The notes below the pieces were generated by a model. The model did not search any database. It saw only the letters and a list, made by a program, of their open reading frames with translations, and had not been told where the DNA came from. 64,000 bases of DNA, from the NCBI GenBank assembly GCA_033549025.1, contig JAWSUS010000003.1:32001-96000 (forward strand). The letters run 5' to 3'. The DNA is from Desulfuromonadales bacterium. Lineage in GTDB: Bacteria > Desulfobacterota > Desulfuromonadia > Desulfuromonadales > SZUA-540. The position numbers and the translations under genes were made by a program. Positions 1 to 64,000 of the stretch are shown here, one piece after another (positions within the stretch are counted from its first letter, which is position 1; every line of letters starts with the position of its first letter).

Positions 1-906
1 GGTTGTATAGTGCAGGGCCTTGGCGGGATCCATGGATTTGAGAAGCTTCATGGAACCGATGCCGATGACGGAGAAGATCAGGCCGACCATGGCCAGGGCC
101 AGCGGCAGCAGCATGGCGTTGGCCTGAATGACGCTGAGCTCGACGCCCGGAACCGACAGGTGAGTCAGCAGTTCGGTGCTGGCCGCAGCGGCAATCGCAA
201 TGGTAGCGATAATGGAACCGACGTAAGATTCAAAAATATCGGCGCCCATGCCGGCCGTGTCGCCGACGCAGTCACCGACGTTGTCAGCAATAACGCCAGG
301 GTTGCGGGGGTCATCCTCAGGGATGCCGGCCTCAACCTTGCCGACCAGGTCGGCACCGACGTCAGCTGCCTTGGTATAGATGCCGCCGCCCACGCGGGCG
401 AACAGGGCGATAGAAGAGGCGCCCATGGCGAAACCGTTAATGTAACGGGCGTGCTCAGCATCACCAAACAGAATAAAGGCGATGCCAACACCGACCAGAC
501 CGAGGGAAGCAACGGACATCCCCATGACGGCGCCGCCGTTGAAGGAGACCTCCAGAGCTTTGGCCTGACCGGACTGGCGAGCGGCCTCGGCCGTGCGCAC
601 GTTGGCACGGGTGGCAGCCTTCATGCCGATAAAGCCGCAGATCATTGAACAGATCGCGCCACCGAGAAAGGCAAAAGCGGTCTGGGGACCCATGCCGGCA
701 AAAATAAGGAAGAAAACCAACACGATAAAGATAGCGAGAACCTTGTACTCCCTGCGCAGGAAGGCCATGGCCCCAGCGTGAATCGCTTCAGAAATTTCCT
801 TCATTTTTTCGTTGCCGACCGGCTGGCCTTTAACCATGCCATACAGCACGATGGCAATGACGAAACCGATCACCCCCAGAATGGGTGCATACATTTGCAG
901 TTCCAT
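1..906 (-). CDS. hppA: membrane-bound H+/Na+-translocating pyrophosphatase (5' part; runs off window)
   Basis: Not in the ORF track. Manual translation from ATG 906 gives MELQMYAPILG...GGGIYTKAADVGADLVGKVEAGIPEDDPRNPGVIADNVGDCVGD, the mPPase catalytic signatures. Confidence 0.95.
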   Translation of the reverse strand, partial: MELQMYAPILGVIGFVIAIVLYGMVKGQPVGNEKMKEISEAIHAGAMAFLRREYKVLAIFIVLVFFLIFAGMGPQTAFAFLGGAICSMICGFIGMKAATRANVRTAEAARQSGQAKALEVSFNGGAVMGMSVASLGLVGVGIAFILFGDAEHARYINGFAMGASSIALFARVGGGIYTKAADVGADLVGKVEAGIPEDDPRNPGVIADNVGDCVGDTAGMGADIFESYVGSIIATIAIAAAASTELLTHLSVPGVELSVIQANAMLLPLALAMVGLIFSVIGIGSMKLLKSMDPAKALHYTT

Positions 907-936
907 GTTGTTTCGTTCCCTCTCTTTCCTCTGATT

Positions 937-1512
937 TTAATTGCGAACTTCTCGACTATTGAATTCGTTCATGGCACGCTCAGCCCCCTTTTCGAGAACT
1001 GCCTCCACGGCCATGGCTGCATCTTCAAGTACATCCTCAAGGCTCTGTCGCTCTTTCGCCGAAAAAGGACTGAGCACATAACCGGCGACATCTCCGCCAG
1101 GAGCAGGCCTACCGACACCGATCTTGACCCGGACAAAATCACCTGTGCCCAACACCTGCCGGATATGGCGAATACCGTTGTGACCGCCATGTCCTCCCCC
1201 TCGTTTAATCTTGAGGGCGCCGAAGGGCAGATCGATATCGTCATGGACGACAATCAAATCCCCCGGCTCAACACCGAGGGATTTGCAGGCGGAACCTACG
1301 CTGGCTCCGCTGAGGTTCATAAAGGTTTGGGGGAGAAGCAGGGTAACCTCTTCTCCAGCAACGCGGCCCGTCGCGTAAATCGCCTGGTGACCGCTTTTTT
1401 TCAGGGAGGTGCCGGAGCGCTCAGCGACTTTCTGGACAGCAAGAAAACCGATATTGTGTCTCGTGCCGGCATATTTGCTGCCGGGGTTTCCCAGCCCAGC
1501 CACCAACTTCAA
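937..1512 (-). CDS. pth: peptidyl-tRNA hydrolase
   Basis: GLGNPG..Y..TRHNIGF, PQTFMNLSG, HDDIDL and GGHNG motifs; TTG start. Confidence 0.97.
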   Translation of the reverse strand: MKLVAGLGNPGSKYAGTRHNIGFLAVQKVAERSGTSLKKSGHQAIYATGRVAGEEVTLLLPQTFMNLSGASVGSACKSLGVEPGDLIVVHDDIDLPFGALKIKRGGGHGGHNGIRHIRQVLGTGDFVRVKIGVGRPAPGGDVAGYVLSPFSAKERQSLEDVLEDAAMAVEAVLEKGAERAMNEFNSREVRN

Positions 1513-1514
1513 GA

Positions 1515-2120
1515 TCAGGCCTCTTCAACCGCCTCTTCAGCAGCACCCTCTTCTTCCTCACTCTTGCGGCCAGTCACGGTGATAACCGTGAAATTGACAT
1601 CGTGAGGCACCTGGATCCCTTCCGAAAGCACGAGGTCTTCAACGTGAAGAACATCACCGATATTCATTTCGGTCACGTCGACCTCAATCGCCGCAGGGAT
1701 CGCCGAGGGGAGGCAGACCACTTCCAATTCGTGGCGGATGACCTGCAGGTTGCCGCCCTCTTTTTCGCCCTTGGATTTTCCGACAGGGTGAACGGGAACC
1801 ATGACATGCGTCTTCTTGCCCATTTCAATGGCTTGAAAATCGGCATGCATCATATCACGACGGATAGGATCAACCTGCAGATCCTTGATGATGACCACCT
1901 TGCCTTCAACCTCCGGTACACCCTTGAGAGAAATGAGGGTATTCCAGCCGGCCTCGGTCGCTATGGCCTCCTGCAGAGCTTTCGGCTCTACCGTCACGGA
2001 ACAGGGTTCCATACCTTTTCCATAGACGACAGCGGGAATCCGCTCCTGCCGGCGAAGGCTACGTGCGCCACCTTTTCCGATTCTTTCACGTGCAGAGACG
2101 ACCAGTTCCGTATTTGCCAT
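1515..2120 (-). CDS. rplY: 50S ribosomal protein L25 / general stress protein Ctc
   Basis: GKGGARSLRRQERIPAVVYG and HADF motifs; ATG 2120 with GGAGG RBS; synteny with prs and pth. Confidence 0.95.
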   Translation of the reverse strand: MANTELVVSARERIGKGGARSLRRQERIPAVVYGKGMEPCSVTVEPKALQEAIATEAGWNTLISLKGVPEVEGKVVIIKDLQVDPIRRDMMHADFQAIEMGKKTHVMVPVHPVGKSKGEKEGGNLQVIRHELEVVCLPSAIPAAIEVDVTEMNIGDVLHVEDLVLSEGIQVPHDVNFTVITVTGRKSEEEEGAAEEAVEEA

Positions 2121-2189
2121 TGATTGTTCCTCCATAAATTTGTGCTGCCAGCTGGCAACCAAACCAACTATCTTGAATTATTGACCTAT

Positions 2190-3131
2190 CTAAATAAACA
2201 ACGAGCTGACTGACTCATCGCCATGGATGCGGCGAATGGATTCAGCCAGTATTTCTGCCACGGAAAGAACGCGCAGCTTCGAGCAGGTCGACAGCTTGTC
2301 CTGAACGGGGATCGTGTTGGTGATCACCACTTCCTCGAGGCAGCTGTCACTGATCCGCTCAAGGGCGGGTCCGGAAAGGACGGCATGAGTGGCACAGGCA
2401 TAGACAGCGGCAGCGCCCTTCTCTTTCAGAGCCTGGGCCGCCTGGCAAAGCGTTCCCGCCGTGTCGATCATATCGTCGACGATAATGCAGGTCTCCCCCT
2501 TGACATCACCAATGATGTGCATAACTTCGGAGACATTGGGCCCGCTGCGACGTTTGTCGATAATGGCCAGACCGGCGTCGAGCCGTTTGGCGTACGCCCT
2601 GGCTCTTTCCGTTCCTCCCGCATCGGGCGACACGACCACCACGCGGCCGGGGAAACGGGCACAGACATCCGCAAGGATAACCGGAGCCGCGTAGAGATGA
2701 TCGACGGGAATATTGAAAAACCCCTGGATCTGACCGGCGTGCAGATCCATCGTCAACACGCGGTCGGCGCCCGCTGTACTGACCAAATCAGCAACGAGCT
2801 TGCTGGTGATCGGGGTCCGCGGCGCGACTTTACGATCCTGGCGGGCATAGCCAAAATAGGGTACAACCGCTGTGATCCTGGCTGCCGATGCCCTCTTGAG
2901 GGCATCCATCATGATCAGAAGCTCCATGATGTTGTGGTTGGACGGCGCACAGGTTGACTGAACGACATAGACGTCCCTGCCGCGCACATTCTCGCCGACC
3001 TCCACCATGATCTCCCCGTCAGAGAAGGTTTTGACCTTGGCGTTGCCCAGAGGTACGGCCAATTGGCCACAGATCTCACGGGCCAAAGGAATATTGGCAT
3101 TGCCGGAAAATATCTTCAGCTTGTCCACCAT
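2190..3131 (-). CDS. prs: ribose-phosphate pyrophosphokinase
   Basis: [23 protein letters not shown] and [10 protein letters not shown] motifs; start set at MVDKLKIF. Confidence 0.98.
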
Positions 3132-3257
3132 GGACCCCCACCGGTAGCTTGGAAAAAGTTGTAGGCCATGGAAACCCATGACCTAACCGAAAAAAGAAGT
3201 GATATCGGATATCTGAAGCTCTCAAACCGGACAAGGGCCTGAGGCCTGATAGATAAG

Positions 3258-3332
3258 TGGCTGGGGCGCCAGGATTCGAACCTGGGAATGCCGGAATCAA
3301 AATCCGGTGCCTTACCGCTTGGCGACGCCCCA
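3258..3332 (-). tRNA. tRNA-Gln (anticodon TTG)
   Basis: Minus strand TGGGGCGTCGCCAAGCGGTAAGGCACCGGATTTTGATTCCGGCATTCCCAGGTTCGAATCCTGGCGCCCCAGCCA folds as a cloverleaf with a GTTCGAA T-loop and encoded CCA. Usual position between ispE and prs. Confidence 0.97.
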
Positions 3333-3364
3333 TCAAATAAGCAATATCTTTCCCACTGAAACAG

Positions 3365-4210
3365 CTATACAGGCCGAACGGTCTCGGCTCGCCAACCCTG
3401 ATGCTCAAGACGGATTTTTCTGCAGGCCGTTTCAGCCTCCGCCTGGTCGTGAAAGACCCCGAAGACCGTCGGACCGCTACCCGACATCAACACGGCCAGG
3501 GCTCCCAGCTCGGACAGCCGTGATTTGACTAGGCCGACCTCCGGGTACCGCGACAGGGTTACCCGCTCAAGATCATTAACCACAAAAGACTTGAAATCTT
3601 GAGCTGTTTTGGGAAACCCGGGTAATCTATACTCATCCACCAGGCTTGTCAACCCCAAATTTTGATAAACCCAGGCCGTGGAAACAGCCACCCCGGGATT
3701 GACCAATACATACCACACATCAGGCAGGGGCTGCGGAAGAGGTTGCAGAAGATCGCCGATTCCCCGCGCGATTGCCGGCTGCCCATACAGGAAAAACGGC
3801 ACATCGGCCCCCAGAGAAGACCCGATTGACATCAACTCATCGCGAGACAAGCCAGCACCCAACATATCGTTCAATCCCTGCAGCACCGCAGCCGCATCAG
3901 AAGACCCGCCACCGAGGCCAGCCGCCACCGGAATATTCTTCTCAACAACCAGGTCAACACCCCACTCTTTCCCGAGGCGATCGATGAGCACCTCGGCAGC
4001 CCGGGCCGCAATATTTTTGGTGCCCGGCAAAAGGTCGACCCCCGGACAGGATACCCTCACACCCGGCACCTTCGACAGAGACAGCTCAATACGGTCATAC
4101 AGAGAGACGCACTGCATCACCATACACAGATCGTGATAGCCATCCTCGCGCTTACTAAGAACCTGCAGGCGTAAATTAATTTTAGCCGGAGCCAGAAAAA
4201 CCCGCTTCAC
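3365..4210 (-). CDS. ispE: 4-diphosphocytidyl-2-C-methyl-D-erythritol kinase
   Basis: APAKINL, DGYH, KNIPVAAGLGGGSSDAA, GADVPFF and MSGSG motifs; GTG 4210 preceded by GGAGG. Confidence 0.96.
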   Translation of the reverse strand: MKRVFLAPAKINLRLQVLSKREDGYHDLCMVMQCVSLYDRIELSLSKVPGVRVSCPGVDLLPGTKNIAARAAEVLIDRLGKEWGVDLVVEKNIPVAAGLGGGSSDAAAVLQGLNDMLGAGLSRDELMSIGSSLGADVPFFLYGQPAIARGIGDLLQPLPQPLPDVWYVLVNPGVAVSTAWVYQNLGLTSLVDEYRLPGFPKTAQDFKSFVVNDLERVTLSRYPEVGLVKSRLSELGALAVLMSGSGPTVFGVFHDQAEAETACRKIRLEHQGWRAETVRPV

Positions 4211-4250
4211 CGCCACCTCCGCAAAAAAACGATTACCTCTTGAGGCACGC

Positions 4251-4279
4251 ATCATTTGCGATGATTCAACAAATGTCAA
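4251..4279 (-). promoter_or_regulatory. putative sigma70 promoter of ispE operon
   Basis: TTGACA-N17-AATGAT on the minus strand about 40 nt upstream of the ispE start. Confidence 0.5.
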
Positions 4280-4444
4280 GCCGCCACTCTCAAAAAAACA
4301 CCAGCCGCAAAGGTCAAAATTGGCCACATTGGCTCTTTTTCGCCAGACAAAACAACGGCCCCGCCCTGAACATCCACGCCACCAAGATCCGTCCACCCTC
4401 GCGACAGAACCACCTGAGCGTAAAATACAAACGCTTTTTTAAAA

Positions 4445-4460
4445 TGGCACAGTAATCGCA
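4445..4460 (+). promoter_or_regulatory. putative sigma54 (-24/-12) promoter of TAXI-TRAP operon
   Basis: TGGCACAGTAATCGCA = GG-N10-GC, near consensus TGGCAC-N5-TTGC. Confidence 0.65.
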
Positions 4461-4679
4461 GACGTCTTTCAGCCACATCGGCTTGGCCATCCCCCTCAAA
4501 AGAAGCCTCACAGGGGAAAAACCAGCTCGTTCGCCTGCAGTAAATGATTGCAAAACATCAGTTCCCGTGTATATTTAATCCACCTTGGGGCCCGGCATTT
4601 TATACACGCTTTTTTCGGGTTCCAAGGAACAGAATATTGTTGTTTTATTTAACCCCCAACATTGTACAGGAGGAAAAAC

Positions 4680-5678
4680 ATGATCAAAACAGCAAGACTT
4701 ATGTCCCTCACGCTTTCAGCACTGCTGGTGGCGGCCATGACACTGGTCCCAAACATTGGCCACGCCCAGAAAACCCGCCTGGCTTTCTCCGGCGGCCCTG
4801 ACGGCGGCACCTTCCAGTATTTCTCCAACGGCATGGCCACCCGCCTTTCCAAAACCATCCCGAATGTCGAAGTCTCCAATATGGCTTCGGCCGGTTCCGT
4901 GGAAAACCTCCGCCGCGTTAACTCCGGCGAGGCCGATTTCGGCATTTCCTATTCGGGCGACACCTATCTGGCCCGTACCGGTCAACTGCCCAAAGACACC
5001 CGCAAATACGAGAACGTCCATGCCCTGGCCTATCTTTATGGGGCCCCGGCTCACCTGATCGTGCTTGACGGCAGCGGCATCAACGCCGTCAGCGATCTGG
5101 CTGGCAAGCGCATTGCCGTCGGTGGCGCAGGTTCCGGCGCCGCCGCCTCGGCCCAGCGTTATTTCGAGGCCCTTGGCTTGTGGGATAAGATGAATGTCGA
5201 GTTCATCGGCTACAGCAAGGCCGCCTCGGCTCTCGGCGACAAACTTATCGACGCTATGTGGGTATTTGCCGGCTTCCCCAACTCTTCGGTCATCCAGGCC
5301 GCGGCCAGCAACAAGATCAAGATTCTCAGCCTCTACGAAGCGGGTGAAAAAGGCGGCGCTTTCAAGAAGTATCCCTTCTACTCCCCGGTCACCATCCCCG
5401 CCGGCACCTACAGCGGCATCGACTACGACGTCAAAACCTTTCAGGATTCCGCCCTCTGGGTGGCCGGCAAGCACGTCGACAGCGAAGTCATCTATCAGGT
5501 GACCAAAGACATCTTCACCCCCGAAGGCCTTTCCTACCTGGTTAAAGTGAAGAGCACCGCCAAGGCCATGAGCGTTGAAGGGGCCCTCACCGGCATCGTC
5601 ACCCCGGTTCATGAAGGCGCCGAAAAACTCTGGAAGGAAAAGGGCCTGACCCTGACCCCCGAGCAGACTGCCCGCTAA
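4680..5678 (+). CDS. TAXI-family TRAP transporter solute-binding protein
   Basis: Signal peptide; SGGPDGGTF, SAGSVENLRR, TIPAGTY and PVHEGA motifs; AGGAGG RBS. Confidence 0.92.
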   Translation: MIKTARLMSLTLSALLVAAMTLVPNIGHAQKTRLAFSGGPDGGTFQYFSNGMATRLSKTIPNVEVSNMASAGSVENLRRVNSGEADFGISYSGDTYLARTGQLPKDTRKYENVHALAYLYGAPAHLIVLDGSGINAVSDLAGKRIAVGGAGSGAAASAQRYFEALGLWDKMNVEFIGYSKAASALGDKLIDAMWVFAGFPNSSVIQAAASNKIKILSLYEAGEKGGAFKKYPFYSPVTIPAGTYSGIDYDVKTFQDSALWVAGKHVDSEVIYQVTKDIFTPEGLSYLVKVKSTAKAMSVEGALTGIVTPVHEGAEKLWKEKGLTLTPEQTAR

Positions 5679-5718
5679 TCGCGAGGACACCTGACACATT
5701 ATCTTGACGCAACCACCT

Positions 5719-5750
5719 GAAAGCGGGGCTGACCATTCGGCCCCGCTTTC
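5719..5750 (+). terminator. intercistronic stem-loop after binding-protein gene (mRNA stabiliser or partial terminator)
   Basis: GAAAGCGGGGC...GCCCCGCTTTC inverted repeat. Confidence 0.55.
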
Positions 5751-5787
5751 CATCTGCCCGCACCCTAGCCTTTTCTAGAGAGCCTGT

Positions 5788-8229
5788 ATGTCGGAAGAAA
5801 AAAACAAAGAACTGGAAGAACTGGAAAATCTGAGCCCAGAGGAACAGGAAAAGCTGAAAAAGCTCATGGAGAAGGACGCCAAGTCCTACCGCTCTCCCAC
5901 GGGCTTTTTCAAAGGGCTGGTAGCCCTGCTGGGCGCGGGCATGGTCATTTTCTATTTTTACACCGCCGGCCTGGCGGCCGTAGCGACTCAGTACCATCGA
6001 GGGGTCTACGTCTTTGCCACCTACGTGCTGGTGTTTCTGCTTTACCCGGCCGGCAAGGTAAAAATCCGCCTCCCCCTTACGGCGGTTCTGTCCATTATCC
6101 TTTCCATGCTGGGGACTGCCCTCCTGTTTTTCTCCGACATGGCGACCTTCCATGCCCGGTTGCTGGAAATAGGCGACCACTACGCCGCTGACGGACTTGG
6201 CGGAGCGATTGCCTCGGCCGCCGGGCTTTGGCAGGTCGGCGTCGGTGCCGTGCTGATTTTCGCCCTGGTCACATTCGGCGACCGCCTCATTATGCGCCGA
6301 TCGGGAAGCAACCCGACGATTTCCGATATCCTCTTCGCCCTGCTCTCAGCAGCCGTGGTCTATTACTGGATGCACGAGTTCGAAAATCTCAATTACCGGG
6401 CCGGAGCGGAAAACGAGCTCGACGCCATGGTCAGCATTGTCGGCGTCTTTCTCTCTCTGGAAGTCTGCCGCCGCGTCCTCGGCTGGTCCATGACCCTCAT
6501 CGGCGTCGGCATGATTGTCTACGGTTATTTCGGCCCCTACTTCCCCGACATGCTCTCGCATCGCGGTTTCGGTATCGAGCGCCTGGCCACGGCTCTCTAC
6601 CTGACCACCAACGGGGTATTCGGCGTCATGGCCAACGTACTGGCCACCTACGTCATTCTCTTTATCTTTTTCGGTGCCTTCCTGCACAAGAGCGGAGCAG
6701 GCAAATTCTTTATCGACCTGCCCCTGGCCATTGCAGGGAACAGCACTGGCGGGCCAGCGAAGGTAGCGGTCATCGCCTCGGCCCTGTTCGGTTCTGTTTC
6801 GGGTAGCGCCATCGCCAACACGGTCTCCACCGGCGCCTTCACCATCCCTCTCATGAAACGAGCGGGATTCAAACCCCACGTGGCCGGCGCCATAGAGCCG
6901 GCCGCTTCCATCGGCGGCATGTTTCTGCCGCCCATTATGGGGGCCGGGGGCTTCCTGATGGCCGAACTGACCAATACCTCCTACGCCACCATCATGATGA
7001 TCGCCGTCTTTCCCGCCCTGCTTTACTTTTTTTCCGTCTTCTGCATGATTCACTTCGAGGCGAAGAAACAAGGGCTCAAGGGCATTCAGGGCGAAGAATT
7101 TCCACACTGGAAGGTCGTGCTCAAGCGTGAATGGTATTTCAGTTTGCCGCTGGTCATCATCACCGTGCTGATGATCATGGGTCGCTCTCCCGGTTATTCC
7201 GCTTTCTGGGCAACGATCTCGTGCGTTGTCATCAGCTGGTTCCGTAAAGAGACCCGCATGGGGATCAAGGAGATCTGGGAGGCCATTCTCACCGGTGCCA
7301 ACAACACCCTGATTATCGGCGCCACCCTCGGGGTTATCGGCATTATCGTCGGCACCATATCCCTCACCGGCATCGGCCTGAAGTTTTCCGATATCATCAT
7401 CTCCATGGCCCAGGGGAACCTCATGATGGCCCTGCTGCTGGTCGGCCTGGCGTCCCTGGTGCTCGGCATGGGGGTACCGGTGACGGCGGCCTACCTGATC
7501 ACTGCCGTACTGGCCGTGCCGCCCCTGGTCGAGATGGGTGTGCCCGTTATTGCCGCGCACATGATCGTCTACTGGCTCAGCCAGGATTCCAACATCACTC
7601 CACCGGTCTGCGTGGCGGCCTACGCCGGCGCCGCCATCGCCGGTTCGGACCCCTGGAAGACCGGATGGACCAGCTTCAAGTTCGCCAAGCTGCTCTATGT
7701 TATGCCGATCCTCTTTGCCTTCACACCGTCGATCCTCTTCCAGGCCAAGCCGATCAACGTCAAGATGCCGGAGATCCACGCCGAAGTCCCCTTTGCCTCC
7801 GTCCTCAAAGTCGACATCAAGGAAGGGGACGAGTTCGTCAAAGGCGACATCCTGGCGACCGTGCTGGTGGAAGACAAGCCGGTGGACATCAAGGCGAAAA
7901 AAGATGGTCGTGTCACCCAGGTCAAGACCTTTGCCGGCGGGCTGGCCAATCCCGGGGACGTGCTGATCGAAGGTGAGATCATCGCGACCAAGACCAAGGT
8001 GTTCTCCTCCTTCTTCTCGGCCGTCCTGGGAACCATCGCCTTCTCATCGCTGACCATGTTCTTCTGGATCCGCCGCACCAGTATCCCCGAATGGCTGATT
8101 CTGGCTGCCGCCACCATCCTGCTTTACTGGCCGACGTTGATTACGGATGCTGTCGGCATCGGCCTGGTGGCCATCGTCTTTATCATGCAGAAGGCTAAAA
8201 ACAAACGGGAACAGGCGCTGGCCGCCTGA
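5788..8229 (+). CDS. TRAP transporter 4TM/12TM fused permease with inserted lipoyl/biotinyl-like domain
   Basis: GGPAKVAVIASALFGSVSGSAIAN, PPIMGAGGF, LGMGVP and ITPPVC motifs; many TM helices. Confidence 0.93.
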   Translation: MSEEKNKELEELENLSPEEQEKLKKLMEKDAKSYRSPTGFFKGLVALLGAGMVIFYFYTAGLAAVATQYHRGVYVFATYVLVFLLYPAGKVKIRLPLTAVLSIILSMLGTALLFFSDMATFHARLLEIGDHYAADGLGGAIASAAGLWQVGVGAVLIFALVTFGDRLIMRRSGSNPTISDILFALLSAAVVYYWMHEFENLNYRAGAENELDAMVSIVGVFLSLEVCRRVLGWSMTLIGVGMIVYGYFGPYFPDMLSHRGFGIERLATALYLTTNGVFGVMANVLATYVILFIFFGAFLHKSGAGKFFIDLPLAIAGNSTGGPAKVAVIASALFGSVSGSAIANTVSTGAFTIPLMKRAGFKPHVAGAIEPAASIGGMFLPPIMGAGGFLMAELTNTSYATIMMIAVFPALLYFFSVFCMIHFEAKKQGLKGIQGEEFPHWKVVLKREWYFSLPLVIITVLMIMGRSPGYSAFWATISCVVISWFRKETRMGIKEIWEAILTGANNTLIIGATLGVIGIIVGTISLTGIGLKFSDIIISMAQGNLMMALLLVGLASLVLGMGVPVTAAYLITAVLAVPPLVEMGVPVIAAHMIVYWLSQDSNITPPVCVAAYAGAAIAGSDPWKTGWTSFKFAKLLYVMPILFAFTPSILFQAKPINVKMPEIHAEVPFASVLKVDIKEGDEFVKGDILATVLVEDKPVDIKAKKDGRVTQVKTFAGGLANPGDVLIEGEIIATKTKVFSSFFSAVLGTIAFSSLTMFFWIRRTSIPEWLILAAATILLYWPTLITDAVGIGLVAIVFIMQKAKNKREQALAA

Positions 8230-8252
8230 ACCGCTGTCTCGCGAGGAACACC

Positions 8253-8702
8253 ATGAAAAGCATCAAGAAAATACTCTATGCGACCGATTTTTCGGAAAGT
8301 GCCGACGATGCGGCGGAATATGCACTAACTCTGGCCAAACTGGCAGGAGCCACCGTGCATGTCCTGCATGTTATCGGCGAATTGATGGACAGTCGCAAAA
8401 GCCAGATTCAGCCCGAAGCCTTTGCCATGCTGGAAAAGAATGTGGAGGTGCAGACGGTCAAGGAGATGGAGGACTTCTGTCAAAGCCGCTTCGGGGAGCA
8501 GATTCCCTATACGTCGGAAGTGGTCATCGGCACGCCCTTTCAGCAGATTATCGAAAAGGCCAAGGCTGTCAGCGCCGATCTGATCGTCATGGGCACCCAC
8601 GGGCGGACCGGCATCGAACATGTCATTGTGGGCAGCACCGCTGAAAGAGTGGTCAGACGCTCGAAAATCCCTGTTCTCACGGTACAGCAGCAGGCGAACT
8701 GA
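8253..8702 (+). CDS. universal stress protein
   Basis: ILYATDFS, DLIVMGTHGRTG and GSTAERVVR motifs. Confidence 0.95.
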   Translation: MKSIKKILYATDFSESADDAAEYALTLAKLAGATVHVLHVIGELMDSRKSQIQPEAFAMLEKNVEVQTVKEMEDFCQSRFGEQIPYTSEVVIGTPFQQIIEKAKAVSADLIVMGTHGRTGIEHVIVGSTAERVVRRSKIPVLTVQQQAN

Positions 8703-8731
8703 CTTACCCACAGTCCCGGAGGAATTCGGCC

Positions 8732-9709
8732 ATGAGCAAGCGTTTTTTTTACCTATGCATTCTTTTTATTCCGCTTTTAGCCGCCCTGCCCGCCAGCCTG
8801 GCCCTGGCCGCCCCCCCGCAGGTTCGCCTGGTGAGCGGCCCGGCTGGGGGAACTTTTGATGTGGTGGGAGACACGATCACCCGGCTGATCAATGAAAAAA
8901 GTGGCGAGATGGCCGTCAGCCGCAGCATCTCCGCCGGCTCGGTGGAAAACCTGCGCCGCCTCAGCTCCGGCGAGGCCGATCTCGGCATTGTCTACGCCGG
9001 CGATCTCTTCCTGGCCCAGCAGGGACGTTTGCCCTACGATGCCCGCACCTATGACAATGTGCTGCCCGCCGCCTATCTCTACAGCGCCCCAGCCCAGATG
9101 CTGGTACGCCAGGACAGCGACATCGAAACGGTAGAAGATCTGGCCGGCAAGCGCGTGGCCATCGGCGGGCCAGGCTCAGGCGCCGCCGCTGCCGCCCAGC
9201 TCTACCTGACCAGCATCGGCCTGTGGGACCGCATCCGCCCCGACTACACCGGCTATCAGGAGGCGGTCTCCGCCCTGGCGCACCGGTATATCGACGCCAT
9301 CTGGCTCTTCGCCGCTCTGCCCACGCCGGCAGCGACGCACGCAGCCGAAGCTTTTCCCGTGCGCCTGCTCGACCTTCAGGGGGCGGGAGACGCCTCGGGC
9401 TTCTTTACCGCTTACCCCTTTTTCGCACCGACCGTCATTCCGGCGGGAACCTATCCAGGTCTTGATCGTGATGTTTCGACCTTTTCGGATCGCGCCCTGC
9501 TGGCGGCCGGAGCCCAGGTACCCGAGGAAGCCGTACGCGAAGTTTTACGAAAAGTCTTTTCCGCTGAAGGCCTGGAGAGGCTGGGAGAGAGGGAGCCGAG
9601 CCTGGCCAACCTGAACAAACAGCAAGGCGTGCAGGCCAGGGTAACGCCGCTGCATCCCGGAGCCAGGATTTTCTGGAAAGAACAAGGTCTGCAGATACCG
9701 GCCCCTTGA
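8732..9709 (+). CDS. second TAXI-family solute-binding protein
   Basis: Signal peptide; SGPAGGTF, SAGSVENLRR, IPAGTYPG and PLHPGA motifs. Confidence 0.9.
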   Translation: MSKRFFYLCILFIPLLAALPASLALAAPPQVRLVSGPAGGTFDVVGDTITRLINEKSGEMAVSRSISAGSVENLRRLSSGEADLGIVYAGDLFLAQQGRLPYDARTYDNVLPAAYLYSAPAQMLVRQDSDIETVEDLAGKRVAIGGPGSGAAAAAQLYLTSIGLWDRIRPDYTGYQEAVSALAHRYIDAIWLFAALPTPAATHAAEAFPVRLLDLQGAGDASGFFTAYPFFAPTVIPAGTYPGLDRDVSTFSDRALLAAGAQVPEEAVREVLRKVFSAEGLERLGEREPSLANLNKQQGVQARVTPLHPGARIFWKEQGLQIPAP

Positions 9710-9729
9710 TTCTGTTGAAGGGGACATTC

Positions 9730-10125
9730 TCACTCCCAGCGCCCGTTCGAGCGCTGGCGCAGGGCAATGACTTCAACGCGACCCTGGTCGTTGATAAAGG
9801 AACTCAGCAGCCAGCTGACCAGGCTGATAATCAGCGACCCCAGCAGAGCTGAACCGAAACCACGGACATAAAAGCCCGAGATGACCCCGGAAACCATCAT
9901 CAACAGCAGGGCATTGATCACGAAGGTGAACAGGCCCAGGGTCAGAATATTGATCGGCAGAGTGAGCAACAGCAGGATGGGCCGCAGCAGGGCGTTGAGA
10001 ATCCCCAAAGTGGCCGCCGCAAAAAAAGCCGCCGCAAAGCCGCTGGCCGCGATGCCCTCAATCAGGTAGGAGGCGGCCAGAATAGCCAGAGTCAGAATCA
10101 ACCAGCGCAGCAACAATCCTTTCAT
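9730..10125 (-). CDS. YvlD/DUF360 4-TM 'phage holin family' membrane protein
   Basis: LNALLRPILLLLTLPINILTLGLFTFVINA signature. Confidence 0.88.
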   Translation of the reverse strand: MKGLLLRWLILTLAILAASYLIEGIAASGFAAAFFAAATLGILNALLRPILLLLTLPINILTLGLFTFVINALLLMMVSGVISGFYVRGFGSALLGSLIISLVSWLLSSFINDQGRVEVIALRQRSNGRWE

Positions 10126-10145
10126 AATATCCCCTTTTCAGTCTG

Positions 10146-10177
10146 GGCCGGCTTTGCAGAAAGCCGGCCTTGTTTTA
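10146..10177 (+). terminator. intrinsic-terminator-like hairpin
   Basis: GGCCGGCTTT-gcag-AAAGCCGGCC followed by TTGTTTT. Confidence 0.5.
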
Positions 10178-10251
10178 TTATTGGAATCGACGGGCGATTA
10201 TTCCACCGGACCCCTTGTCTGAACCTGTTTCATTTTAGCGGGAGGAGAGCC

Positions 10252-10818
10252 ATGCAGCAACTGATCGAACGCCTTCGCCGGGATGCCCGCACCCTCGGCG
10301 GCCATCTTGTTAAAGTGGACGGCTTCCTCAATCACCAGGTGGACACCGCCCTGCTCGCCCAGGCCGGGCAGCACCTCGCCCGTTTTTTTGCCTCGGCAGA
10401 AATCAGTAAAATCGTCACGGCCGAGGCCAGCGGCATCGTTCCGGCTTTCGCCACGGCTCAGGCTCTCAATATCCCCTTCATCTATGCCCGCAAGAGCCGC
10501 CCCCTCACCATGGCCGACAACCCGCTGTGTGCCGGTGTCACCAGCCGCACCCGGGGTGGCGCTGCCGAACTCTTTCTGTCCCGGGAATATCTGGGCCCGG
10601 GGGATCGCGTCCTGGTGATCGACGATTTTCTCGGCAGCGGTCAGACCGCCGCCGCCCTGGGCCAGATGGTGCAGCAGAGCGGCGCCAGCCTGTGCGCCTT
10701 CGCTTTTCTGGTTGAAAAAGTGTACGAAAGAGGCCGTCTCACCTTGGCGGATTTTCGCCTCCCGGTAAAAACCCTGGCGCGGCTCGACCTCACCGACAGC
10801 GTTGTCAGGATATCCTGA
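10252..10818 (+). CDS. xpt: xanthine phosphoribosyltransferase
   Basis: KVDGFLNHQVD, TAEASGI, YARK and VLVIDDFL motifs resemble Bacillus-type Xpt. Confidence 0.88.
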   Translation: MQQLIERLRRDARTLGGHLVKVDGFLNHQVDTALLAQAGQHLARFFASAEISKIVTAEASGIVPAFATAQALNIPFIYARKSRPLTMADNPLCAGVTSRTRGGAAELFLSREYLGPGDRVLVIDDFLGSGQTAAALGQMVQQSGASLCAFAFLVEKVYERGRLTLADFRLPVKTLARLDLTDSVVRIS

Positions 10819-10840
10819 CAACGCCTGGGCGGAGTGGCAC

Positions 10841-11758
10841 ATGGAAGACGATCGCACCCACATAGTCCTGCAAAAGGACGGCCGCCGGTTCGGCCTCAGC
10901 GAGTTTGGTGCGCCTACGGGAAAGCCTCTCTTCTATTTCCACGGCTTTCCCGGCTCTCGCCTGGAGGCCCGGCTTGTCCATGAAGTGGCGCGCAGACAGC
11001 ATATCCGCCTCATCGCCGTCGACAGACCGGGCTATGGCCAATCGTCCTACCAACCCCACAGACGGCTTGCGCACTGGCCACGGGATATCGCCGCGATTGC
11101 CGATATCCTCGAACTGGACAGATTCAGCGTGCTTGGCGTTTCGGGCGGCGCCCCCTATGCGGTGGCCTGTGCTCGTTTCATGCCGGAACGCCTTATTTCA
11201 ACGGGAATTGTCTGCGGTCTCGCGCCCTTGGACGAGGCGGATTTATTGGGACGGCTCAAAGGGCGGGACCGCCGTTTCGTCTGGCTTAAAAAACTGCCGC
11301 GCCCTCTTTATCGTCTGCCCCTGCTATTGGCGGGGATGGCGGCAAGGCGACGGCCCCAGCGCCTGCTGCGCCTGATCGCCCGGACGCTGCCCCCCTGTGA
11401 TCGGGCAGTGATAACGGACGGCGAGATTGGCCCGCTGCTGGCCAGTTCTTTGCGTGAAGCCTTCAGCCAAGGCAATGCCGGCGCTTTTGCCGACCTCCTT
11501 TTGTATGGCGAACCCTGGGACTTCGCCCTGGAAGAGATCCGCACCCCGGTTCTGCTCTGGCACGGCGAAAGGGATACGGTCGTCCCCTGCGCCATGGGAC
11601 ACTTTCTGGCCGAAAAAATTCCCGACTGCAAGGGGATTTTTCTAGCGGACGAAGGGCATTTTTCCCTGCCACTCCTGCAGGCGGAAGCGATTCTGACGGG
11701 GCTGATGAATCAGGACGATTTGCCGGCGGCTGACAATACCGGGCCGGCCAGGGGGTAG
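10841..11758 (+). CDS. alpha/beta fold hydrolase
   Basis: FHGFPGSR, DRPGYG, nucleophile elbow GVSGG, WHGERD and EGH motifs; ATG 10841 with GGAG RBS. Confidence 0.9.
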   Translation: MEDDRTHIVLQKDGRRFGLSEFGAPTGKPLFYFHGFPGSRLEARLVHEVARRQHIRLIAVDRPGYGQSSYQPHRRLAHWPRDIAAIADILELDRFSVLGVSGGAPYAVACARFMPERLISTGIVCGLAPLDEADLLGRLKGRDRRFVWLKKLPRPLYRLPLLLAGMAARRRPQRLLRLIARTLPPCDRAVITDGEIGPLLASSLREAFSQGNAGAFADLLLYGEPWDFALEEIRTPVLLWHGERDTVVPCAMGHFLAEKIPDCKGIFLADEGHFSLPLLQAEAILTGLMNQDDLPAADNTGPARG

Positions 11759-12885
11759 GAGGCGGTGAAGAGGGTGCCTGTTTCGGCGGAACTGGCGAAA
11801 TGGACCGTGCCGCCCAGGTAATTGCTGAGCAGTTTCATACTGTAGGTGCCCAGCCCCCGTGAGCCCCCCTTGGTGGAGAAGGAGCGCTGGAAAATACCGG
11901 CCTTGGCCTCCGGTGACAGCACCCCGGGGTTGTGCACACAGAAGACGATGCGCTCTTCGTCGCCCCGGCATCCCAGGGTGACCCGTTCCCCGACGGGGCA
12001 GGCCTCCAGGGCGTTCTTGAGCATGTTGCCCAGCACGCGGCCGAGCAAAGTCTGGTCGCTGGTCATAAGAAGATCTGCCGCAGCGGAGTCGACCGTCAAT
12101 TCCCTGCCGGCGGCCACTTCGTGCCGACGATAAATCTCGGCCAAATTTTCCACAAGAGCGAGACTGGAGAAGGATTCCACATCCAGCGCCAATTCCCCCG
12201 ACTCGGCCGCCGCCAGGGCTCGCTGGGCCTCGATCTCGTCAATGGTCTGCTCAGCGGCCAACTGGATCAGGTCGAAAATCCGCTCTTGCTGTCCCGGATC
12301 GCAGACACGCAGATGTTCGGCAAACCCCTTGATGCTCCCGACCACGTTCAAAACGTCATGGAAGAACATGCGTTCCAGAAAGGCGCGGCGCTTTTCATGA
12401 CTGACATCCGCCAGCGCGAAGACCGAAAAAGTCTCTTCCTGAAAGGTCAGCGGCGTGGCGCGGACCAGCAGATCAAGGGCCTCCATCCGACCGTCAAGCT
12501 GACGGGAAATGCGGAACTCCCGCTCAGCCGCCTCCCCGGCCAAGGCGCTCAGCACGGCCAGGGCGGCACCGCAGCTATGGCACATGGGGCCGTCGCCGCA
12601 GCCCTGCCCGCTGGTTGCGACCCGCACGCACCGTAAGGCCTCGCCGGGACGAAGCCCCCGCAGGGTTTCGACATCACACACGCCGACAAGATCGAGGAGA
12701 GGTTTGTTGGCGTAGACGATCTGCCGCTGGTCGTTGACGATGGCTACCACCGTGGGCAAGGCGTCCAGCAGGTGGCGGGACAGGAACTCGTCCGAGAAAT
12801 AGCGCGCTTGCCGCGACAGCACATCCTCGCCCGACCGTCCATCGGCATTGGGGGCCGAAAAAGCTTTCTCAGAGATTAACGTCAC
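11710..12885 (-). CDS. cytoplasmic sensor histidine kinase with Cys-rich PAS-like domain
   Basis: H-box FFHDVLN, N-box NMLKNALEA, FSTKG..RGLG; no TM segments. Confidence 0.88.
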   Translation of the reverse strand: MTLISEKAFSAPNADGRSGEDVLSRQARYFSDEFLSRHLLDALPTVVAIVNDQRQIVYANKPLLDLVGVCDVETLRGLRPGEALRCVRVATSGQGCGDGPMCHSCGAALAVLSALAGEAAEREFRISRQLDGRMEALDLLVRATPLTFQEETFSVFALADVSHEKRRAFLERMFFHDVLNVVGSIKGFAEHLRVCDPGQQERIFDLIQLAAEQTIDEIEAQRALAAAESGELALDVESFSSLALVENLAEIYRRHEVAAGRELTVDSAAADLLMTSDQTLLGRVLGNMLKNALEACPVGERVTLGCRGDEERIVFCVHNPGVLSPEAKAGIFQRSFSTKGGSRGLGTYSMKLLSNYLGGTVHFASSAETGTLFTASYPLAGPVLSAAGKSS

Positions 12886-12964
12886 AAATAGGCCTCCCTC
12901 CCCAAGTCATAGGCCACTATTTGAACATGACAGGCGGATTAAAAGCAAGAGAGGCGGCAGGCGA

Positions 12965-13663
12965 TCACTGACGCAAGTGAAATCGCAGACGGCGCGAGGC
13001 GACTTCGACCAGATCCCCTTCTTTCAGAGGGCTATCTTCCGTCACGCTGCGACCGTTGATTTTCAGACGAAGGCGACCCTCCCCCGGCGACAGGGTATAA
13101 CCATCCTTGCCCCGCAGGATGTAGCCCCCGACCTTGGGAGCAAACCAGCCCTTCAAGGGGATGTCGGCGCCGGCATCCTTGCCCATGACGGTCAGCGAGC
13201 GGGTCAGTTCAAACTCCCCTTCCCCGCCCGCGCGGCCAACCTCGGTCAGAACGCCGAGGGGGCAGCCCGACAGTTCCATCCGGTCAAGCGCCTCCCGATG
13301 CTGCCGTGTTTCCAGTACCATGGTCTTGTCCATGTCCAGTTCCCGCAGGGCAGTACCGGAGGAGACATTTTCGCCCTCTTCGATCATGAAGACGAGGGTG
13401 TGCTTGCCGATCGTGACCGCGTCATCCGGCTTGAGACCCCAGCGCGTTATTTTCCGGCCATTCACAAAGGTTCCGTTGGTGCTGTTGAGGTCTTCGATAA
13501 AGTAGTGCCCCAACTGATTTTCCACCCGGGCGTGAAAACTCGAAACGGCCAGGTTGTCGATCTGCAGATCGTTCTCCAGGTTTCGTCCGATCGTCAACTG
13601 TTCCTTGTCCGTATCAACGACTTTGAGAACCTTGTCGTTGAATTTGAGTAGAATTCTGAGCAT
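12965..13663 (-). CDS. tandem FHA-domain protein
   Basis: IGR..ENDLQIDNLAVSSFHA..DLNSTNGTFVNG is a canonical FHA; a degenerate second FHA follows. Confidence 0.9.
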   Translation of the reverse strand: MLRILLKFNDKVLKVVDTDKEQLTIGRNLENDLQIDNLAVSSFHARVENQLGHYFIEDLNSTNGTFVNGRKITRWGLKPDDAVTIGKHTLVFMIEEGENVSSGTALRELDMDKTMVLETRQHREALDRMELSGCPLGVLTEVGRAGGEGEFELTRSLTVMGKDAGADIPLKGWFAPKVGGYILRGKDGYTLSPGEGRLRLKINGRSVTEDSPLKEGDLVEVASRRLRFHLRQ

Positions 13664-13667
13664 TCCC

Positions 13668-14456
13668 TTATTCCCTCCTCAATCGTGGCAGCCGTTCCGT
13701 GAAGAAGCGGCTGATGCCGTTGGGCTGACAAAAAAGCAGCACGGCGGTGATATTGTCCTTTCCCCCGGCGGCATTGGCGGCATCGACCAGGCGGGCGCAG
13801 GCGGTGCGCGGGTCGTCCGTCGACAGGACCAGAGACAGGATGGTTTCGTCCTCAAGCATGTCGGTAAGACCGTCGGTACACAGCAGGTATCGATCCCCCT
13901 CTTGAATGGTGTGCGAAGCGACAGAGACCTCTGTATTCGGGAAAGATCCCAGGGCCCGGGTCAGCACATGACGATGGGGTGATAGAGTCGCATCGGCCGG
14001 CGAGATCAACCCCTGGAGAACCTGCTCGTGGACCAGCGTGTGATCCTCGGTCAAGGGTTCACTATTTCCGCCACGCATCCGGTAGAGCCGGCTGTCGCCG
14101 ACATGGGCGACGGTCAGCCGCTCGCCCTGAATCCAGGCGGTCACCAGGGTGCAGCCCATCCCTCGCCAGCCCGGGTTGTCGCGGGCTTCGCGTGAAACCG
14201 CCTCGTCAGCGGCCAGCAGGGCTTTTCGCAGTACCTCGTCCGCCGAAAGGTCGACAAAGGTCCTGTCGCGGGCCAAGTCCTCCACGAATTTCTGCACTTC
14301 ACGCACCGCGAGACTGCTGGCCACCTCACCGGCCGCATAGCCGCCCATGCCATCGGCCACGACAAAGAGGCCCTGATCGGGGCAAAGGATGAAGCTGTCC
14401 TCGTTGTTTTCGCGAAGCAGCCCCTGATCGGTCTGTCCCCAAGAGAGGAGGCGCAT
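13668..14456 (-). CDS. PP2C-family Ser/Thr phosphatase (Stp1/IreP-like)
   Basis: RENNED, VADGMGG, HVGDSR, CTDGL and GGKDNIT motifs. Confidence 0.95.
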   Translation of the reverse strand: MRLLSWGQTDQGLLRENNEDSFILCPDQGLFVVADGMGGYAAGEVASSLAVREVQKFVEDLARDRTFVDLSADEVLRKALLAADEAVSREARDNPGWRGMGCTLVTAWIQGERLTVAHVGDSRLYRMRGGNSEPLTEDHTLVHEQVLQGLISPADATLSPHRHVLTRALGSFPNTEVSVASHTIQEGDRYLLCTDGLTDMLEDETILSLVLSTDDPRTACARLVDAANAAGGKDNITAVLLFCQPNGISRFFTERLPRLRRE

Positions 14457-14459
14457 CGG

Positions 14460-17000
14460 TCATCCTGTCTCCTGCAGGCAGTCCTGCAGGTGCTTTAAAA
14501 CCTGTCCGGCTTTGGCATAACGCCGGGTCTGGGCTTTGGTCAGAAGTTTCTCGACTATCGGCAGGCAGCACGCCGGCACGTCGGGTGCGATTTCCCGCAA
14601 GGGAGTATAGGTGCCGTTGGCAATGGTGAACATGAGGGCGCCGAGGCTGTCTCCCCGGAAAGGCTTTTCACCGCTGAGCAGTTCGTATAACACAACCCCC
14701 AGTGAAAAGAGATCGGAGCGGCCATCCACCTTCTTGCCGGCCACCTGCTCGGGAGACATGTAGCTGGGCGTACCGAGGATGACTCCCGTCTGCGTCCGGG
14801 AGTTCGGCACCAGGCGGGCAATGCCGAAATCCGTGACTTTGACCTGGCCACTGCTCGTGAGCATGATGTTGCCGGGCTTGATATCGCGGTGGACGACTTC
14901 GTGCTCGTGAGCGTATTCGAGCGCGGCGGCCACCTTGGAGACAATGCGGAGCACCTCGGCCGGGCCTAGCAGGCGTCCTTTCTGGCAGTGCCGGCTCAAA
15001 TCCCCGCCCTCCAGCAGTTCCATGGCCATGTAGGCCATATCATGGTCCTCACCCACATCGTATATGGTGACGATATTGGGGTGGTTGAGACGACCGGCGG
15101 CTTCCGCCTCGCGAAAAAAGCGCTCCTTGACCTCGGCCAGTTTTTCCGGCTCGATCGCGGCGTAGCTGAGGGTCTTGATGGCCACTTCACGGTTGATTCG
15201 GGGATCCCGGCCCAGATAGACGGTCCCCATGGCCCCCTGCCCCAGTTCCCGCAGCACCTCGTAGCGTCCCAAAGTCGGTGTTATCGCGCCGGGATCAAGA
15301 ACCAGGGTCGACTCCTGTTTGCCGTTGGCGCCGAAACTGACCGGAGACGTCCCCTGGCGCAGCTTTGCCAGCCGGGCGGCAACATCCCTGAATTTTCCCT
15401 GTCGTGCGATGTGTTCGTAAACCGTGACGGCTTTAGGAAACATTCTCTTACGCTCAAAATCAAGGCCAAGATGATAGAGCAACTCCCGCACGGAAGGATC
15501 ACGGGGCGGACAGGCAATGAATTTTTCCAAAGCCAGATCGAGCATTCCCTGCCCCTGGAAGGCTACCCCCTGCAGTTTGTTGGCAATCGTCTTCTCGCTG
15601 TGCTCCCGGGTGACAGCCAGCCAGCGAAAAAACCCAAGAAACGCAAAACCGGCCACCGCAAAGCAGGTCGCGGAGAGGGGCGACACCCAATAGCCGAGTG
15701 ACACCAGTAGGGCGCTGCTCAGGGCGTACCAGGTTGCCAGAAAAATGGTCAGAATCACAGCCCCCATGCGCAGGCTGATGCGGGGCAGAACCAGAAGCAG
15801 AAAGAAGCCGAAGTAGAAAAGAACCGCCACCTCCAGCCCCCACCCCCAGGGGGGGATAGACAGGGTCGCCCCCGCCAGAATCGTCGTCACCGCCCGGGCG
15901 CCAAGGTAAACGGCCGGCAGCTGCTCCCCGCCGGGCCCAGTCAGCAAAGTGGCGGTCTCGGGGGCCGAAAGACCGATGAGAACGGTCTTACCCTGCAAGG
16001 CCCCTGGAGAGATCTCCCCGGCCAGGAGGCGCGCAGCGGAGAAGACCGCCACCGCGTCCCCAGTGGAGTCCGGGTGAAGCAGCAGACGGAAACCCGGGTC
16101 CGTGGGGATGCGCACCGCGTTCATTTCGAGCCCGAAAAAATCGCGTCGGTCATCCACTATCTTCCATTTTGATGGAGGTGCCCCCAAAGAGACGGCGGCC
16201 AAACTCAAGGGCAACGAGGGGACAAAACGGTCGCCAACCGCGACAAAGAGGGGCGTTTTTCTGACCGATCCGTCTTCATCGGGCAGCACAAGCGAATGAC
16301 CAAGGGCCGCAGCGGCGCTGGCCAGGGGCGTGTAGGGCGAAACGATCGCCGTAGGCCGGGGCAGAGGAGTGGCCATGGCGGCAAGCGGATGACGCAGAGT
16401 TCCCAAAAGAGCGGGCAGATCCATGGTCATGTCGGGGGCGGCTAGGGTCCAGGGGGGGTGACCCGCCAAAGGAATCGCCGGACGGGCTTCGTCGGTAGAA
16501 AACTCGCAGAGCACGGGCAGAACGACTTTGCCGGCCGCCAGGGCGCGCGCCAGGGCCGCATCGCCATGCAGATCTGTCTCGATCTGCTCAAGGGAAACGG
16601 CCAGCCTCTCGTCGGTCGCTGAAATCGCCGACGCATTCGCGGAGAGAACCTGCTTCTTCAGTTCTCGAACCCGCTCCAGGGCCGGCACGGCCTCCGGATA
16701 GTTCAGTGGAAGATAGATCCCGATGGCACGGACCTTTTGCGCCGTCAGGCGTTCCACCAGGTGAGCCAGAACACTGCGCGGCCAGGGCCAGGCTCCCAGT
16801 TCGGCCAGGCTGTCCCGATCAATGGTCACAACGGCAACCTGCCCGCTGGCCGGGGCGGTTCGATAACGGCTGAGAGCGTCCAACAGGGGATAGTCCAGAC
16901 GACGCAGCTGAGGGGCGTTAAACAGAATGGCCGCCAGAACCAGCAGCAGAAGGAGCAGTCCGGCAAACCAGGGGGCAAAAATGCGACGAGATAGCATCAT
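14460..17000 (-). CDS. CHASE2-domain membrane Hanks-type Ser/Thr protein kinase
   Basis: CHASE2 (IDRDSLAELGAWPWPRS, PDEDGSVR), TM helices, and kinase motifs GQGAMG, VAIK, HRDIKPGN, DFG, GTPSYMSPE. Start set at MMLSRR, downstream of the sigma54 promoter. Confidence 0.93.
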   Translation of the reverse strand: MMLSRRIFAPWFAGLLLLLLVLAAILFNAPQLRRLDYPLLDALSRYRTAPASGQVAVVTIDRDSLAELGAWPWPRSVLAHLVERLTAQKVRAIGIYLPLNYPEAVPALERVRELKKQVLSANASAISATDERLAVSLEQIETDLHGDAALARALAAGKVVLPVLCEFSTDEARPAIPLAGHPPWTLAAPDMTMDLPALLGTLRHPLAAMATPLPRPTAIVSPYTPLASAAAALGHSLVLPDEDGSVRKTPLFVAVGDRFVPSLPLSLAAVSLGAPPSKWKIVDDRRDFFGLEMNAVRIPTDPGFRLLLHPDSTGDAVAVFSAARLLAGEISPGALQGKTVLIGLSAPETATLLTGPGGEQLPAVYLGARAVTTILAGATLSIPPWGWGLEVAVLFYFGFFLLLVLPRISLRMGAVILTIFLATWYALSSALLVSLGYWVSPLSATCFAVAGFAFLGFFRWLAVTREHSEKTIANKLQGVAFQGQGMLDLALEKFIACPPRDPSVRELLYHLGLDFERKRMFPKAVTVYEHIARQGKFRDVAARLAKLRQGTSPVSFGANGKQESTLVLDPGAITPTLGRYEVLRELGQGAMGTVYLGRDPRINREVAIKTLSYAAIEPEKLAEVKERFFREAEAAGRLNHPNIVTIYDVGEDHDMAYMAMELLEGGDLSRHCQKGRLLGPAEVLRIVSKVAAALEYAHEHEVVHRDIKPGNIMLTSSGQVKVTDFGIARLVPNSRTQTGVILGTPSYMSPEQVAGKKVDGRSDLFSLGVVLYELLSGEKPFRGDSLGALMFTIANGTYTPLREIAPDVPACCLPIVEKLLTKAQTRRYAKAGQVLKHLQDCLQETG

Positions 17001-17046
17001 GAAGTCATCCGGGGGAACAGGGACCTGAGGGCAGTCGGTATGTTCT

Positions 17047-17062
17047 AGCAAATTGCGTTCCA
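17047..17062 (-). promoter_or_regulatory. putative sigma54 promoter of kinase-phosphatase-FHA operon
   Basis: Minus strand TGGAACGCAATTTGCT = GG-N10-GC. Confidence 0.7.
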
Positions 17063-17244
17063 CTGTGCACGGATGATGATCGCCGAATCGCCGACGGCCC
17101 CACGTGGTGGGTGACGCGGGGGAAACGCGAAAGGCGGCAGGTCCTGTGAAGGTCCTGCCGCCTGCCCTGTAGTAGGCCCAGGCCACGGGGGGAGAGACAA
17201 AAAAAGTCACCCATCACCTCCCCCGGCGCACGGGGAGCGGGATT

Positions 17245-19662
17245 TCAGCTTTTGTCGTTTTTATCGGCGTCTTTGCCCGCAGAAAACCGACGGAGCTGTT
17301 CAGCCATATCGCGCAGGCGCTTATCCACCAGAAAATTCACTGTCCCTTCCGGCCAACTGCCGTCATCCAGCAGCTCGCCGGCCGGCACACCCGTGAGGAT
17401 TTCGATCCCTTCGTCGATGGTGGACACCGACCAGATGCTGAATTTTCCTTCACGCACGGCGGCAATGACCTCATCGTGCAGCATGAGGTTCTTTCGATTC
17501 TGCACCGGGATGATCACCCCCTGCTCCCCCGTCAGGCCCTTGGCTTTGCAGACGGCAAAAAACCCTTCGATCTTTTCGTTGACCCCGCCGATAGGCTGGA
17601 TCTGCCCGCGCTGGTTGACCGAGCCCGTCACGGCGATGCCCTGGCGAAGGGGCAGGCGGGAGAGGGAGGAGAGCAGGCCGTAGAGTTCGGCGGAAGAGGC
17701 GCTGTCCCCCTCCACCCCGGCGTAGGACTGCTCGAAGCCGATGGAAGCGGCAAAAGACAGGGGCTTGTCCTGGGCAAAGCGCTCGCCGAAAAAGCCGGTC
17801 AGAATCAGCACCCCTTTATCGTGAATGGGGCCGGAAAGTTTGACCTCCCGTTCGATATTGACCACCCCTCCCTTGCCCAGATAGGTCCGCACGGTCAGGC
17901 GTGAAGGTTTGCCGAAGGAGTAGTCACCCAGCAGATAGACGGAGAGGCCGTTGACCTGCCCGACCACTTCGCCCTCGGTATCGACCAGTATAGTGCCATC
18001 CTCGATGAATTCCTGCAGGCGCTCCTCGGTCTTGTTGGAGCGGTACACCTTGGCATCCACCGCCAGCTGCACATGGCTGCCATCCACGGTGGCACTTCCC
18101 TGTTGACCCGCATAGAAAGAGGCCTCCCGGATGATGTCCGCCAGGTCGATGAAGCGCGACGACAGGCGGTTCTGATCCTCGATGAGCCGGGCGGCGTACT
18201 CCACCACCCGCGCCACCCCGGCCGGCTTGAAGGGGAGCAGGTCCTCGTCCCGGCAGTGCGTCGCCACGAAGAGAGCGTACTGCTGCACGTTCTCCCAGGT
18301 GTTTTTCATCATGCGGTCGAAGTCGGCCTTCACCTTGAACAGCTTGCGGAAATCAGGATCGAGCTGGTAGAGGAGATAGTAGAGCATGGGGGTGCCGATG
18401 AGGATGATCTTGCAGTCGAGGGGGATGGGTTGCGGCTTGAGGGACACGGTGGAGATCAGGCGGTACTGCTCCATCAGATCCTCGATCTTGACCTCCTTGT
18501 TGCGGATGCAGCGCTTGAGGGCTTCGTAGGAGAAGAGATTGATCAGCACCTCGCGGCAGTCGAGAATGAGATAGCCGCCGTTGGCGCGATGAATGGCGCC
18601 GGGCTTGACCATGGTGAAATTGGTGGAGGCATTGCCCATCTGGATAATGTGTTCGATGCGGCCGAAGAGATTGAAGTACGTGGGGTTGGCTTCGTAGACG
18701 ACAGGCGAGCCTTTCTGTTCGCTGTTGTCGATAAACAGGTTCACCTTGTAGCGCTCGAAGACAGACTCCTGATCGTTGCCCTTCATGCCGGGGAGCATGA
18801 TCTGCGGCCCCTGGCTGGGACGGAAAGCGTCGATGTGTTCGAGGATATCCTTCTTGCAGTGGGCAAAGTGCTCGAGCACCTTTTCATACTTGCCGTACTT
18901 CTCTTCGAGCTCGTCGAAGAGATGACCGATGGCGGCCATCAGCACATCTTTTTCCATTTCTTCGGTGGCCGCCCGCAATTTCTTTTCCAGCTCCCGCACC
19001 CGCCGCAGCACCTCGTTGAGCTGCTCCTGCAGCACCTCTCCCTTTTTTTCGAGACTCGCCCGGTCCTTTTCGGAGAGCTCCTCGTATTCCTGCTGTGAGA
19101 TGGGATGACCGTCCTGGGTGGGCACCAGCACCAGTCCGCTCACGGTCCGCTGCAAAATGAAGCCTTCTTCGTTGACCTTCTCTTCCAGGGTCTGAAAGAG
19201 CTTCTTGTGGCGTTCCTGGGATTGGGCGGCCAGGCGGTTCTTATGCTGCTCATATTCTTTGCTTTCAAAGATCTTGGGGATCTCCTCCGCCAGCCGGCCG
19301 ATAAGGCTGTCGACATCTTTCTGCAGCTCCTTGCCCTGTCCGGCCGGCAGACGCAGATAGGCGGGTCTGGCCCCGTCAGCGAAATCGTAGAGATAGCACC
19401 AGTCGTCCGGCACCGGCTCGCCGGCGGCCCGCGACTTGAGCATCTTCTTGATGGTGGAAGAGCGACCGGTGCCCGGTTCTCCAAGAATGAAAATATTGAA
19501 GCCGCTGTCCCCTATCCCCAGCCCGAATTCGATGGCTGTCAGGGCCCGATCCTGACCGATGGTTCCTTCCAGACAGGAGATGTCGCGGGTCGTGGTAAAT
19601 TCGAATTGGGCCGGATCGCAACGCCACGTCAGTTCCTCTGGAGCCAGTCGATGGGTATCCAC
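17245..19662 (-). CDS. Lon-like protease, LonC/YcbZ type (AAA-like + S16 protease domain)
   Basis: IGQDRA, GEPGTGRSS, HRANGGYLILD, catalytic GDSAS and GGVNEK motifs; GTG start with GGAG RBS. Confidence 0.9.
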   Translation of the reverse strand: MDTHRLAPEELTWRCDPAQFEFTTTRDISCLEGTIGQDRALTAIEFGLGIGDSGFNIFILGEPGTGRSSTIKKMLKSRAAGEPVPDDWCYLYDFADGARPAYLRLPAGQGKELQKDVDSLIGRLAEEIPKIFESKEYEQHKNRLAAQSQERHKKLFQTLEEKVNEEGFILQRTVSGLVLVPTQDGHPISQQEYEELSEKDRASLEKKGEVLQEQLNEVLRRVRELEKKLRAATEEMEKDVLMAAIGHLFDELEEKYGKYEKVLEHFAHCKKDILEHIDAFRPSQGPQIMLPGMKGNDQESVFERYKVNLFIDNSEQKGSPVVYEANPTYFNLFGRIEHIIQMGNASTNFTMVKPGAIHRANGGYLILDCREVLINLFSYEALKRCIRNKEVKIEDLMEQYRLISTVSLKPQPIPLDCKIILIGTPMLYYLLYQLDPDFRKLFKVKADFDRMMKNTWENVQQYALFVATHCRDEDLLPFKPAGVARVVEYAARLIEDQNRLSSRFIDLADIIREASFYAGQQGSATVDGSHVQLAVDAKVYRSNKTEERLQEFIEDGTILVDTEGEVVGQVNGLSVYLLGDYSFGKPSRLTVRTYLGKGGVVNIEREVKLSGPIHDKGVLILTGFFGERFAQDKPLSFAASIGFEQSYAGVEGDSASSAELYGLLSSLSRLPLRQGIAVTGSVNQRGQIQPIGGVNEKIEGFFAVCKAKGLTGEQGVIIPVQNRKNLMLHDEVIAAVREGKFSIWSVSTIDEGIEILTGVPAGELLDDGSWPEGTVNFLVDKRLRDMAEQLRRFSAGKDADKNDKS

Positions 19663-19866
19663 TTTTGTCTCCCTCGTTTCAGGTTGGATAAATTCAACGT
19701 TTTCAGTGATTTTGACCTACTCCTGAAGTGTAGCAGCCAGCGGCCGGATCACAAGCCGCTGGCCGAGACCGCGCGTTTGTCGCGGAAAAGAGAACCCGGC
19801 GCATTGATCCCTGCCGTTCAGCAGGTATCCTTGTGGTTGGACATCCGACGCGCAGAAGGAGAAACC

Positions 19867-21951
19867 ATGGATAACCAGTACGTACGCTACACGGTAGAGG
19901 ACGGCATCGCCCGCGTCACTTTGGATTCCCCCGAGGGGAAGGTGAACCTCCTCAATGAAGAATTCCTCCAGGCCCTGGAACAGGTCGCCCTGGAACTGGA
20001 GCGGGATGAGGACCTCCGCGGGGCCATTATCCAAAGCGCCAAAGAGGCGGGCTTTATTGCCGGCGCCGACATCGGCAGTTTCACCAAGGTCACCTCCGCC
20101 GCCGAAGGGGCGGAGCTCGCCCGGCGGGGTCAGGAGATTCTCGACCTTTGGGCCGAGCTGCCCATCCCCACCGTCGCCGCCATCCACGGCCATTGTCTGG
20201 GAGGCGGGACAGAATTCGCCCTCGCCTGCACCAGCCGCGTCCTGGCCGAAGGTGCCCATCTGGCCCTGCCGGAAATAAAGCTGGGCATTCTCCCCGGTTT
20301 TGGCGGCACCCAGCGGCTGCCCCGTCTGGTCGGGCTGAGCAACGCCCTCGACCTCATTCTCAGCGGTCGCACCCTGTCGGCGACCAAGGCTCTGGACATG
20401 GGGTTGGCGGACGACTGCGTGGCGCCGACGGAACTGCAGAGCGCCGCCCTGGCCCTAGTGGAGAGGCTGGCGCAGGAGGGGGAACTGCCGCCATCCCAAA
20501 AGGACAGCGTCCGCACCTGGATGCTGGAGAGAAACCCCCTCGGGCGCGCGGCGCTCTTTCACCAGGCCCGTCAAAAGGTACTGGAAGAGACGGGCGGTCA
20601 TTATCCTGCCCCCCTGAAGGCGCTGGAGGTCATCAAACAGAGCTGGAACCTTCCCCTGGACCGTGGCCTTGAGCTGGAAGCCCAGGCTCTCGGCGAGCTG
20701 ATCGTCACCGAGGAATGCCGCAATCTGGTCCACGTCTTCTTTCTCAGCCAGCGCCCCAAAAAAGCCGGCGCTCCCCCCGGGACAGCCCGAAAGGTCGGGC
20801 AGGTCGGCGTTGTCGGCGCCGGCGTCATGGGCGCCGAAATCGCCCACCTTATGGTAGAGAAAGGGCTGGAGGTCACCCTGACGGACATCCGGCAGGAATC
20901 CGTCGACAAAGGACTGGCCCGGGCCCGGGAACTTTTCGGGCGCAAAAAGGCCGCCGAGGCACAGATCAACGAAAAGATGGCGCGGCTGAGCGGGCAGGTG
21001 GGCTACCAGGGCTTTTCCAAAATGGATCTGGTGGTTGAAGCCGTGGTTGAGAACATGGACATCAAGCAGTCCGTCCTGAAGGAGCTTGAAACGGTCCTCC
21101 CCACCCAGGCCCTCTTCGCCACCAACACCTCGGCCCTGTCGGTCACCGAACTGCAGAAGGTGGCCGAATACCCCGGCCGGGTGGCCGGCCTGCATTTTTT
21201 CAACCCGGTGCACCGCATGCCCCTGGTCGAGATCATTAAAGGACAGCACACCGAGGACGATACCCTCGCCACCCTGTTCGAAGCGGCCACACGGCTGGGC
21301 AAAACACCCATCCTGGTCGCCGATTCCCCCGGCTTTCTGGTCAATCGACTGCTGGGCGCCTACCTGAATGAGGCCTGCCTCCTCGCCGCCGCCGGAGTCA
21401 AGTGGACCTCTGTTGACAGACTGGCCAAAAAATTCGGGCTGCCTATGGGCCCCTTCCGACTCATCGACGAGGTCGGCATCGACGTGGCCTTCGAGGTCGG
21501 CAAAACCCTCGCCGAAGCCTTTCCTTATCTGCATCGCAGCCCCCTGCTCGATGAGGTCGCCAGCCGGGACCTTCTTGGCAAGAAGGGAGGCAAAGGATTC
21601 TATCTCTATGAGGCCGGCCAGGATCCCAAGCCCAACGAGGAGGTGAGCCCCATGGTCAATCTCTCCGCCGATCGGGAGGCTACTCAGGCTGACCTGCGCC
21701 GGCTGCTGCTCTTGATGGTCAACGAGGCAGGCCGCTGTCTTGATGAAAAGATTGTCGCTGGTCCCGAGGACATCGACACGGGCATGATCTTCGGCACCGG
21801 CTTCCCCCCCTTCACCGGCGGACTGTGCCGCTGGGCCGACCAGGAGGGGCTGCGGCGCCTCTTCCTGGAACTGACCGACCTGGAAGGGATTCTGGGGGAC
21901 CGCTTCGATCCCTGTGATTTCCTGAAAACCCACGAGCGCTTCTATCCCTGA
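19867..21951 (+). CDS. fadJ: bifunctional enoyl-CoA hydratase / 3-hydroxyacyl-CoA dehydrogenase (FadJ/FadB-like alpha subunit)
   Basis: FIAGADI, CLGGGTE, PEIKLGILPGFGGTQRL, GAGVMG, TNTS, HFFNPV and GFLVNR motifs; ATG 19867 with AGGAG RBS. Confidence 0.9.
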   Translation: MDNQYVRYTVEDGIARVTLDSPEGKVNLLNEEFLQALEQVALELERDEDLRGAIIQSAKEAGFIAGADIGSFTKVTSAAEGAELARRGQEILDLWAELPIPTVAAIHGHCLGGGTEFALACTSRVLAEGAHLALPEIKLGILPGFGGTQRLPRLVGLSNALDLILSGRTLSATKALDMGLADDCVAPTELQSAALALVERLAQEGELPPSQKDSVRTWMLERNPLGRAALFHQARQKVLEETGGHYPAPLKALEVIKQSWNLPLDRGLELEAQALGELIVTEECRNLVHVFFLSQRPKKAGAPPGTARKVGQVGVVGAGVMGAEIAHLMVEKGLEVTLTDIRQESVDKGLARARELFGRKKAAEAQINEKMARLSGQVGYQGFSKMDLVVEAVVENMDIKQSVLKELETVLPTQALFATNTSALSVTELQKVAEYPGRVAGLHFFNPVHRMPLVEIIKGQHTEDDTLATLFEAATRLGKTPILVADSPGFLVNRLLGAYLNEACLLAAAGVKWTSVDRLAKKFGLPMGPFRLIDEVGIDVAFEVGKTLAEAFPYLHRSPLLDEVASRDLLGKKGGKGFYLYEAGQDPKPNEEVSPMVNLSADREATQADLRRLLLLMVNEAGRCLDEKIVAGPEDIDTGMIFGTGFPPFTGGLCRWADQEGLRRLFLELTDLEGILGDRFDPCDFLKTHERFYP

Positions 21952-22004
21952 GGGAAGGTTCACCTTCCACCGGGGAAAACGCCCCTACAAGAGGAGAATT
22001 CACC

Positions 22005-22391
22005 ATGAATCTGCACGACTATTTTGAAAACACCAAGGGCACGGGCATCCTTTCCACCGCGGACGACCAAGGCCGGGTCGACTGCGCCATCTATGCCCGC
22101 CCTCACGTCATGGACGACGGGAGCCTGGCGATGATCATGCTCGACCGACTCAGTCACCACAACCTGCAGTCGAACCCGCACGCCGCCTACATGTTCATCG
22201 AAGACGGTCCGGGCTACCGGGGCAAGAGGCTCTTTCTGACCAAGGTGCGCGAAGAGACCGACTCGCCCCTGATTGAAACCCTCAGCCGCCGCTACCCCGG
22301 CAAGCAGGACGATTTGCCGAAAACCCGCTATCTGGTTATTTTCCGGCTTGACAAGGAATTGCCCCTGATCGGATCAGGCCAGAGCGCCTGA
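22005..22391 (+). CDS. pyridoxamine 5'-phosphate oxidase-like FMN-binding protein
   Basis: GILSTAD..G..D.AIYARP and SHHNLQSNP pattern; strong RBS. Confidence 0.75.
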   Translation: MNLHDYFENTKGTGILSTADDQGRVDCAIYARPHVMDDGSLAMIMLDRLSHHNLQSNPHAAYMFIEDGPGYRGKRLFLTKVREETDSPLIETLSRRYPGKQDDLPKTRYLVIFRLDKELPLIGSGQSA

Positions 22392-22409
22392 TCCCCTGGA
22401 GACACCTGC

Positions 22410-23903
22410 ATGCTCACACAACGCGCCAGCGGCATCCTTCTGCACCCCACCTCCCTGCCGGGGCGATTTGGCCTCGGCAGTTTGGGCAAGGAAGCCCGCC
22501 GCTTCATCGACTTTCTGGCCGACAGCCAGCAGAGCGTCTGGCAGATTCTCCCCCTCGGCCCGACGGGGTACGGAGACTCACCCTATAACGCCCTGTCCGC
22601 TTTTGCCGGCAACACCCTCCTTATCGATCTGGACGAACTCGTTGCCCACGGGGATCTCGACACCGCCGACCTCCAGGGGATTGATTTTGAGGAAGGGGCC
22701 GCCCACTTCGAGCAGGTCCACGCTCTCAAGGAGAGGCTGCTGCGCAAAGGCGCGGCCACTTTTTTTCGGCGGGGCGGGACCGAACGCGCCAGCGCCTTTG
22801 ACCGCTTCAGTCAAGAGCAGGGCTATTGGCTGCACGACTATGCCCTTTTCAAGGCGCTGAGAGACCACTTTCAGCACAAGAGCTGGAACCAGTGGCCGGA
22901 AGCATTGCGGCGGCGCCAGGGGCAGGCGCTGGATTCCTGGAGTGAAGACCTGAGTGAGCCGATTGCCGTCGAGAAATACGCCCAATTCGTCTTCTTCGAG
23001 CAGTGGTTTGCCCTCAAAGAATACGCCAACAAGCGCGGGGTGCGGATTATGGGGGACATCCCTATCTTCGTCGCCTTTGATTCCGCCGACGTCTGGACCA
23101 ATTCCCAGCTTTTCTATCTGGATGAACACCAGCATCCGACCCTGGTTGCCGGCGTCCCTCCCGACTATTTCAGCGCAACCGGCCAGCGGTGGGGAAATCC
23201 CCTCTACAACTGGGAGCGCCTGCAGGAGCAGGATTTTTCCTGGTGGCTGGCGCGCTTCGGCTGGAACCTGACCCTGACCGACCTGGTGCGCATCGACCAC
23301 TTTCGCGGCTTCGAATCGTACTGGGCCATCCCCGCCGCGGATAAAACCGCCGTCGGCGGTCAGTGGCAGCCCGCGGCCGGCCGCCAGCTCTTCCAGGCGC
23401 TGCAGGCGGCTTTTGGCCCGCCCCCCCTTATCGCCGAGGATCTGGGGGTCATCACCCCGGAAGTAGAAGCCCTGCGGGACGACTTCGGTTTTCCCGGCAT
23501 GAAGATCCTGCAGTTCGCCTTCGGTTCAGGCCCGCAGAATCCCTACCTCCCCCACAACCTCACCCGGAACTGCGTCGTCTACACCGGCACCCACGACAAC
23601 AACACCACTCTCGGCTGGTGGAAGGCCCTGACAACGGCTGAAAAAAACGCCGTGAAAAACTATCTGGGGAGCAGCCTGCGCGCCATGCCCTGGGATCTGA
23701 TCCGCTGCGCACTGGCGAGCGTCGCGGGGCTGTGCGTGCTGCCCATGCAGGATATCCTCGGTCTTGACGCCTCAGCCCGCATGAACACCCCCGGCACCAG
23801 CCGGGGCAACTGGAGCTGGCGTTATCGCGGTGCAGAGCTGACGGCGGATAAAAGCGAGACCCTGGCAGAGATGACCCGACTCTACGGGCGCGCCCCCTTG
23901 TGA
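22410..23903 (+). CDS. malQ: 4-alpha-glucanotransferase (amylomaltase, GH77)
   Basis: SGILLHPTSLP, GVPPDYFSATGQRWGNP, RIDHFRG, IAEDLG and YTGTHDN motifs. Confidence 0.97.
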   Translation: MLTQRASGILLHPTSLPGRFGLGSLGKEARRFIDFLADSQQSVWQILPLGPTGYGDSPYNALSAFAGNTLLIDLDELVAHGDLDTADLQGIDFEEGAAHFEQVHALKERLLRKGAATFFRRGGTERASAFDRFSQEQGYWLHDYALFKALRDHFQHKSWNQWPEALRRRQGQALDSWSEDLSEPIAVEKYAQFVFFEQWFALKEYANKRGVRIMGDIPIFVAFDSADVWTNSQLFYLDEHQHPTLVAGVPPDYFSATGQRWGNPLYNWERLQEQDFSWWLARFGWNLTLTDLVRIDHFRGFESYWAIPAADKTAVGGQWQPAAGRQLFQALQAAFGPPPLIAEDLGVITPEVEALRDDFGFPGMKILQFAFGSGPQNPYLPHNLTRNCVVYTGTHDNNTTLGWWKALTTAEKNAVKNYLGSSLRAMPWDLIRCALASVAGLCVLPMQDILGLDASARMNTPGTSRGNWSWRYRGAELTADKSETLAEMTRLYGRAPL

Positions 23904-24079
23904 ACAAATGAGCTGTCCCGGCTGTGCATATGAACAGGGCCCAAAGGTGCGCTTAAACGATTTTATACCTGCCGGCTTGTGTATGGACAAACACTTATGG
24001 TAGATTCTCGCGAGTGTATTCATTAACAACCTGGAACTGCGGACGGTGGAACCGCCCGACCAACCCCTGGAGGATCTCC

Positions 24080-24844
24080 GTGAAAAAGACTCGTATTCTG
24101 CTGTTGTCCATTGCTGTAATGGCCCTGTTGGCCGCCGGCTGCAAGAACCAGAACAGCGAAACTCCCGCTGCCAGCCAACAACCCGCCGCGGCCCCGCAGG
24201 CCGAAGCCCAACAGGCTGCCGGCAAGTCCGGTACCGTCGTTGAAACCATGAACGCCGCCGGCTACACCTATGTTCAGGTCGACACCGGCAGTGAAAAGAT
24301 CTGGGCGGCCGCACCCGAATTTGCCGTCAAGGTCGGTGATGCCGTGGTCGTGCCCGAAGGCATGCCGATGGAAAACTACCACAGCAAAACCCTGGATCGG
24401 AACTTTGACCTCGTCTATTTCGTCGACGGCGTCCTTGTCGGCGGCGCTGCCCAGGCAGCCTCCCAGGAGGGTATGCCTGCCGGTCATCCCGACGTTCGCT
24501 CGCAGGCGCCTGCCGCCGACATCGACCTCAGCGGCATCACCAAGGCCGAAGGCGGTCAGACGGTGGCCGAAGTCTATGCAGCCAAGGCCGATCTGGCCGG
24601 CAAAACCGTCAACGTCCGGGGCAAAGTGGTTAAATTCAGCCCCCAGATCATGGGTAAGAACTGGATCCACCTGCAGGATGGCTCCGGTGCCGAAGGGACC
24701 AATGACCTGACCATCACCACCGCGGAGACCGCAAACGTGGGCGACACCGTCCTGATCAGCGGAGCCCTGGCGGTGGACAAGGATTTCGGCTATGGCTATC
24801 AATATGCCGTGATCGTTGAGGACGCCAAGGTTACCGTGGAGTAA
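24080..24844 (+). CDS. lipoprotein with two OB-fold-like domains (NrfJ-related family)
   Basis: GTG start with GGAGG RBS; lipobox LAAGC; GTVVETMNAAGYTY and GKVVKF..IMGKNWIH repeats; MPAGHP linker. Confidence 0.7.
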   Translation: MKKTRILLLSIAVMALLAAGCKNQNSETPAASQQPAAAPQAEAQQAAGKSGTVVETMNAAGYTYVQVDTGSEKIWAAAPEFAVKVGDAVVVPEGMPMENYHSKTLDRNFDLVYFVDGVLVGGAAQAASQEGMPAGHPDVRSQAPAADIDLSGITKAEGGQTVAEVYAAKADLAGKTVNVRGKVVKFSPQIMGKNWIHLQDGSGAEGTNDLTITTAETANVGDTVLISGALAVDKDFGYGYQYAVIVEDAKVTVE

Positions 24845-24861
24845 GCATCCTCACCAACCGA

Positions 24862-24910
24862 GCACAAAAAAACGCCCCGAGCCAATAACGGCCGGGGCGT
24901 TTTTTTGTGC
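24862..24910. terminator. bidirectional intrinsic terminator
   Basis: Perfect 18-bp inverted repeat GCACAAAAAAACGCCCCG / CGGGGCGTTTTTTTGTGC between convergent genes. Confidence 0.9.
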
Positions 24911-24929
24911 AGGCAGAGCGGTATGTGCA

Positions 24930-26771
24930 TCAGGAGGGTGTGCGCGACCGGTGCAAAAAGGCATGCACCTCTTCCGCCACCTGGCGCGGCAGACCGGGGA
25001 CCTCCTGCAGCTGTTCGAGTGTGGCTTCGCGGATCTTTTTCAGGCTGCCGAAGTGTTTCAACAGCAGCTGGCGCCTGGCCTTTCCCACCCCAGGCACCTC
25101 ATCCAGAGTGGAGCGAAGCGTAGCTTTTTTGCGCACCTTGCGATGATGCGTGATGGCGAAGCGGTGGGCCTCGTCCCGCAGCCGCTCCAGCATGAAGAGG
25201 GCAGCGCCGCCCTGCCGCAGCAGGACGGGGTTTTTCCTCCCCGGCCGAAAAAATCGTTCCTCGCTGCGCTCCACCGCCTTGCCTCGTACGTTGCTGATTA
25301 CCCGGCTCTTGGCAATGCCGGCGATATCGATGCGCTCCTGCAGCCCCAGCTCATCGAGAACCGCCGAGAGCACGGCCAGCTGCCCTTTGCCGCCGTCAAT
25401 CAGGATAAAATCCGGCAGTTCTCCTTCTTCCAGCCCCCGGCTGAGGCGACGGTGCACCACTTCGCGCAGGGAAGCGTAGTCATCCGCTCCCTCGACGGTG
25501 CGGATGCGGAAGTGACGGTAGGCCTCGCTGGCCGGTTCGCCATCGATAGCGACGACCATGCTTCCCACGCTGAAACTTCCCTGCACGTTGGAAATATCGA
25601 AGCATTCCATACGCTGCGGCAACCGGCTCAGCTGCAGGCGGTCGCGAATCTCTTCCAGCACCCGCTCCCGCGCCTCGCGCCGGCTGCCCCTCTCCCGAAA
25701 AGCCTCCAGGGCGTTACGCCCCGCCATCTCCACCAGGGCCCGCCGGTCGCCGCGCTGCGGTGCCGCCAAAGCCACTTTTTTGCCCTTGCGATCGCCCAGC
25801 CACTCGGAGAGGGTATCGCTGTCCGCCGGCAGAAATGGCAAGAGAACCGCGTCGGGAATGAGAATATCCCGCCCGTAGAATTCCTGCAGGAAGGAGGAGA
25901 GGAGCTCATCGTCATCCATCCGCCACTCCAGATTATAGCTGCGGCGGTCAATGAGTTTACCCTGGCGGATGAAGAGGACGGCCAGCTCGACTTCCCCCCC
26001 TTCGCGGTGCAGGCCGAAAATATCCTGGTCGCCGCCGCCGGCATCCCATACTTTCTGGCGCTCCACCGTCTCCTCGATGGCCCGGACCTGGTCCCGCAGG
26101 CGGGCGGCTTCCTCAAAGCGCAGGGCGGCCGAAGCGTCCCGCATGCGCTGGCGGATCATGTCGATCACCTCGGTTTCCCGCCCCGACAGCAGGGAAACCA
26201 CACCACGCACCAGGCGGTTGTACTCTTCGGCACTGATATGACCGTGACAGGGCGCGCTGCATTGGCCGATCTGGTAGAACAGACAGGGCCGTCGGCGCCG
26301 ACGGCAGAGTTCCATGGGATAGTGGCGCAGGGGAAAGATGCGATAGATCTCCTTCAGGGTTTCGCGCACAGCCGAGGAAGACGAGAAAGGACCAAAATAG
26401 AGGGCGCCGTCACGTTTGACCCGGCGCACCACCTGCAGAAAGGGGAATTCCTCCCGCAGGTCCAAGCGCAGGGAAACATAGGTCTTGTCGTCCCGCAGGT
26501 TGATGTTGTAGCGGGGGCGGTGTTTCTTGATCAGGGTATTTTCAAGAATCAGGGCCTCTTTTTCCGTATCCGTCACAATGGTCTCGATGCTATCGACCTT
26601 GTTCATCAGAAAGCGGATATGGGCGCGGCCGTCACCCTCCCGGGAAAAATAGCTGCGCAGGCGGGCGCGCAGGTTCTTGGCCTTGCCCACATAGAGGACC
26701 GCGCCGCCGGCCTCCTTCATGAGGTAGACGCCGGACGCGGTGGGATATTTTTTCAGGTCGACGTCCTGCAT
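24930..26771 (-). CDS. uvrC: excinuclease ABC subunit C
   Basis: GVY..LYVGKAKNL (GIY-YIG), ECFDISN, IDGGKGQ, RDEAHRFA and HhH motifs. Confidence 0.98.
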   Translation of the reverse strand: MQDVDLKKYPTASGVYLMKEAGGAVLYVGKAKNLRARLRSYFSREGDGRAHIRFLMNKVDSIETIVTDTEKEALILENTLIKKHRPRYNINLRDDKTYVSLRLDLREEFPFLQVVRRVKRDGALYFGPFSSSSAVRETLKEIYRIFPLRHYPMELCRRRRRPCLFYQIGQCSAPCHGHISAEEYNRLVRGVVSLLSGRETEVIDMIRQRMRDASAALRFEEAARLRDQVRAIEETVERQKVWDAGGGDQDIFGLHREGGEVELAVLFIRQGKLIDRRSYNLEWRMDDDELLSSFLQEFYGRDILIPDAVLLPFLPADSDTLSEWLGDRKGKKVALAAPQRGDRRALVEMAGRNALEAFRERGSRREARERVLEEIRDRLQLSRLPQRMECFDISNVQGSFSVGSMVVAIDGEPASEAYRHFRIRTVEGADDYASLREVVHRRLSRGLEEGELPDFILIDGGKGQLAVLSAVLDELGLQERIDIAGIAKSRVISNVRGKAVERSEERFFRPGRKNPVLLRQGGAALFMLERLRDEAHRFAITHHRKVRKKATLRSTLDEVPGVGKARRQLLLKHFGSLKKIREATLEQLQEVPGLPRQVAEEVHAFLHRSRTPS

Positions 26772-26836
26772 GACCGACTCTCCGCCGATAAAAAAAGCCA
26801 GGGAAACCCTGGCTGGTCTGTGCTGAGGGCGGCCTG

Positions 26837-27346
26837 TTATCCGGCCAGCCCGAGATGGTCGTTTTCAATTTCGATAAAAGCCTTGAGAACCTCGCGAACC
26901 CCCTCCTCGCCGGCATCCTCGAGAAACTTGGAGTAGACCTTGGACAGACGCGTCTGGCGCTTGCCGGCCTCGATCCTATTTTCTTTGTGGGAGGGAGAAC
27001 AGGAGCCCGTATCGCGCAGTTCTTCGGGTACGGGCAAATCAAGCATGCGGCAGACGATTTCGGCATGGCGGGCTTCCTGGGCCGCCATGGCGGCAAAGAG
27101 CGCGGCGCCTTCTTCATCATCGGCCACTTTTGAAGCCCCCCGGTAGAATTGGCTGTTGTCCACCTGCTGGGCCAGGGCTTTCTGAAGAGCCTCGCGGCTC
27201 TTGTCTGACAGTTCGGCAATGGCATTTGGCTCATAGGCCTCAGCCGGTACTATGTATTCCTGACGGGCCCCGCAGAAAGGGCAGTGCATGGGCCGGACCG
27301 ATTCGAGGCACGGCTCGGTGCATATTCTGCAGCGAAAAACATCCAT
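26837..27346 (-). CDS. rubredoxin-like + ferritin-like (rubrerythrin-related) protein
   Basis: N-terminal CRIC...CPFCG; helical domain with EARH and ENDH; AGGAGG RBS. Confidence 0.8.
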   Translation of the reverse strand: MDVFRCRICTEPCLESVRPMHCPFCGARQEYIVPAEAYEPNAIAELSDKSREALQKALAQQVDNSQFYRGASKVADDEEGAALFAAMAAQEARHAEIVCRMLDLPVPEELRDTGSCSPSHKENRIEAGKRQTRLSKVYSKFLEDAGEEGVREVLKAFIEIENDHLGLAG

Positions 27347-27372
27347 GGGCAAACCTCCTTCAAGCAGGGCGC

Positions 27373-27401
27373 AGAATATCAGGGGGCCGATGGGCTGTCA
27401 A
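27373..27401 (-). promoter_or_regulatory. putative sigma70 promoter
   Basis: TTGACA-N17-TATTCT on the minus strand upstream of the rubrerythrin-like gene. Confidence 0.65.
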
Positions 27402-27558
27402 CACAAGGGCCAAAGCAAAAGAATCCCCTCAAAACGGTTTTTGGGTTAGCCATCGTTTTTATTGGTTTTTATCGGGACAACTGCTATACTGACACGCTGT
27501 TTTAGCCGTAACGGAACTGGGAGGTTCCAGCAACCAAAGCCTGTTTAGGGAGCATATC

Positions 27559-28101
27559 GTGAATCCGCTGTGGGGCAATATTTTTCGTAAAAAATCCGAG
27601 GAAGAGTCCCTGGCCTACCTGCTGGGCACCATCCCCCTGTTTACCGATCTCAACGGGCGGGAGATCCGTCTGCTCGAATCCCTCGTCCACATCCGCCACT
27701 ACGATGCCGGCGAGACGATTTTTAACGAAGGCGATCCGGGCAGCGGTCTCTACATCATACGGTCCGGCCGCGTTCGCATTTTCCACCCATCCCCGTCGGG
27801 GCAGGAGGAGGAAGTAACGGTTCTCGGCCCGGGCGATTTTTTCGGCGAAACGACCCTCACCGCTCCGGCCAGCAGGACCGCTTCAGCCCGGGCGCTGGAA
27901 AATGCCGAACTGGTCGGGCTTTTTCGCGCTGACCTGATGGAGGTGATCCCCAAGAATCTCGGCCTGGCCAACAAAATCCTCATGGGACTGACCCGCTGTA
28001 TCAGTGAGAGGCTTCACAGCGCCAGCCATGAAATCCGTCGTCTCAAAGCCCAGCTCGAATCTTCCGCCAAAGAGCGTGAATCGACAGGGTTGCCCGAATG
28101 A
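27559..28101 (+). CDS. stand-alone cyclic-nucleotide-binding domain protein
   Basis: IFNEGDPG..LYIIRSGRV and GDFFGE..L...SRTASARA; no HTH domain. Confidence 0.9.
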   Translation: MNPLWGNIFRKKSEEESLAYLLGTIPLFTDLNGREIRLLESLVHIRHYDAGETIFNEGDPGSGLYIIRSGRVRIFHPSPSGQEEEVTVLGPGDFFGETTLTAPASRTASARALENAELVGLFRADLMEVIPKNLGLANKILMGLTRCISERLHSASHEIRRLKAQLESSAKERESTGLPE

Positions 28102-29222
28102 CTGACTCCAGAAAACTGACCCGCCCGCAAATCGTTCTGCTCTACCTGGTGCTGACGGCCGGCATCGCCAGCGGCCTGGCCATCTTTTCCTCGGCCACCA
28201 ACGTCTTCGGCCTGCTGAGAACGGCGACGGCCGGCCTGATTCTTCCTCTGCTGCTGGCCATGATCACCGCCTTTCTGCTCGACCCCCTGGTCAAATACAT
28301 CGAGAGGGATCACATCAGCCGGACGTTCAGCATTTTCGTCGTCTACCTGCTTATATCCTCGGCCCTTTACCTGGCCGCCAGCTGGCTGGTCCCCCAATGG
28401 GTGGATATGTGGAACTCGCTGCGGGCAGACATTCCACGCTATGCCGGCAACCTCGTTGCCTTTGTGAAAGAGGTGCAGCTGGGCCTGCAGGCCCGCTTGC
28501 CCATGATCCAGGGCTACGAATTTACCAGCAAAGCCCGCGACCTGATCGAAGGGGCCGTCGGCTACCTGCTGGTACAGACCCCCAAATCGGCCCTCCGCCT
28601 GGGCAGTCTGCTGATCCTGGTGCCGCTCTTTTCCTTTTTTTTCCTGCGCGACGGCCGCAAGATTCTGCGCTCCACGATTTCTCTGGCCCCCAACCGCCAG
28701 TTTGAAATGCTGCACGATCTCTCCTTTCATATCAGCCAGCAGATGGCCCACTTCATCCGCGGGCGCATTCTCGAGGCCTTTATCGTCGGCGTCGTGGTGG
28801 CCGTGGGACTGTCCTTCACCGACATCCGCTATGCCCCTCTGCTGGGCCTCTTCGCCGGGGTCACTAACCTGGTGCCCTATATCGGCCCCATCGTCGGCAT
28901 GATTCCCGGCCTGCTCATCGCCTTGACCGACCTCGGCATGGGCGGCCAGTTCTGGTGGATCGTCATGGTCTATGTCCTGATTGCGCAGGTGATCGTCGAC
29001 AATTTCATCCTCATCCCCATTCTCATCTCCCGCGTATCCAACCTTCACCCCCTCTGGGTCCTGCTGGCCATCATCATGGGCGGCAAACTCTACGGAGTTC
29101 TGGGCATGATTATCGGGGTACCCATCGCCAGCATCATCAAAATCGCGATTCTGGAGACGCGCCATTATCGCCGGACGTTCCAGCTGCCCGAACAGATCGC
29201 CGAACCCGACCGCCATCACTGA
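28098..29222 (+). CDS. AI-2E family transporter
   Basis: AFLLDPLV, FFFLRDG, NLVPYIGP, LHPLWVL and GMIIGVP motifs; ATGA overlap with the upstream gene. Confidence 0.92.
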   Translation: MTDSRKLTRPQIVLLYLVLTAGIASGLAIFSSATNVFGLLRTATAGLILPLLLAMITAFLLDPLVKYIERDHISRTFSIFVVYLLISSALYLAASWLVPQWVDMWNSLRADIPRYAGNLVAFVKEVQLGLQARLPMIQGYEFTSKARDLIEGAVGYLLVQTPKSALRLGSLLILVPLFSFFFLRDGRKILRSTISLAPNRQFEMLHDLSFHISQQMAHFIRGRILEAFIVGVVVAVGLSFTDIRYAPLLGLFAGVTNLVPYIGPIVGMIPGLLIALTDLGMGGQFWWIVMVYVLIAQVIVDNFILIPILISRVSNLHPLWVLLAIIMGGKLYGVLGMIIGVPIASIIKIAILETRHYRRTFQLPEQIAEPDRHH

Positions 29223-29340
29223 CGCCCCCTGACCATCGCCGGAGCCCTGCGGGACACCCCGGCGCCAGCCGCGTCGGCTTGACTTTGGCGTATCGTATAC
29301 ACCATACTGCCCCCATTCTCCCTTAAACAACGTGGTTTCG

Positions 29341-31320
29341 ATGAGCAAGTACCTTTTCGGTTTCGTCAAAAACCTCAGGCTTCGCCCGAAAATGCTGGTG
29401 ATCGTGCTGCCGGTGGTCCTCATCCCGATTTTCATTGTGGGGGCGCTCATCGGTGTGACCGCGACCAAACAGGCCTATCGCGGCATCACCCAGACGAGCA
29501 TGGATGACCTCGACCATATGGCGGGCTTCACACTCGACCTGCTCAACTCCCACTACCAGCAATTCCAGGTCTACAAGCAGGACAAACGCAAGTCCTTCAC
29601 CGAAGACCTGGGGGTGCTCACCGACTTCGCCTACAACCTCGTTGAAACCCAGCATCAGCAGTATCGCAATGGCACCCTCACTTTGGAGCAGGCCAAGGCG
29701 GAAGCCAAAAAGGCCCTGAAAAAAACCAGCGTGGGAGAAACGGGCTATATCTACGCCATCACCACAGCGGGTGACCTCAAGGTCCATGTTGCCCGGGAGG
29801 GGGAGAACATCATTGATGAACAGGACGAATGCGGCCGTTATTTCATCCGCGAGATGACGGAAAACGCCCTCCGCTCCCAAACGGACGAAGTTCAGTTCAT
29901 CACCTACCCTTGGCGCAACGAAATCCTCGGGGACACGGCTCCCCGTCGCAAAATCGCCGCCTACCGCTATTTTCGCGAATGGGACTGGATCATCGCCGTC
30001 AGCAGCTACCTCGACGAAACCTACGAAGACCTGGCCTTTGAAACCCGCTCCCTCGAAGAGCTTAAAGACAAGCTGAAAAGCAAGAAGGTCGGCAAAACCG
30101 GCTATATCTTCTGCATGGACAGTGAAGGGGAATTCACCGTACACCCTGAAGCGGAGGGGCAGAACCACTTCGATGCCGTGGATTCGGCAGGAAATCACTT
30201 TCTGCAGGAGATGATCGAAAAGAAAAACGGCTGGATCCGCTACCCCTGGCTGAACCCGGGAGAGGCCAGCCCGCGCATGAAAATTGTGCGCTACGTCTAC
30301 TTTGCTCCCTGGGACTGGATTGTGGGCGTCGGCTCCTACGAAGACGAATTCTACCAGGAGGCCAATCTCATCAAATGGCGCATCGTCACCGCCATGCTGC
30401 TGCTGCCGCTTTTCGTGGGCCTGGCGGCTGTCATCCTGATTTTTCTGGCCTCGAAAATTTTGACGGAGCCCATCAACCACATGATCGAGGTCATTCGTCA
30501 GGTCAAGCAGGGCCGGCTCGATGTGCAGATGCAGGTAGAAACTCGGGACGAACTGGGAGAACTGGCCACCACCTTCAACCGCATGACCGGCATCATCAAG
30601 CGCAATCAGGAAATGGAAGCCGCCTTGGCCCAGCAGGGCAAAATGGCCTCCCTTGGAATCCTCTCTTCCGGAGTGGCTCACGAAATCAACAACCCTCTGG
30701 GCGTCATTCTGGGTTATGCCAGCTATATGGAAGGCAAGATCCCGCCGGAAGATCCCAATTATAAGTACATCCACGAGATCAAACGGGAGAGCAAGCGCTG
30801 TAAAAAGATCGTTCAGGATCTCCTGAGCTATGCGCGAACGCCCAAACCGACCCTGGAAGAGACGGACATCAACGACCTGCTCACCCAGATCACCGACTTT
30901 GCCGCCAATCACACGGACATGCACCATGTTTCCGTCGTCTGCGATTTTGCCAGGGATCTCCCCCGCATACCTGTCGACGGCGATCAGATGCGGCAGGTGG
31001 CCATCAACCTGATTCTCAACGCCGGCCCCGCCATGGCAGAAGGCGGACAGCTGGTCGTCGGCACCCGGCTGGGGGATGACGGTTATCTTCACATCACTTT
31101 CCGTGACAATGGCTGCGGCATCCCGCCCGAAAATGTGGAGAAGATCTTTGAACCGTTCTTCACCACCAAGGCAAGAGGCACCGGCCTGGGCCTCGCCATC
31201 ACCAAGCAGATCATCGAGCAGCACCAAGGCAAGATCACACTTGAAAGCACGGTTGGCGAAGGAACCACCGTCACTGTCCTGCTGCCCGTGACCCAAGAGG
31301 AAAACTCCTATGGCTTCTAA
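29341..31320 (+). CDS. membrane sensor histidine kinase with tandem Cache domains and HAMP (NtrB-like core)
   Basis: Two GYI...H...YPW.N...K..Y....WDWI repeats, HAMP (RDELGELA), [15 protein letters not shown] and GTGLGL. Confidence 0.93.
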
Positions 31321-32695
31321 ACGCATCATGCTGATTGATAACGAAGAAGGCCTCTGCCGGATGATGGAGGCCATCCTGACCGACAACGGCTACGCGGCCA
31401 AAGCCTATACGCGCTCTTTTGAAGCGGTAGAAGAATTCAAGGGCTCCGACTGGGATCTGGTTATCAGCGATGTCAAAATGCCGGGCATGGACGGACTGGA
31501 AGTACTGCAGCGCATCAAGGAAAAATCACCCTCCACCCCCGTTATCATGATCACCGCCTTTGCCACCGTCGAGATGTCTATTCAGGCCCTGCGGCGGGGG
31601 GCCTACGATATTCTGACGAAGCCCTTCGAGCCCGAGGAACTTCTCTACCGGGTCAAAAATGCCCTCAAGCAGACCGAGCTCTTTGAAGAGAATCAGGAGC
31701 TGCGCAAAGAGCTGGTGGGCAAGTTCCGCTTTGACAATATCATCGGCGCCACCACCGGCCTGCGGCCTCTCATGGAGACGGTGGAAAAGATCGCCATCCG
31801 CGACACCTCCGTGCTCATTACCGGCGAGTCGGGTACGGGCAAGGAGCTGATCGCCCAGGCCATTCATTACAACAGCCCTCGCCGCGACAAGCGTTTTCTC
31901 GCCATCAACTGTGGCGCCCTGCCCGAGTCCCTGCTCGAAAGCGAACTCTTCGGCTACAAAAAAGGCGCCTTCACGGGCGCGACGGAGAACCGGCAGGGAC
32001 TGCTGGAAGCGGCGGACGGCGGTACCCTCTTCCTCGACGAAGTCGGCAACCTGCCGATGAACGTGCAGAAAACCCTGCTTCGGTTTCTGCAGGAGCAGGA
32101 ATTTCACCGCATCGGCGATACACGCCCCACCAAAGTGAACGTCCGCATCCTGTCGGCCACCAACGCCGACCTGCTTGCCGACGTTGAAAAGGGCACCTTT
32201 CGCGAAGATCTCTACTACCGTCTCAACGTGGTGAATCTCAGGCTCCCGCCCCTGCGGGAGCGCCGTGGCGATATCCCCTTGCTCGTGACCCACTTCATCA
32301 AACAGCAGAACGAAAAATTCGGCACCCAGATCAAGGGGCTCTCCAGTGAAGCACTCAACGCGGCCTGCCAGTTTTCCTGGCCTGGCAATATCCGCCAGCT
32401 GCGCAACGTACTCGAGGCCTCCATGGCGATAGAAACCGCAGAAGTCATCCAACTTGACACCCTGGCCCAGTTCATCGATACGGGAAAAGAAACAGCAGCG
32501 GAGCCAGCCCTTTCTTCGGACAGCGAAAACGACTATTCATCGGCCCTGGCTGATTTCGAAACCCGCTATCTCAAGAGTCTGTTGCAGAAAACAGGCGGCA
32601 ACGTCGAAGCCGCCGCCCGCGAAGCCGGTATGAACATGGCCACGATCTATCGAAAACTTAAAAAGTACGAAATCAGCCGGGATGATTTCTCCTGA
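31310..32695 (+). CDS. sigma54-dependent response regulator (NtrC family)
   Basis: Receiver (SDVKMPGMDG), GESGTGKE, GAFTGA, FLDEV and a Fis-type HTH. Confidence 0.97.
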   Translation: MASKRIMLIDNEEGLCRMMEAILTDNGYAAKAYTRSFEAVEEFKGSDWDLVISDVKMPGMDGLEVLQRIKEKSPSTPVIMITAFATVEMSIQALRRGAYDILTKPFEPEELLYRVKNALKQTELFEENQELRKELVGKFRFDNIIGATTGLRPLMETVEKIAIRDTSVLITGESGTGKELIAQAIHYNSPRRDKRFLAINCGALPESLLESELFGYKKGAFTGATENRQGLLEAADGGTLFLDEVGNLPMNVQKTLLRFLQEQEFHRIGDTRPTKVNVRILSATNADLLADVEKGTFREDLYYRLNVVNLRLPPLRERRGDIPLLVTHFIKQQNEKFGTQIKGLSSEALNAACQFSWPGNIRQLRNVLEASMAIETAEVIQLDTLAQFIDTGKETAAEPALSSDSENDYSSALADFETRYLKSLLQKTGGNVEAAAREAGMNMATIYRKLKKYEISRDDFS

Positions 32696-32701
32696 TCGCT
32701 C

Positions 32702-32880
32702 CTTGCAGTGATGCAAGGGGCTGTCCCAGACCATTTGCACATCTGCAAAAAATTTTTATGGCCCGGACTTTCTTCATAACACCTTGAAATCACACAACAC
32801 ACCCCTCTGTCAGGTGAGATTCTCCCCCAAAAGGCCGCCGCGCCCCCGTGACCTCCTGTCCTTTTTTGCACATTCGCAAA
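32702..32880. promoter_or_regulatory. three palindromic enhancer-like sites TTTGCA-N4-TGCAAA
   Basis: CTTGCAGTGATGCAAG 32702-32717, TTTGCACATCTGCAAA 32734-32749, TTTGCACATTCGCAAA 32865-32880. Confidence 0.75.
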
Positions 32881-32969
32881 AAACAAGCATCCTTACCACC
32901 AAAACTTGGCCTCACACAACACCCTGTTTTTAAATATCTTTTTCGCTTTCCGGCTTTTTAAACAAGCGT

Positions 32970-32985
32970 TGGTACGCCCTTTGCT
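32970..32985 (+). promoter_or_regulatory. putative sigma54 promoter of SatP-like gene
   Basis: TGGTACGCCCTTTGCT = GG-N10-GC, preceded by an AT-rich tract. Confidence 0.78.
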
Positions 32986-33145
32986 CTAGTAAATGATCAG
33001 TTGCTTCCGACGGTGCGTGGTGAGGCTTCGACCCGTTGAGGGACGGATCGAAACTCCCCCGCACCCGCTTTTCACCTCGAAAGACAGGCCACCGCCTCTG
33101 AGGCTGCCATCCTGTTGACCTGAAACCCCGGAGAGAGTTTCTGCC

Positions 33146-33724
33146 ATGATAAACAAATCCACGGTTTCAATCCTTCCCCTGTCCTCCGTCACTGTCAATT
33201 CCGCCCCTCTGGGCCTTTTGGGCCTGGGGCTTACTGCCCTGCTCTTCGGCGTACATCTCACAGGGCTCTTTACTGTAAACAGCCAAGTTCTGGCGACCTG
33301 CATGTTTTACGGCGGCGCCGGACAGATTCTCGTTGGCATCATGGAGTGGCGCCGGCAGCACACCTTCTGCGCCGTGACCTGCACAGCCTTCGGTCTCTTC
33401 TGGATTTCCCTGATCGCCCTGATCATCCTGCCTGAAGGCCATTCGGGGGCAGCCCCCCAAACCACCGAACTCGTCTCCTATCTCGCCATGTGGGGTCTTT
33501 TCTCTTTTATATTCCTGATCAACGCCCAGGTTCCGCTCCCACTCAAGCTGGTCTTTGCCGGCATATCCGGCATGATCCTGACCCTGGCCGCGGCAATCTC
33601 CCTGGCCAGTCCGGCTCTGCAGATTCTCGCCGGCTCTTTCGGACTGCTGGCCGCCGTCATGGCCCTGTATGCCGCCATGACACCCCCTTTGCGCCAGTTT
33701 TTCGCCAGCACCTCAAAGAGCTGA
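33146..33724 (+). CDS. GPR1/FUN34/YaaH (SatP-like) acetate/carboxylate channel, divergent
   Basis: NSAPLGL, FYGG.GQ...G..E, TF....TAFGLFW motifs; six hydrophobic segments. Confidence 0.85.
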   Translation: MINKSTVSILPLSSVTVNSAPLGLLGLGLTALLFGVHLTGLFTVNSQVLATCMFYGGAGQILVGIMEWRRQHTFCAVTCTAFGLFWISLIALIILPEGHSGAAPQTTELVSYLAMWGLFSFIFLINAQVPLPLKLVFAGISGMILTLAAAISLASPALQILAGSFGLLAAVMALYAAMTPPLRQFFASTSKS

Positions 33725-33803
33725 TTTTTTTCACGAGCCCCAAAACCCCGCTTACGGGCTGAGCCCCACACGGCTGTATTTTGTTCCCACATTCAGCATT
33801 CCC

Positions 33804-33833
33804 TTGACAACCCGCCCTGCCGACGGTTAATTT
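33804..33833 (+). promoter_or_regulatory. putative sigma70 promoter
   Basis: TTGACA followed 17-18 nt later by TTAATT/TAATTT. Confidence 0.45.
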
Positions 33834-33948
33834 AAAATATCGTTTTAAAGCTGTCGCCATGGCTAAATCCGCCATGACCGCACCGTGATTCCCAGCACGT
33901 CCGTCCGAAGGATTCTCCCTTGGGAGGGACGCTACCCCAGGAGACCTT

Positions 33949-34329
33949 GTGAACGCCCGACTGAGCCAACATCTAACCCTGCTCGGCCTGTGCTCCATGA
34001 TCTTTTACGGTGTCATGCTCGGTACCGGCAAGCTCTCCATTGAGGTCATGCCTCATTTTGTCATTTCCGCGGTTATTTTCCTCACCTCCGGCCGCCTCAT
34101 GCGCAAAGCTGCACGCAGCCAGGAGGAACTGGACAAAGAGGAAGAAAAACGCCAAAAGCAGGCGGAAGTGGACTGGGAATGGTTTACGGCCATGTTCAAC
34201 TGGACCATGGCTCTCATCGTCATGGGCACTCTCACCATCTTCCTGATGAAACCCCTGGGGTCCTCCTTTGTAGAAGCGCTCAAAAGCGTCACGCCCCACG
34301 CGCATTACGTCGACACCACTGTCCCCTGA
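33949..34329 (+). CDS. hypothetical membrane protein (3 TM)
   Basis: GTG with GGAG RBS; three hydrophobic segments and a charged linker. Confidence 0.65.
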   Translation: MNARLSQHLTLLGLCSMIFYGVMLGTGKLSIEVMPHFVISAVIFLTSGRLMRKAARSQEELDKEEEKRQKQAEVDWEWFTAMFNWTMALIVMGTLTIFLMKPLGSSFVEALKSVTPHAHYVDTTVP

Positions 34330-34517
34330 TTCAGACTGAAGGACGGTTCCGCCCCCTTCCCTTGTTAAAGTCCCCACCCTCAGGAATTTCCTGAGTTCCC
34401 TCACCCGCCCGTTTGTGCTAGGGTTCTTTTTAGTCACGCCAAGATCAAGGATTAATGCCTGAAGCCATGGTAATATTTGGCTTTTTCTAATCTCTCGCCA
34501 CCAGAAGAGATACTCTT

Positions 34518-35684
34518 ATGCCCTCAGACCAAAAACCCGACAAGACCCCAAGTCAGCAGATTGCTCAGATGCGGGCGGAGATTGCGCAGCTTCGGCAAGA
34601 GTTGAGCGAGAGCCAGACGGCCTATTCCAGGCTGGCCGCGCAGGAGGCCCGTTACCGCTCGCTGATGGAATTGGCGGCCGACGCCATTTTTCTCGGAGAC
34701 ACTCAGGGCAACATCACGGCAGCCAACGCCAGCGCCTTGACACTGACGGGATACGGGCAGGACGAGCTCATCGGCAGGAATATCTCCTGCCTTTTTTCAG
34801 ACGAAGAACGAACGACAAAACCTCTGCGTTATGACCTGCTCAAAGCCGGCAAGGTACTGCTGACCGAACGAAGTCTGACCAGAAAAGACGGCTCCACGGT
34901 CGCCGTCGCCATGAACAGCAAAATGATGCCTGACGGAACCTACCACACGGCCATGCGCGACATCAGCTACGCAAAACGCCTTGAAGAAGAGATGAACACC
35001 GCGCACAGGGAGCTGGAGAGATTTGTCTATACTATCTCCCACGATCTGCGCACACCGCTGGCGGCCATCATCGGGTTTGCCGAATTTCTGCAGAACGAGC
35101 CTGAAAAGCAATGGAATGAACAGACGGAAGATATTCTCGGCGAGATTGAAAAAGCAGGCACAAAGATGCTGAAGCTTTTGGAAGACCTGCTCTGCCTGGC
35201 CACCGCAGGGCGTCTCGAACGCCCGCAATCTCCGGTCGCCGCGACAGAGGTGGTAGGCTCTGTTCTGGCCGAGTTGAAAAGCCGCCTGAACCATGCCGGC
35301 ATCCAGGTTTCTGTCGGCCCACTCCCTTCCCTGCATGTCCCCGAAACTTTTCTCACCCAGGTTTTCAGCAATCTGATCGGCAACGCTCTGCGCTACGCGA
35401 GTGGGGCAAACAACTGTGTCACCATAGGCGGGGAGAAAAAGGGGAGCCGAGTCCGGTTTTTTGTACGGGACCAGGGCAGGGGAATTTCAAAAATGGAGCG
35501 TGACAGAATTTTCGAGGTTTTTTTTCGGGGTGAAAACACCCAAAAGAGCGAAGGTTCCGGCCTGGGCCTCGCCATCGTACAGAAAGTCGCTCAGGCTTAC
35601 GGCGGCAAAGCCTGGCTCGAGGATACGCCGGGCGGCGGCTGTACCTTCTGGGTCGAAATGGAGGATGTCCCGCCCACCGTCTGA
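34518..35684 (+). CDS. PAS-domain sensor histidine kinase (orphan)
   Basis: Coiled coil, PAS (AN.SA..LTGY..DELIG), SHDLRTPL, NLIGNA and GSGLGL. Confidence 0.92.
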   Translation: MPSDQKPDKTPSQQIAQMRAEIAQLRQELSESQTAYSRLAAQEARYRSLMELAADAIFLGDTQGNITAANASALTLTGYGQDELIGRNISCLFSDEERTTKPLRYDLLKAGKVLLTERSLTRKDGSTVAVAMNSKMMPDGTYHTAMRDISYAKRLEEEMNTAHRELERFVYTISHDLRTPLAAIIGFAEFLQNEPEKQWNEQTEDILGEIEKAGTKMLKLLEDLLCLATAGRLERPQSPVAATEVVGSVLAELKSRLNHAGIQVSVGPLPSLHVPETFLTQVFSNLIGNALRYASGANNCVTIGGEKKGSRVRFFVRDQGRGISKMERDRIFEVFFRGENTQKSEGSGLGLAIVQKVAQAYGGKAWLEDTPGGGCTFWVEMEDVPPTV

Positions 35685-35705
35685 CCTTTTAAAAGCGCTG
35701 GCTTT

Positions 35706-37028
35706 TCAGCTCAGGCCGTCGCGGCTACCGGACCTTTTCCAGAACAGGGGAGAAACCAGATACGACACGGCGGCGATCATGCAAACCACCAGGGCAGCGG
35801 TATAGTGATCGCGGCGTACCCCCAGGGCGAGAAGAAACAGAAACACCCCCAGAAAAAGCACCTTGGCGATTTTGGGAATTTTAGGCAACACCGTTCGGCC
35901 GAAGTGGGGATAAGGCACCCGTGAGACCATCAGCAAAGAGGTCGCCACTACGATAAGGGCCGACACCAGATCACTGGGAATCAGCACACAGGTCGTCCCC
36001 GCCAGCAAAGCGCCGGCCGGAGAGGGCATGCCCGCAAAAGTTCCCACCCCACCGGCGATCCCGGCCTTTCTTTTCTCCACCACAAAACGCACCAGACGGT
36101 AAACCACAGCGCCAACATAGATGACTCCGATCAGAGCCCCAATCCACAGCTTCGCAAAAGAAGCCATAACAATAAGTCCGACGGTAAGACCGAAACTCGT
36201 GCCATCGGCCACATCGTCAAAAAGCTCACCCTGTGGGGTCGACCCCCAGCGCTCCGCCGCTCTGCCGTCAAAAAGATCGAGAAACTGCCCGAGAAAAACC
36301 AGCCCCAGAGCATAGACGGCCGGGTGCCCGGCGAGGATCACCCAGCACCCGGCCAGACCGCACACCAGGTTGAGGATACTGAGGATATTGGCATACCAGT
36401 AGTTGGGAATGAGCTTGAAAAAGGTGGAACAAAAAGCCAGGGCGGCGACCATACCCATCAGCGGCTGGATGGATCGCCCCAAAAGTGGCAAGGGCCCGTA
36501 GATCCACTCCAGGCCGACGACGATCAACAAAACCACGACCAGAAAGGTCTTGGCCTTGCCAAAGAGGTTGGCCGCCTTGACCTTGATAAAATAGCGGGAG
36601 AGCTGGCCGGCAATATCGAAGGTCAGAAAGAAGCCAACGAGATAGGGATTGAGCCAGCCCCGCCAGGAGAGATAAACCAGCATGGGCGTGTACATGAGCT
36701 TGTCGGAAAAAGGATCAATTGTCTCCCCTTCTTCCGTGTGAAGGTCGCACTTGCGGGCAATATCGCCATCGGTGATGTCGGTAATCATCCAGAAGGTGAA
36801 GAAAAGAAAACTCAACTTCGGGTAGCCCATATGCAGAAAGGCGGCGGAAACAAAGCCCATGGGATAGCGGGCGCGGCTGATGGAATTGGGGTGGAGCCAG
36901 GCGTGCCGGCGCACCCAGGCCACCTGGGCAGGGGTTCGCAGAAAATACGTAACGGCAAAGCGCTCGGCCCCCAGCATCAGCAGGACCGGAAGGGCAATTT
37001 CAACGAGAATGGAAGTATATACGTTCAT
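35706..37028 (-). CDS. CDP-alcohol phosphatidyltransferase with two tandem catalytic domains
   Basis: Two D-x2-DG-x2-A...G-x3-D-x3-D motifs: DITDGDIAR...GETIDPFSD and DLFDGRAAE...GELFDDVAD. Confidence 0.85.
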   Translation of the reverse strand: MNVYTSILVEIALPVLLMLGAERFAVTYFLRTPAQVAWVRRHAWLHPNSISRARYPMGFVSAAFLHMGYPKLSFLFFTFWMITDITDGDIARKCDLHTEEGETIDPFSDKLMYTPMLVYLSWRGWLNPYLVGFFLTFDIAGQLSRYFIKVKAANLFGKAKTFLVVVLLIVVGLEWIYGPLPLLGRSIQPLMGMVAALAFCSTFFKLIPNYWYANILSILNLVCGLAGCWVILAGHPAVYALGLVFLGQFLDLFDGRAAERWGSTPQGELFDDVADGTSFGLTVGLIVMASFAKLWIGALIGVIYVGAVVYRLVRFVVEKRKAGIAGGVGTFAGMPSPAGALLAGTTCVLIPSDLVSALIVVATSLLMVSRVPYPHFGRTVLPKIPKIAKVLFLGVFLFLLALGVRRDHYTAALVVCMIAAVSYLVSPLFWKRSGSRDGLS

Positions 37029-37191
37029 GGCATCCTGCTTTGGATGAGAGTGAAAACAACCGCCGACATGCGGCGCAGGGCAAAAATCCTACGCCCCCTC
37101 TTATCCCACCCGGTCCTTTCGCTGTCAACCCGAAAAAAGGACGCCGGGGTTTCCCATCGACACAGCGCCATGGTGCAATCTACGGGTGAAA

Positions 37192-37232
37192 AGCACAAAA
37201 AACCCCGCCAAATAGGCGGGGCTTTTTGTGCT
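37192..37232 (-). terminator. intrinsic terminator downstream of OFA transporter
   Basis: AGCACAAAAAACCCCGCC-aaata-GGCGGGGCTTTTTGTGCT. Confidence 0.85.
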
Positions 37233-37251
37233 CGCGAAGCAAACTCTGAAC

Positions 37252-38523
37252 TTACTTGGAAGCTTCCTGATAGGCCAGTTCCTCTTCCTCGACGCCAACA
37301 GTTGCCGGCACTTCGACGGCCACTTCGGCCTTTTTGGGGCGAAGCGACAGGGACATCATGGCGCCAACCAGCAGCATGACACCGGCCACCATGAAGGAGG
37401 TGGTGAAGCCGCCGAACTTGGCATTGAGAGCCGCCGACAGTTTGACCAGAACGAAGGCCCCGATACCCCAGGCGGAGAACAGGATACCGTAGTTCATGCC
37501 GTAGTTTTTAAAGCCCCAGTAATCCTTGGCGAAGGAGGGGAAGAGGGACAGGTTGGTGCCGTAGTTAAAGCCGATGAAGGTGGCCAGCAGGGTGACGATA
37601 ACGGCGCTCGAATTGGTGTTGCCCACGACCGAAATGGCACCGAACATGAGGATGGCCTGGAAGACCAGCATGATGGTCAGGGTGGTGGCCCGGCCGATTT
37701 TGTCGGAAAGGACACCGGCCACAACGCGACCGGCAGCGTTACCCACGGCCATGACGGCCACGGCGATAAAGGCCATCTCGCCCATGCTCTGCTTGGCGAT
37801 ACCGGCGATGCTGCCGATGACCATCAGGCCGGCGCCGGCACCGATGAAGTAGGTCAGCCACAGGGTGTAGAAGCGGCCTTCACGCAGCATTTCGCCAGGT
37901 GTCTTCTCCACCGCGGAACTTTTCTTGGCGGCGGCGGGGGCAGAACCGGCCGGGACATAACCTGCGGGCGGGTTGGCGACCAGCAGGGCCATGCCGCAAA
38001 CGATGACGATGAAAGCGATGCCGAGGATCATCATGGTGCTGTGCAGACCATAGCTGCCCAACAGGTACTTGCTCAGCGGTGCCAGGTAGACCGGGGCGAT
38101 ACCGAAACCGGAGACGACGATACCGGCGATCAGGCCCGTTTTGGCCGAAGAGAACCATTTGAGAGCGGGGGGCGTGGCGGCCGAGTATCCGAAACCGAAA
38201 CCGAGGCCGGACAGCACGCCAAAACCGAAAATCCAACCCCAATAGCTGGAAGTCTGGGAACAGACGAGAAAGCCGGCGCCGACCAGAAGGCCACCGACAA
38301 TAGCGGTCATGCGGGGACCGACCTTGTCCTGCATCTTGCCGCCGATAATCATGGACAGGGCAAAGGCCAGGCAGGCGGTCGCATAGGGGTCGCCGGCGCC
38401 ATCAAACAGCTTGGCGATGTCTCCCTTGAGCATGCTGTACGCATAAAGAATACCCAGAGCCAGGTTTATTCCGGTCCCGGCCAAAACAACGGTCCAACCT
38501 CTACTGCTCGACTGTTCAGACAT
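37252..38523 (-). CDS. OFA-family (oxalate/formate antiporter-like) MFS transporter
   Basis: RGWTVVLAGTGINLALGILYAYS, GKMQDKVGPR, PPALKWF, GNAAGR..G..SDKIGR and NYGILF motifs; GAGGAG RBS before ATG 38523. Confidence 0.92.
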   Translation of the reverse strand: MSEQSSSRGWTVVLAGTGINLALGILYAYSMLKGDIAKLFDGAGDPYATACLAFALSMIIGGKMQDKVGPRMTAIVGGLLVGAGFLVCSQTSSYWGWIFGFGVLSGLGFGFGYSAATPPALKWFSSAKTGLIAGIVVSGFGIAPVYLAPLSKYLLGSYGLHSTMMILGIAFIVIVCGMALLVANPPAGYVPAGSAPAAAKKSSAVEKTPGEMLREGRFYTLWLTYFIGAGAGLMVIGSIAGIAKQSMGEMAFIAVAVMAVGNAAGRVVAGVLSDKIGRATTLTIMLVFQAILMFGAISVVGNTNSSAVIVTLLATFIGFNYGTNLSLFPSFAKDYWGFKNYGMNYGILFSAWGIGAFVLVKLSAALNAKFGGFTTSFMVAGVMLLVGAMMSLSLRPKKAEVAVEVPATVGVEEEELAYQEASK

Positions 38524-38874
38524 TTTTCTCTCCTCTGTCATGGGTGAAATATAGGCTTCGTGATAATGAGCCGTGACGTATCGCAACTGAAAAGACAAGG
38601 GCCAACGAGATTTAAAGGGGATATTGATGGGGGCCTCTTTCCGACCCGCCGTCGCCGCACTAACCTGTGGGGTCATGGCCGCGAGACCGGGCCGGGGCAT
38701 TTCTGACTGCGGTTCCGGCAGGGAACCAACGCGCTCGGCGAGTTCCTGATATTTGGCGCACTCCCTGAACCGGCAGTTACAGAACGCGACGATGGTTTTC
38801 ACATCGTGCGGCGAAATGTAACCGCAACCCACATCGCAATAATCTTCGTTCTGGCGGAAATAGGGACAAACCAT
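38524..38874 (-). CDS. Cys-rich module open in frame with the OFA transporter (N-terminal extension or small upstream protein)
   Basis: ATG 38874 with GGAG RBS; MVCPYFRQNEDYCDVGCGYISPHDVKTIVAFCNCRFRECAKY; no stop before the MFS start. Confidence 0.6.
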
Positions 38875-38941
38875 CGTGAACCTGCTCCAATAGGAGGTTG
38901 TCAGTTCGGGCCAATCGGTGGCCGTGTTGTATACCTCATAG

Positions 38942-38957
38942 AGCAACCGCCATACCA
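38942..38957 (-). promoter_or_regulatory. putative sigma54 promoter of Cys-module/OFA transporter
   Basis: Minus strand TGGTATGGCGGTTGCT = GG-N10-GC; AT-rich tract at 38960-39020 upstream. Confidence 0.78.
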
Positions 38958-39056
38958 ATGTTTGATTTTTACTCAATAAAAATATTTTTCTTATTATTTC
39001 CAAATACTTACAATTATCAAACCGTGACAGTTCAAGCCCCGCTCTATCCCGGAAAA

Positions 39057-39221
39057 TTTGCACGAATGCAAAAGGCCGGGCGGCGACCGAGACGTGATGG
39101 ATCGCTGTGAAATGTGCATCAAATCGGTGCCACAAGGGGGCTGAGGAGAAATCGGTGTCAGCCAAATCGGCTTTTCGCGACTCCGCAATCAGCCGCATCC
39201 GGCCTTTTGCAGTTTTGCAAA
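39057..39221. promoter_or_regulatory. enhancer-like palindromes TTTGCA-N4-TGCAAA
   Basis: TTTGCACGAATGCAAA 39057-39072, degenerate TTCGCGACTCCGCAAT 39174-39189, TTTGCAGTTTTGCAAA 39206-39221. Confidence 0.75.
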
Positions 39222-39279
39222 AAAAATCGACGTAAGCCGGGAGTCACAGGAGGGGGAAAGGGATCGAGGGAGGCTGAAC

Positions 39280-39310
39280 AAAAACGCCACCCCCAACGGA
39301 GGTGGCGTTT
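39280..39310 (-). terminator. intrinsic terminator of efpL
   Basis: AAACGCCACC / GGTGGCGTTT inverted repeat with a T-tract on the minus strand. Confidence 0.75.
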
Positions 39311-39334
39311 AAAAGAACCTGTTGGCAGGAAAAA

Positions 39335-39898
39335 TCAGGCGCGAGAGACGAAACGCCCTTCGCGGGTGTCCACCTTGACGCGCTCGCCGGCTTCGAGGTA
39401 ACCGGGAACCTGGATGTGCATGCCCGTCTCAAGCACCGCATCCTTGGTCTGGGCCGTAGCCGTGGCGTTCTTGATCGCCGGGGCGGTTTCGGTGACCAGC
39501 AGTTCGACGATCATGGGGGGATCGACGCTCACGACCCGCCCTTCAAAGACACCGAGCTGCACGTCGGCGCCCTCCAGCAGAAAACCCTTGATCGGCTCAA
39601 AGAGTTCTTCATCCAACTCGTACTGCTCGTAGTTTTCCAGGTCCATAAAGACGCCGCCATCCCCGGAAGGATAGAGAAATTGCCCTTTGCGCCGTTCAAA
39701 ATCGGCTTCATCGGCCTTGTCTCCCGCCTTGAAGGTCTTTTCCAGCACCTGGCCAGTAAGCAGATTGCGATACTTGGTTTTGACCAGGGTATTGCCGCCG
39801 CGGGCGGAAGGCGATTGGGTGGTCAGATCCAGAATAAGACAGGGGGCGTTATCCAGCTGAATAACGAGGCCCCGTTTGAAATCGGCAGTGGTGATCAT
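39335..39898 (-). CDS. efpL: elongation factor P-like protein (EfpL/YeiP type, Arg loop)
   Basis: EF-P fold motifs (FMDLENYEQ, LETG..IQVP, VDTR) with loop QSPSARGG; ATG 39898 with AAGGAG RBS. Confidence 0.85.
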   Translation of the reverse strand: MITTADFKRGLVIQLDNAPCLILDLTTQSPSARGGNTLVKTKYRNLLTGQVLEKTFKAGDKADEADFERRKGQFLYPSGDGGVFMDLENYEQYELDEELFEPIKGFLLEGADVQLGVFEGRVVSVDPPMIVELLVTETAPAIKNATATAQTKDAVLETGMHIQVPGYLEAGERVKVDTREGRFVSRA

Positions 39899-40091
39899 GA
39901 TTGACTCCTTCACGGAAAATTGAGTGCGACGGCAGAATGTATCACAGAGGCTTCCCAAAAAACAATCGGGCCGCTCAGGAAATTTTCAGTGACAAAACAG
40001 GCACTCCTGTGATTAAATGCGCAATTTCCGAGGCATGATATTCGCACCTGTTTCCACATAAAAAAAATATATACGCGAAGGAGAACGTTCC

Positions 40092-40655
40092 ATGTACACC
40101 TGTGCCGACCTTAAAAAAGGCCTCAAGCTGATGATTGACGGCGAACCTTACGTGATCGTCCAATTTGACTTCACCAAGCCCGGCAAGGGGCAGGCCCTTT
40201 ACAAGTGCAAACTGCGCAACATGATCACCGGCTCCCTCTTCGACCGCACCTACCGCTCCGGTGAGAGCTTCGAGCCCGCCGCCCTGGAAGACCGCGACAT
40301 GCAGTACCTTTACCAGGACGAAGAAGGCTACGTCTTCATGGACAACAAGAGCTTCGAACAGGTTACCCTGACCGAAGAAACCCTGGGCGACGACAAGTAC
40401 TTCCTCAAAGACAACATGGAAGTGAAGATCCTTCTGTATAACGGCCGCGGCATCGGCATCACCCTGCCGAATTTTGTCAACCTGCGCGTTACCCAGGCCG
40501 ACCCCTGGGTCAAGGGGGATACCGCTGCCGGCAACAACAAACCCGCCACGGTCGAAAGCGGCTACAACCTGGCGGTCCCCTCCTTTGTCGAGGAAGGGGA
40601 TCTCATTCAGATCGACACCCGCACCGGCGACTACGTCACCCGCGTCAAGGAATAA
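40092..40655 (+). CDS. efp: elongation factor P (Lys type)
   Basis: KPGKGQA loop, FMDNKSFEQ, KGDTA and IDTRTG motifs. Confidence 0.97.
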   Translation: MYTCADLKKGLKLMIDGEPYVIVQFDFTKPGKGQALYKCKLRNMITGSLFDRTYRSGESFEPAALEDRDMQYLYQDEEGYVFMDNKSFEQVTLTEETLGDDKYFLKDNMEVKILLYNGRGIGITLPNFVNLRVTQADPWVKGDTAAGNNKPATVESGYNLAVPSFVEEGDLIQIDTRTGDYVTRVKE

Positions 40656-40661
40656 ATCAGG

Positions 40662-41573
40662 ATGGACCCGAACTGGGCTCTGACCAGAAAACGTCTGAAC
40701 CTTGAAAAAAGAGCCCGGATTCTGCACAGAATCCGGGCCTTTTTTATGGAAGCCGGCTATCTCGAGGTGAGCACCCCCCATCGCGTACCCACCAATGCCC
40801 CCGAGAGCACTATCGATGCCGTGGCCAGCGAGGGCTGGTACCTGCACACCTCGCCGGAGCTCTGCATGAAGCGCCTGCTGGCGGCCGGTTACGAGCGGAT
40901 TTTCCAGATCTGTCCCTGCTGGCGACGTCAGGAGAGGGGAAGCCGCCATCTCCCCGAGTTCACCATGCTTGAATGGTACGGTGCCGCCAAGGATTACCAG
41001 GGTCTCATGGAGGAATGCGAAGCCCTACTGACCTGCCTGGTTCCCGACGGCACTCTGCGCTGGCAAGGACAGTCGCTGCAATTGACGCCTCCGTGGGAGC
41101 GGCTGACCGTCCGTGAGGCCTTTCGCCGGTACGGCTCCATCAGCCTGGAGCAGGCCCTGGCAACGGACACCTTCGACGAGGTGATCGCTTTTGAGATCGA
41201 ACCGAAGCTGGGCCGTGAACGACCGACTTTCCTCATCGAGTATCCGGCCGAACTGGCGGCCCTGGCCCGCCGCAAACCGGGACATCCGGAAGTGGCGGAA
41301 CGCTTTGAACTTTATGTCCTGGGGATGGAACTGGCCAATGCCTTCTCGGAGCTGACCGATGCCCCCGAACAGCGCCAGCGTTTTGAGGCCGAGGAGGCCA
41401 GGCGGCAAGCCGCCGGCAAGCCCCCTTACCCGCCGGCGGAGAAATTTCTGGCGGAGCTGCCGCTTATGCCGGAAGCGGCAGGCATTGCCCTCGGCCTCGA
41501 CCGGCTCGTCATGCTGTTGGCCGATACCCGCACCATCGACGAGGTTGTCGCGTTCACCCCGGAGGAGCTGTGA
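40662..41573 (+). CDS. epmA: EF-P beta-lysine ligase
   Basis: LHTSPELCMKRLLAAG, PEFTMLEWY, ELANAFSELTD and GIALGLDRL; no anticodon-binding domain; adjacent to efp. Confidence 0.93.
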   Translation: MDPNWALTRKRLNLEKRARILHRIRAFFMEAGYLEVSTPHRVPTNAPESTIDAVASEGWYLHTSPELCMKRLLAAGYERIFQICPCWRRQERGSRHLPEFTMLEWYGAAKDYQGLMEECEALLTCLVPDGTLRWQGQSLQLTPPWERLTVREAFRRYGSISLEQALATDTFDEVIAFEIEPKLGRERPTFLIEYPAELAALARRKPGHPEVAERFELYVLGMELANAFSELTDAPEQRQRFEAEEARRQAAGKPPYPPAEKFLAELPLMPEAAGIALGLDRLVMLLADTRTIDEVVAFTPEEL

Positions 41574-41575
41574 TC

Positions 41576-42520
41576 ATGAAAAAATGGACGGTATTTTCCA
41601 GTGTCTCTCGTTGCGTTTTACGACCAGGCCTTCTGTTTTTGTTGGTTCTGCTGGTATTGCCTGTGAGCAGTGGAGCCGAAGAGAATGCCCACACGGAAGG
41701 CGTCCCGGCCGACGCCCTCACCGCGCCCGTGGAATCAGCCATTACCCAGCGGCGGGCCTTCGAAAAAAAGATGTCGTCCAGCCGCTTCGCCATCATGCCT
41801 CACAAACAGAACTATCTGCTACCCGCCACCTATAATTCTTCGGTCAACGACGAACCCTACACGGGCACGGACCGCAACCTGGAACTTAAGGAAATAGAGG
41901 TCAAATTTCAGGTCAGCTTCAAAACGCCTCTGTGGGAGCGCATCGCCGGCCGGGGCACCCTGTACGCCGGCTACACTCAGCAATCCCATTGGCAGGCCTA
42001 CAACAGCGACGCCTCCTCCCCCTTTCGGGAAACGAACTATCAACCTGAAATCTTCCTCACCTTTGACAACGACTATTCCCTGCTGGGAGTGCGCAACCGT
42101 CTCATCACCTTGGGCTTCGAACACCAGTCCAACGGACGCAGCGAGCCCCTTTCCCGCAGCTGGAACCGTCTCTACGCCCAATTCGCCTTTGAGCGGGGCA
42201 ACCTCTATTTCGCCCTGCGCCCCTGGTATCGCATCCCCGAAAGCCGTTCCAGCGACGACAACCCTGACATCCACAAATACATGGGCTACGGAGAATTCAA
42301 TGCGGTTTACACCTGGGGGAACCACCGCTTCGGCCTCATGCTGCGCAACAACTTTCGCTCGGAAAACTACGGCGCCGTCCAGGTCGACTGGAGTTTTCCC
42401 CTGCACCCCCGCTTCGATGGCTACATCCAGTATTTCAACGGCTACGGCGAAAGCCTGATCGACTACAACCATTCCACCAACCGTATTGGCGTAGGAATCA
42501 TTATCGCCAACTGGCTGTAA
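41576..42520 (+). CDS. pldA: outer-membrane phospholipase A
   Basis: EVKFQVSFK, YTQQSHWQ, SSPFRETNYQPE, HQSNG...SRSWNR and GYGESLIDYN motifs. Confidence 0.95.
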   Translation: MKKWTVFSSVSRCVLRPGLLFLLVLLVLPVSSGAEENAHTEGVPADALTAPVESAITQRRAFEKKMSSSRFAIMPHKQNYLLPATYNSSVNDEPYTGTDRNLELKEIEVKFQVSFKTPLWERIAGRGTLYAGYTQQSHWQAYNSDASSPFRETNYQPEIFLTFDNDYSLLGVRNRLITLGFEHQSNGRSEPLSRSWNRLYAQFAFERGNLYFALRPWYRIPESRSSDDNPDIHKYMGYGEFNAVYTWGNHRFGLMLRNNFRSENYGAVQVDWSFPLHPRFDGYIQYFNGYGESLIDYNHSTNRIGVGIIIANWL

Positions 42521-42538
42521 GTCGTCTCGTTCCTGCCG

Positions 42539-43585
42539 CTAGCCGCAAGCCCCGTTGGGAAAGCGTACCAGCTCGCCTTCGGCCGTGCGGATCAGGATTT
42601 CATCCCCCATTTTTTCCACAGCCTGGGGCACAATCGGAACCTTCCCCTTGCCGCCCGGCAGATCGATGACATAGTGGGGAATGGCCAATCCCGACACCTG
42701 CCCGCGCAGGGCTTTGAGAATATCGATTCCCTCCTCTACCCGCGTGCGAAAGTGCCGGGTGCCGCTCACCAGATCCATCTGGTGCAGGTAGTAGGGCCGC
42801 ACCCGGAGGCGCAGCAGTCCTCTGAACAGTTCCGTCATCACCTCGGCATCATCGTTGACCCCCTTAAGCAGCACCGTCTGATTGCCCAGCACCACGCCGG
42901 CATCGGCCAGACGGCGGCAAGCCTCGGCCGCGGCGGGAGTAAGCTCGCGGGGATGATTGAAATGGGTGTTCAGATAGAGAGGGGCAAAGCGGCGCAGCAC
43001 CTTGCAGAGCCCGTCGGTGATGCGGTCGGGCAGGGTCACCGGCATGCGGGTGCCGATGCGAATGATCTCCACGTGGGGGATGGCGCGCAGGCGGCCGAGG
43101 ATGTCTTCGAGCAGCAGATCCGACATCATCAGGGGATCGCCGCCGGAGAGGAGAACATCACGCACCTTGGGGTTTCTGGCGATGTAGGCGATGCCGTCGA
43201 GCACCTCGTGGAAAGAGACCCGCATGGACGGACAGCCCACCTTGCGCTTGCGCGTGCAAAAACGGCAGTAGGTGGCACAGGTGCCGCTGACCAGAAACAG
43301 CACCCGGTCCGGATAGCGGTGCACGATGGCCGGGACGGGGGAAAGGACCTCTTCGTCCAGCGGGTCCGCCAGATCCTCGTCTGCCGCCAGTTCCGCCGCG
43401 TCCGGCACGCATTGCCGCCAGATGGGGTCGCCGGCCTCCCGGACCAGGTCCAGATAATAGGGGGTAATGCGCAGAGGATAACGGCTGGCGACCCGGTCCG
43501 TTTCAACGGGATCCAGCTCGAAGCGCCGGGCCAGTTCAGCCGGGCTCGTGATTGATTCCTTCAGTTGCTGCTGCCAGATTTCCAT
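42539..43585 (-). CDS. KamA/EpmB-family radical SAM lysine 2,3-aminomutase
   Basis: HRYPDRVL, CATYCRFC, LSGGDPL, HFNHPRE, NQTVLLKGVND and PGGKGK motifs; 348 aa. Confidence 0.9.
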   Translation of the reverse strand: MEIWQQQLKESITSPAELARRFELDPVETDRVASRYPLRITPYYLDLVREAGDPIWRQCVPDAAELAADEDLADPLDEEVLSPVPAIVHRYPDRVLFLVSGTCATYCRFCTRKRKVGCPSMRVSFHEVLDGIAYIARNPKVRDVLLSGGDPLMMSDLLLEDILGRLRAIPHVEIIRIGTRMPVTLPDRITDGLCKVLRRFAPLYLNTHFNHPRELTPAAAEACRRLADAGVVLGNQTVLLKGVNDDAEVMTELFRGLLRLRVRPYYLHQMDLVSGTRHFRTRVEEGIDILKALRGQVSGLAIPHYVIDLPGGKGKVPIVPQAVEKMGDEILIRTAEGELVRFPNGACG

Positions 43586-43640
43586 CGATGACGCCAGACT
43601 CCCTCTACCTCGCGCCTTGGCCGTCCAGGCAAGGCACGTG

Positions 43641-43668
43641 AAAAGGGCGCCCCTTGCGGCGGCGCCCT
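43641..43668 (-). terminator. terminator-like hairpin
   Basis: AGGGCGCC / GGCGCCCT with TTTT on the minus strand. Confidence 0.55.
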
Positions 43669-43701
43669 GTGTGCTTTTATTCGTACGGTCAGGCAGGTCT
43701 T

Positions 43702-44568
43702 CTACCGGCGCAGCACCTTGATCACCGCGGAGAAATCCTCCTCGCCTCGACCATCCTTGACCGCCTGTTCGTACACCTTGAGAACAGCGTCGTTGGCCGG
43801 CAGGTCGAGGTTGGCCTTGTCCGCCACATCCTTGACGATCTGCAATCCCTCGAAGACGTACTTGAGGGCCAGATTGCGGGAAAAATCGCCGCGGGCGATG
43901 GATCGTCCCTTGGAATGCAGCAACGGAGAGGCCACCCCACCCGAGTCGAGAACCTCGAGGATGCGATCGGCGGAAAAACCGAGCTTTTCACCGAAGACCA
44001 GGCCTTCAGCCAGCCCTTCAACGAGTTGGGCCTGCACCAGATTGACCACGAATTTCATGCGGGTGGCTGAGCCGACTTCGCCGACATGAATGACGTTGAG
44101 CGCGAAGAAAGAAAAGGGTTCGCGACAGCGGCCCAGCAGGGTCGGGTCGCCGCCGGTGAGAATGGTAAGCAGGCCGTTGGCGGCGTGCTCCTTGGTTCCC
44201 CAGACGGGCGCTTCCAGGAACATGACCCGACGGCTCGCCGCCTCTTCCGCCAGTTCCATGGTCGTCTCCAGCGAATGGGTCCCCATATCCACAAGAATAG
44301 TGCCCGGATCGATCCCCTTGAGAAAGCCGGTTTCGGCCGAAAGAGCGGCTTCCCACTCCTCTTTTTCCGGCAGGATGACGATAACCAGATCCTTGCCCTT
44401 GGCCGCCTCCATGGCGCTGGACGCCCCCTTGGCCCCCCGCTTCTCCAGTTCGCTGACCGCGTCGGCATTATTGTCAAAAACGGTAAGATTGTAGTTCCCC
44501 TTCAGCAGGTTGATCGCCATGTGTTTGCCGACCGTCCCGAGTCCAACAAAACCAACCTCTTTAATCAT
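43702..44568 (-). CDS. NAD(P)-dependent beta-hydroxyacid dehydrogenase (3-hydroxyisobutyrate dehydrogenase family)
   Basis: GFVGLGTVG, EAPVWG, MKFVVN and DFSAV motifs. Confidence 0.88.
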   Translation of the reverse strand: MIKEVGFVGLGTVGKHMAINLLKGNYNLTVFDNNADAVSELEKRGAKGASSAMEAAKGKDLVIVILPEKEEWEAALSAETGFLKGIDPGTILVDMGTHSLETTMELAEEAASRRVMFLEAPVWGTKEHAANGLLTILTGGDPTLLGRCREPFSFFALNVIHVGEVGSATRMKFVVNLVQAQLVEGLAEGLVFGEKLGFSADRILEVLDSGGVASPLLHSKGRSIARGDFSRNLALKYVFEGLQIVKDVADKANLDLPANDAVLKVYEQAVKDGRGEEDFSAVIKVLRR

Positions 44569-44668
44569 GGATTTCCTCCCATTTCATGCCCGCAGAATTG
44601 AAAACAGTCTGTATATTATACCCAGTCACCGGGAAAAACAACCGCTATGACCCCGCCTACCGCCTCTT

Positions 44669-47341
44669 TTAGTGGGCCTGCCGCCAGTTTTTGCCGACAC
44701 CGAGTTCGACCAGCAGCGGCACTTTGAGCGCCACCGCGCCCTCCATCTCCTCGCGCACCAGACGCTTGACCTGCTCCACCTCCTGCTCCGGCACGTCGAA
44801 GACCAGTTCATCGTGCACCTGCAGCACCATCGCTGCCTGCAGGCCCTCCTGACGCAGACGCGCGTAGATGCGCAGCATGGCGATCTTGACGATATCGGCC
44901 GCCGATCCCTGGATGGGGTAGTTGATGGCGTTGCGTTCGGCATAGCTGCGGATGGCGCCGTTTTTACTGTTGATCTCGGGCACGGCGCAGCGGCGGCCCA
45001 TCAGGGTCGAAACATAGAGTTTCTCGCGGGCCTCCTCCTTCTTCCCCTCCATGAAGGCCTTGATGCCGGGATAGCGGGCGAAGTAGTTGTCGATGAAGAG
45101 CTGGGCCTCGCGGGTGGGGATGCCCAGGTCTTTGCCAAGACTGAAGGCTCCCATCCCGTAGATGACGCCGAAGTTGATGGTCTTGGCCTGCCGCCGCATT
45201 TCCGCCGTCACCATTTCGGGGAAGACGCCGAAGACCTCGCTGGCCGTACGGCGATGGATATCCTCTCCCTGGGCAAAGCTCTCCTGCAGCACCGCCTCGT
45301 CGGCCATGTGGGCCAGCACCCGCAGCTCAATCTGGGAATAGTCGGCAGCCAGCAGCAGATTTCCCTCAGCCGGGATAAAGGCTTCGCGGAGACGACTCCC
45401 CTCTTCCGTGCGGATGGGGATGTTCTGCAGATTGGGATCGCTGGAAGAAAGCCGGCCCGTCGCGGTAACGGCCTGATTAAAAGAGGTGTGAATGCGCCCC
45501 GTCTCCGGGTTGACCAGTTTGGGCAGGGCATCGGCATAGGTTCCCTTGAGCTTGGCCAGCGAGCGGTAATCGAGAATTTTCGCCGCCACGGGATGATCCT
45601 CAGCCAGTTTGTTGAGCACCTCCACGTCCGTCGACCAGCCTGTCTTGGTCTTCTTCCCCTTGGGGAGCCCGAGACGCTCGAAAAGAACTTCGCCAAGCTG
45701 CTTGGGCGACCCGATATTGAAAGAACCACCGGCCAGCTCGAAAATCTCCTTTTCAAGGGCTGTCAGCTTCTTTTCCATCTCGGCGGAGAGGCGTTCCAGA
45801 AAACCCGTGTCGATGCGTATCCCGGTCCACTCCATGTCGGTCAGCACCTCGACCAGCGGCATCTCCATGTCCCGAAAGAGCGCCTCCTGCTCCGTCTCCT
45901 TCAGCTTCGGCTCCAGGACTTCGGCCAGACGCAGGGTGATATCGGCATCTTCGGCCGCATACACAATGGCTTTTTCCACCTCGACTTCCTCAAAACCGAT
46001 CTGCTTCTTGCCGCTGCCGGTCATCTCGGCGTAGCTGATGGTCTTGTGGCCGAGCAGTTCACTGGCCAGGGCATCCATACCGTGGCTCTTTGACGCCGGA
46101 TTGGTGAGGTAGGAGGCCAGCATGGTGTCGAAGGCGATCCCCTTGACCTGCACGCCGGCCCGCCGCAGCACCAGCGCATCGTACTTGATGTTCTGGCCGA
46201 TCTTGCCAAGGTTCGCATCCTCCAGCAGGGGCCTCAGCTTGTCCAGAACCTGGTCCCGCGCCAGCTGCTCGGGCGCCCCCAGATAACGATGGCCCACCGG
46301 GATATACCAGGCCTCTTCCGGTTCGATGGCAAAGGACAGGCCGACCAGGTCCGCCTGCACAGCGGTCAGACTGGTCGTCTCCGTGTCGAAGGCGAAGCGG
46401 GGGGCTTTTTTCAGGCGGGCAACGAGAGCATCGAGCTCCTTTTCATCCAGCACACCATGGTAGTTTTCCCCCGTGGCGCGGTTTTCGGTGGAGAACTCCT
46501 GAATCAGCTTGTGGAACTCCATCTCTTTAAAGATGGCAGTCAGGGCTTGCCGGTTGGGTTCGGAAAGGGAAAAATTGTCGTAATCCACCGCGAGAGGCAC
46601 GTCATCGACCAAGGTCACCAGCTTTTTGGACAGCAGCGCCTGTTCGCCAAATTCGCGCAGTTTTTCCTGCATCTTCCCTTTGACTTCGTCGACCCGGGTC
46701 AGCAATTCTTCGACGGAGCCGAACTCCTGGATCAGTTTTACCGCCGTCTTCTCGCCGATGCCGGGCACACCGGGAACGTTGTCCGAACTGTCGCCGGCCA
46801 GGGCCTGCACCTCGATTACCTTTTCAGGCGGGCCGCCGAAACGCTCCAGCACCTCGGCCGGGCCGGAGACCTTGTCCTTCATGGTGTCGAGCAGACGCAC
46901 GCGATCATTGACGATCTGCATGAGATCCTTGTCGCCGGTGACCACGGTAACGTCCATCCCCTCGGCGGCAAAGCGCCGCGCCAGCGTGGCGATGATATCG
47001 TCCGCCTCGAACCCCTCCTTTTCGATGGCCGGCATGTTGAAGGCCCGCACCACGTCCTTGATCACCGGAATCTGCGGCACCAGATCTTCGGGCATTTTGG
47101 CCCGGTTCGCCTTGTACGCACCGTAGATCTCTTTGCGAAAAGTCGGGCCGGGGGCATCGAAGACCACGGCCAGATGATCGGGCTCCTCCTCCCGCACCAC
47201 CTTGAGCAGCATATTGATGAAACCGTAGACGGCGTTGGTGGCGAATCCCTTGGAATTGGACAGATGCCGGATGGCAAAATAGGCCCTGTAGATGTACGAT
47301 GAGCCATCGATGAGATAAAGACGTTTGGGCTGTGATGTCAT
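44669..47341 (-). CDS. polA: DNA polymerase I
   Basis: 5'-3' exo (IDGSSY.YRAY), 3'-5' exo (FDTET), and polymerase motifs DYSQIELR, KTINFG, QVHDEL. Confidence 0.99.
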   Translation of the reverse strand: MTSQPKRLYLIDGSSYIYRAYFAIRHLSNSKGFATNAVYGFINMLLKVVREEEPDHLAVVFDAPGPTFRKEIYGAYKANRAKMPEDLVPQIPVIKDVVRAFNMPAIEKEGFEADDIIATLARRFAAEGMDVTVVTGDKDLMQIVNDRVRLLDTMKDKVSGPAEVLERFGGPPEKVIEVQALAGDSSDNVPGVPGIGEKTAVKLIQEFGSVEELLTRVDEVKGKMQEKLREFGEQALLSKKLVTLVDDVPLAVDYDNFSLSEPNRQALTAIFKEMEFHKLIQEFSTENRATGENYHGVLDEKELDALVARLKKAPRFAFDTETTSLTAVQADLVGLSFAIEPEEAWYIPVGHRYLGAPEQLARDQVLDKLRPLLEDANLGKIGQNIKYDALVLRRAGVQVKGIAFDTMLASYLTNPASKSHGMDALASELLGHKTISYAEMTGSGKKQIGFEEVEVEKAIVYAAEDADITLRLAEVLEPKLKETEQEALFRDMEMPLVEVLTDMEWTGIRIDTGFLERLSAEMEKKLTALEKEIFELAGGSFNIGSPKQLGEVLFERLGLPKGKKTKTGWSTDVEVLNKLAEDHPVAAKILDYRSLAKLKGTYADALPKLVNPETGRIHTSFNQAVTATGRLSSSDPNLQNIPIRTEEGSRLREAFIPAEGNLLLAADYSQIELRVLAHMADEAVLQESFAQGEDIHRRTASEVFGVFPEMVTAEMRRQAKTINFGVIYGMGAFSLGKDLGIPTREAQLFIDNYFARYPGIKAFMEGKKEEAREKLYVSTLMGRRCAVPEINSKNGAIRSYAERNAINYPIQGSAADIVKIAMLRIYARLRQEGLQAAMVLQVHDELVFDVPEQEVEQVKRLVREEMEGAVALKVPLLVELGVGKNWRQAH

Positions 47342-47605
47342 TGGGTATCCTCCCGGTCAGAAGCGCCAGACATTTTGACATTTCTCGAGGCAAAAACCAA
47401 CCGTTTAACCAAAGGCGTGTTTTTGTTTGGAACAACCTGCCGATTTCGCACTTTTTTCTCTCATTAAAAACACCGTTCGTTTTTGCTGCAAAAAAGTCGT
47501 GAGGAAAAACCCTTGCATTTTCAAGATTCTTCCATAATATAAAGGCGTTAGACGATGACCATCCCGCACTGTATCGCTATATAACGATTTACCATCGGAC
47601 CCTTC

Positions 47606-48517
47606 ATGCTTGTCATCCTGCAACGCTATTATCGCGAGTTCATTCTGCTGCTGGTGGCCCTGCTGGGGCTGTCCCTCGGAAAGCTGGCTGCGGACGGTAT
47701 CGGCATCTTCGTCAGCCCCCCAATCATCACGGCCCAAGGTGCCGCCCCGCCAGCCCCGACAAGAGAGCGGCAGGCGGCGCTGTCCGACTACGAAGGCATT
47801 CTCGTCCGCAATATTTTTGATTCCTCGGGCAGCAGCCCAGTAGTCTCTTTTCAGAACACAACCCGCGCCGCAACCTCCGCCTCTGCCACGGCCTCGACGG
47901 CCCCCGCCACCCGCGGCAGTCTGACCCTGATAGGCACCGTGGCGCGCGGACCCGAATCCCTCGCCCTTATCCAGGCCAACAACGAAATCGAAATTTTTCG
48001 TCTGGATGACAGTCTGCCCGGCAATGGCCGGCTGGAAGAGATCACCCGGGACGCCGTCACCGTCCGTTACCCTGACGGTTCACGGGAAACCCTCGTAATC
48101 CACCAGGAGGGACAAAAGGCCCAGCCCCAAACGGCCAGCCCTGCCCCTACCGCCAAGCGCGCCGGGGCCGACGACTACCAGGTCAGGGCCGTGGGCGACA
48201 ACAAGTGGGCCATCCCCCGCCAGCAGGCAGAACGGGCACGCCAGAACATCGGCGAACTGCTGCAGCAGGCCCGCATGGAACCACGCCTCATCGATGGTAA
48301 GACAGCGGGTTTTGCCGTCAAAATGATCCGCCCCAACTCTATTTTGGCCCAAATGGGTCTGCAGCTGGGGGATGTCGTCATCGAGGTGAACGGCGTCACG
48401 CTGGACAGCCCGGAAAAAGCCCTGCAGATCTTTCAGCAGCTACGCGAAGCCAAAAACATTGTCGTCGGTCTGGAGCGCAATGGCCAGCCGATGAATTTCG
48501 CCTATGAAGTCAATTAG
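47606..48517 (+). CDS. gspC: type II secretion system protein C (HR + PDZ)
   Basis: N-terminal TM, RNIF, LTLIGTV and a C-terminal PDZ (GLQLGDVVIEVNG). Confidence 0.88.
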   Translation: MLVILQRYYREFILLLVALLGLSLGKLAADGIGIFVSPPIITAQGAAPPAPTRERQAALSDYEGILVRNIFDSSGSSPVVSFQNTTRAATSASATASTAPATRGSLTLIGTVARGPESLALIQANNEIEIFRLDDSLPGNGRLEEITRDAVTVRYPDGSRETLVIHQEGQKAQPQTASPAPTAKRAGADDYQVRAVGDNKWAIPRQQAERARQNIGELLQQARMEPRLIDGKTAGFAVKMIRPNSILAQMGLQLGDVVIEVNGVTLDSPEKALQIFQQLREAKNIVVGLERNGQPMNFAYEVN

Positions 48518-48530
48518 GAGGCCAACCCAG

Positions 48531-50603
48531 GTGTTAAAAAAATCGTTGATCCGGTGGTCCTTTCTTCTTTGCCTGCTCTTTATCTGGCACCTTCCCGTCC
48601 TGGCGGCTGCACAGCCCGAGGCGACCGAGGAAAGTCAGGATCCCAACATGGTATCCCTGAACTTCAAGGACATCGAGCTGCCAGACCTCATTCGCACCGT
48701 CAGTGAGGTGACCGGCATGAACTTCGTCTATGACGAATCGGTGCGTGGCAAAGTGACCATTATCTCGCCGGACCTGATGTCGATCAACGACGCGTTCCAG
48801 CTTTTTCTCACCGTGCTCAACACCAAGGGCTACACGGTGGTGCCGTCGGGCAAGACCAATAAAATTGTCGCCATCAAGGATGCCAAGGAAAGCAACCTGC
48901 CCACCATCGGCCCCGGCGTGCGGGGAGAGATCAACGAGAAATACGTCACTCGCCTGATCACGCTGAAAAATATCGACGCCAGCGAACTGGCCACTACCGT
49001 ACTGGCGCCTCTGATTCCCAAGACGAGCAGTATCGTCGCTTTCCCGGCTTCGAACACCCTGGTCATCACGGACAGCGCCGCCAACATCTCCCGGCTTACC
49101 CGCATCGCCCGGGAACTGGACGTCCCCAGCTCGCTGGACATGCTCGATGTCATCCCTCTGGTTTACGCCGGGGCCGACGAGGTCGCTCAACTCGCCACCC
49201 AGATCCTCTCCGAAGGGGGGGCCAGTCCCGTGGCGCGGCGCCGGGCGGCCGGCAACGTGCAGACCGCCGGCGGCAAAGAGGTCAGCAAAGTGCTGCCCTA
49301 CGCCCGCGGCAACCTGCTTATCGTCATGGCCAGTCAGGAAGACATGACGATGATCCGCGACCTGATTGCCAAACTGGACCAGAAGCCGGTCCAGGACCGT
49401 TCCGGCATCAACGTCTACTATCTGAAAAACGCCGACGCCGAGACCCTGGCCAAAACCCTCAACGAGATCGTCACCGGCATCAAAGCCCAGGAGAAGGCCC
49501 AGCCGGGAACTCCACAGACGCCGACGCCCCAGACCGGCGCCACCAGCATTATTGCCGACAAGCCGACCAACTCCCTCATCATCAATGCTTCGCCGGAAGA
49601 CTACGAGGTGCTTAAAGGCATCATCAGCCAGCTCGATATCAAGCGCAAACAGGTGTTCGTCGAGGCCCTCATTCTCGAGCTGTCCATGGACGCCACCCGG
49701 GCTCTGGGCGTCTCCCTGCAAGGGGCCATCGACACCGGCTCGGACAGCGCCGTCTTCGCCTCGACAGGGCCCTCAGCGGCGGCTGAGTTAATTCCCGACG
49801 AAAATGGTTACACTGGCATTCTCACCAAGGCTGTCAATGGCATCATGATGGGCGGGCTGTTCAACACCATCACGGTCACCGACCCCAACGACAGCAGCAA
49901 AACCATCACGGTGCCGGCCCTGTCGGCGCTGATCAACCTGTCCAAGACCGACGGTGACGTCAACATCCTGTCGGCACCGCGCCTGCTGACTTCTGACAAC
50001 GAGGAAGCCGAAATCATCGTCGGCTCCAATGTCCCCATTATTACCAACCGGCTCACGGACGCCGGCGGCAGCTCGCTGGCACAAAGCGTCTCCGTCGAGC
50101 GCAAGGACGTCGCCCTGACCCTGCGCCTGACGCCGCAGATCATCCAAGACAACCTGGTGCGCCTCAACGTCTATCAGGAGATCACCGATCTGGCCACCGC
50201 CAATGTTGGCAACGTCAATGATGTCGGCCCGACTTTGACCAAGCGCCTGCTCCGCAACACCGTGCTGGCCGAAAACGGCCGCACCGTCGCCCTGGGCGGC
50301 CTCATCAAGAGCGACGTTCAGCAATCGGTGACCAAAGTGCCCTTACTGGGGGACATCCCTCTGCTCGGCTGGCTTTTCAAAAGCAAAACCAATTCCGAGA
50401 AGAAGACCAATCTGCTGCTTTTCGTCACCCCGCGCATTATCAATGACGCCAACGACTTGGCCCAGGTGACGCGTCGAGCCAAGCACCAGATGGACCAGTT
50501 CAAGGAGGGCAATATCGCCCCTGTGCTCCCGGCCGAACTGCCACAGGCTTTGCCTGTCGATCCCGACAGCCTGCAACAAGCCCCTCAAGACCCCTGGGAA
50601 TAG
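48531..50603 (+). CDS. gspD: type II secretion secretin D
   Basis: SLNFKD, N-domain repeats, QVFVEA, NILSAP..LTSDNEEA and KVPLLGDIPLLG; GTG start after AGGAGG. Confidence 0.95.
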   Translation: MLKKSLIRWSFLLCLLFIWHLPVLAAAQPEATEESQDPNMVSLNFKDIELPDLIRTVSEVTGMNFVYDESVRGKVTIISPDLMSINDAFQLFLTVLNTKGYTVVPSGKTNKIVAIKDAKESNLPTIGPGVRGEINEKYVTRLITLKNIDASELATTVLAPLIPKTSSIVAFPASNTLVITDSAANISRLTRIARELDVPSSLDMLDVIPLVYAGADEVAQLATQILSEGGASPVARRRAAGNVQTAGGKEVSKVLPYARGNLLIVMASQEDMTMIRDLIAKLDQKPVQDRSGINVYYLKNADAETLAKTLNEIVTGIKAQEKAQPGTPQTPTPQTGATSIIADKPTNSLIINASPEDYEVLKGIISQLDIKRKQVFVEALILELSMDATRALGVSLQGAIDTGSDSAVFASTGPSAAAELIPDENGYTGILTKAVNGIMMGGLFNTITVTDPNDSSKTITVPALSALINLSKTDGDVNILSAPRLLTSDNEEAEIIVGSNVPIITNRLTDAGGSSLAQSVSVERKDVALTLRLTPQIIQDNLVRLNVYQEITDLATANVGNVNDVGPTLTKRLLRNTVLAENGRTVALGGLIKSDVQQSVTKVPLLGDIPLLGWLFKSKTNSEKKTNLLLFVTPRIINDANDLAQVTRRAKHQMDQFKEGNIAPVLPAELPQALPVDPDSLQQAPQDPWE

Positions 50604-50609
50604 TGACGA

Positions 50610-52346
50610 ATGAGCACTCTGGGCAGTCATAAAGGAACCGTGGGGACCACGGCATGGCGTGCACTGGCGGTCATCCTGCAGGAAGATTTCGCCGTGCCCG
50701 CCGAGAAAATCCGGGAGGCCGACGAGGCCCGCCAGGAGAGCGGCAGGCGGCTGGGAGAGACCCTGCTGGCCATGAAGGTTATTACCCCGGCCATCCTCAG
50801 CCGGGCGCTGGCCAGCCAGCGTGGGCTGGAATTTCTGGAAGCCATCCCCGACAGCGGCACTGATGCCGACCTGCTCAACCTCGTCCCCATCGCCTTTGCC
50901 AAGGAATATCGGGTTTTTCCCCTGGCGCGACGAGAGGGGTATCTGCGGGTGGCCGTGGCCGATCCGGCCGACAGCCGCCCCCTGAACGATCTCGCCGCCC
51001 TGACCCGGGAGGCCATCGAGGTGGTAGTGGCCGCGCCCGAGGAAATTCTGCGGGCCGTCAATCAGGCCTATGAGCGCCGGGCCGGTGAAGCGCAGGAAGT
51101 CATCGAGGACATCGAGGAAGGATTTGGCGGCGACCTCGCCCGTAACCTGGAGCCGGCCGACCTGCTCGACGCCTCCGACGAGGCGCCGGTCATCCGCTTC
51201 GTCAACAGCCTGATTACCCAGGCCTACAAGGAGCGGGCCAGCGATATCCATATCGAACCCTTTGAGACCAGCCTGGTCGTGCGCTACCGCATCGACGGCA
51301 TTCTTTACGAGGTCTTGCAGCCGCCGCACAAGGCCCAGGCCAGCATCACCTCGCGCATCAAGATCATGTCCGGTCTGAATATTGCCGAAAAGCGGCTGCC
51401 GCAGGATGGCCGTTTCCGTGTGCGCATCGCCGGCAAGGATGTGGACGTGCGCGTCTCGACCCTGCCAACGGCTTTCGGAGAACGGGTAGTGCTAAGGCTG
51501 CTGGACAAAGCGTCCAACGTGTTGAGCCTGGAAGAGATCGGCATGGATCCGCCCATGCTCAAGCAGGTCAACGCCATGATCCACAAAAGTCACGGCATCT
51601 TCCTGGTGACCGGCCCTACCGGCTCGGGCAAGACGACGACCCTCTACGCCGCCCTCACCCGTCTCAACAGCCGGGAAAAGAACATCATCACCGTCGAGGA
51701 TCCCATCGAGTACCAGCTGGCGGGCGTCGGGCAGATTCAGGTCAACGCCAAAATCAATCTAACCTTCGCCAACGGCCTGCGCGCCATTCTACGCCAGGAC
51801 CCCGACATCATCATGGTCGGCGAGATTCGCGACCGGGAGACGGCCGAAATCGCCGTGCAGTCGGCCCTGACCGGCCACATGGTCTTTTCGACCCTGCACA
51901 CCAACGACTCCGCCGGCGCCCTGACCCGCCTGGTGGAGATGGGGATCGAGCCCTTTCTGGCGGCTTCGTCCATCGTCGGCATTCTGGCCCAGCGTCTGGT
52001 GCGGCGCATCTGCCCCCACTGCCGCGAGCCCCATCCCCCCTCCATGGAGCGATTCACCGAGATGGGCCTCGCCGCCAGTCTGCCCGCTAACGCCACCTTT
52101 TACCATGGCCGCGGCTGTGAGAAATGCATGGACATCGGCTACCGAGGCCGCAGCGGCATCTACGAGCTGCTGCCTGTCGACGAACCGGTGCGGGAGCTGC
52201 TGCTGCAGAACAAGGATTCGGCCAGCATCCGCAACGTGGCCATCCAGCGCGGCATGAGTACCCTGTGGGATTCGGGCATTGCCCGCGCCCTGGAAGGCGA
52301 GACCACCCTTGAGGAAGTCCTGCGCGTCACCCAGGAGGAAGTGTAG
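50610..52346 (+). CDS. gspE: type II secretion ATPase E
   Basis: ASDIHIEP, GPTGSGKT, LRQDPDIIMVGEIRD and the CPHC...CEKC tetracysteine motif. Confidence 0.96.
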   Translation: MSTLGSHKGTVGTTAWRALAVILQEDFAVPAEKIREADEARQESGRRLGETLLAMKVITPAILSRALASQRGLEFLEAIPDSGTDADLLNLVPIAFAKEYRVFPLARREGYLRVAVADPADSRPLNDLAALTREAIEVVVAAPEEILRAVNQAYERRAGEAQEVIEDIEEGFGGDLARNLEPADLLDASDEAPVIRFVNSLITQAYKERASDIHIEPFETSLVVRYRIDGILYEVLQPPHKAQASITSRIKIMSGLNIAEKRLPQDGRFRVRIAGKDVDVRVSTLPTAFGERVVLRLLDKASNVLSLEEIGMDPPMLKQVNAMIHKSHGIFLVTGPTGSGKTTTLYAALTRLNSREKNIITVEDPIEYQLAGVGQIQVNAKINLTFANGLRAILRQDPDIIMVGEIRDRETAEIAVQSALTGHMVFSTLHTNDSAGALTRLVEMGIEPFLAASSIVGILAQRLVRRICPHCREPHPPSMERFTEMGLAASLPANATFYHGRGCEKCMDIGYRGRSGIYELLPVDEPVRELLLQNKDSASIRNVAIQRGMSTLWDSGIARALEGETTLEEVLRVTQEEV

Positions 52347-52348
52347 CC

Positions 52349-53569
52349 GTGCCTCTGTTCGAGTACACCGGTTTTGACGCCCGAGGAAAAAAGGTGAACG
52401 GCGTGATCGAGGCTTCCGGCAAAAAGCTGGGATTGCAGAAGCTGCGCGAGCAGGGGATCTACGCGACCGATCTGAAGGAAGAGAAAACCGGCAGGGGCGA
52501 GAAGGCCAAACGATCGCTGACGCTCTTTAAAAGCAGCGTGTCGACCATGGAACTGGCCGCCGCCACCCGCCAGATGGCCACCCTGCTCGGCGCCGGTCTG
52601 CCGCTGGACGAAACCCTGCAGACCGTCAGCTCGCAGTTGGAGAACCCGACCCTGGGCCGCACCCTCTCCCGCGTGCGTGAAGAGGTGGTCCGCGGCGAAT
52701 CGCTGCATCAGAGCCTGGCCAGCGAAGGACGGGTCTTCCCCGAACTCTATGTCAACATGATCGAGGTCGGCGAAAACAGCGGCACCCTGGAGCAGGTCCT
52801 GCAGCGCCTGGCCGATTTTCTGGAAGAGCAGGTCCGCATGAAGAGCCGACTGCGCGCCGCCCTCGCCTACCCCATCCTCATGGCTCTCATTGGCAGCGGC
52901 GTCCTCGTCTTTCTGGTGACCTTCGTCGTTCCCAAGGTCACCCGTATGCTGGAGGATCTGGGGCAATCCCTGCCCTGGCCGACCCTGCTTCTCATCCGCG
53001 GCAGCGATCTGCTCGTCGATTATGCCTGGCTTATTCTGGCCCTGCTGGCCGCCGCCGTCTTCGCCTTTTTGCGGTATCGCCGCACGGAACGGGGGCGCTG
53101 GCAGCTGCACCGCCTTGCCCTGTCGATCCCCGTGGTCGGCCGTCTGAATCTGCTGGTGGCCACCTCGCGGTTCGCCCGCACCCTGGGCACCCTACTGCAG
53201 AGCGGATTGCCCCTGCTGGCAGCTCTCGACATCACCCGCAATCTGCTGCAGAACCAGCTGCTGCGCGAAGCCCTGGAGGATACCGCCGCCGCCGTACGGG
53301 AGGGTGAAGGGCTCTCCGCCCCTCTCAAGCGGGCCGCGGTCTTTCCCCCCATGCTCACTCAGATGACTGCCGTCGGCGAACGAAGCGGCGACATGGAAAC
53401 CATGCTTTTTCGCGTGGCCGACGCCTACGACCACGAAGTGGAACTGGCGATTACCGGTGCCCTGTCCCTGCTTGAACCGCTGATGATTCTTCTGATGGGA
53501 ACCGTCGTCGGCTTTATCGTCATGGCCATCCTGCTACCCATTTTTCAGGCCAGCCAGGGAATCGGCTGA
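52349..53569 (+). CDS. gspF: type II secretion inner-membrane protein F
   Basis: RQMATLL.AGLPL, GENSGTL, ALAYP, GERSG and LEPLMI motifs. Confidence 0.96.
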   Translation: MPLFEYTGFDARGKKVNGVIEASGKKLGLQKLREQGIYATDLKEEKTGRGEKAKRSLTLFKSSVSTMELAAATRQMATLLGAGLPLDETLQTVSSQLENPTLGRTLSRVREEVVRGESLHQSLASEGRVFPELYVNMIEVGENSGTLEQVLQRLADFLEEQVRMKSRLRAALAYPILMALIGSGVLVFLVTFVVPKVTRMLEDLGQSLPWPTLLLIRGSDLLVDYAWLILALLAAAVFAFLRYRRTERGRWQLHRLALSIPVVGRLNLLVATSRFARTLGTLLQSGLPLLAALDITRNLLQNQLLREALEDTAAAVREGEGLSAPLKRAAVFPPMLTQMTAVGERSGDMETMLFRVADAYDHEVELAITGALSLLEPLMILLMGTVVGFIVMAILLPIFQASQGIG

Positions 53570-53629
53570 GAAGAACCACTACCAGAGGATTTACAAGGGC
53601 CTGAAAAACCAGGCCGGAAGGAGATAATC

Positions 53630-54070
53630 ATGAAACGCTCAACCTTAAGGAATCAGCGGGGTTTTACCCTCATCGAAATCATGGTCGTGGTCGTTATCCT
53701 CGGCATCCTGGCGGGCATCGTCGTGCCGCAGCTTCTGGACCGCCCCGAGGAGGCGCGACGCACCAAAGCCGCCGTACAGATCAAGAGCATGGAAGAGGCC
53801 CTGGCCCTTTACAAGCTCGACAACGGGAACTTCCCCTCGACGGAGCAGGGGCTGGCCGCTTTGGCCCAAAAGCCGGAAATCGGACTGATCCCCACCCGCT
53901 ACCGGGAAGGGGGCTACCTGAAAAAGATTCCGCAGGATCCCTGGAACAACAACTACGTCTACCTGTCGCCGGGCACCCGCGGCGACTATGACCTGCTCTC
54001 CTATGGGGCCGACGGCGAACCGGGAGGCGAAGGGAAAAATGCCGACATTACCAACTGGGACCTCGAATAA
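53630..54070 (+). CDS. gspG: major pseudopilin G
   Basis: GFTLIEIMVV prepilin site; YKLDNG.FPSTEQGL, DPW and SYGADG motifs. Confidence 0.97.
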   Translation: MKRSTLRNQRGFTLIEIMVVVVILGILAGIVVPQLLDRPEEARRTKAAVQIKSMEEALALYKLDNGNFPSTEQGLAALAQKPEIGLIPTRYREGGYLKKIPQDPWNNNYVYLSPGTRGDYDLLSYGADGEPGGEGKNADITNWDLE

Positions 54071-54557
54071 CGCGCGTGGCTTCACGCTCATCGAGCTGTC
54101 CATCGTCGTTTTTCTGCTGGCTCTCTTCGCCTCCATGACCTTCCCCATGCTGACGGGGGTCGGCCAGAACGACCTCGACGCCTCGGCCCGCCGCCTGGCC
54201 GGCACGGTTAAATATCTGTTCAATGAAGCGGCCTTGGAGGGGCGGGAGTACCGACTGGTCTTCGACCTGGGGCAGTCGAGCTACAAGGCCCAGCGACTGG
54301 AGACGGACGGCACCCTGACGGAGGCCGACCGCTTCGGCAAAGAGACCCGGCTCAAAGGGGATGCCCGCTTTCAGGATATCTTTATCACCGGGGCGGGAGG
54401 CCGCTCTTCGGGCGAGGTGACCGCCCGCATCTTTCCCGTGGGATGGATGGAGGAGACCATCATCCATCTGCAGGACGACCAGAAGCGAACCCTGACTCTG
54501 CGGATCAGGCCTTTCACGGCCGAAACGGAAGTGCATGAAGGTTACCGGGAATTCTGA
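54039..54557 (+). CDS. gspH: minor pseudopilin H
   Basis: RGFTLIELSIVV prepilin motif; position after gspG; start overlaps the gspG end. Confidence 0.8.
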   Translation: MPTLPTGTSNNARGFTLIELSIVVFLLALFASMTFPMLTGVGQNDLDASARRLAGTVKYLFNEAALEGREYRLVFDLGQSSYKAQRLETDGTLTEADRFGKETRLKGDARFQDIFITGAGGRSSGEVTARIFPVGWMEETIIHLQDDQKRTLTLRIRPFTAETEVHEGYREF

Positions 54558-54915
54558 GGCGGGGTTCACCCTGCTCGAAGTCATGATCGCCCTGGCCATC
54601 GTCAGCGTCGCCCTGGTGACGCTGCTGACCCTGGGCAATCGTTCCATCGCCGTGCATGGACGCCTGCAGCACACCACCCAGGCCACGCTGCTGGCGCAGC
54701 AGAGGATGGCCCAGATCGAAGTCGAGGCCGAGCAGGGCACCTTACAGGTGCGTGAGGATGAAGCCCCCTTCGAGGAGCCCTTCGCCGACTACCGCTGGCA
54801 GGTGACCTACAGCGACACGCCCCTGCCTTCCGTGAAAATGGTGACGGTGGCGGTCCTGTGGGGCGAGGCGACCCGCCAGGAGGGGGTTGAGCTGAACTCC
54901 TTTATTTTTGACTGA
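54535..54915 (+). CDS. gspI: minor pseudopilin I
   Basis: AGFTLLEVMIALAI motif. Confidence 0.88.
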   Translation: MKVTGNSEAGFTLLEVMIALAIVSVALVTLLTLGNRSIAVHGRLQHTTQATLLAQQRMAQIEVEAEQGTLQVREDEAPFEEPFADYRWQVTYSDTPLPSVKMVTVAVLWGEATRQEGVELNSFIFD

Positions 54916-54925
54916 TGGTGACGTA

Positions 54926-55531
54926 ATGCCTGGACGCCAAGCGGGGTTCACCCTCATCGAAATCACGATCGCCGTGGCCATCGCCGCCACGGTCATGCTG
55001 ACCATCTACGGTGTTTTCAGTTCGGTCAGCTCCGCCAAGGAGCGCGTAGAGGCGGACAGCGCCGCCTACCACCAGGCCAGAGTGCTCTGCGATCGCCTCG
55101 GCAAGGAAATCCGCGGCACCTATTTGCGCCAGGAAAACCCGAAAACCCTCTTCGTCCTGGAGAAGAACGAGGACAACCTGCCGCGGTTGACCCTGTCCAC
55201 CACCGCCAGTACGCCCCAGGGAGGCGCCGGCGGCATCGTCGTTGTCCGCTACGACGTGCGCCCCGACCCCGACAGCGAAGAAGGAGACCGGGCCCTGTTC
55301 CGCAGCGAATACCCGCTGTTCCACCCGGAAGGGACCGAGCAGACCTTCTACCGGCTGGCGTCAGGCATTGAAGACTTTCAGATCCGTTGTTTTGCCGACG
55401 GCATCTGGCACGAAGACTGGCAACAGGGATTGCCGCAGATCCTCGAAATCAACTTTCACCTGCGCCTCGGCGATCGCACGATCCCCTTCACCACGGCTTT
55501 TGAACTGCAGGGTAGCCGGAGTCAGGGATGA
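54926..55531 (+). CDS. gspJ: minor pseudopilin J
   Basis: AGFTLIEITIAVAI motif; gene order. Confidence 0.85.
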   Translation: MPGRQAGFTLIEITIAVAIAATVMLTIYGVFSSVSSAKERVEADSAAYHQARVLCDRLGKEIRGTYLRQENPKTLFVLEKNEDNLPRLTLSTTASTPQGGAGGIVVVRYDVRPDPDSEEGDRALFRSEYPLFHPEGTEQTFYRLASGIEDFQIRCFADGIWHEDWQQGLPQILEINFHLRLGDRTIPFTTAFELQGSRSQG

Positions 55532-56460
55532 GGGTCATAAGAAACGAAAGAGGGTCGGTGCTGCTGCTCGTTCTTGTCATCGTGGCGCTGCTGGCTTCGC
55601 TGCTGACCGAGTTCGCCTTTTCCACCCTGGTGGACATCAGGCTGACGGAAACCTTCCGGGACAGCTCCCGCGCCTACTACCTGGCCAAAGGGGGGATCCG
55701 CGTCGGCCGCGTCCTGCTCCAGGAGGACAAGAACAGCTACGACGCCCAAGGGGAAACCTGGTCCCTGGGGGTCGTCAATTATCCGGTCGGGGAGGGATTT
55801 GTCACCATCCAGATTGAGGATCAGGGCGGCAAACTGGACATCAACCGCCTGGTCGACACCCTCGGCGTCAACCCCAACAGCGTGTTCATTGATCGCTTCA
55901 ACCGTTTTTTCGACCTGTTGGGTCTACCGGAACCGGAGGACCTGACCGCCGCCCTCATTGACTGGATCGATCGCGATGAGGAAATCTACCAGGGTGAGGG
56001 ACTGGGCGCCGAAAGCGAATACTACCAGGGGTTGGTGCGTCCCTATCCTTGCAAAAACGCCCCGTTGGACAGTATGGATGAACTGGAGCTGATCCGCGGG
56101 TTCACCCCCGAAATCATCCGGCTGGTGCGACCCCACCTCACGGTCCATGGCGGCGACGAGATCAACGTCAACACCGCCACGGCGGAAGTGCTCATGAGCC
56201 TGTCCGCCGACCCGGAGATCGACCGGACCACGGCGGAAGACATCATCGCCCTGCGGGAGGCACGGCCCTTTATGACGTCGGAAGACCTTAAGGAACTGAA
56301 CCGCTTGCCGGGCATGGACACCCTGCTGCGCACCTCCTTTGCCGTGACCAGCCCGACCTACATCATCAGTTCCTGGGCAACGGTTAACGACGGCAGCCGC
56401 TCCATGGAGGGCGTCGTCCGCAAATCGGGCGATCAACTACTCTTTCTCAAGGTAAATTAG
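55528..56460 (+). CDS. gspK: minor pseudopilin K
   Basis: ERGSVLLLVL, IEDQGGKLDIN, DWID.D and INVNTA motifs. Confidence 0.92.
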   Translation: MRVIRNERGSVLLLVLVIVALLASLLTEFAFSTLVDIRLTETFRDSSRAYYLAKGGIRVGRVLLQEDKNSYDAQGETWSLGVVNYPVGEGFVTIQIEDQGGKLDINRLVDTLGVNPNSVFIDRFNRFFDLLGLPEPEDLTAALIDWIDRDEEIYQGEGLGAESEYYQGLVRPYPCKNAPLDSMDELELIRGFTPEIIRLVRPHLTVHGGDEINVNTATAEVLMSLSADPEIDRTTAEDIIALREARPFMTSEDLKELNRLPGMDTLLRTSFAVTSPTYIISSWATVNDGSRSMEGVVRKSGDQLLFLKVN

Positions 56461-56465
56461 AGCCT

Positions 56466-57869
56466 ATGGCAAAACGACAGATAGGAATCGATCTGGATGC
56501 CGGCACCCTGAGGGTGGCCATTCTTCAGCAGGAAAAGGGGGAGCCGGCCAAAATAAGCCTCGGCCGCCGGACCTACGTCGATGAGACCGAACTGGCGACG
56601 GCGCTTAAAGAACTGGTTGGAATGGAGCTGCACTACGGCGACCGTTTTGCCACCGCCCTGCCGGCAAGGGAAGGGTTCGTGCGCCGCCTCAGCTTCCCCT
56701 TTGCCGACCCGAAAAAAATTGCGGCGGCCCTGAGCTTTGAGCTGGCCTCCCAACTCCCCCTCTCCATCGAGGACTGCGTTACCGATTTCCAGCGCCCTCT
56801 GCCAGGGCCGGAGGGGGGCTTTTCCGTCACGGCAGCCGCCGTTCGAGCCGATGGCATCCCCCCGCTGCTGACGGCCTTTGAAGAGGCGCAAATTCCTCTG
56901 CAGACGATCGACCTGGCTCCTTTTGCCTATGCCAAAGGACTCAAAGAACAGGTGGATGAGGGCATCCTGGCCTGTCTGCAGGGTCAGGAAATCACCGTTT
57001 CCCTCGTGCTGGAAGGCAGACTGGCCGACTATCGCATCCTTCCTCTGCCGGCCGGCCAGAGCGCCGAGCAAACGGCGCGAGCCCTGCATCTTGAGGGCCG
57101 GGCCCTGCAGCAGGGGACAGACCATGGAGACCTCCCTTTCTTCCTCATGGGGACAGCCGTCACCCCGGCATTGCAGCAGCATCTGCAAAAGCTGGGGGCG
57201 CAGGTACGCATCCCGGCCTTTCTGGCAGACGATGAAGACGTCGCCCCGGAGTTTTTGCCGGCGGTGGCTCTGGCCATGCGGGCAGGGCTGGGAGAGAAAG
57301 ATAAGGGTTTCAATTTTCGCCGCGGCCCCTTCGCCCTGAAAAGCCAATGGGGCATTAACCGCACCCACCTCATCAGCGCCGGCATCCTTGTCGCCCTTAT
57401 CCTTTTGGCCCTGGCGGGATCGGCCACCCTGAACTACTCCAGCAAGGCCCAAAGGGCCCGGGCCCTGCAAGCGGAAATGACCAAGGCGTTTCGGGAAACC
57501 TTCCCCGGGCCACAAGCCATTGTGGACATTCCCCTGCAGATGCGGGGCAAGGTGAAGGAGCTGCAGGACAAGCTGGTTCTCTTCGGTCTGGACCAGACCC
57601 GCACGCCGCTGGCTTCCCTGCAGCAGATTTCGCAAACCATTCCAAACGATGTCACGGTCGATATCCGTGAATGGAATTACAGCGAGGAAGGCATCCGGAT
57701 GGAGGGACAGACGACTTCCTTTGACGCCATCAATCGCATCGTCAAAGCCCTGGAACAGACGAAAGACTACGCCTCTGTGCAGATTTCCGATGCCAAGATG
57801 AGCCTGGAAGGTAATCTGGTCGATTTTCGGCTCAGCCTGACACCCGCCAAGCAGGGAGGTGCCCAATGA
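56466..57869 (+). CDS. gspL: type II secretion protein L (PilM/PilN-like)
   Basis: IGIDL actin-like start, RRLSFPF, FNFRRGPF and a single TM. Confidence 0.85.
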   Translation: MAKRQIGIDLDAGTLRVAILQQEKGEPAKISLGRRTYVDETELATALKELVGMELHYGDRFATALPAREGFVRRLSFPFADPKKIAAALSFELASQLPLSIEDCVTDFQRPLPGPEGGFSVTAAAVRADGIPPLLTAFEEAQIPLQTIDLAPFAYAKGLKEQVDEGILACLQGQEITVSLVLEGRLADYRILPLPAGQSAEQTARALHLEGRALQQGTDHGDLPFFLMGTAVTPALQQHLQKLGAQVRIPAFLADDEDVAPEFLPAVALAMRAGLGEKDKGFNFRRGPFALKSQWGINRTHLISAGILVALILLALAGSATLNYSSKAQRARALQAEMTKAFRETFPGPQAIVDIPLQMRGKVKELQDKLVLFGLDQTRTPLASLQQISQTIPNDVTVDIREWNYSEEGIRMEGQTTSFDAINRIVKALEQTKDYASVQISDAKMSLEGNLVDFRLSLTPAKQGGAQ

Positions 57870-58393
57870 TCGCCAACCTGACCCCGAGGGAGCGCTTTAT
57901 CCTTTTAGCGGGCGGCCTGTTCGTGCTGCTGACCCTGGCGTATCTGCTCATCTGGTCTCCTTACCGCAATGCCATGGAACGGTTCGACAGCCAGATTGCC
58001 TCACGGCAGCGCCAGATGGGGGAGATTCAGCAACTGCGGCAGGAGTTTCTACGCCTCAACCAGCGCATCGCCCAGGCCGAGGCCCAGCTGGCCCGCGCCC
58101 GGTCCTTCTCCCTGTTCTCTTTCGTCGAGGAGGCCGGGGCGCGTATCGCCTCCCGTGAAAATCTGGTGTCCATGCGTCCACAGCCGGCCTCGGAACAAAA
58201 CGGTTTTCGCGAGGAGGCCGTCGAGATCAAGCTGGAGAAAATCCGGCTCGATCAGCTGGTTCAACTCCTGTATGAAATTGAGACCGCCGAAGCCTTCCTG
58301 CGCGTGAAAAACCTGCGCGTCAAGACACGCTTCGACAACCGTTCACAGCTCGATGCCACTCTGGTCATCGCCTCTCTGGGAAAAAGCCAATGA
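57866..58393 (+). CDS. gspM: type II secretion protein M
   Basis: LTPRER followed by TM and coiled coil; gene order. Confidence 0.85.
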   Translation: MIANLTPRERFILLAGGLFVLLTLAYLLIWSPYRNAMERFDSQIASRQRQMGEIQQLRQEFLRLNQRIAQAEAQLARARSFSLFSFVEEAGARIASRENLVSMRPQPASEQNGFREEAVEIKLEKIRLDQLVQLLYEIETAEAFLRVKNLRVKTRFDNRSQLDATLVIASLGKSQ

Positions 58394-59280
58394 CGTTTTT
58401 CCGCTTCCGTCGCCCAAAAAAGCAGCCGGACTCCAGCCGCCGGAGCACCTCGAACCTGCGCCTGCTGCTGTCCGGGTTCGCCGTCTTGCTGGCCTGCTTC
58501 GCCCTGGGGCTCTATATTTTCTTTCCGGCCGACGCCCTGCGCCAGCGTCTTGAGCAGGAACTCTCCACCGACCCCCAGGTGCAGGTTGCGATGGATGGAC
58601 TGAAACTGGCCTTCCCTCCAGCCCTTGTCGCCACCGACCTCCGGGTAAGCGCCGCCGGTCTGCCGCGGGATGTCGTCATAGAAACTCTGCAGGTCAAGCC
58701 CCTGTGGCTGAGCCTGCTGAGCGGCAATCCCGGCGTCAAGCTCAGAGCGCACATGTACGAGGGACAGGTGGAGGCCAGGGTAAAAAAGCGGGGGGAGATC
58801 GAGGCCCTGGCCGAGTCCCTGCGCCTTGAACAGCCCGTGGCGCCCGGATCATCCATTCAGGTTGCCGTTGCCGTTGACGAAATTTCCTTCACCGGCACCT
58901 GGCCTATCCGCCCCGATACCGAGACGGCTTTAAATGCCCGGCTGCGCGAGTTCAGTCTGACCGGCATGAACGCCATCGGAGCCCAGAGCGACACCCTGCA
59001 ACTGGGGGCAGTCAGCATACAAGGGGGCGGAAAAGGCCCTTCCCTGCGTCTCGAAAAAATCGAAAACAGCGGCGGCGATGCAGCCCTGACCGGCAGCGGC
59101 ACCCTTTTGCTTACCCAACCGGCTGGACGCAGCCGGGTCAATCTGACCTTCGGCTTGACCCCCGGGGCCGGGTTCGACCCCGCCCTGCGGGACATGCTGG
59201 GGCTGTTTGCCAAAGCGGACAGCAGCGGCACCTTCAATCTGCGCCTCATGGGCACTCTGAGCAACGCCCAGCTGCGTTGA
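58390..59280 (+). CDS. gspN: type II secretion protein N
   Basis: TM + FP motif, beta-rich body, C-terminal GTLSN; gene order. Confidence 0.78.
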   Translation: MTFFRFRRPKKQPDSSRRSTSNLRLLLSGFAVLLACFALGLYIFFPADALRQRLEQELSTDPQVQVAMDGLKLAFPPALVATDLRVSAAGLPRDVVIETLQVKPLWLSLLSGNPGVKLRAHMYEGQVEARVKKRGEIEALAESLRLEQPVAPGSSIQVAVAVDEISFTGTWPIRPDTETALNARLREFSLTGMNAIGAQSDTLQLGAVSIQGGGKGPSLRLEKIENSGGDAALTGSGTLLLTQPAGRSRVNLTFGLTPGAGFDPALRDMLGLFAKADSSGTFNLRLMGTLSNAQLR

Positions 59281-59308
59281 GTCCCTGCCCTCTGCCAAGG
59301 ATTTGCCC

Positions 59309-60307
59309 ATGCTGAAAAAAGTTCAGGTATTGGTGATACTGGCTGTCATTCTGTCTTCCGTGCCCGGCCAGGCCATTGAGATCCAGCCCTTTCGTACCAG
59401 CAACCGAAGTCCCCTGGTGCAGATCTACGGGCTGCCGGCGGCTGAACGCAGTGCCCTGCTGGCAGGCGGGCAGTGGGAAGGCACCCTCTCTTACGATCTG
59501 GCCAGCAACTACACCCGACATGCGTCGGGCACCGAGAGCATCATCCTCGATGGCGAAACCTCCCGTTTGAACCTGGCCTTGCGCCACGGCCTGTCGGCCG
59601 GCTGGGAAATCGGGGTGGATATCCCCATGCTTTGGCACCGCGGCGGCTTTCTCGACGCCTTCATCGAAGACTGGCACTCCTTTTTCTCTCTCCCCCAGGG
59701 CGGCCGCAATAACTCCCCCCGCGATCGCCTCACCTACCACTACGAACGTTCCAGCCGCACCGCCCTGAACCTGACGGACGCTACCGAAGGCCTGGGCGAT
59801 GTGAGCTTTTCGTTGGGACGACAGCTCGTCAGTCAGAACAGCGGCCGCGACCGTGTCGCCCTGCGGGTCACCCTCAAACTACCGACCGGCGAGAGCGACC
59901 GCCTGCTCGGCAGCGGCAGCACCGACCTGGCTCTCTCTCTCAGCGCCGCTACCCAGCGCCCCGGACCTGGGGGAGACTGGGCGCTGTGGGGGAACATCGG
60001 CCTTCTCGCCATGAGCGATGGCGATGTGCTCCAGAACCAGCAGCGCAACCTGGCGGCCTTCGGCACCGGCGGCTTGGGCTGGGCTCCGGCCGACTGGATC
60101 GCCTTTAAAGTCCAGGTGGATGGCCACACCCCCTTTTACGATGACAGCGACCTCGATGAGGTCTCCACCCCCGCCGCTCAACTTACCCTGGGGGGCAGCC
60201 TGGGCCTGTCCCCGCACACCCAGCTCGATCTCGGGGTGACGGAAGATATTGTCGTCGCCACCGCCCCGGACGTCGTCTTTCACCTCGCTCTTCGTCACCG
60301 CTTTTAA
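59309..60307 (+). CDS. putative outer-membrane beta-barrel protein (DUF3187-like)
   Basis: Signal peptide, GGFLDAFIEDWHSFFSLP, GLGD, KLPTG..GSG, terminal Phe. Confidence 0.75.
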   Translation: MLKKVQVLVILAVILSSVPGQAIEIQPFRTSNRSPLVQIYGLPAAERSALLAGGQWEGTLSYDLASNYTRHASGTESIILDGETSRLNLALRHGLSAGWEIGVDIPMLWHRGGFLDAFIEDWHSFFSLPQGGRNNSPRDRLTYHYERSSRTALNLTDATEGLGDVSFSLGRQLVSQNSGRDRVALRVTLKLPTGESDRLLGSGSTDLALSLSAATQRPGPGGDWALWGNIGLLAMSDGDVLQNQQRNLAAFGTGGLGWAPADWIAFKVQVDGHTPFYDDSDLDEVSTPAAQLTLGGSLGLSPHTQLDLGVTEDIVVATAPDVVFHLALRHRF

Positions 60308-60384
60308 GCATGGCCGCGGGTCGGCGCCTGTTCGGCCCGCCGTTGACTTTCCTCGCGGGATCTTTCTCCTCAAGCCGCTGACGG

Positions 60385-60413
60385 TTGACATTCAGAAGGC
60401 AAATGATTAGCTT
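60385..60413 (+). promoter_or_regulatory. putative sigma70 promoter of lon
   Basis: TTGACA-N17-TAGCTT. Confidence 0.6.
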
Positions 60414-60452
60414 TCCAGAACTGTCATCCGACATCTCAAGGAGTCACTACGC

Positions 60453-62870
60453 ATGAACGACGAACAGGATAAAATCATCGAGGAAGATCGCGTAGGCAAT
60501 GGAGAGCCGGTCAGTGAGCCGGCGGGCGGGCTGGTTTTGGCCGCCGATCTCCTGCCGGAAGAGCTGCCCCTGGTCCCTTTGCGCCCCCGGCCGGCCTTCC
60601 CGGGGATCCTGATTCCCATGATGCTGTCCGGCAGCGATAAAGTGGAGACCGTCCGGCAGGCCATGGAGAGCCCCTCCCAGACCATCGGCCTGGTGTTGGT
60701 CAAAAACATCGAACAGGACGACCATCCCGACAACTTCCACCGCACCGGGGTCGCCGGCAAAATCGTCAAGATCATCGACATGGACGACGACAAGGTGCAG
60801 CTGCTGGTCAACTGCCTGGAGCGCTTCACCATCGAAGCCGTCCGTCCGGCGCCCCAGGGCTTTCGGGCCCGGGTCGAGTACCGTTTCAGTCCCGAGCTCT
60901 CCGTCAACCAGGAACTCAAGGCCTACTCCCTGGCCATCATCTCCACCCTGAAGGAGCTGGTGCAGATCAACCCCCTCTTCTCGGAGGAGATCAAACTCTT
61001 TCTCAACCGCTCCAGCATGGACGACCCCGGCCGCCTGGCCGACTTCGCCGCTAATCTGACCACGGCCGACGGCCAGGAACTCCAGACGATTCTGGCCACT
61101 TTCGATATCCGCAAACGCATCGACCGGGTGCTTGTCCTGCTGAAAAAGGAACTGGAAGTCAGCCGTCTGCAGAGCCGCATTTCCAAGCAGATCGAGGAAA
61201 AGATTTCGGCTCAGCAGCGCGAATTTTTCCTCAAGGAACAGCTCAAAGCCATCAAGAAGGAACTGGGCCTGGAAAAGGACGGCAAGACCGCCGAGACGGA
61301 AAAGTTCAAGCAGCGGCTCAAAACCCTGAAGCCCAACGCCGAGGCGGCAAAGGCTATCAACGAGGAGCTGGAAAAACTGCAGCTCCTTGACCCCTCTTCA
61401 CCGGAATACAACGTCAGCCGCAATTACCTGGAGTGGCTGACCATCCTGCCCTGGGGCAACTTCAGCAAGGATGCCTACAACATCGGGCGAGCCCGCAAAG
61501 TGCTTGACCGTGACCATTACGGGCTCAAGGACGTCAAGGAACGCATTCTGGAGTTCATCGCCGTCGGCAAGATGAAGGGGGACATATCCGGCTCCATCCT
61601 GCTGCTGGTCGGGCCTCCCGGTGTCGGCAAGACCTCCGTCGGCAAAAGCATTGCCAGCGCCCTGGGGCGCTCTTTCTTCCGCTTTTCTCTCGGCGGCATG
61701 CGGGACGAGGCCGAGATCAAGGGGCACCGGCGTACCTACATCGGCGCCATGCCCGGCAAATTTATCCAGGCTATGAAGAACGCCGGCACGGCCAATCCCG
61801 TGCTCATGCTCGATGAAATCGACAAGATCGGCGCTTCCTTCCAGGGCGACCCCGCCTCGGCTTTGCTGGAGGTTCTCGATCCCGAACAGAATGCCAGCTT
61901 CCGCGATCACTATCTCGACGTCCCCTTCGATCTTTCCAACGTCCTTTTCGTGGCGACGGCCAATCAGCTCGACACCATTCCCGCGCCGCTGCTGGACCGC
62001 ACCGAGATCATCCACCTGTCGGGCTATATCCTGGAGGAGAAAATCGAAATCGCCAAGCGCTACCTCATCCCCAAGGCTCTCAGCAGTCACGGCCTGGAGA
62101 AGAGTCGGGTCCGCATACGCCGCGATGCCCTGGAAAAGATCATCGACGGCTACGCCCGCGAGGCCGGGGTGCGCAACCTGGAGAACCGGATCAAAAAGAT
62201 CATGCGCAAGGCCGCCATGGAGTTTGCCGAGGGTCGCGAGGAGGATATCGTCATCCGCAAGGCCGACATCGAAACCTATCTGGGCAAGCCGGTTTTCAGC
62301 CAGGAGGAACTCTTCGAGGATGTCCCCGGCGTCGTCACCGGCCTGGCCTGGACCAGCATGGGCGGCGCCACCCTGGCCATCGAGGCGACGGCCATGCCCA
62401 GCAAGGGCAAGGGCTTCAAGCAGACCGGCCAGCTCGGCAAAGTCATGGTCGAGAGCTCGGAAATCGCCTATTCCTACGTCATGGCCCACCTGGAAGAGTA
62501 CGGGTCCAAAGCGAATTTCTTCGATTCCCATTTCGTCCATCTGCACGTCCCCGCCGGCGCCACCCCCAAAGATGGCCCCTCCGCCGGCGTCACCATGACC
62601 ACGGCCCTCCTTTCCATGATCACCGGTCGGGCGGTGCGTAAAAAACTGGGGATGACGGGCGAGTTGACCCTGACCGGACGGGTTCTGCCCATCGGCGGCG
62701 TCAAGGAAAAGACCATCGCCGCCCGCCGGGCCGGGCTCAAAACGCTGATCTTCCCCGAAGGCAACCGCAAGGATTTCGAAGAACTTGCCGATTACCTGCA
62801 GGAAGGACTGGACGTTCACTTTGCCCGCGACTATGCGGACGTCTATAAAGTCGCCTTTGCCGACCATTGA
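60453..62870 (+). CDS. lon: ATP-dependent protease La (LonA)
   Basis: LON N-domain, GPPGVGKTS, LDEIDK, PKDGPSAG and GGVKEK motifs. Confidence 0.98.
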   Translation: MNDEQDKIIEEDRVGNGEPVSEPAGGLVLAADLLPEELPLVPLRPRPAFPGILIPMMLSGSDKVETVRQAMESPSQTIGLVLVKNIEQDDHPDNFHRTGVAGKIVKIIDMDDDKVQLLVNCLERFTIEAVRPAPQGFRARVEYRFSPELSVNQELKAYSLAIISTLKELVQINPLFSEEIKLFLNRSSMDDPGRLADFAANLTTADGQELQTILATFDIRKRIDRVLVLLKKELEVSRLQSRISKQIEEKISAQQREFFLKEQLKAIKKELGLEKDGKTAETEKFKQRLKTLKPNAEAAKAINEELEKLQLLDPSSPEYNVSRNYLEWLTILPWGNFSKDAYNIGRARKVLDRDHYGLKDVKERILEFIAVGKMKGDISGSILLLVGPPGVGKTSVGKSIASALGRSFFRFSLGGMRDEAEIKGHRRTYIGAMPGKFIQAMKNAGTANPVLMLDEIDKIGASFQGDPASALLEVLDPEQNASFRDHYLDVPFDLSNVLFVATANQLDTIPAPLLDRTEIIHLSGYILEEKIEIAKRYLIPKALSSHGLEKSRVRIRRDALEKIIDGYAREAGVRNLENRIKKIMRKAAMEFAEGREEDIVIRKADIETYLGKPVFSQEELFEDVPGVVTGLAWTSMGGATLAIEATAMPSKGKGFKQTGQLGKVMVESSEIAYSYVMAHLEEYGSKANFFDSHFVHLHVPAGATPKDGPSAGVTMTTALLSMITGRAVRKKLGMTGELTLTGRVLPIGGVKEKTIAARRAGLKTLIFPEGNRKDFEELADYLQEGLDVHFARDYADVYKVAFADH

Positions 62871-62916
62871 CAACCAGGGGCAAGCGCCCCGACATCACCC
62901 AACCGGAGAACGATTC

Positions 62917-63147
62917 ATGACCGTACAGGAACTTAAAGCCGCCGTACTGGCGTTGGACGCCGAGCAGAAAAAAACCTTTATCCTTGAAGCCCTGCCCGAA
63001 CTGGCCCGTGAGGGCATGAAAGATCAGGCCTTCATGATGCAGCTCTTTCCCCTGCTCCTCAACCTGCTCAAGGAAAGTGGCATCGAGCTGCAGCAGCTTC
63101 TCCAATTCGCCGCCCTCATGGGAGGCGGGACCACCAGTCAGTCGTAA
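62917..63147 (+). CDS. hypothetical 76-aa helical protein
   Basis: ATG 62917 with GGAG RBS; MTVQELKAAVLALD...; fills the gap after lon. Confidence 0.7.
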   Translation: MTVQELKAAVLALDAEQKKTFILEALPELAREGMKDQAFMMQLFPLLLNLLKESGIELQQLLQFAALMGGGTTSQS

Positions 63148-63156
63148 ATTTAGCCG

Positions 63157-63185
63157 TTGACGAACCACGGAAGAATTGCTACTTT
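63157..63185 (+). promoter_or_regulatory. putative sigma70 promoter of trpS leader
   Basis: TTGACG-N17-TACTTT with an extended -10 TG. Confidence 0.65.
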
Positions 63186-63193
63186 TTCCAACC

Positions 63194-63259
63194 ATGAAAC
63201 AGTCTTTGCACACAGACATGACTCGTATCAGCCTTTGGTGGCGCTGGGCCTCTTTCTGA
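63194..63259 (+). CDS. Trp-rich leader peptide (attenuator)
   Basis: MKQSLHTDMTRISLWWRWASF*, with three Trp codons in four, directly upstream of trpS. Confidence 0.85.
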   Translation: MKQSLHTDMTRISLWWRWASF

Positions 63260-63327
63260 ACCGGTCCGCGACCCCAGACAATATGTCATGCCCGCGTACC
63301 GAATAAGGTCGCGGTCAGTCCTACGAG

Positions 63328-63359
63328 AAAAGCCGCGGCCAAAAACCGCGGCTTTTTTT
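63328..63359 (+). terminator. attenuator terminator in trpS leader
   Basis: AAAAGCCGCGG-ccaaaaa-CCGCGGCTTTTTTT. Confidence 0.88.
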
Positions 63360-63438
63360 ATTGAATCTCTCTCACGATCTTTTTCTGCCGTCGTGAGAGG
63401 CCCTTATTAACCCTTACTGCTTATCACGAGGTACCGAC

Positions 63439-64000
63439 ATGCGCGTTCTTTCCGGCATCCAGCCTTCCGGCTCCCTGCACCTGGGCAATTTTTTCGGCAT
63501 GATGAAAAAAATGATCGAGCACCAGGAACAGCAGGATCTCTTCTGTTTCATCGCCAACTATCACGCCATGACCAGCGTCGCTAACGGCAAACAGCTGGCA
63601 CAGGGAACCCTGGAGGCCGCCGCCAACTTTCTGGCGCTTGGTCTCGACCCTGAAAGGAGCACGTTCTGGGTCCAGTCGGATCTGCCCGAGGTGCAGGAGC
63701 TGGCCTGGGCCCTCTCCAACTTTACCCCCATGGGGTTGCTGGAACGTTGCCACAGCTACAAGGACAAGATCGCCCGCGGCATCGCCGCCAACCATGGCCT
63801 CTTCGCCTATCCGGTGCTGATGGCGGCGGACATCCTGCTCTTTCAGAGCGAGAAAGTGCCCGTCGGCAAGGACCAGAAACAGCATGTCGAAGTGACCCGC
63901 GACATCGCCATCAAGTTCAACAACGCCTACGGCGACATCTTCACGCTGCCTGAACCCGAGATCGACGACGAAGTAGCGACCGTCCCCGGCATCGACGGCC
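63439..64000 (+). CDS. trpS: tryptophanyl-tRNA synthetase (5' part; runs off window)
   Basis: Not in the ORF track. Manual translation gives MRVLSGIQPSGSLHLGNFFG...YHAMT...YPVLMAADIL...VPVGKDQKQH. Confidence 0.96.
   Translation, partial: MRVLSGIQPSGSLHLGNFFGMMKKMIEHQEQQDLFCFIANYHAMTSVANGKQLAQGTLEAAANFLALGLDPERSTFWVQSDLPEVQELAWALSNFTPMGLLERCHSYKDKIARGIAANHGLFAYPVLMAADILLFQSEKVPVGKDQKQHVEVTRDIAIKFNNAYGDIFTLPEPEIDDEVATVPGIDG

Follow-up and report, generated by a model that had tools for sequence, protein, structure and literature searches.

The locus raises the question of what is controlled by a sensor kinase and a sigma54-dependent response regulator whose genes end directly before a transporter gene, through which DNA sites, and in reply to which signal. 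The window analyzed is a stretch of 64,000 nt from a Desulfuromonadales bacterium (contig JAWSUS010000003.1). The features under consideration are the following:

29341..31320, plus strand: sensor kinase with dCache_2 (two sCache_2-like modules), HAMP, HisKA and HATPase_c domains (Pfam)
31310..32695, plus strand: sigma54 response regulator with REC, AAA+ (GAFTGA) and Fis-type HTH domains (Pfam)
32702..32717: distal enhancer site 1 of the satP promoter, CTTGCAGTGATGCAAG, two mismatches, itself a perfect palindrome, matrix score 17.1
32734..32749: distal enhancer site 2 of the satP promoter, no mismatches, perfect palindrome, score 24.0
32865..32880: proximal enhancer site of the satP promoter, one mismatch, score 15.9
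32915..32965: AT-rich tract of the satP promoter, putative IHF bending site judged from AT fraction and IHF-like matches across 56 promoters
32970-32985, plus strand: sigma54 -24/-12 promoter of satP, TGGTACGCCCTTTGCT after the AT-rich tract, predicted start 32996
32996..33075, plus strand: conserved leader element with 5' GUU(A/G)CU(C/U)C, a long GC-rich hairpin with apical GUUGAGGGAC, and a U-rich tail
33146..33724, plus strand: satP, divergent SatP/AceTr-family channel (NF038013, 131 > 50 bits; under the PRK10659 cut-off)
33949..34329, plus strand: gene for a 126-aa membrane protein, usually directly after satP (30 of 40 relative loci)
37252..38874, minus strand: one 540-aa frame of Cys domain, linker and SfMCT-type MFS carrier; internal Met at 38523 with its own GAGGAG
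38725..38874, minus strand: unnamed four-cysteine domain of 50 residues, C3, C13, C32 and C39 invariant, fused in frame to the MFS
38957-38942, minus strand: sigma54 -24/-12 promoter of the MFS gene, TGGTATGGCGGTTGCT after the AT-rich tract, predicted start 38931
38960..39020: AT-rich tract of the MFS promoter, IHF-like sequence at 38998-39010
39057..39072: proximal enhancer site of the MFS promoter, no mismatches, perfect palindrome, score 23.0
39174..39189: degenerate distal site of the MFS promoter, TTCGCGACTCCGCAAT, four mismatches, score -0.3, weak
39206..39221: distal enhancer site of the MFS promoter, no mismatches, perfect palindrome, score 25.8, the highest in the genome

Enhancer sites and promoters

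The kinase and regulator genes overlap, and the regulator stop codon at 32695 lies 6 bp ahead of the first site (32702), in agreement with the initial annotation, which had both genes ending directly before the first array. The -24/-12 promoters that it placed behind AT-rich tracts at both transporter genes were confirmed by the sequence, and its spacings by the coordinates: the proximal sites stand 89 and 99 bp from their promoters, and each distal pair has a spacing of 32 bp. The proposal that the two promoters share a three-site architecture held for the geometry, but the third MFS site (39174) is weak, and the layout is common without being universal, the proximal site plus pair being present at 35 of 56 promoters. 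The score of 39174 is equalled or bettered by 2132 genome sites under the same matrix, so it lends this site no support. It occupies the slot used in relatives, in which 36 of 45 close pairs are spaced 29-33 bp apart; the window and both congeners examined share a TYGCG-N4-CGCRAA form there, with varying flanks. Position and conservation in congeners make it a weak candidate.

In the window, TTTGCA-N4-TGCAAA was matched seven times at up to two mismatches against 2.8 expected (seven were reached in 3 of 100 shuffles), a modest enrichment over chance. Across the whole genome (3.39 Mb), the perfect palindrome occurs three times, each time at one of these two sigma54 promoters, which also hold four of the six matches at up to one mismatch. 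A genome scan with a matrix built from relatives of other genera ranked the MFS promoter first and the satP promoter second, with the five good sites at ranks 1, 2, 3, 6 and 8. Three of the 24 strong sigma54-like promoters in the genome carry a site (mean for permuted matrices 0.027, n = 300; three reached once).

The AT fraction at -50 to -20 is 0.67-0.78 across the 56 promoters, and 31 IHF-like matches fall in their -60 to -41 bin; these matches were called with the IHF consensus. For 47 of 54 proximal sites, the distance is either 102-105 or 112-116 bp, two positions that differ by one helical turn. RNA-library contigs of close strains, weak evidence as contigs only, cover the satP gene as well as the Cys-MFS frame as far as 38878, and in three runs of one study, likewise contigs only, no depth was found in the 32640-32983 bin. 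Run X1, whose contigs cross both promoters and which resembles DNA carry-over, was left out.

Conservation of the regulon among relatives

The expected co-occurrence of the motif with sigma54 promoters and the regulator was borne out in the order. A regulator ortholog is present in 150 of 201 genomes, and the pattern of site plus sigma54 promoter was detected in 119 of these 150 against 10 of the 51 genomes without it; these genomes are kin and not independent, and a Fisher p value therefore overstates the association. The reversed control pattern gave two matches in the 201 genomes. Six of the ten pattern-positive, ortholog-negative genomes hold kinase or regulator pieces, broken or at contig ends, and four (G021, G031, G069 and G128, the last checked with the kinase only) show the pattern without a detected ortholog. 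The strict pattern is missing from 31 of the 150 regulator-bearing genomes, including all nine of genus g24. At the phylum level, an ortholog was found in 17 of 301 genomes.

Among 30 short and 40 long relative loci, the order kinase, regulator, sites, promoter and satP is common, and many of these loci also carry an MFS gene with its own sites close by. In three of five same-class genomes, the MFS gene with sites and promoter is separately placed or unlinked, in one case about 490 kb from the regulator; in the other two it is the last gene of a Cys-ORF operon bearing the sites. Another contig of this genome carries a third target, a gene of the alpha/beta-hydrolase fold that is truncated here. 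Described at first as local, the regulon extends to unlinked genes and is conserved in the order as well as outside it. Between the two transporter genes of the window stand genes for a PAS kinase (34518-35684) and a CDP-alcohol transferase (35706-37028). Both were rejected as regulon parts, each being found at that place in only two congeners of 40 loci.

The regulator orthologs form one clade (support 100, quick tree) against 24 paralogs; the genome encodes 25 sigma54 activators. GAFTGA is present in 40 of 41 orthologs (GSFTGA in one), and the recognition helix M-N-M-A-T-x-Y-R-K is identical in all 41 and absent from the 24 paralog C-termini compared. The phospho-His of the kinase is invariant among orthologs. 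Activator architecture, a cognate kinase and palindromes about 100 bp or more upstream of the promoter, conserved along with the activator, are as in a sigma54 two-component regulon of the NtrC family.

Transporters, predicted signal and accessory parts

The MFS reading frame begins at 38874, which corrects the start at 38523. By profile scores, the protein is an SfMCT/SLC16-type monocarboxylate carrier rather than a member of the OFA family, as it had been labelled: it passes the SfMCT L-lactate model NF049980 (378 > 320 bits) and falls below the OFA cut-offs TIGR00890 and TIGR04259 (191 < 375 and 135 < 335 bits), and an oxalate/formate antiporter identity was rejected on these scores. The carboxylate-site residues Y119, N276, R280, Y331 and F359 of SfMCT are retained. 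The proton-site H250 is Ser in 21 of 21 rows, and of the confinement residues, L145 is replaced by Phe and F335 by Leu in all rows with the residue, so substrate and coupling may differ from those of SfMCT, and L-lactate specificity should not be assumed from these residues.

The SatP-like protein passes the AceTr family profiles PF01184 (AceTr_1) and NF038013. Its signature is NSAPLGL instead of NPAPLGL, and the FLY constriction reads L/F/I. The canonical motif is found in only 13 of 44 SatP rows, and equivalents of Q50 and W76 are retained in 43 of 44. The divergent window copy may lack channel activity. The 126-aa protein gave only a sub-threshold TctB match (Pfam), and its Atlas cluster consists of 548 hypothetical proteins; its gene likely belongs to the regulon.

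Alignment of Cache module 2 to 4EXO, 4K08 and 5G4Y, with module 1 residues assigned by likeness to module 2, showed that both modules keep residues matching Y96/F98/H109/F148/W150/K161 of 4EXO. The pocket Y/H/Y/W/K is identical in both modules wherever an ortholog has a residue aligned there, and corresponds to the sCache_2/dCache_2 short-carboxylate pocket (Y, aromatic, H/L, F/Y, W, K), with His in both modules. At the variable position, His favours pyruvate and Leu favours L-lactate, according to the part of PMC11844446 available. Both pockets are thus predicted to bind a short carboxylate, of pyruvate type by the His, and from these residues the signal would be a C2/C3 acid of pyruvate type rather than L-lactate. 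A lactate-catabolism regulon was not supported: no catabolic operon came to light, and the distribution of LutB-like genes does not follow that of the regulator (in family f24, the regulator is present in 23 of 24 genomes and LutB-like genes in 3 of 24).

From the observed genes, sites, geometry and joint conservation, we infer binding and signal, and consider it probable that the two-component system senses a short monocarboxylate and activates both transporters through the palindrome at sigma54 promoters. The initial proposal to this effect is strongly favoured by the comparative evidence, but the regulon is not local, the MFS is not an OFA member, and the third site is weak. The dCache_2 kinase would sense the acid; by analogy with sigma54 biology, the phosphorylated regulator would bind the TTYGCA-N4-TGCRAA distal pair (about 31 bp apart) as well as a proximal site lying upstream by about 103 or 114 bp, IHF would bend the AT tract, and the AAA+ domain would open the promoter. 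With the SatP-like channel and the SfMCT-like carrier as output, transport of monocarboxylates would rise, uptake being the simplest reading. Further members of the regulon would be the 126-aa membrane gene, the truncated alpha/beta-hydrolase-fold gene and, usually, one four-Cys module at the front of one of its transcripts.

The palindromes could instead be read by another, unlinked activator with the adjacent system only a neighbour. Fis-type activators often read TGCA half-sites, the genome has many other sigma54 activators, and four genomes combine the pattern with no detected ortholog; yet the site follows the ortholog at the order and phylum levels and lies directly behind the regulator in most loci, which makes this explanation very improbable. 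Alternatively, the same regulator and sites might answer to acetate or formate building up as an end product, with the transporters exporting it in an overflow or acid-stress response. Acids can move through SatP channels both ways, the MFS has no H250 proton site, the promoters examined yielded no catabolic enzyme, and the lactate genes behave as described above. We nevertheless regard export as unlikely: as in uptake systems, the sensor lies outside the cytoplasm, and the genome has no LctP permease and no other homolog of its MFS. Acetate as the inducer is also disfavoured if G. sulfurreducens GSU2490 (annotated as an oxalate-formate antiporter) is the ortholog, since its predicted RpoN promoter was silent and primer extension mapped an RpoD-type promoter with acetate as the routine donor, according to the part of PMC2725144 available. 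The GSU2490 result would also count against the proposed sigma54 regulon if GSU2490 is the ortholog of the window MFS.

Three parts had been overlooked in the initial annotation, namely the Cys domain fused to the MFS, the gene for the 126-aa protein and the hairpin in the satP leader. In relatives, the Cys domain is fused to SatP or MFS, free-standing, or joined to a HisKA stub. Among phylum genomes it occurs in 15 of 17 with the regulator and in 0 of 284 others. No meaningful match was found in Pfam, NCBIfam or Foldseek, Atlas matches were all under 0.9, and the structure model is of low confidence (pLDDT 64). The domain might be only a passenger, derived from a small first gene by loss of the stop codon, with the working transporter starting internally at 38523. 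Such an origin is possible, if somewhat unlikely: the internal Met has its own GAGGAG, many linkers end in EE-x-x-M, whose codons supply such a GAGGAG, linkers differ in length and sequence, and the domain is free-standing in same-class genomes; against this, in 34 of 36 cases the frame runs open from the domain to the SatP or MFS part, with linkers of 70-128 codons and no stop in any case, a second linker motif (P-F-x-x-K-W-P-L) is conserved, and the domain follows the regulator and is present once in 137 of 155 genomes. We infer an accessory regulatory role for the module within the system, the least certain step of the model. The satP leader hairpin shows covariation among 21 aligned leaders, picked by motif from 119 and classed by sequence alone. 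The whole 156-nt leader is no more stable than shuffles (z -0.92), and the leader pattern occurs genome-wide in 29 of 201 genomes with no excess over the reversed control, so the case for it is made by position and covariation; Rfam gave no matches at E <= 1 over 29000-40200. A joint reading of both parts, which we regard as doubtful, would give the regulon a feedback arm and a leader RNA. The four-Cys module, probably metal-binding, would be made first from the transcript, tethered to the membrane by the fused transporter, and bind the kinase or regulator, damping or tuning signalling, and the HisKA stub of some lineages could drain phosphate. The leader, with its anti-Shine-Dalgarno-like 5' end, would double as a sigma54-driven small RNA or attenuator.

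Comparison with known systems

The hosts appear, from the names of relatives, to be Desulfuromonas-/Geobacter-type sediment bacteria. Such bacteria live on short organic acids and have many sigma54 activators, to most of which no site, target or signal has been assigned; one of the best-conserved among them now gains a precise site, a promoter geometry, a target list and a ligand class open to testing, with same-class relatives supplying a genetic model. An unnamed Cys domain is attached to two unrelated transporter folds, a free protein and a HisKA stub, nearly always with the regulator; if it acts back on the kinase, signalling would be controlled in a new, transporter-linked way. No description of the motif, regulon or Cys domain was found in the literature searched (mostly open-access main text, few supplements), and the available portions of the main text of PMC2700814, PMC3543383, PMC12316311, PMC13274346 and PMC13702588 contain nothing on them. 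The supplements of PMC2725144 or PMC2700814 (Gmet_P upstream elements) could list the site.

In DctB/DctD-dctA of rhizobia and pseudomonads, a Cache-type membrane kinase and an NtrC-family activator with tandem sites drive, from a sigma54 promoter, a carboxylate transporter gene beside the regulator genes. The window system resembles it in these parts and differs in having dCache_2 instead of dCache_1, AceTr and SLC16-type monocarboxylate targets instead of DctA, a different palindrome, a Cys module and a leader hairpin. AtoS/AtoC, a short-chain acid system with a sigma54 activator, gave the best NCBIfam matches, but both proteins are far under the equivalog cut-offs (257 vs 646 and 454 vs 714 bits), and sensor domain and targets differ. 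In the available part of the BccR-cbcBA preprint (bioRxiv 10.1101/2021.04.15.440034), the sigma54 response regulator gene bccR of G. sulfurreducens is transcribed divergently from its cytochrome operon, the first gene of which is hypothetical; as no cytochrome operon follows the regulator in same-class loci, identity with BccR was rejected on gene arrangement. According to the part of PMC4641369 available, Desulfovibrio DVU3023, DVU0539 and DVU0946 are sigma54 lactate regulators, deltaproteobacterial two-component GAFTGA activators with upstream sites and carboxylate transport in common with the window system; their regulons include lactate catabolic operons and other transporter families, whereas no catabolic operon was found here, and regulon content sets them apart. 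The MFS shares with the bacterial SLC16 L-lactate transporter SfMCT (PDB 6G9X; PMC6573034, available part) the profile and the five site residues; it differs at H250, L145 and F335 in all relatives examined and by an N-terminal extension of 117 residues that contains the Cys domain. SatP/AceTr proteins (PDB 5YS3, 5ZUG; PMC8379382) are matched by the AceTr_1 profile and the Q50/W76 equivalents, and not by NSAPLGL, L/F/I or the frequent fusion to a Cys domain in relatives. Taken by its sequence, the system would be a DctBD/LurSR-like regulon with extra parts.

Predicted binding sites, promoters and their conservation

The -24/-12 elements of both transporter promoters, their AT tracts, and five good TTTGCA-N4-TGCAAA palindromes were confirmed at the following window coordinates:

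32970-32985 (+): -24/-12 element of the satP promoter
38942-38957 (-): -24/-12 element of the MFS promoter
32702, 32734, 32865 (satP promoter), 39057, and 39206 (MFS promoter): palindrome starts

The further copy proposed at 39174 occupies the expected slot, and its symmetric variant is kept in two congeners, but its score of -0.3 is equalled or exceeded by 2132 genome sites. The window contains 7 palindromes with at most two mismatches versus 2.8 by chance, an excess that is only mild (3 of 100 shuffles reached 7). Across the whole 3.39 Mb genome, all three perfect palindromes and four of the six with at most one mismatch are located at these promoters. A site matrix trained on 65 sites of 27 promoters from relatives outside the genus gave the consensus TTYGCA-N4-TGCRAA and placed the MFS and satP promoters at ranks 1 and 2 genome-wide. 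The scan also revealed a third promoter, with sites at -245 and -109, preceding a 137-aa truncated alpha/beta-hydrolase-like gene without the nucleophile motif:

G000:C19:45855-46584 (L102, another contig of this genome): third regulon promoter, at C19:46100, with two sites, and the truncated hydrolase-like gene

Longer hydrolase homologs were found downstream of sites and promoter in the genomes G014, G019, and G016 (there after a satP-like gene), and under the strict pattern a homolog occupies this position in 6 of 121 genomes. Three of the 24 strong sigma54-like promoters of the genome bear sites, compared with a mean of 0.027 for 300 permuted matrices (one reached 3), the promoter matrix having been trained on the present regulon. 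Among five same-class genomes, three have an MFS homolog with a promoter and sites of its own, once about 490 kb from the regulator, and in two the homolog ends the Cys-ORF operon. Comparative data lend strong support to the carboxylate regulon postulated in the initial annotation, in which the regulator would act on both transporters through this motif; the regulon is not local, extending to unlinked genes. An apparent ABC transporter of the branched-chain amino acid type, downstream of a sigma54 promoter with two moderate sites at L103:7220 (G024), may be a lineage-specific regulon member.

The regulator ortholog was detected in 150 of the 201 genomes of the order (full-length, 64-98% identical, nearly always single) and in 17 of 301 genomes of the phylum. 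In a quick tree, 41 orthologs formed one clade versus 24 paralogs, with an identical recognition helix throughout. Among the loci compared (30 short, 40 long), the usual order was regulator, sites with sigma54 promoter, and satP; MFS with its own sites is often close by, and sometimes MFS, satP, and a 126-aa membrane gene form a single run. Of the 150 genomes with the regulator, 119 showed the strict site-and-promoter pattern, versus 10 of the 51 without it (reversed-pattern control, 2 of 201); counts are given without p values because related genomes are not independent. Six of those ten hold regulator pieces or a kinase ortholog, and four remain. The pattern is absent from 31 regulator genomes, including all nine of genus g24. 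Loci L073, L081, L087, and L096 carry two to three tandem satP paralogs, each with its own sigma54 promoter, canonical and degenerate copies together.

Proximal sites combined with a pair spaced 28-34 bp were found at 35 of 56 promoters, and the proximal-site distance was 102-105 or 112-116 bp in 47 of 54, the clusters lying one helical turn apart. Over the 56 promoters, the AT fraction is maximal at -50 to -20, and IHF-like consensus matches concentrate at -60 to -41. This geometry fits IHF-assisted looping, which PMC4641369 describes for sigma54 promoters.

The four-cysteine domain

The MFS frame, 37252..38874 (-), is open from 38874 and encodes an N-terminal 50-residue domain with four invariant cysteines, overlooked in the initial annotation. 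The domain is in frame with a transporter in 34 of 36 cases (SatP 21, MFS 13; no stop in any). It also occurs unfused in same-class genomes, as a protein of about 63 aa whose gene heads an operon; the two membrane proteins encoded with it, of 83 and 349 aa, had no Pfam match above the cut-off:

L163:6654-8279, L164, L165, and L168 (same-class genomes): free Cys protein, 83-aa and 349-aa membrane proteins, sometimes followed by MFS

Fusion to a HisKA stub without catalytic domain was observed alone in five proteins (P0168, P0169, P0178, P0180, and P0189) and ahead of MFS in four loci (L185-L188). The domain was found in 147 of 150 regulator genomes versus 8 of 51 others, seven of these eight with kinase or regulator pieces, and in the phylum sample in 15 of 17 genomes with the regulator versus 0 of 284 without. 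Of 155 genomes with the domain, 137 have a single copy. Genomes G206 and G313 are without it; there (L167, L169) the genes after regulator, sites, and satP encode a standalone periplasmic protein of Cache-like type and a second Cache protein. Searches of Pfam, NCBIfam, and Foldseek gave no meaningful family or fold match.

Structure prediction of the domain together with the cytoplasmic dimer of the kinase and residues 1-400 of the regulator supported a complex weakly, at 0.45 versus 0.25 for the best control; runs share at least 28% of contacts with partner pLDDT of at least 63, the interface not being specified. Of 157 solved pairs 116 passed the benchmark mark, as did 2 of 215 mismatched pairs; those passing at or below 0.60 comprised only 18 solved pairs plus both mismatches. 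The possible partnership of the domain with kinase or regulator gains little from this prediction.

A ribosome site also accompanies the internal Met at 38523, so MFS forms with and without the domain may both be made. The linker motif P-F-x-x-K-W-P-L precedes the MFS core (38575-38625, -; also L092, L100, L124, L128, and L133-L135) and appears to stay as an N-terminal MFS extension where the domain moved to SatP.

satP leader, transcripts and neighbouring genes

In the satP leader, also overlooked initially, GUU(A/G)CU(C/U)C comes first, then a long hairpin with GUUGAGGGAC at its apex and a tail rich in U. The loop motif is present in 21 of 119 leaders, and 22 further ones have a GUGACUCC-type start and a terminator-like hairpin. 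Two-sided changes were counted in 25 cells of the 21 leaders selected, a number that none of 500 shuffles reached; slid controls gave 9-15. Rfam contained no match to the element, the stability of the whole leader was not unusual, and the genome-wide frequency of the pattern did not exceed the control. Attenuation or a small RNA is our guess at its role. RNA contigs from three runs of one sediment study (close, non-identical strains) span satP and the Cys-MFS frame to 38878, with zero depth directly upstream of the satP promoter; such contigs give neither starts nor levels.

The MFS promoter is bordered by efp together with the gene of an EF-P paralog and an EpmA-like gene, with a probable EpmB-like aminomutase farther on (39335-43585); many relatives likewise have EF-P genes at the flanks of the regulon. 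In this genus only, the genes between the transporters include a PAS kinase and, adjoining it, a protein whose two domains are of the CDP-alcohol phosphatidyltransferase type (35706-37028, -). Genes for cNMP-binding and AI-2E transporter proteins are located upstream of the kinase (27559-29222), the latter in about half of 40 loci.

Candidate signal and known systems

The kinase (dCache_2-HAMP-HisKA-HATPase_c) and the regulator (REC-AAA+-HTH_8) reach no named equivalog cut-off, AtoS/AtoC being nearest. Both Cache modules keep the residues equivalent to 4EXO Y96, F98, H109, F148, W150, and K161, with only Y/F substitutions among rows having the residue (40-41 of 42); module 2 was aligned to structures, and module 1 residues were assigned by likeness. 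According to PMC11844446, His at the pocket position favours pyruvate and Leu L-lactate. The distribution of LutB-like genes does not follow the regulator. For G. sulfurreducens GSU2490, PMC2725144 describes a predicted RpoN promoter and up-regulation on RpoN over-expression, yet an RpoD-type start by primer extension; if GSU2490 is the ortholog, this speaks against simple sigma54 control, or the conditions there, with acetate as routine donor, were non-inducing. A pyruvate-type C2/C3 acid is therefore favoured as the putative signal, with confidence about evenly balanced.

The satP-like product exceeds the AceTr_1 cut-off yet is divergent (NSAPLGL; FLY constriction as L/F/I). The MFS product, initially assigned to OFA, falls below the cut-off of both OFA models and above the SfMCT model; it retains SfMCT Y119, N276, R280, Y331, and F359, with H250S, L145F, and F335L in all 21 rows having the residue.

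The mode of action presumably resembles that of DctBD-dctA. Identity with AtoSC was rejected on the equivalog cut-offs and with an OFA system on the failure of MFS in both models; BccR (bioRxiv 10.1101/2021.04.15.440034) was rejected on gene arrangement. The system would also work like the Desulfovibrio lactate regulators of PMC4641369, and as far as sequence can test them, the predicted regulon shows all features of a sigma54 two-component system of this kind. In a limited literature search, neither the motif nor the regulon nor the Cys domain turned up. The core logic of the system is already familiar; the breadth of its conservation and the Cys module go beyond routine.
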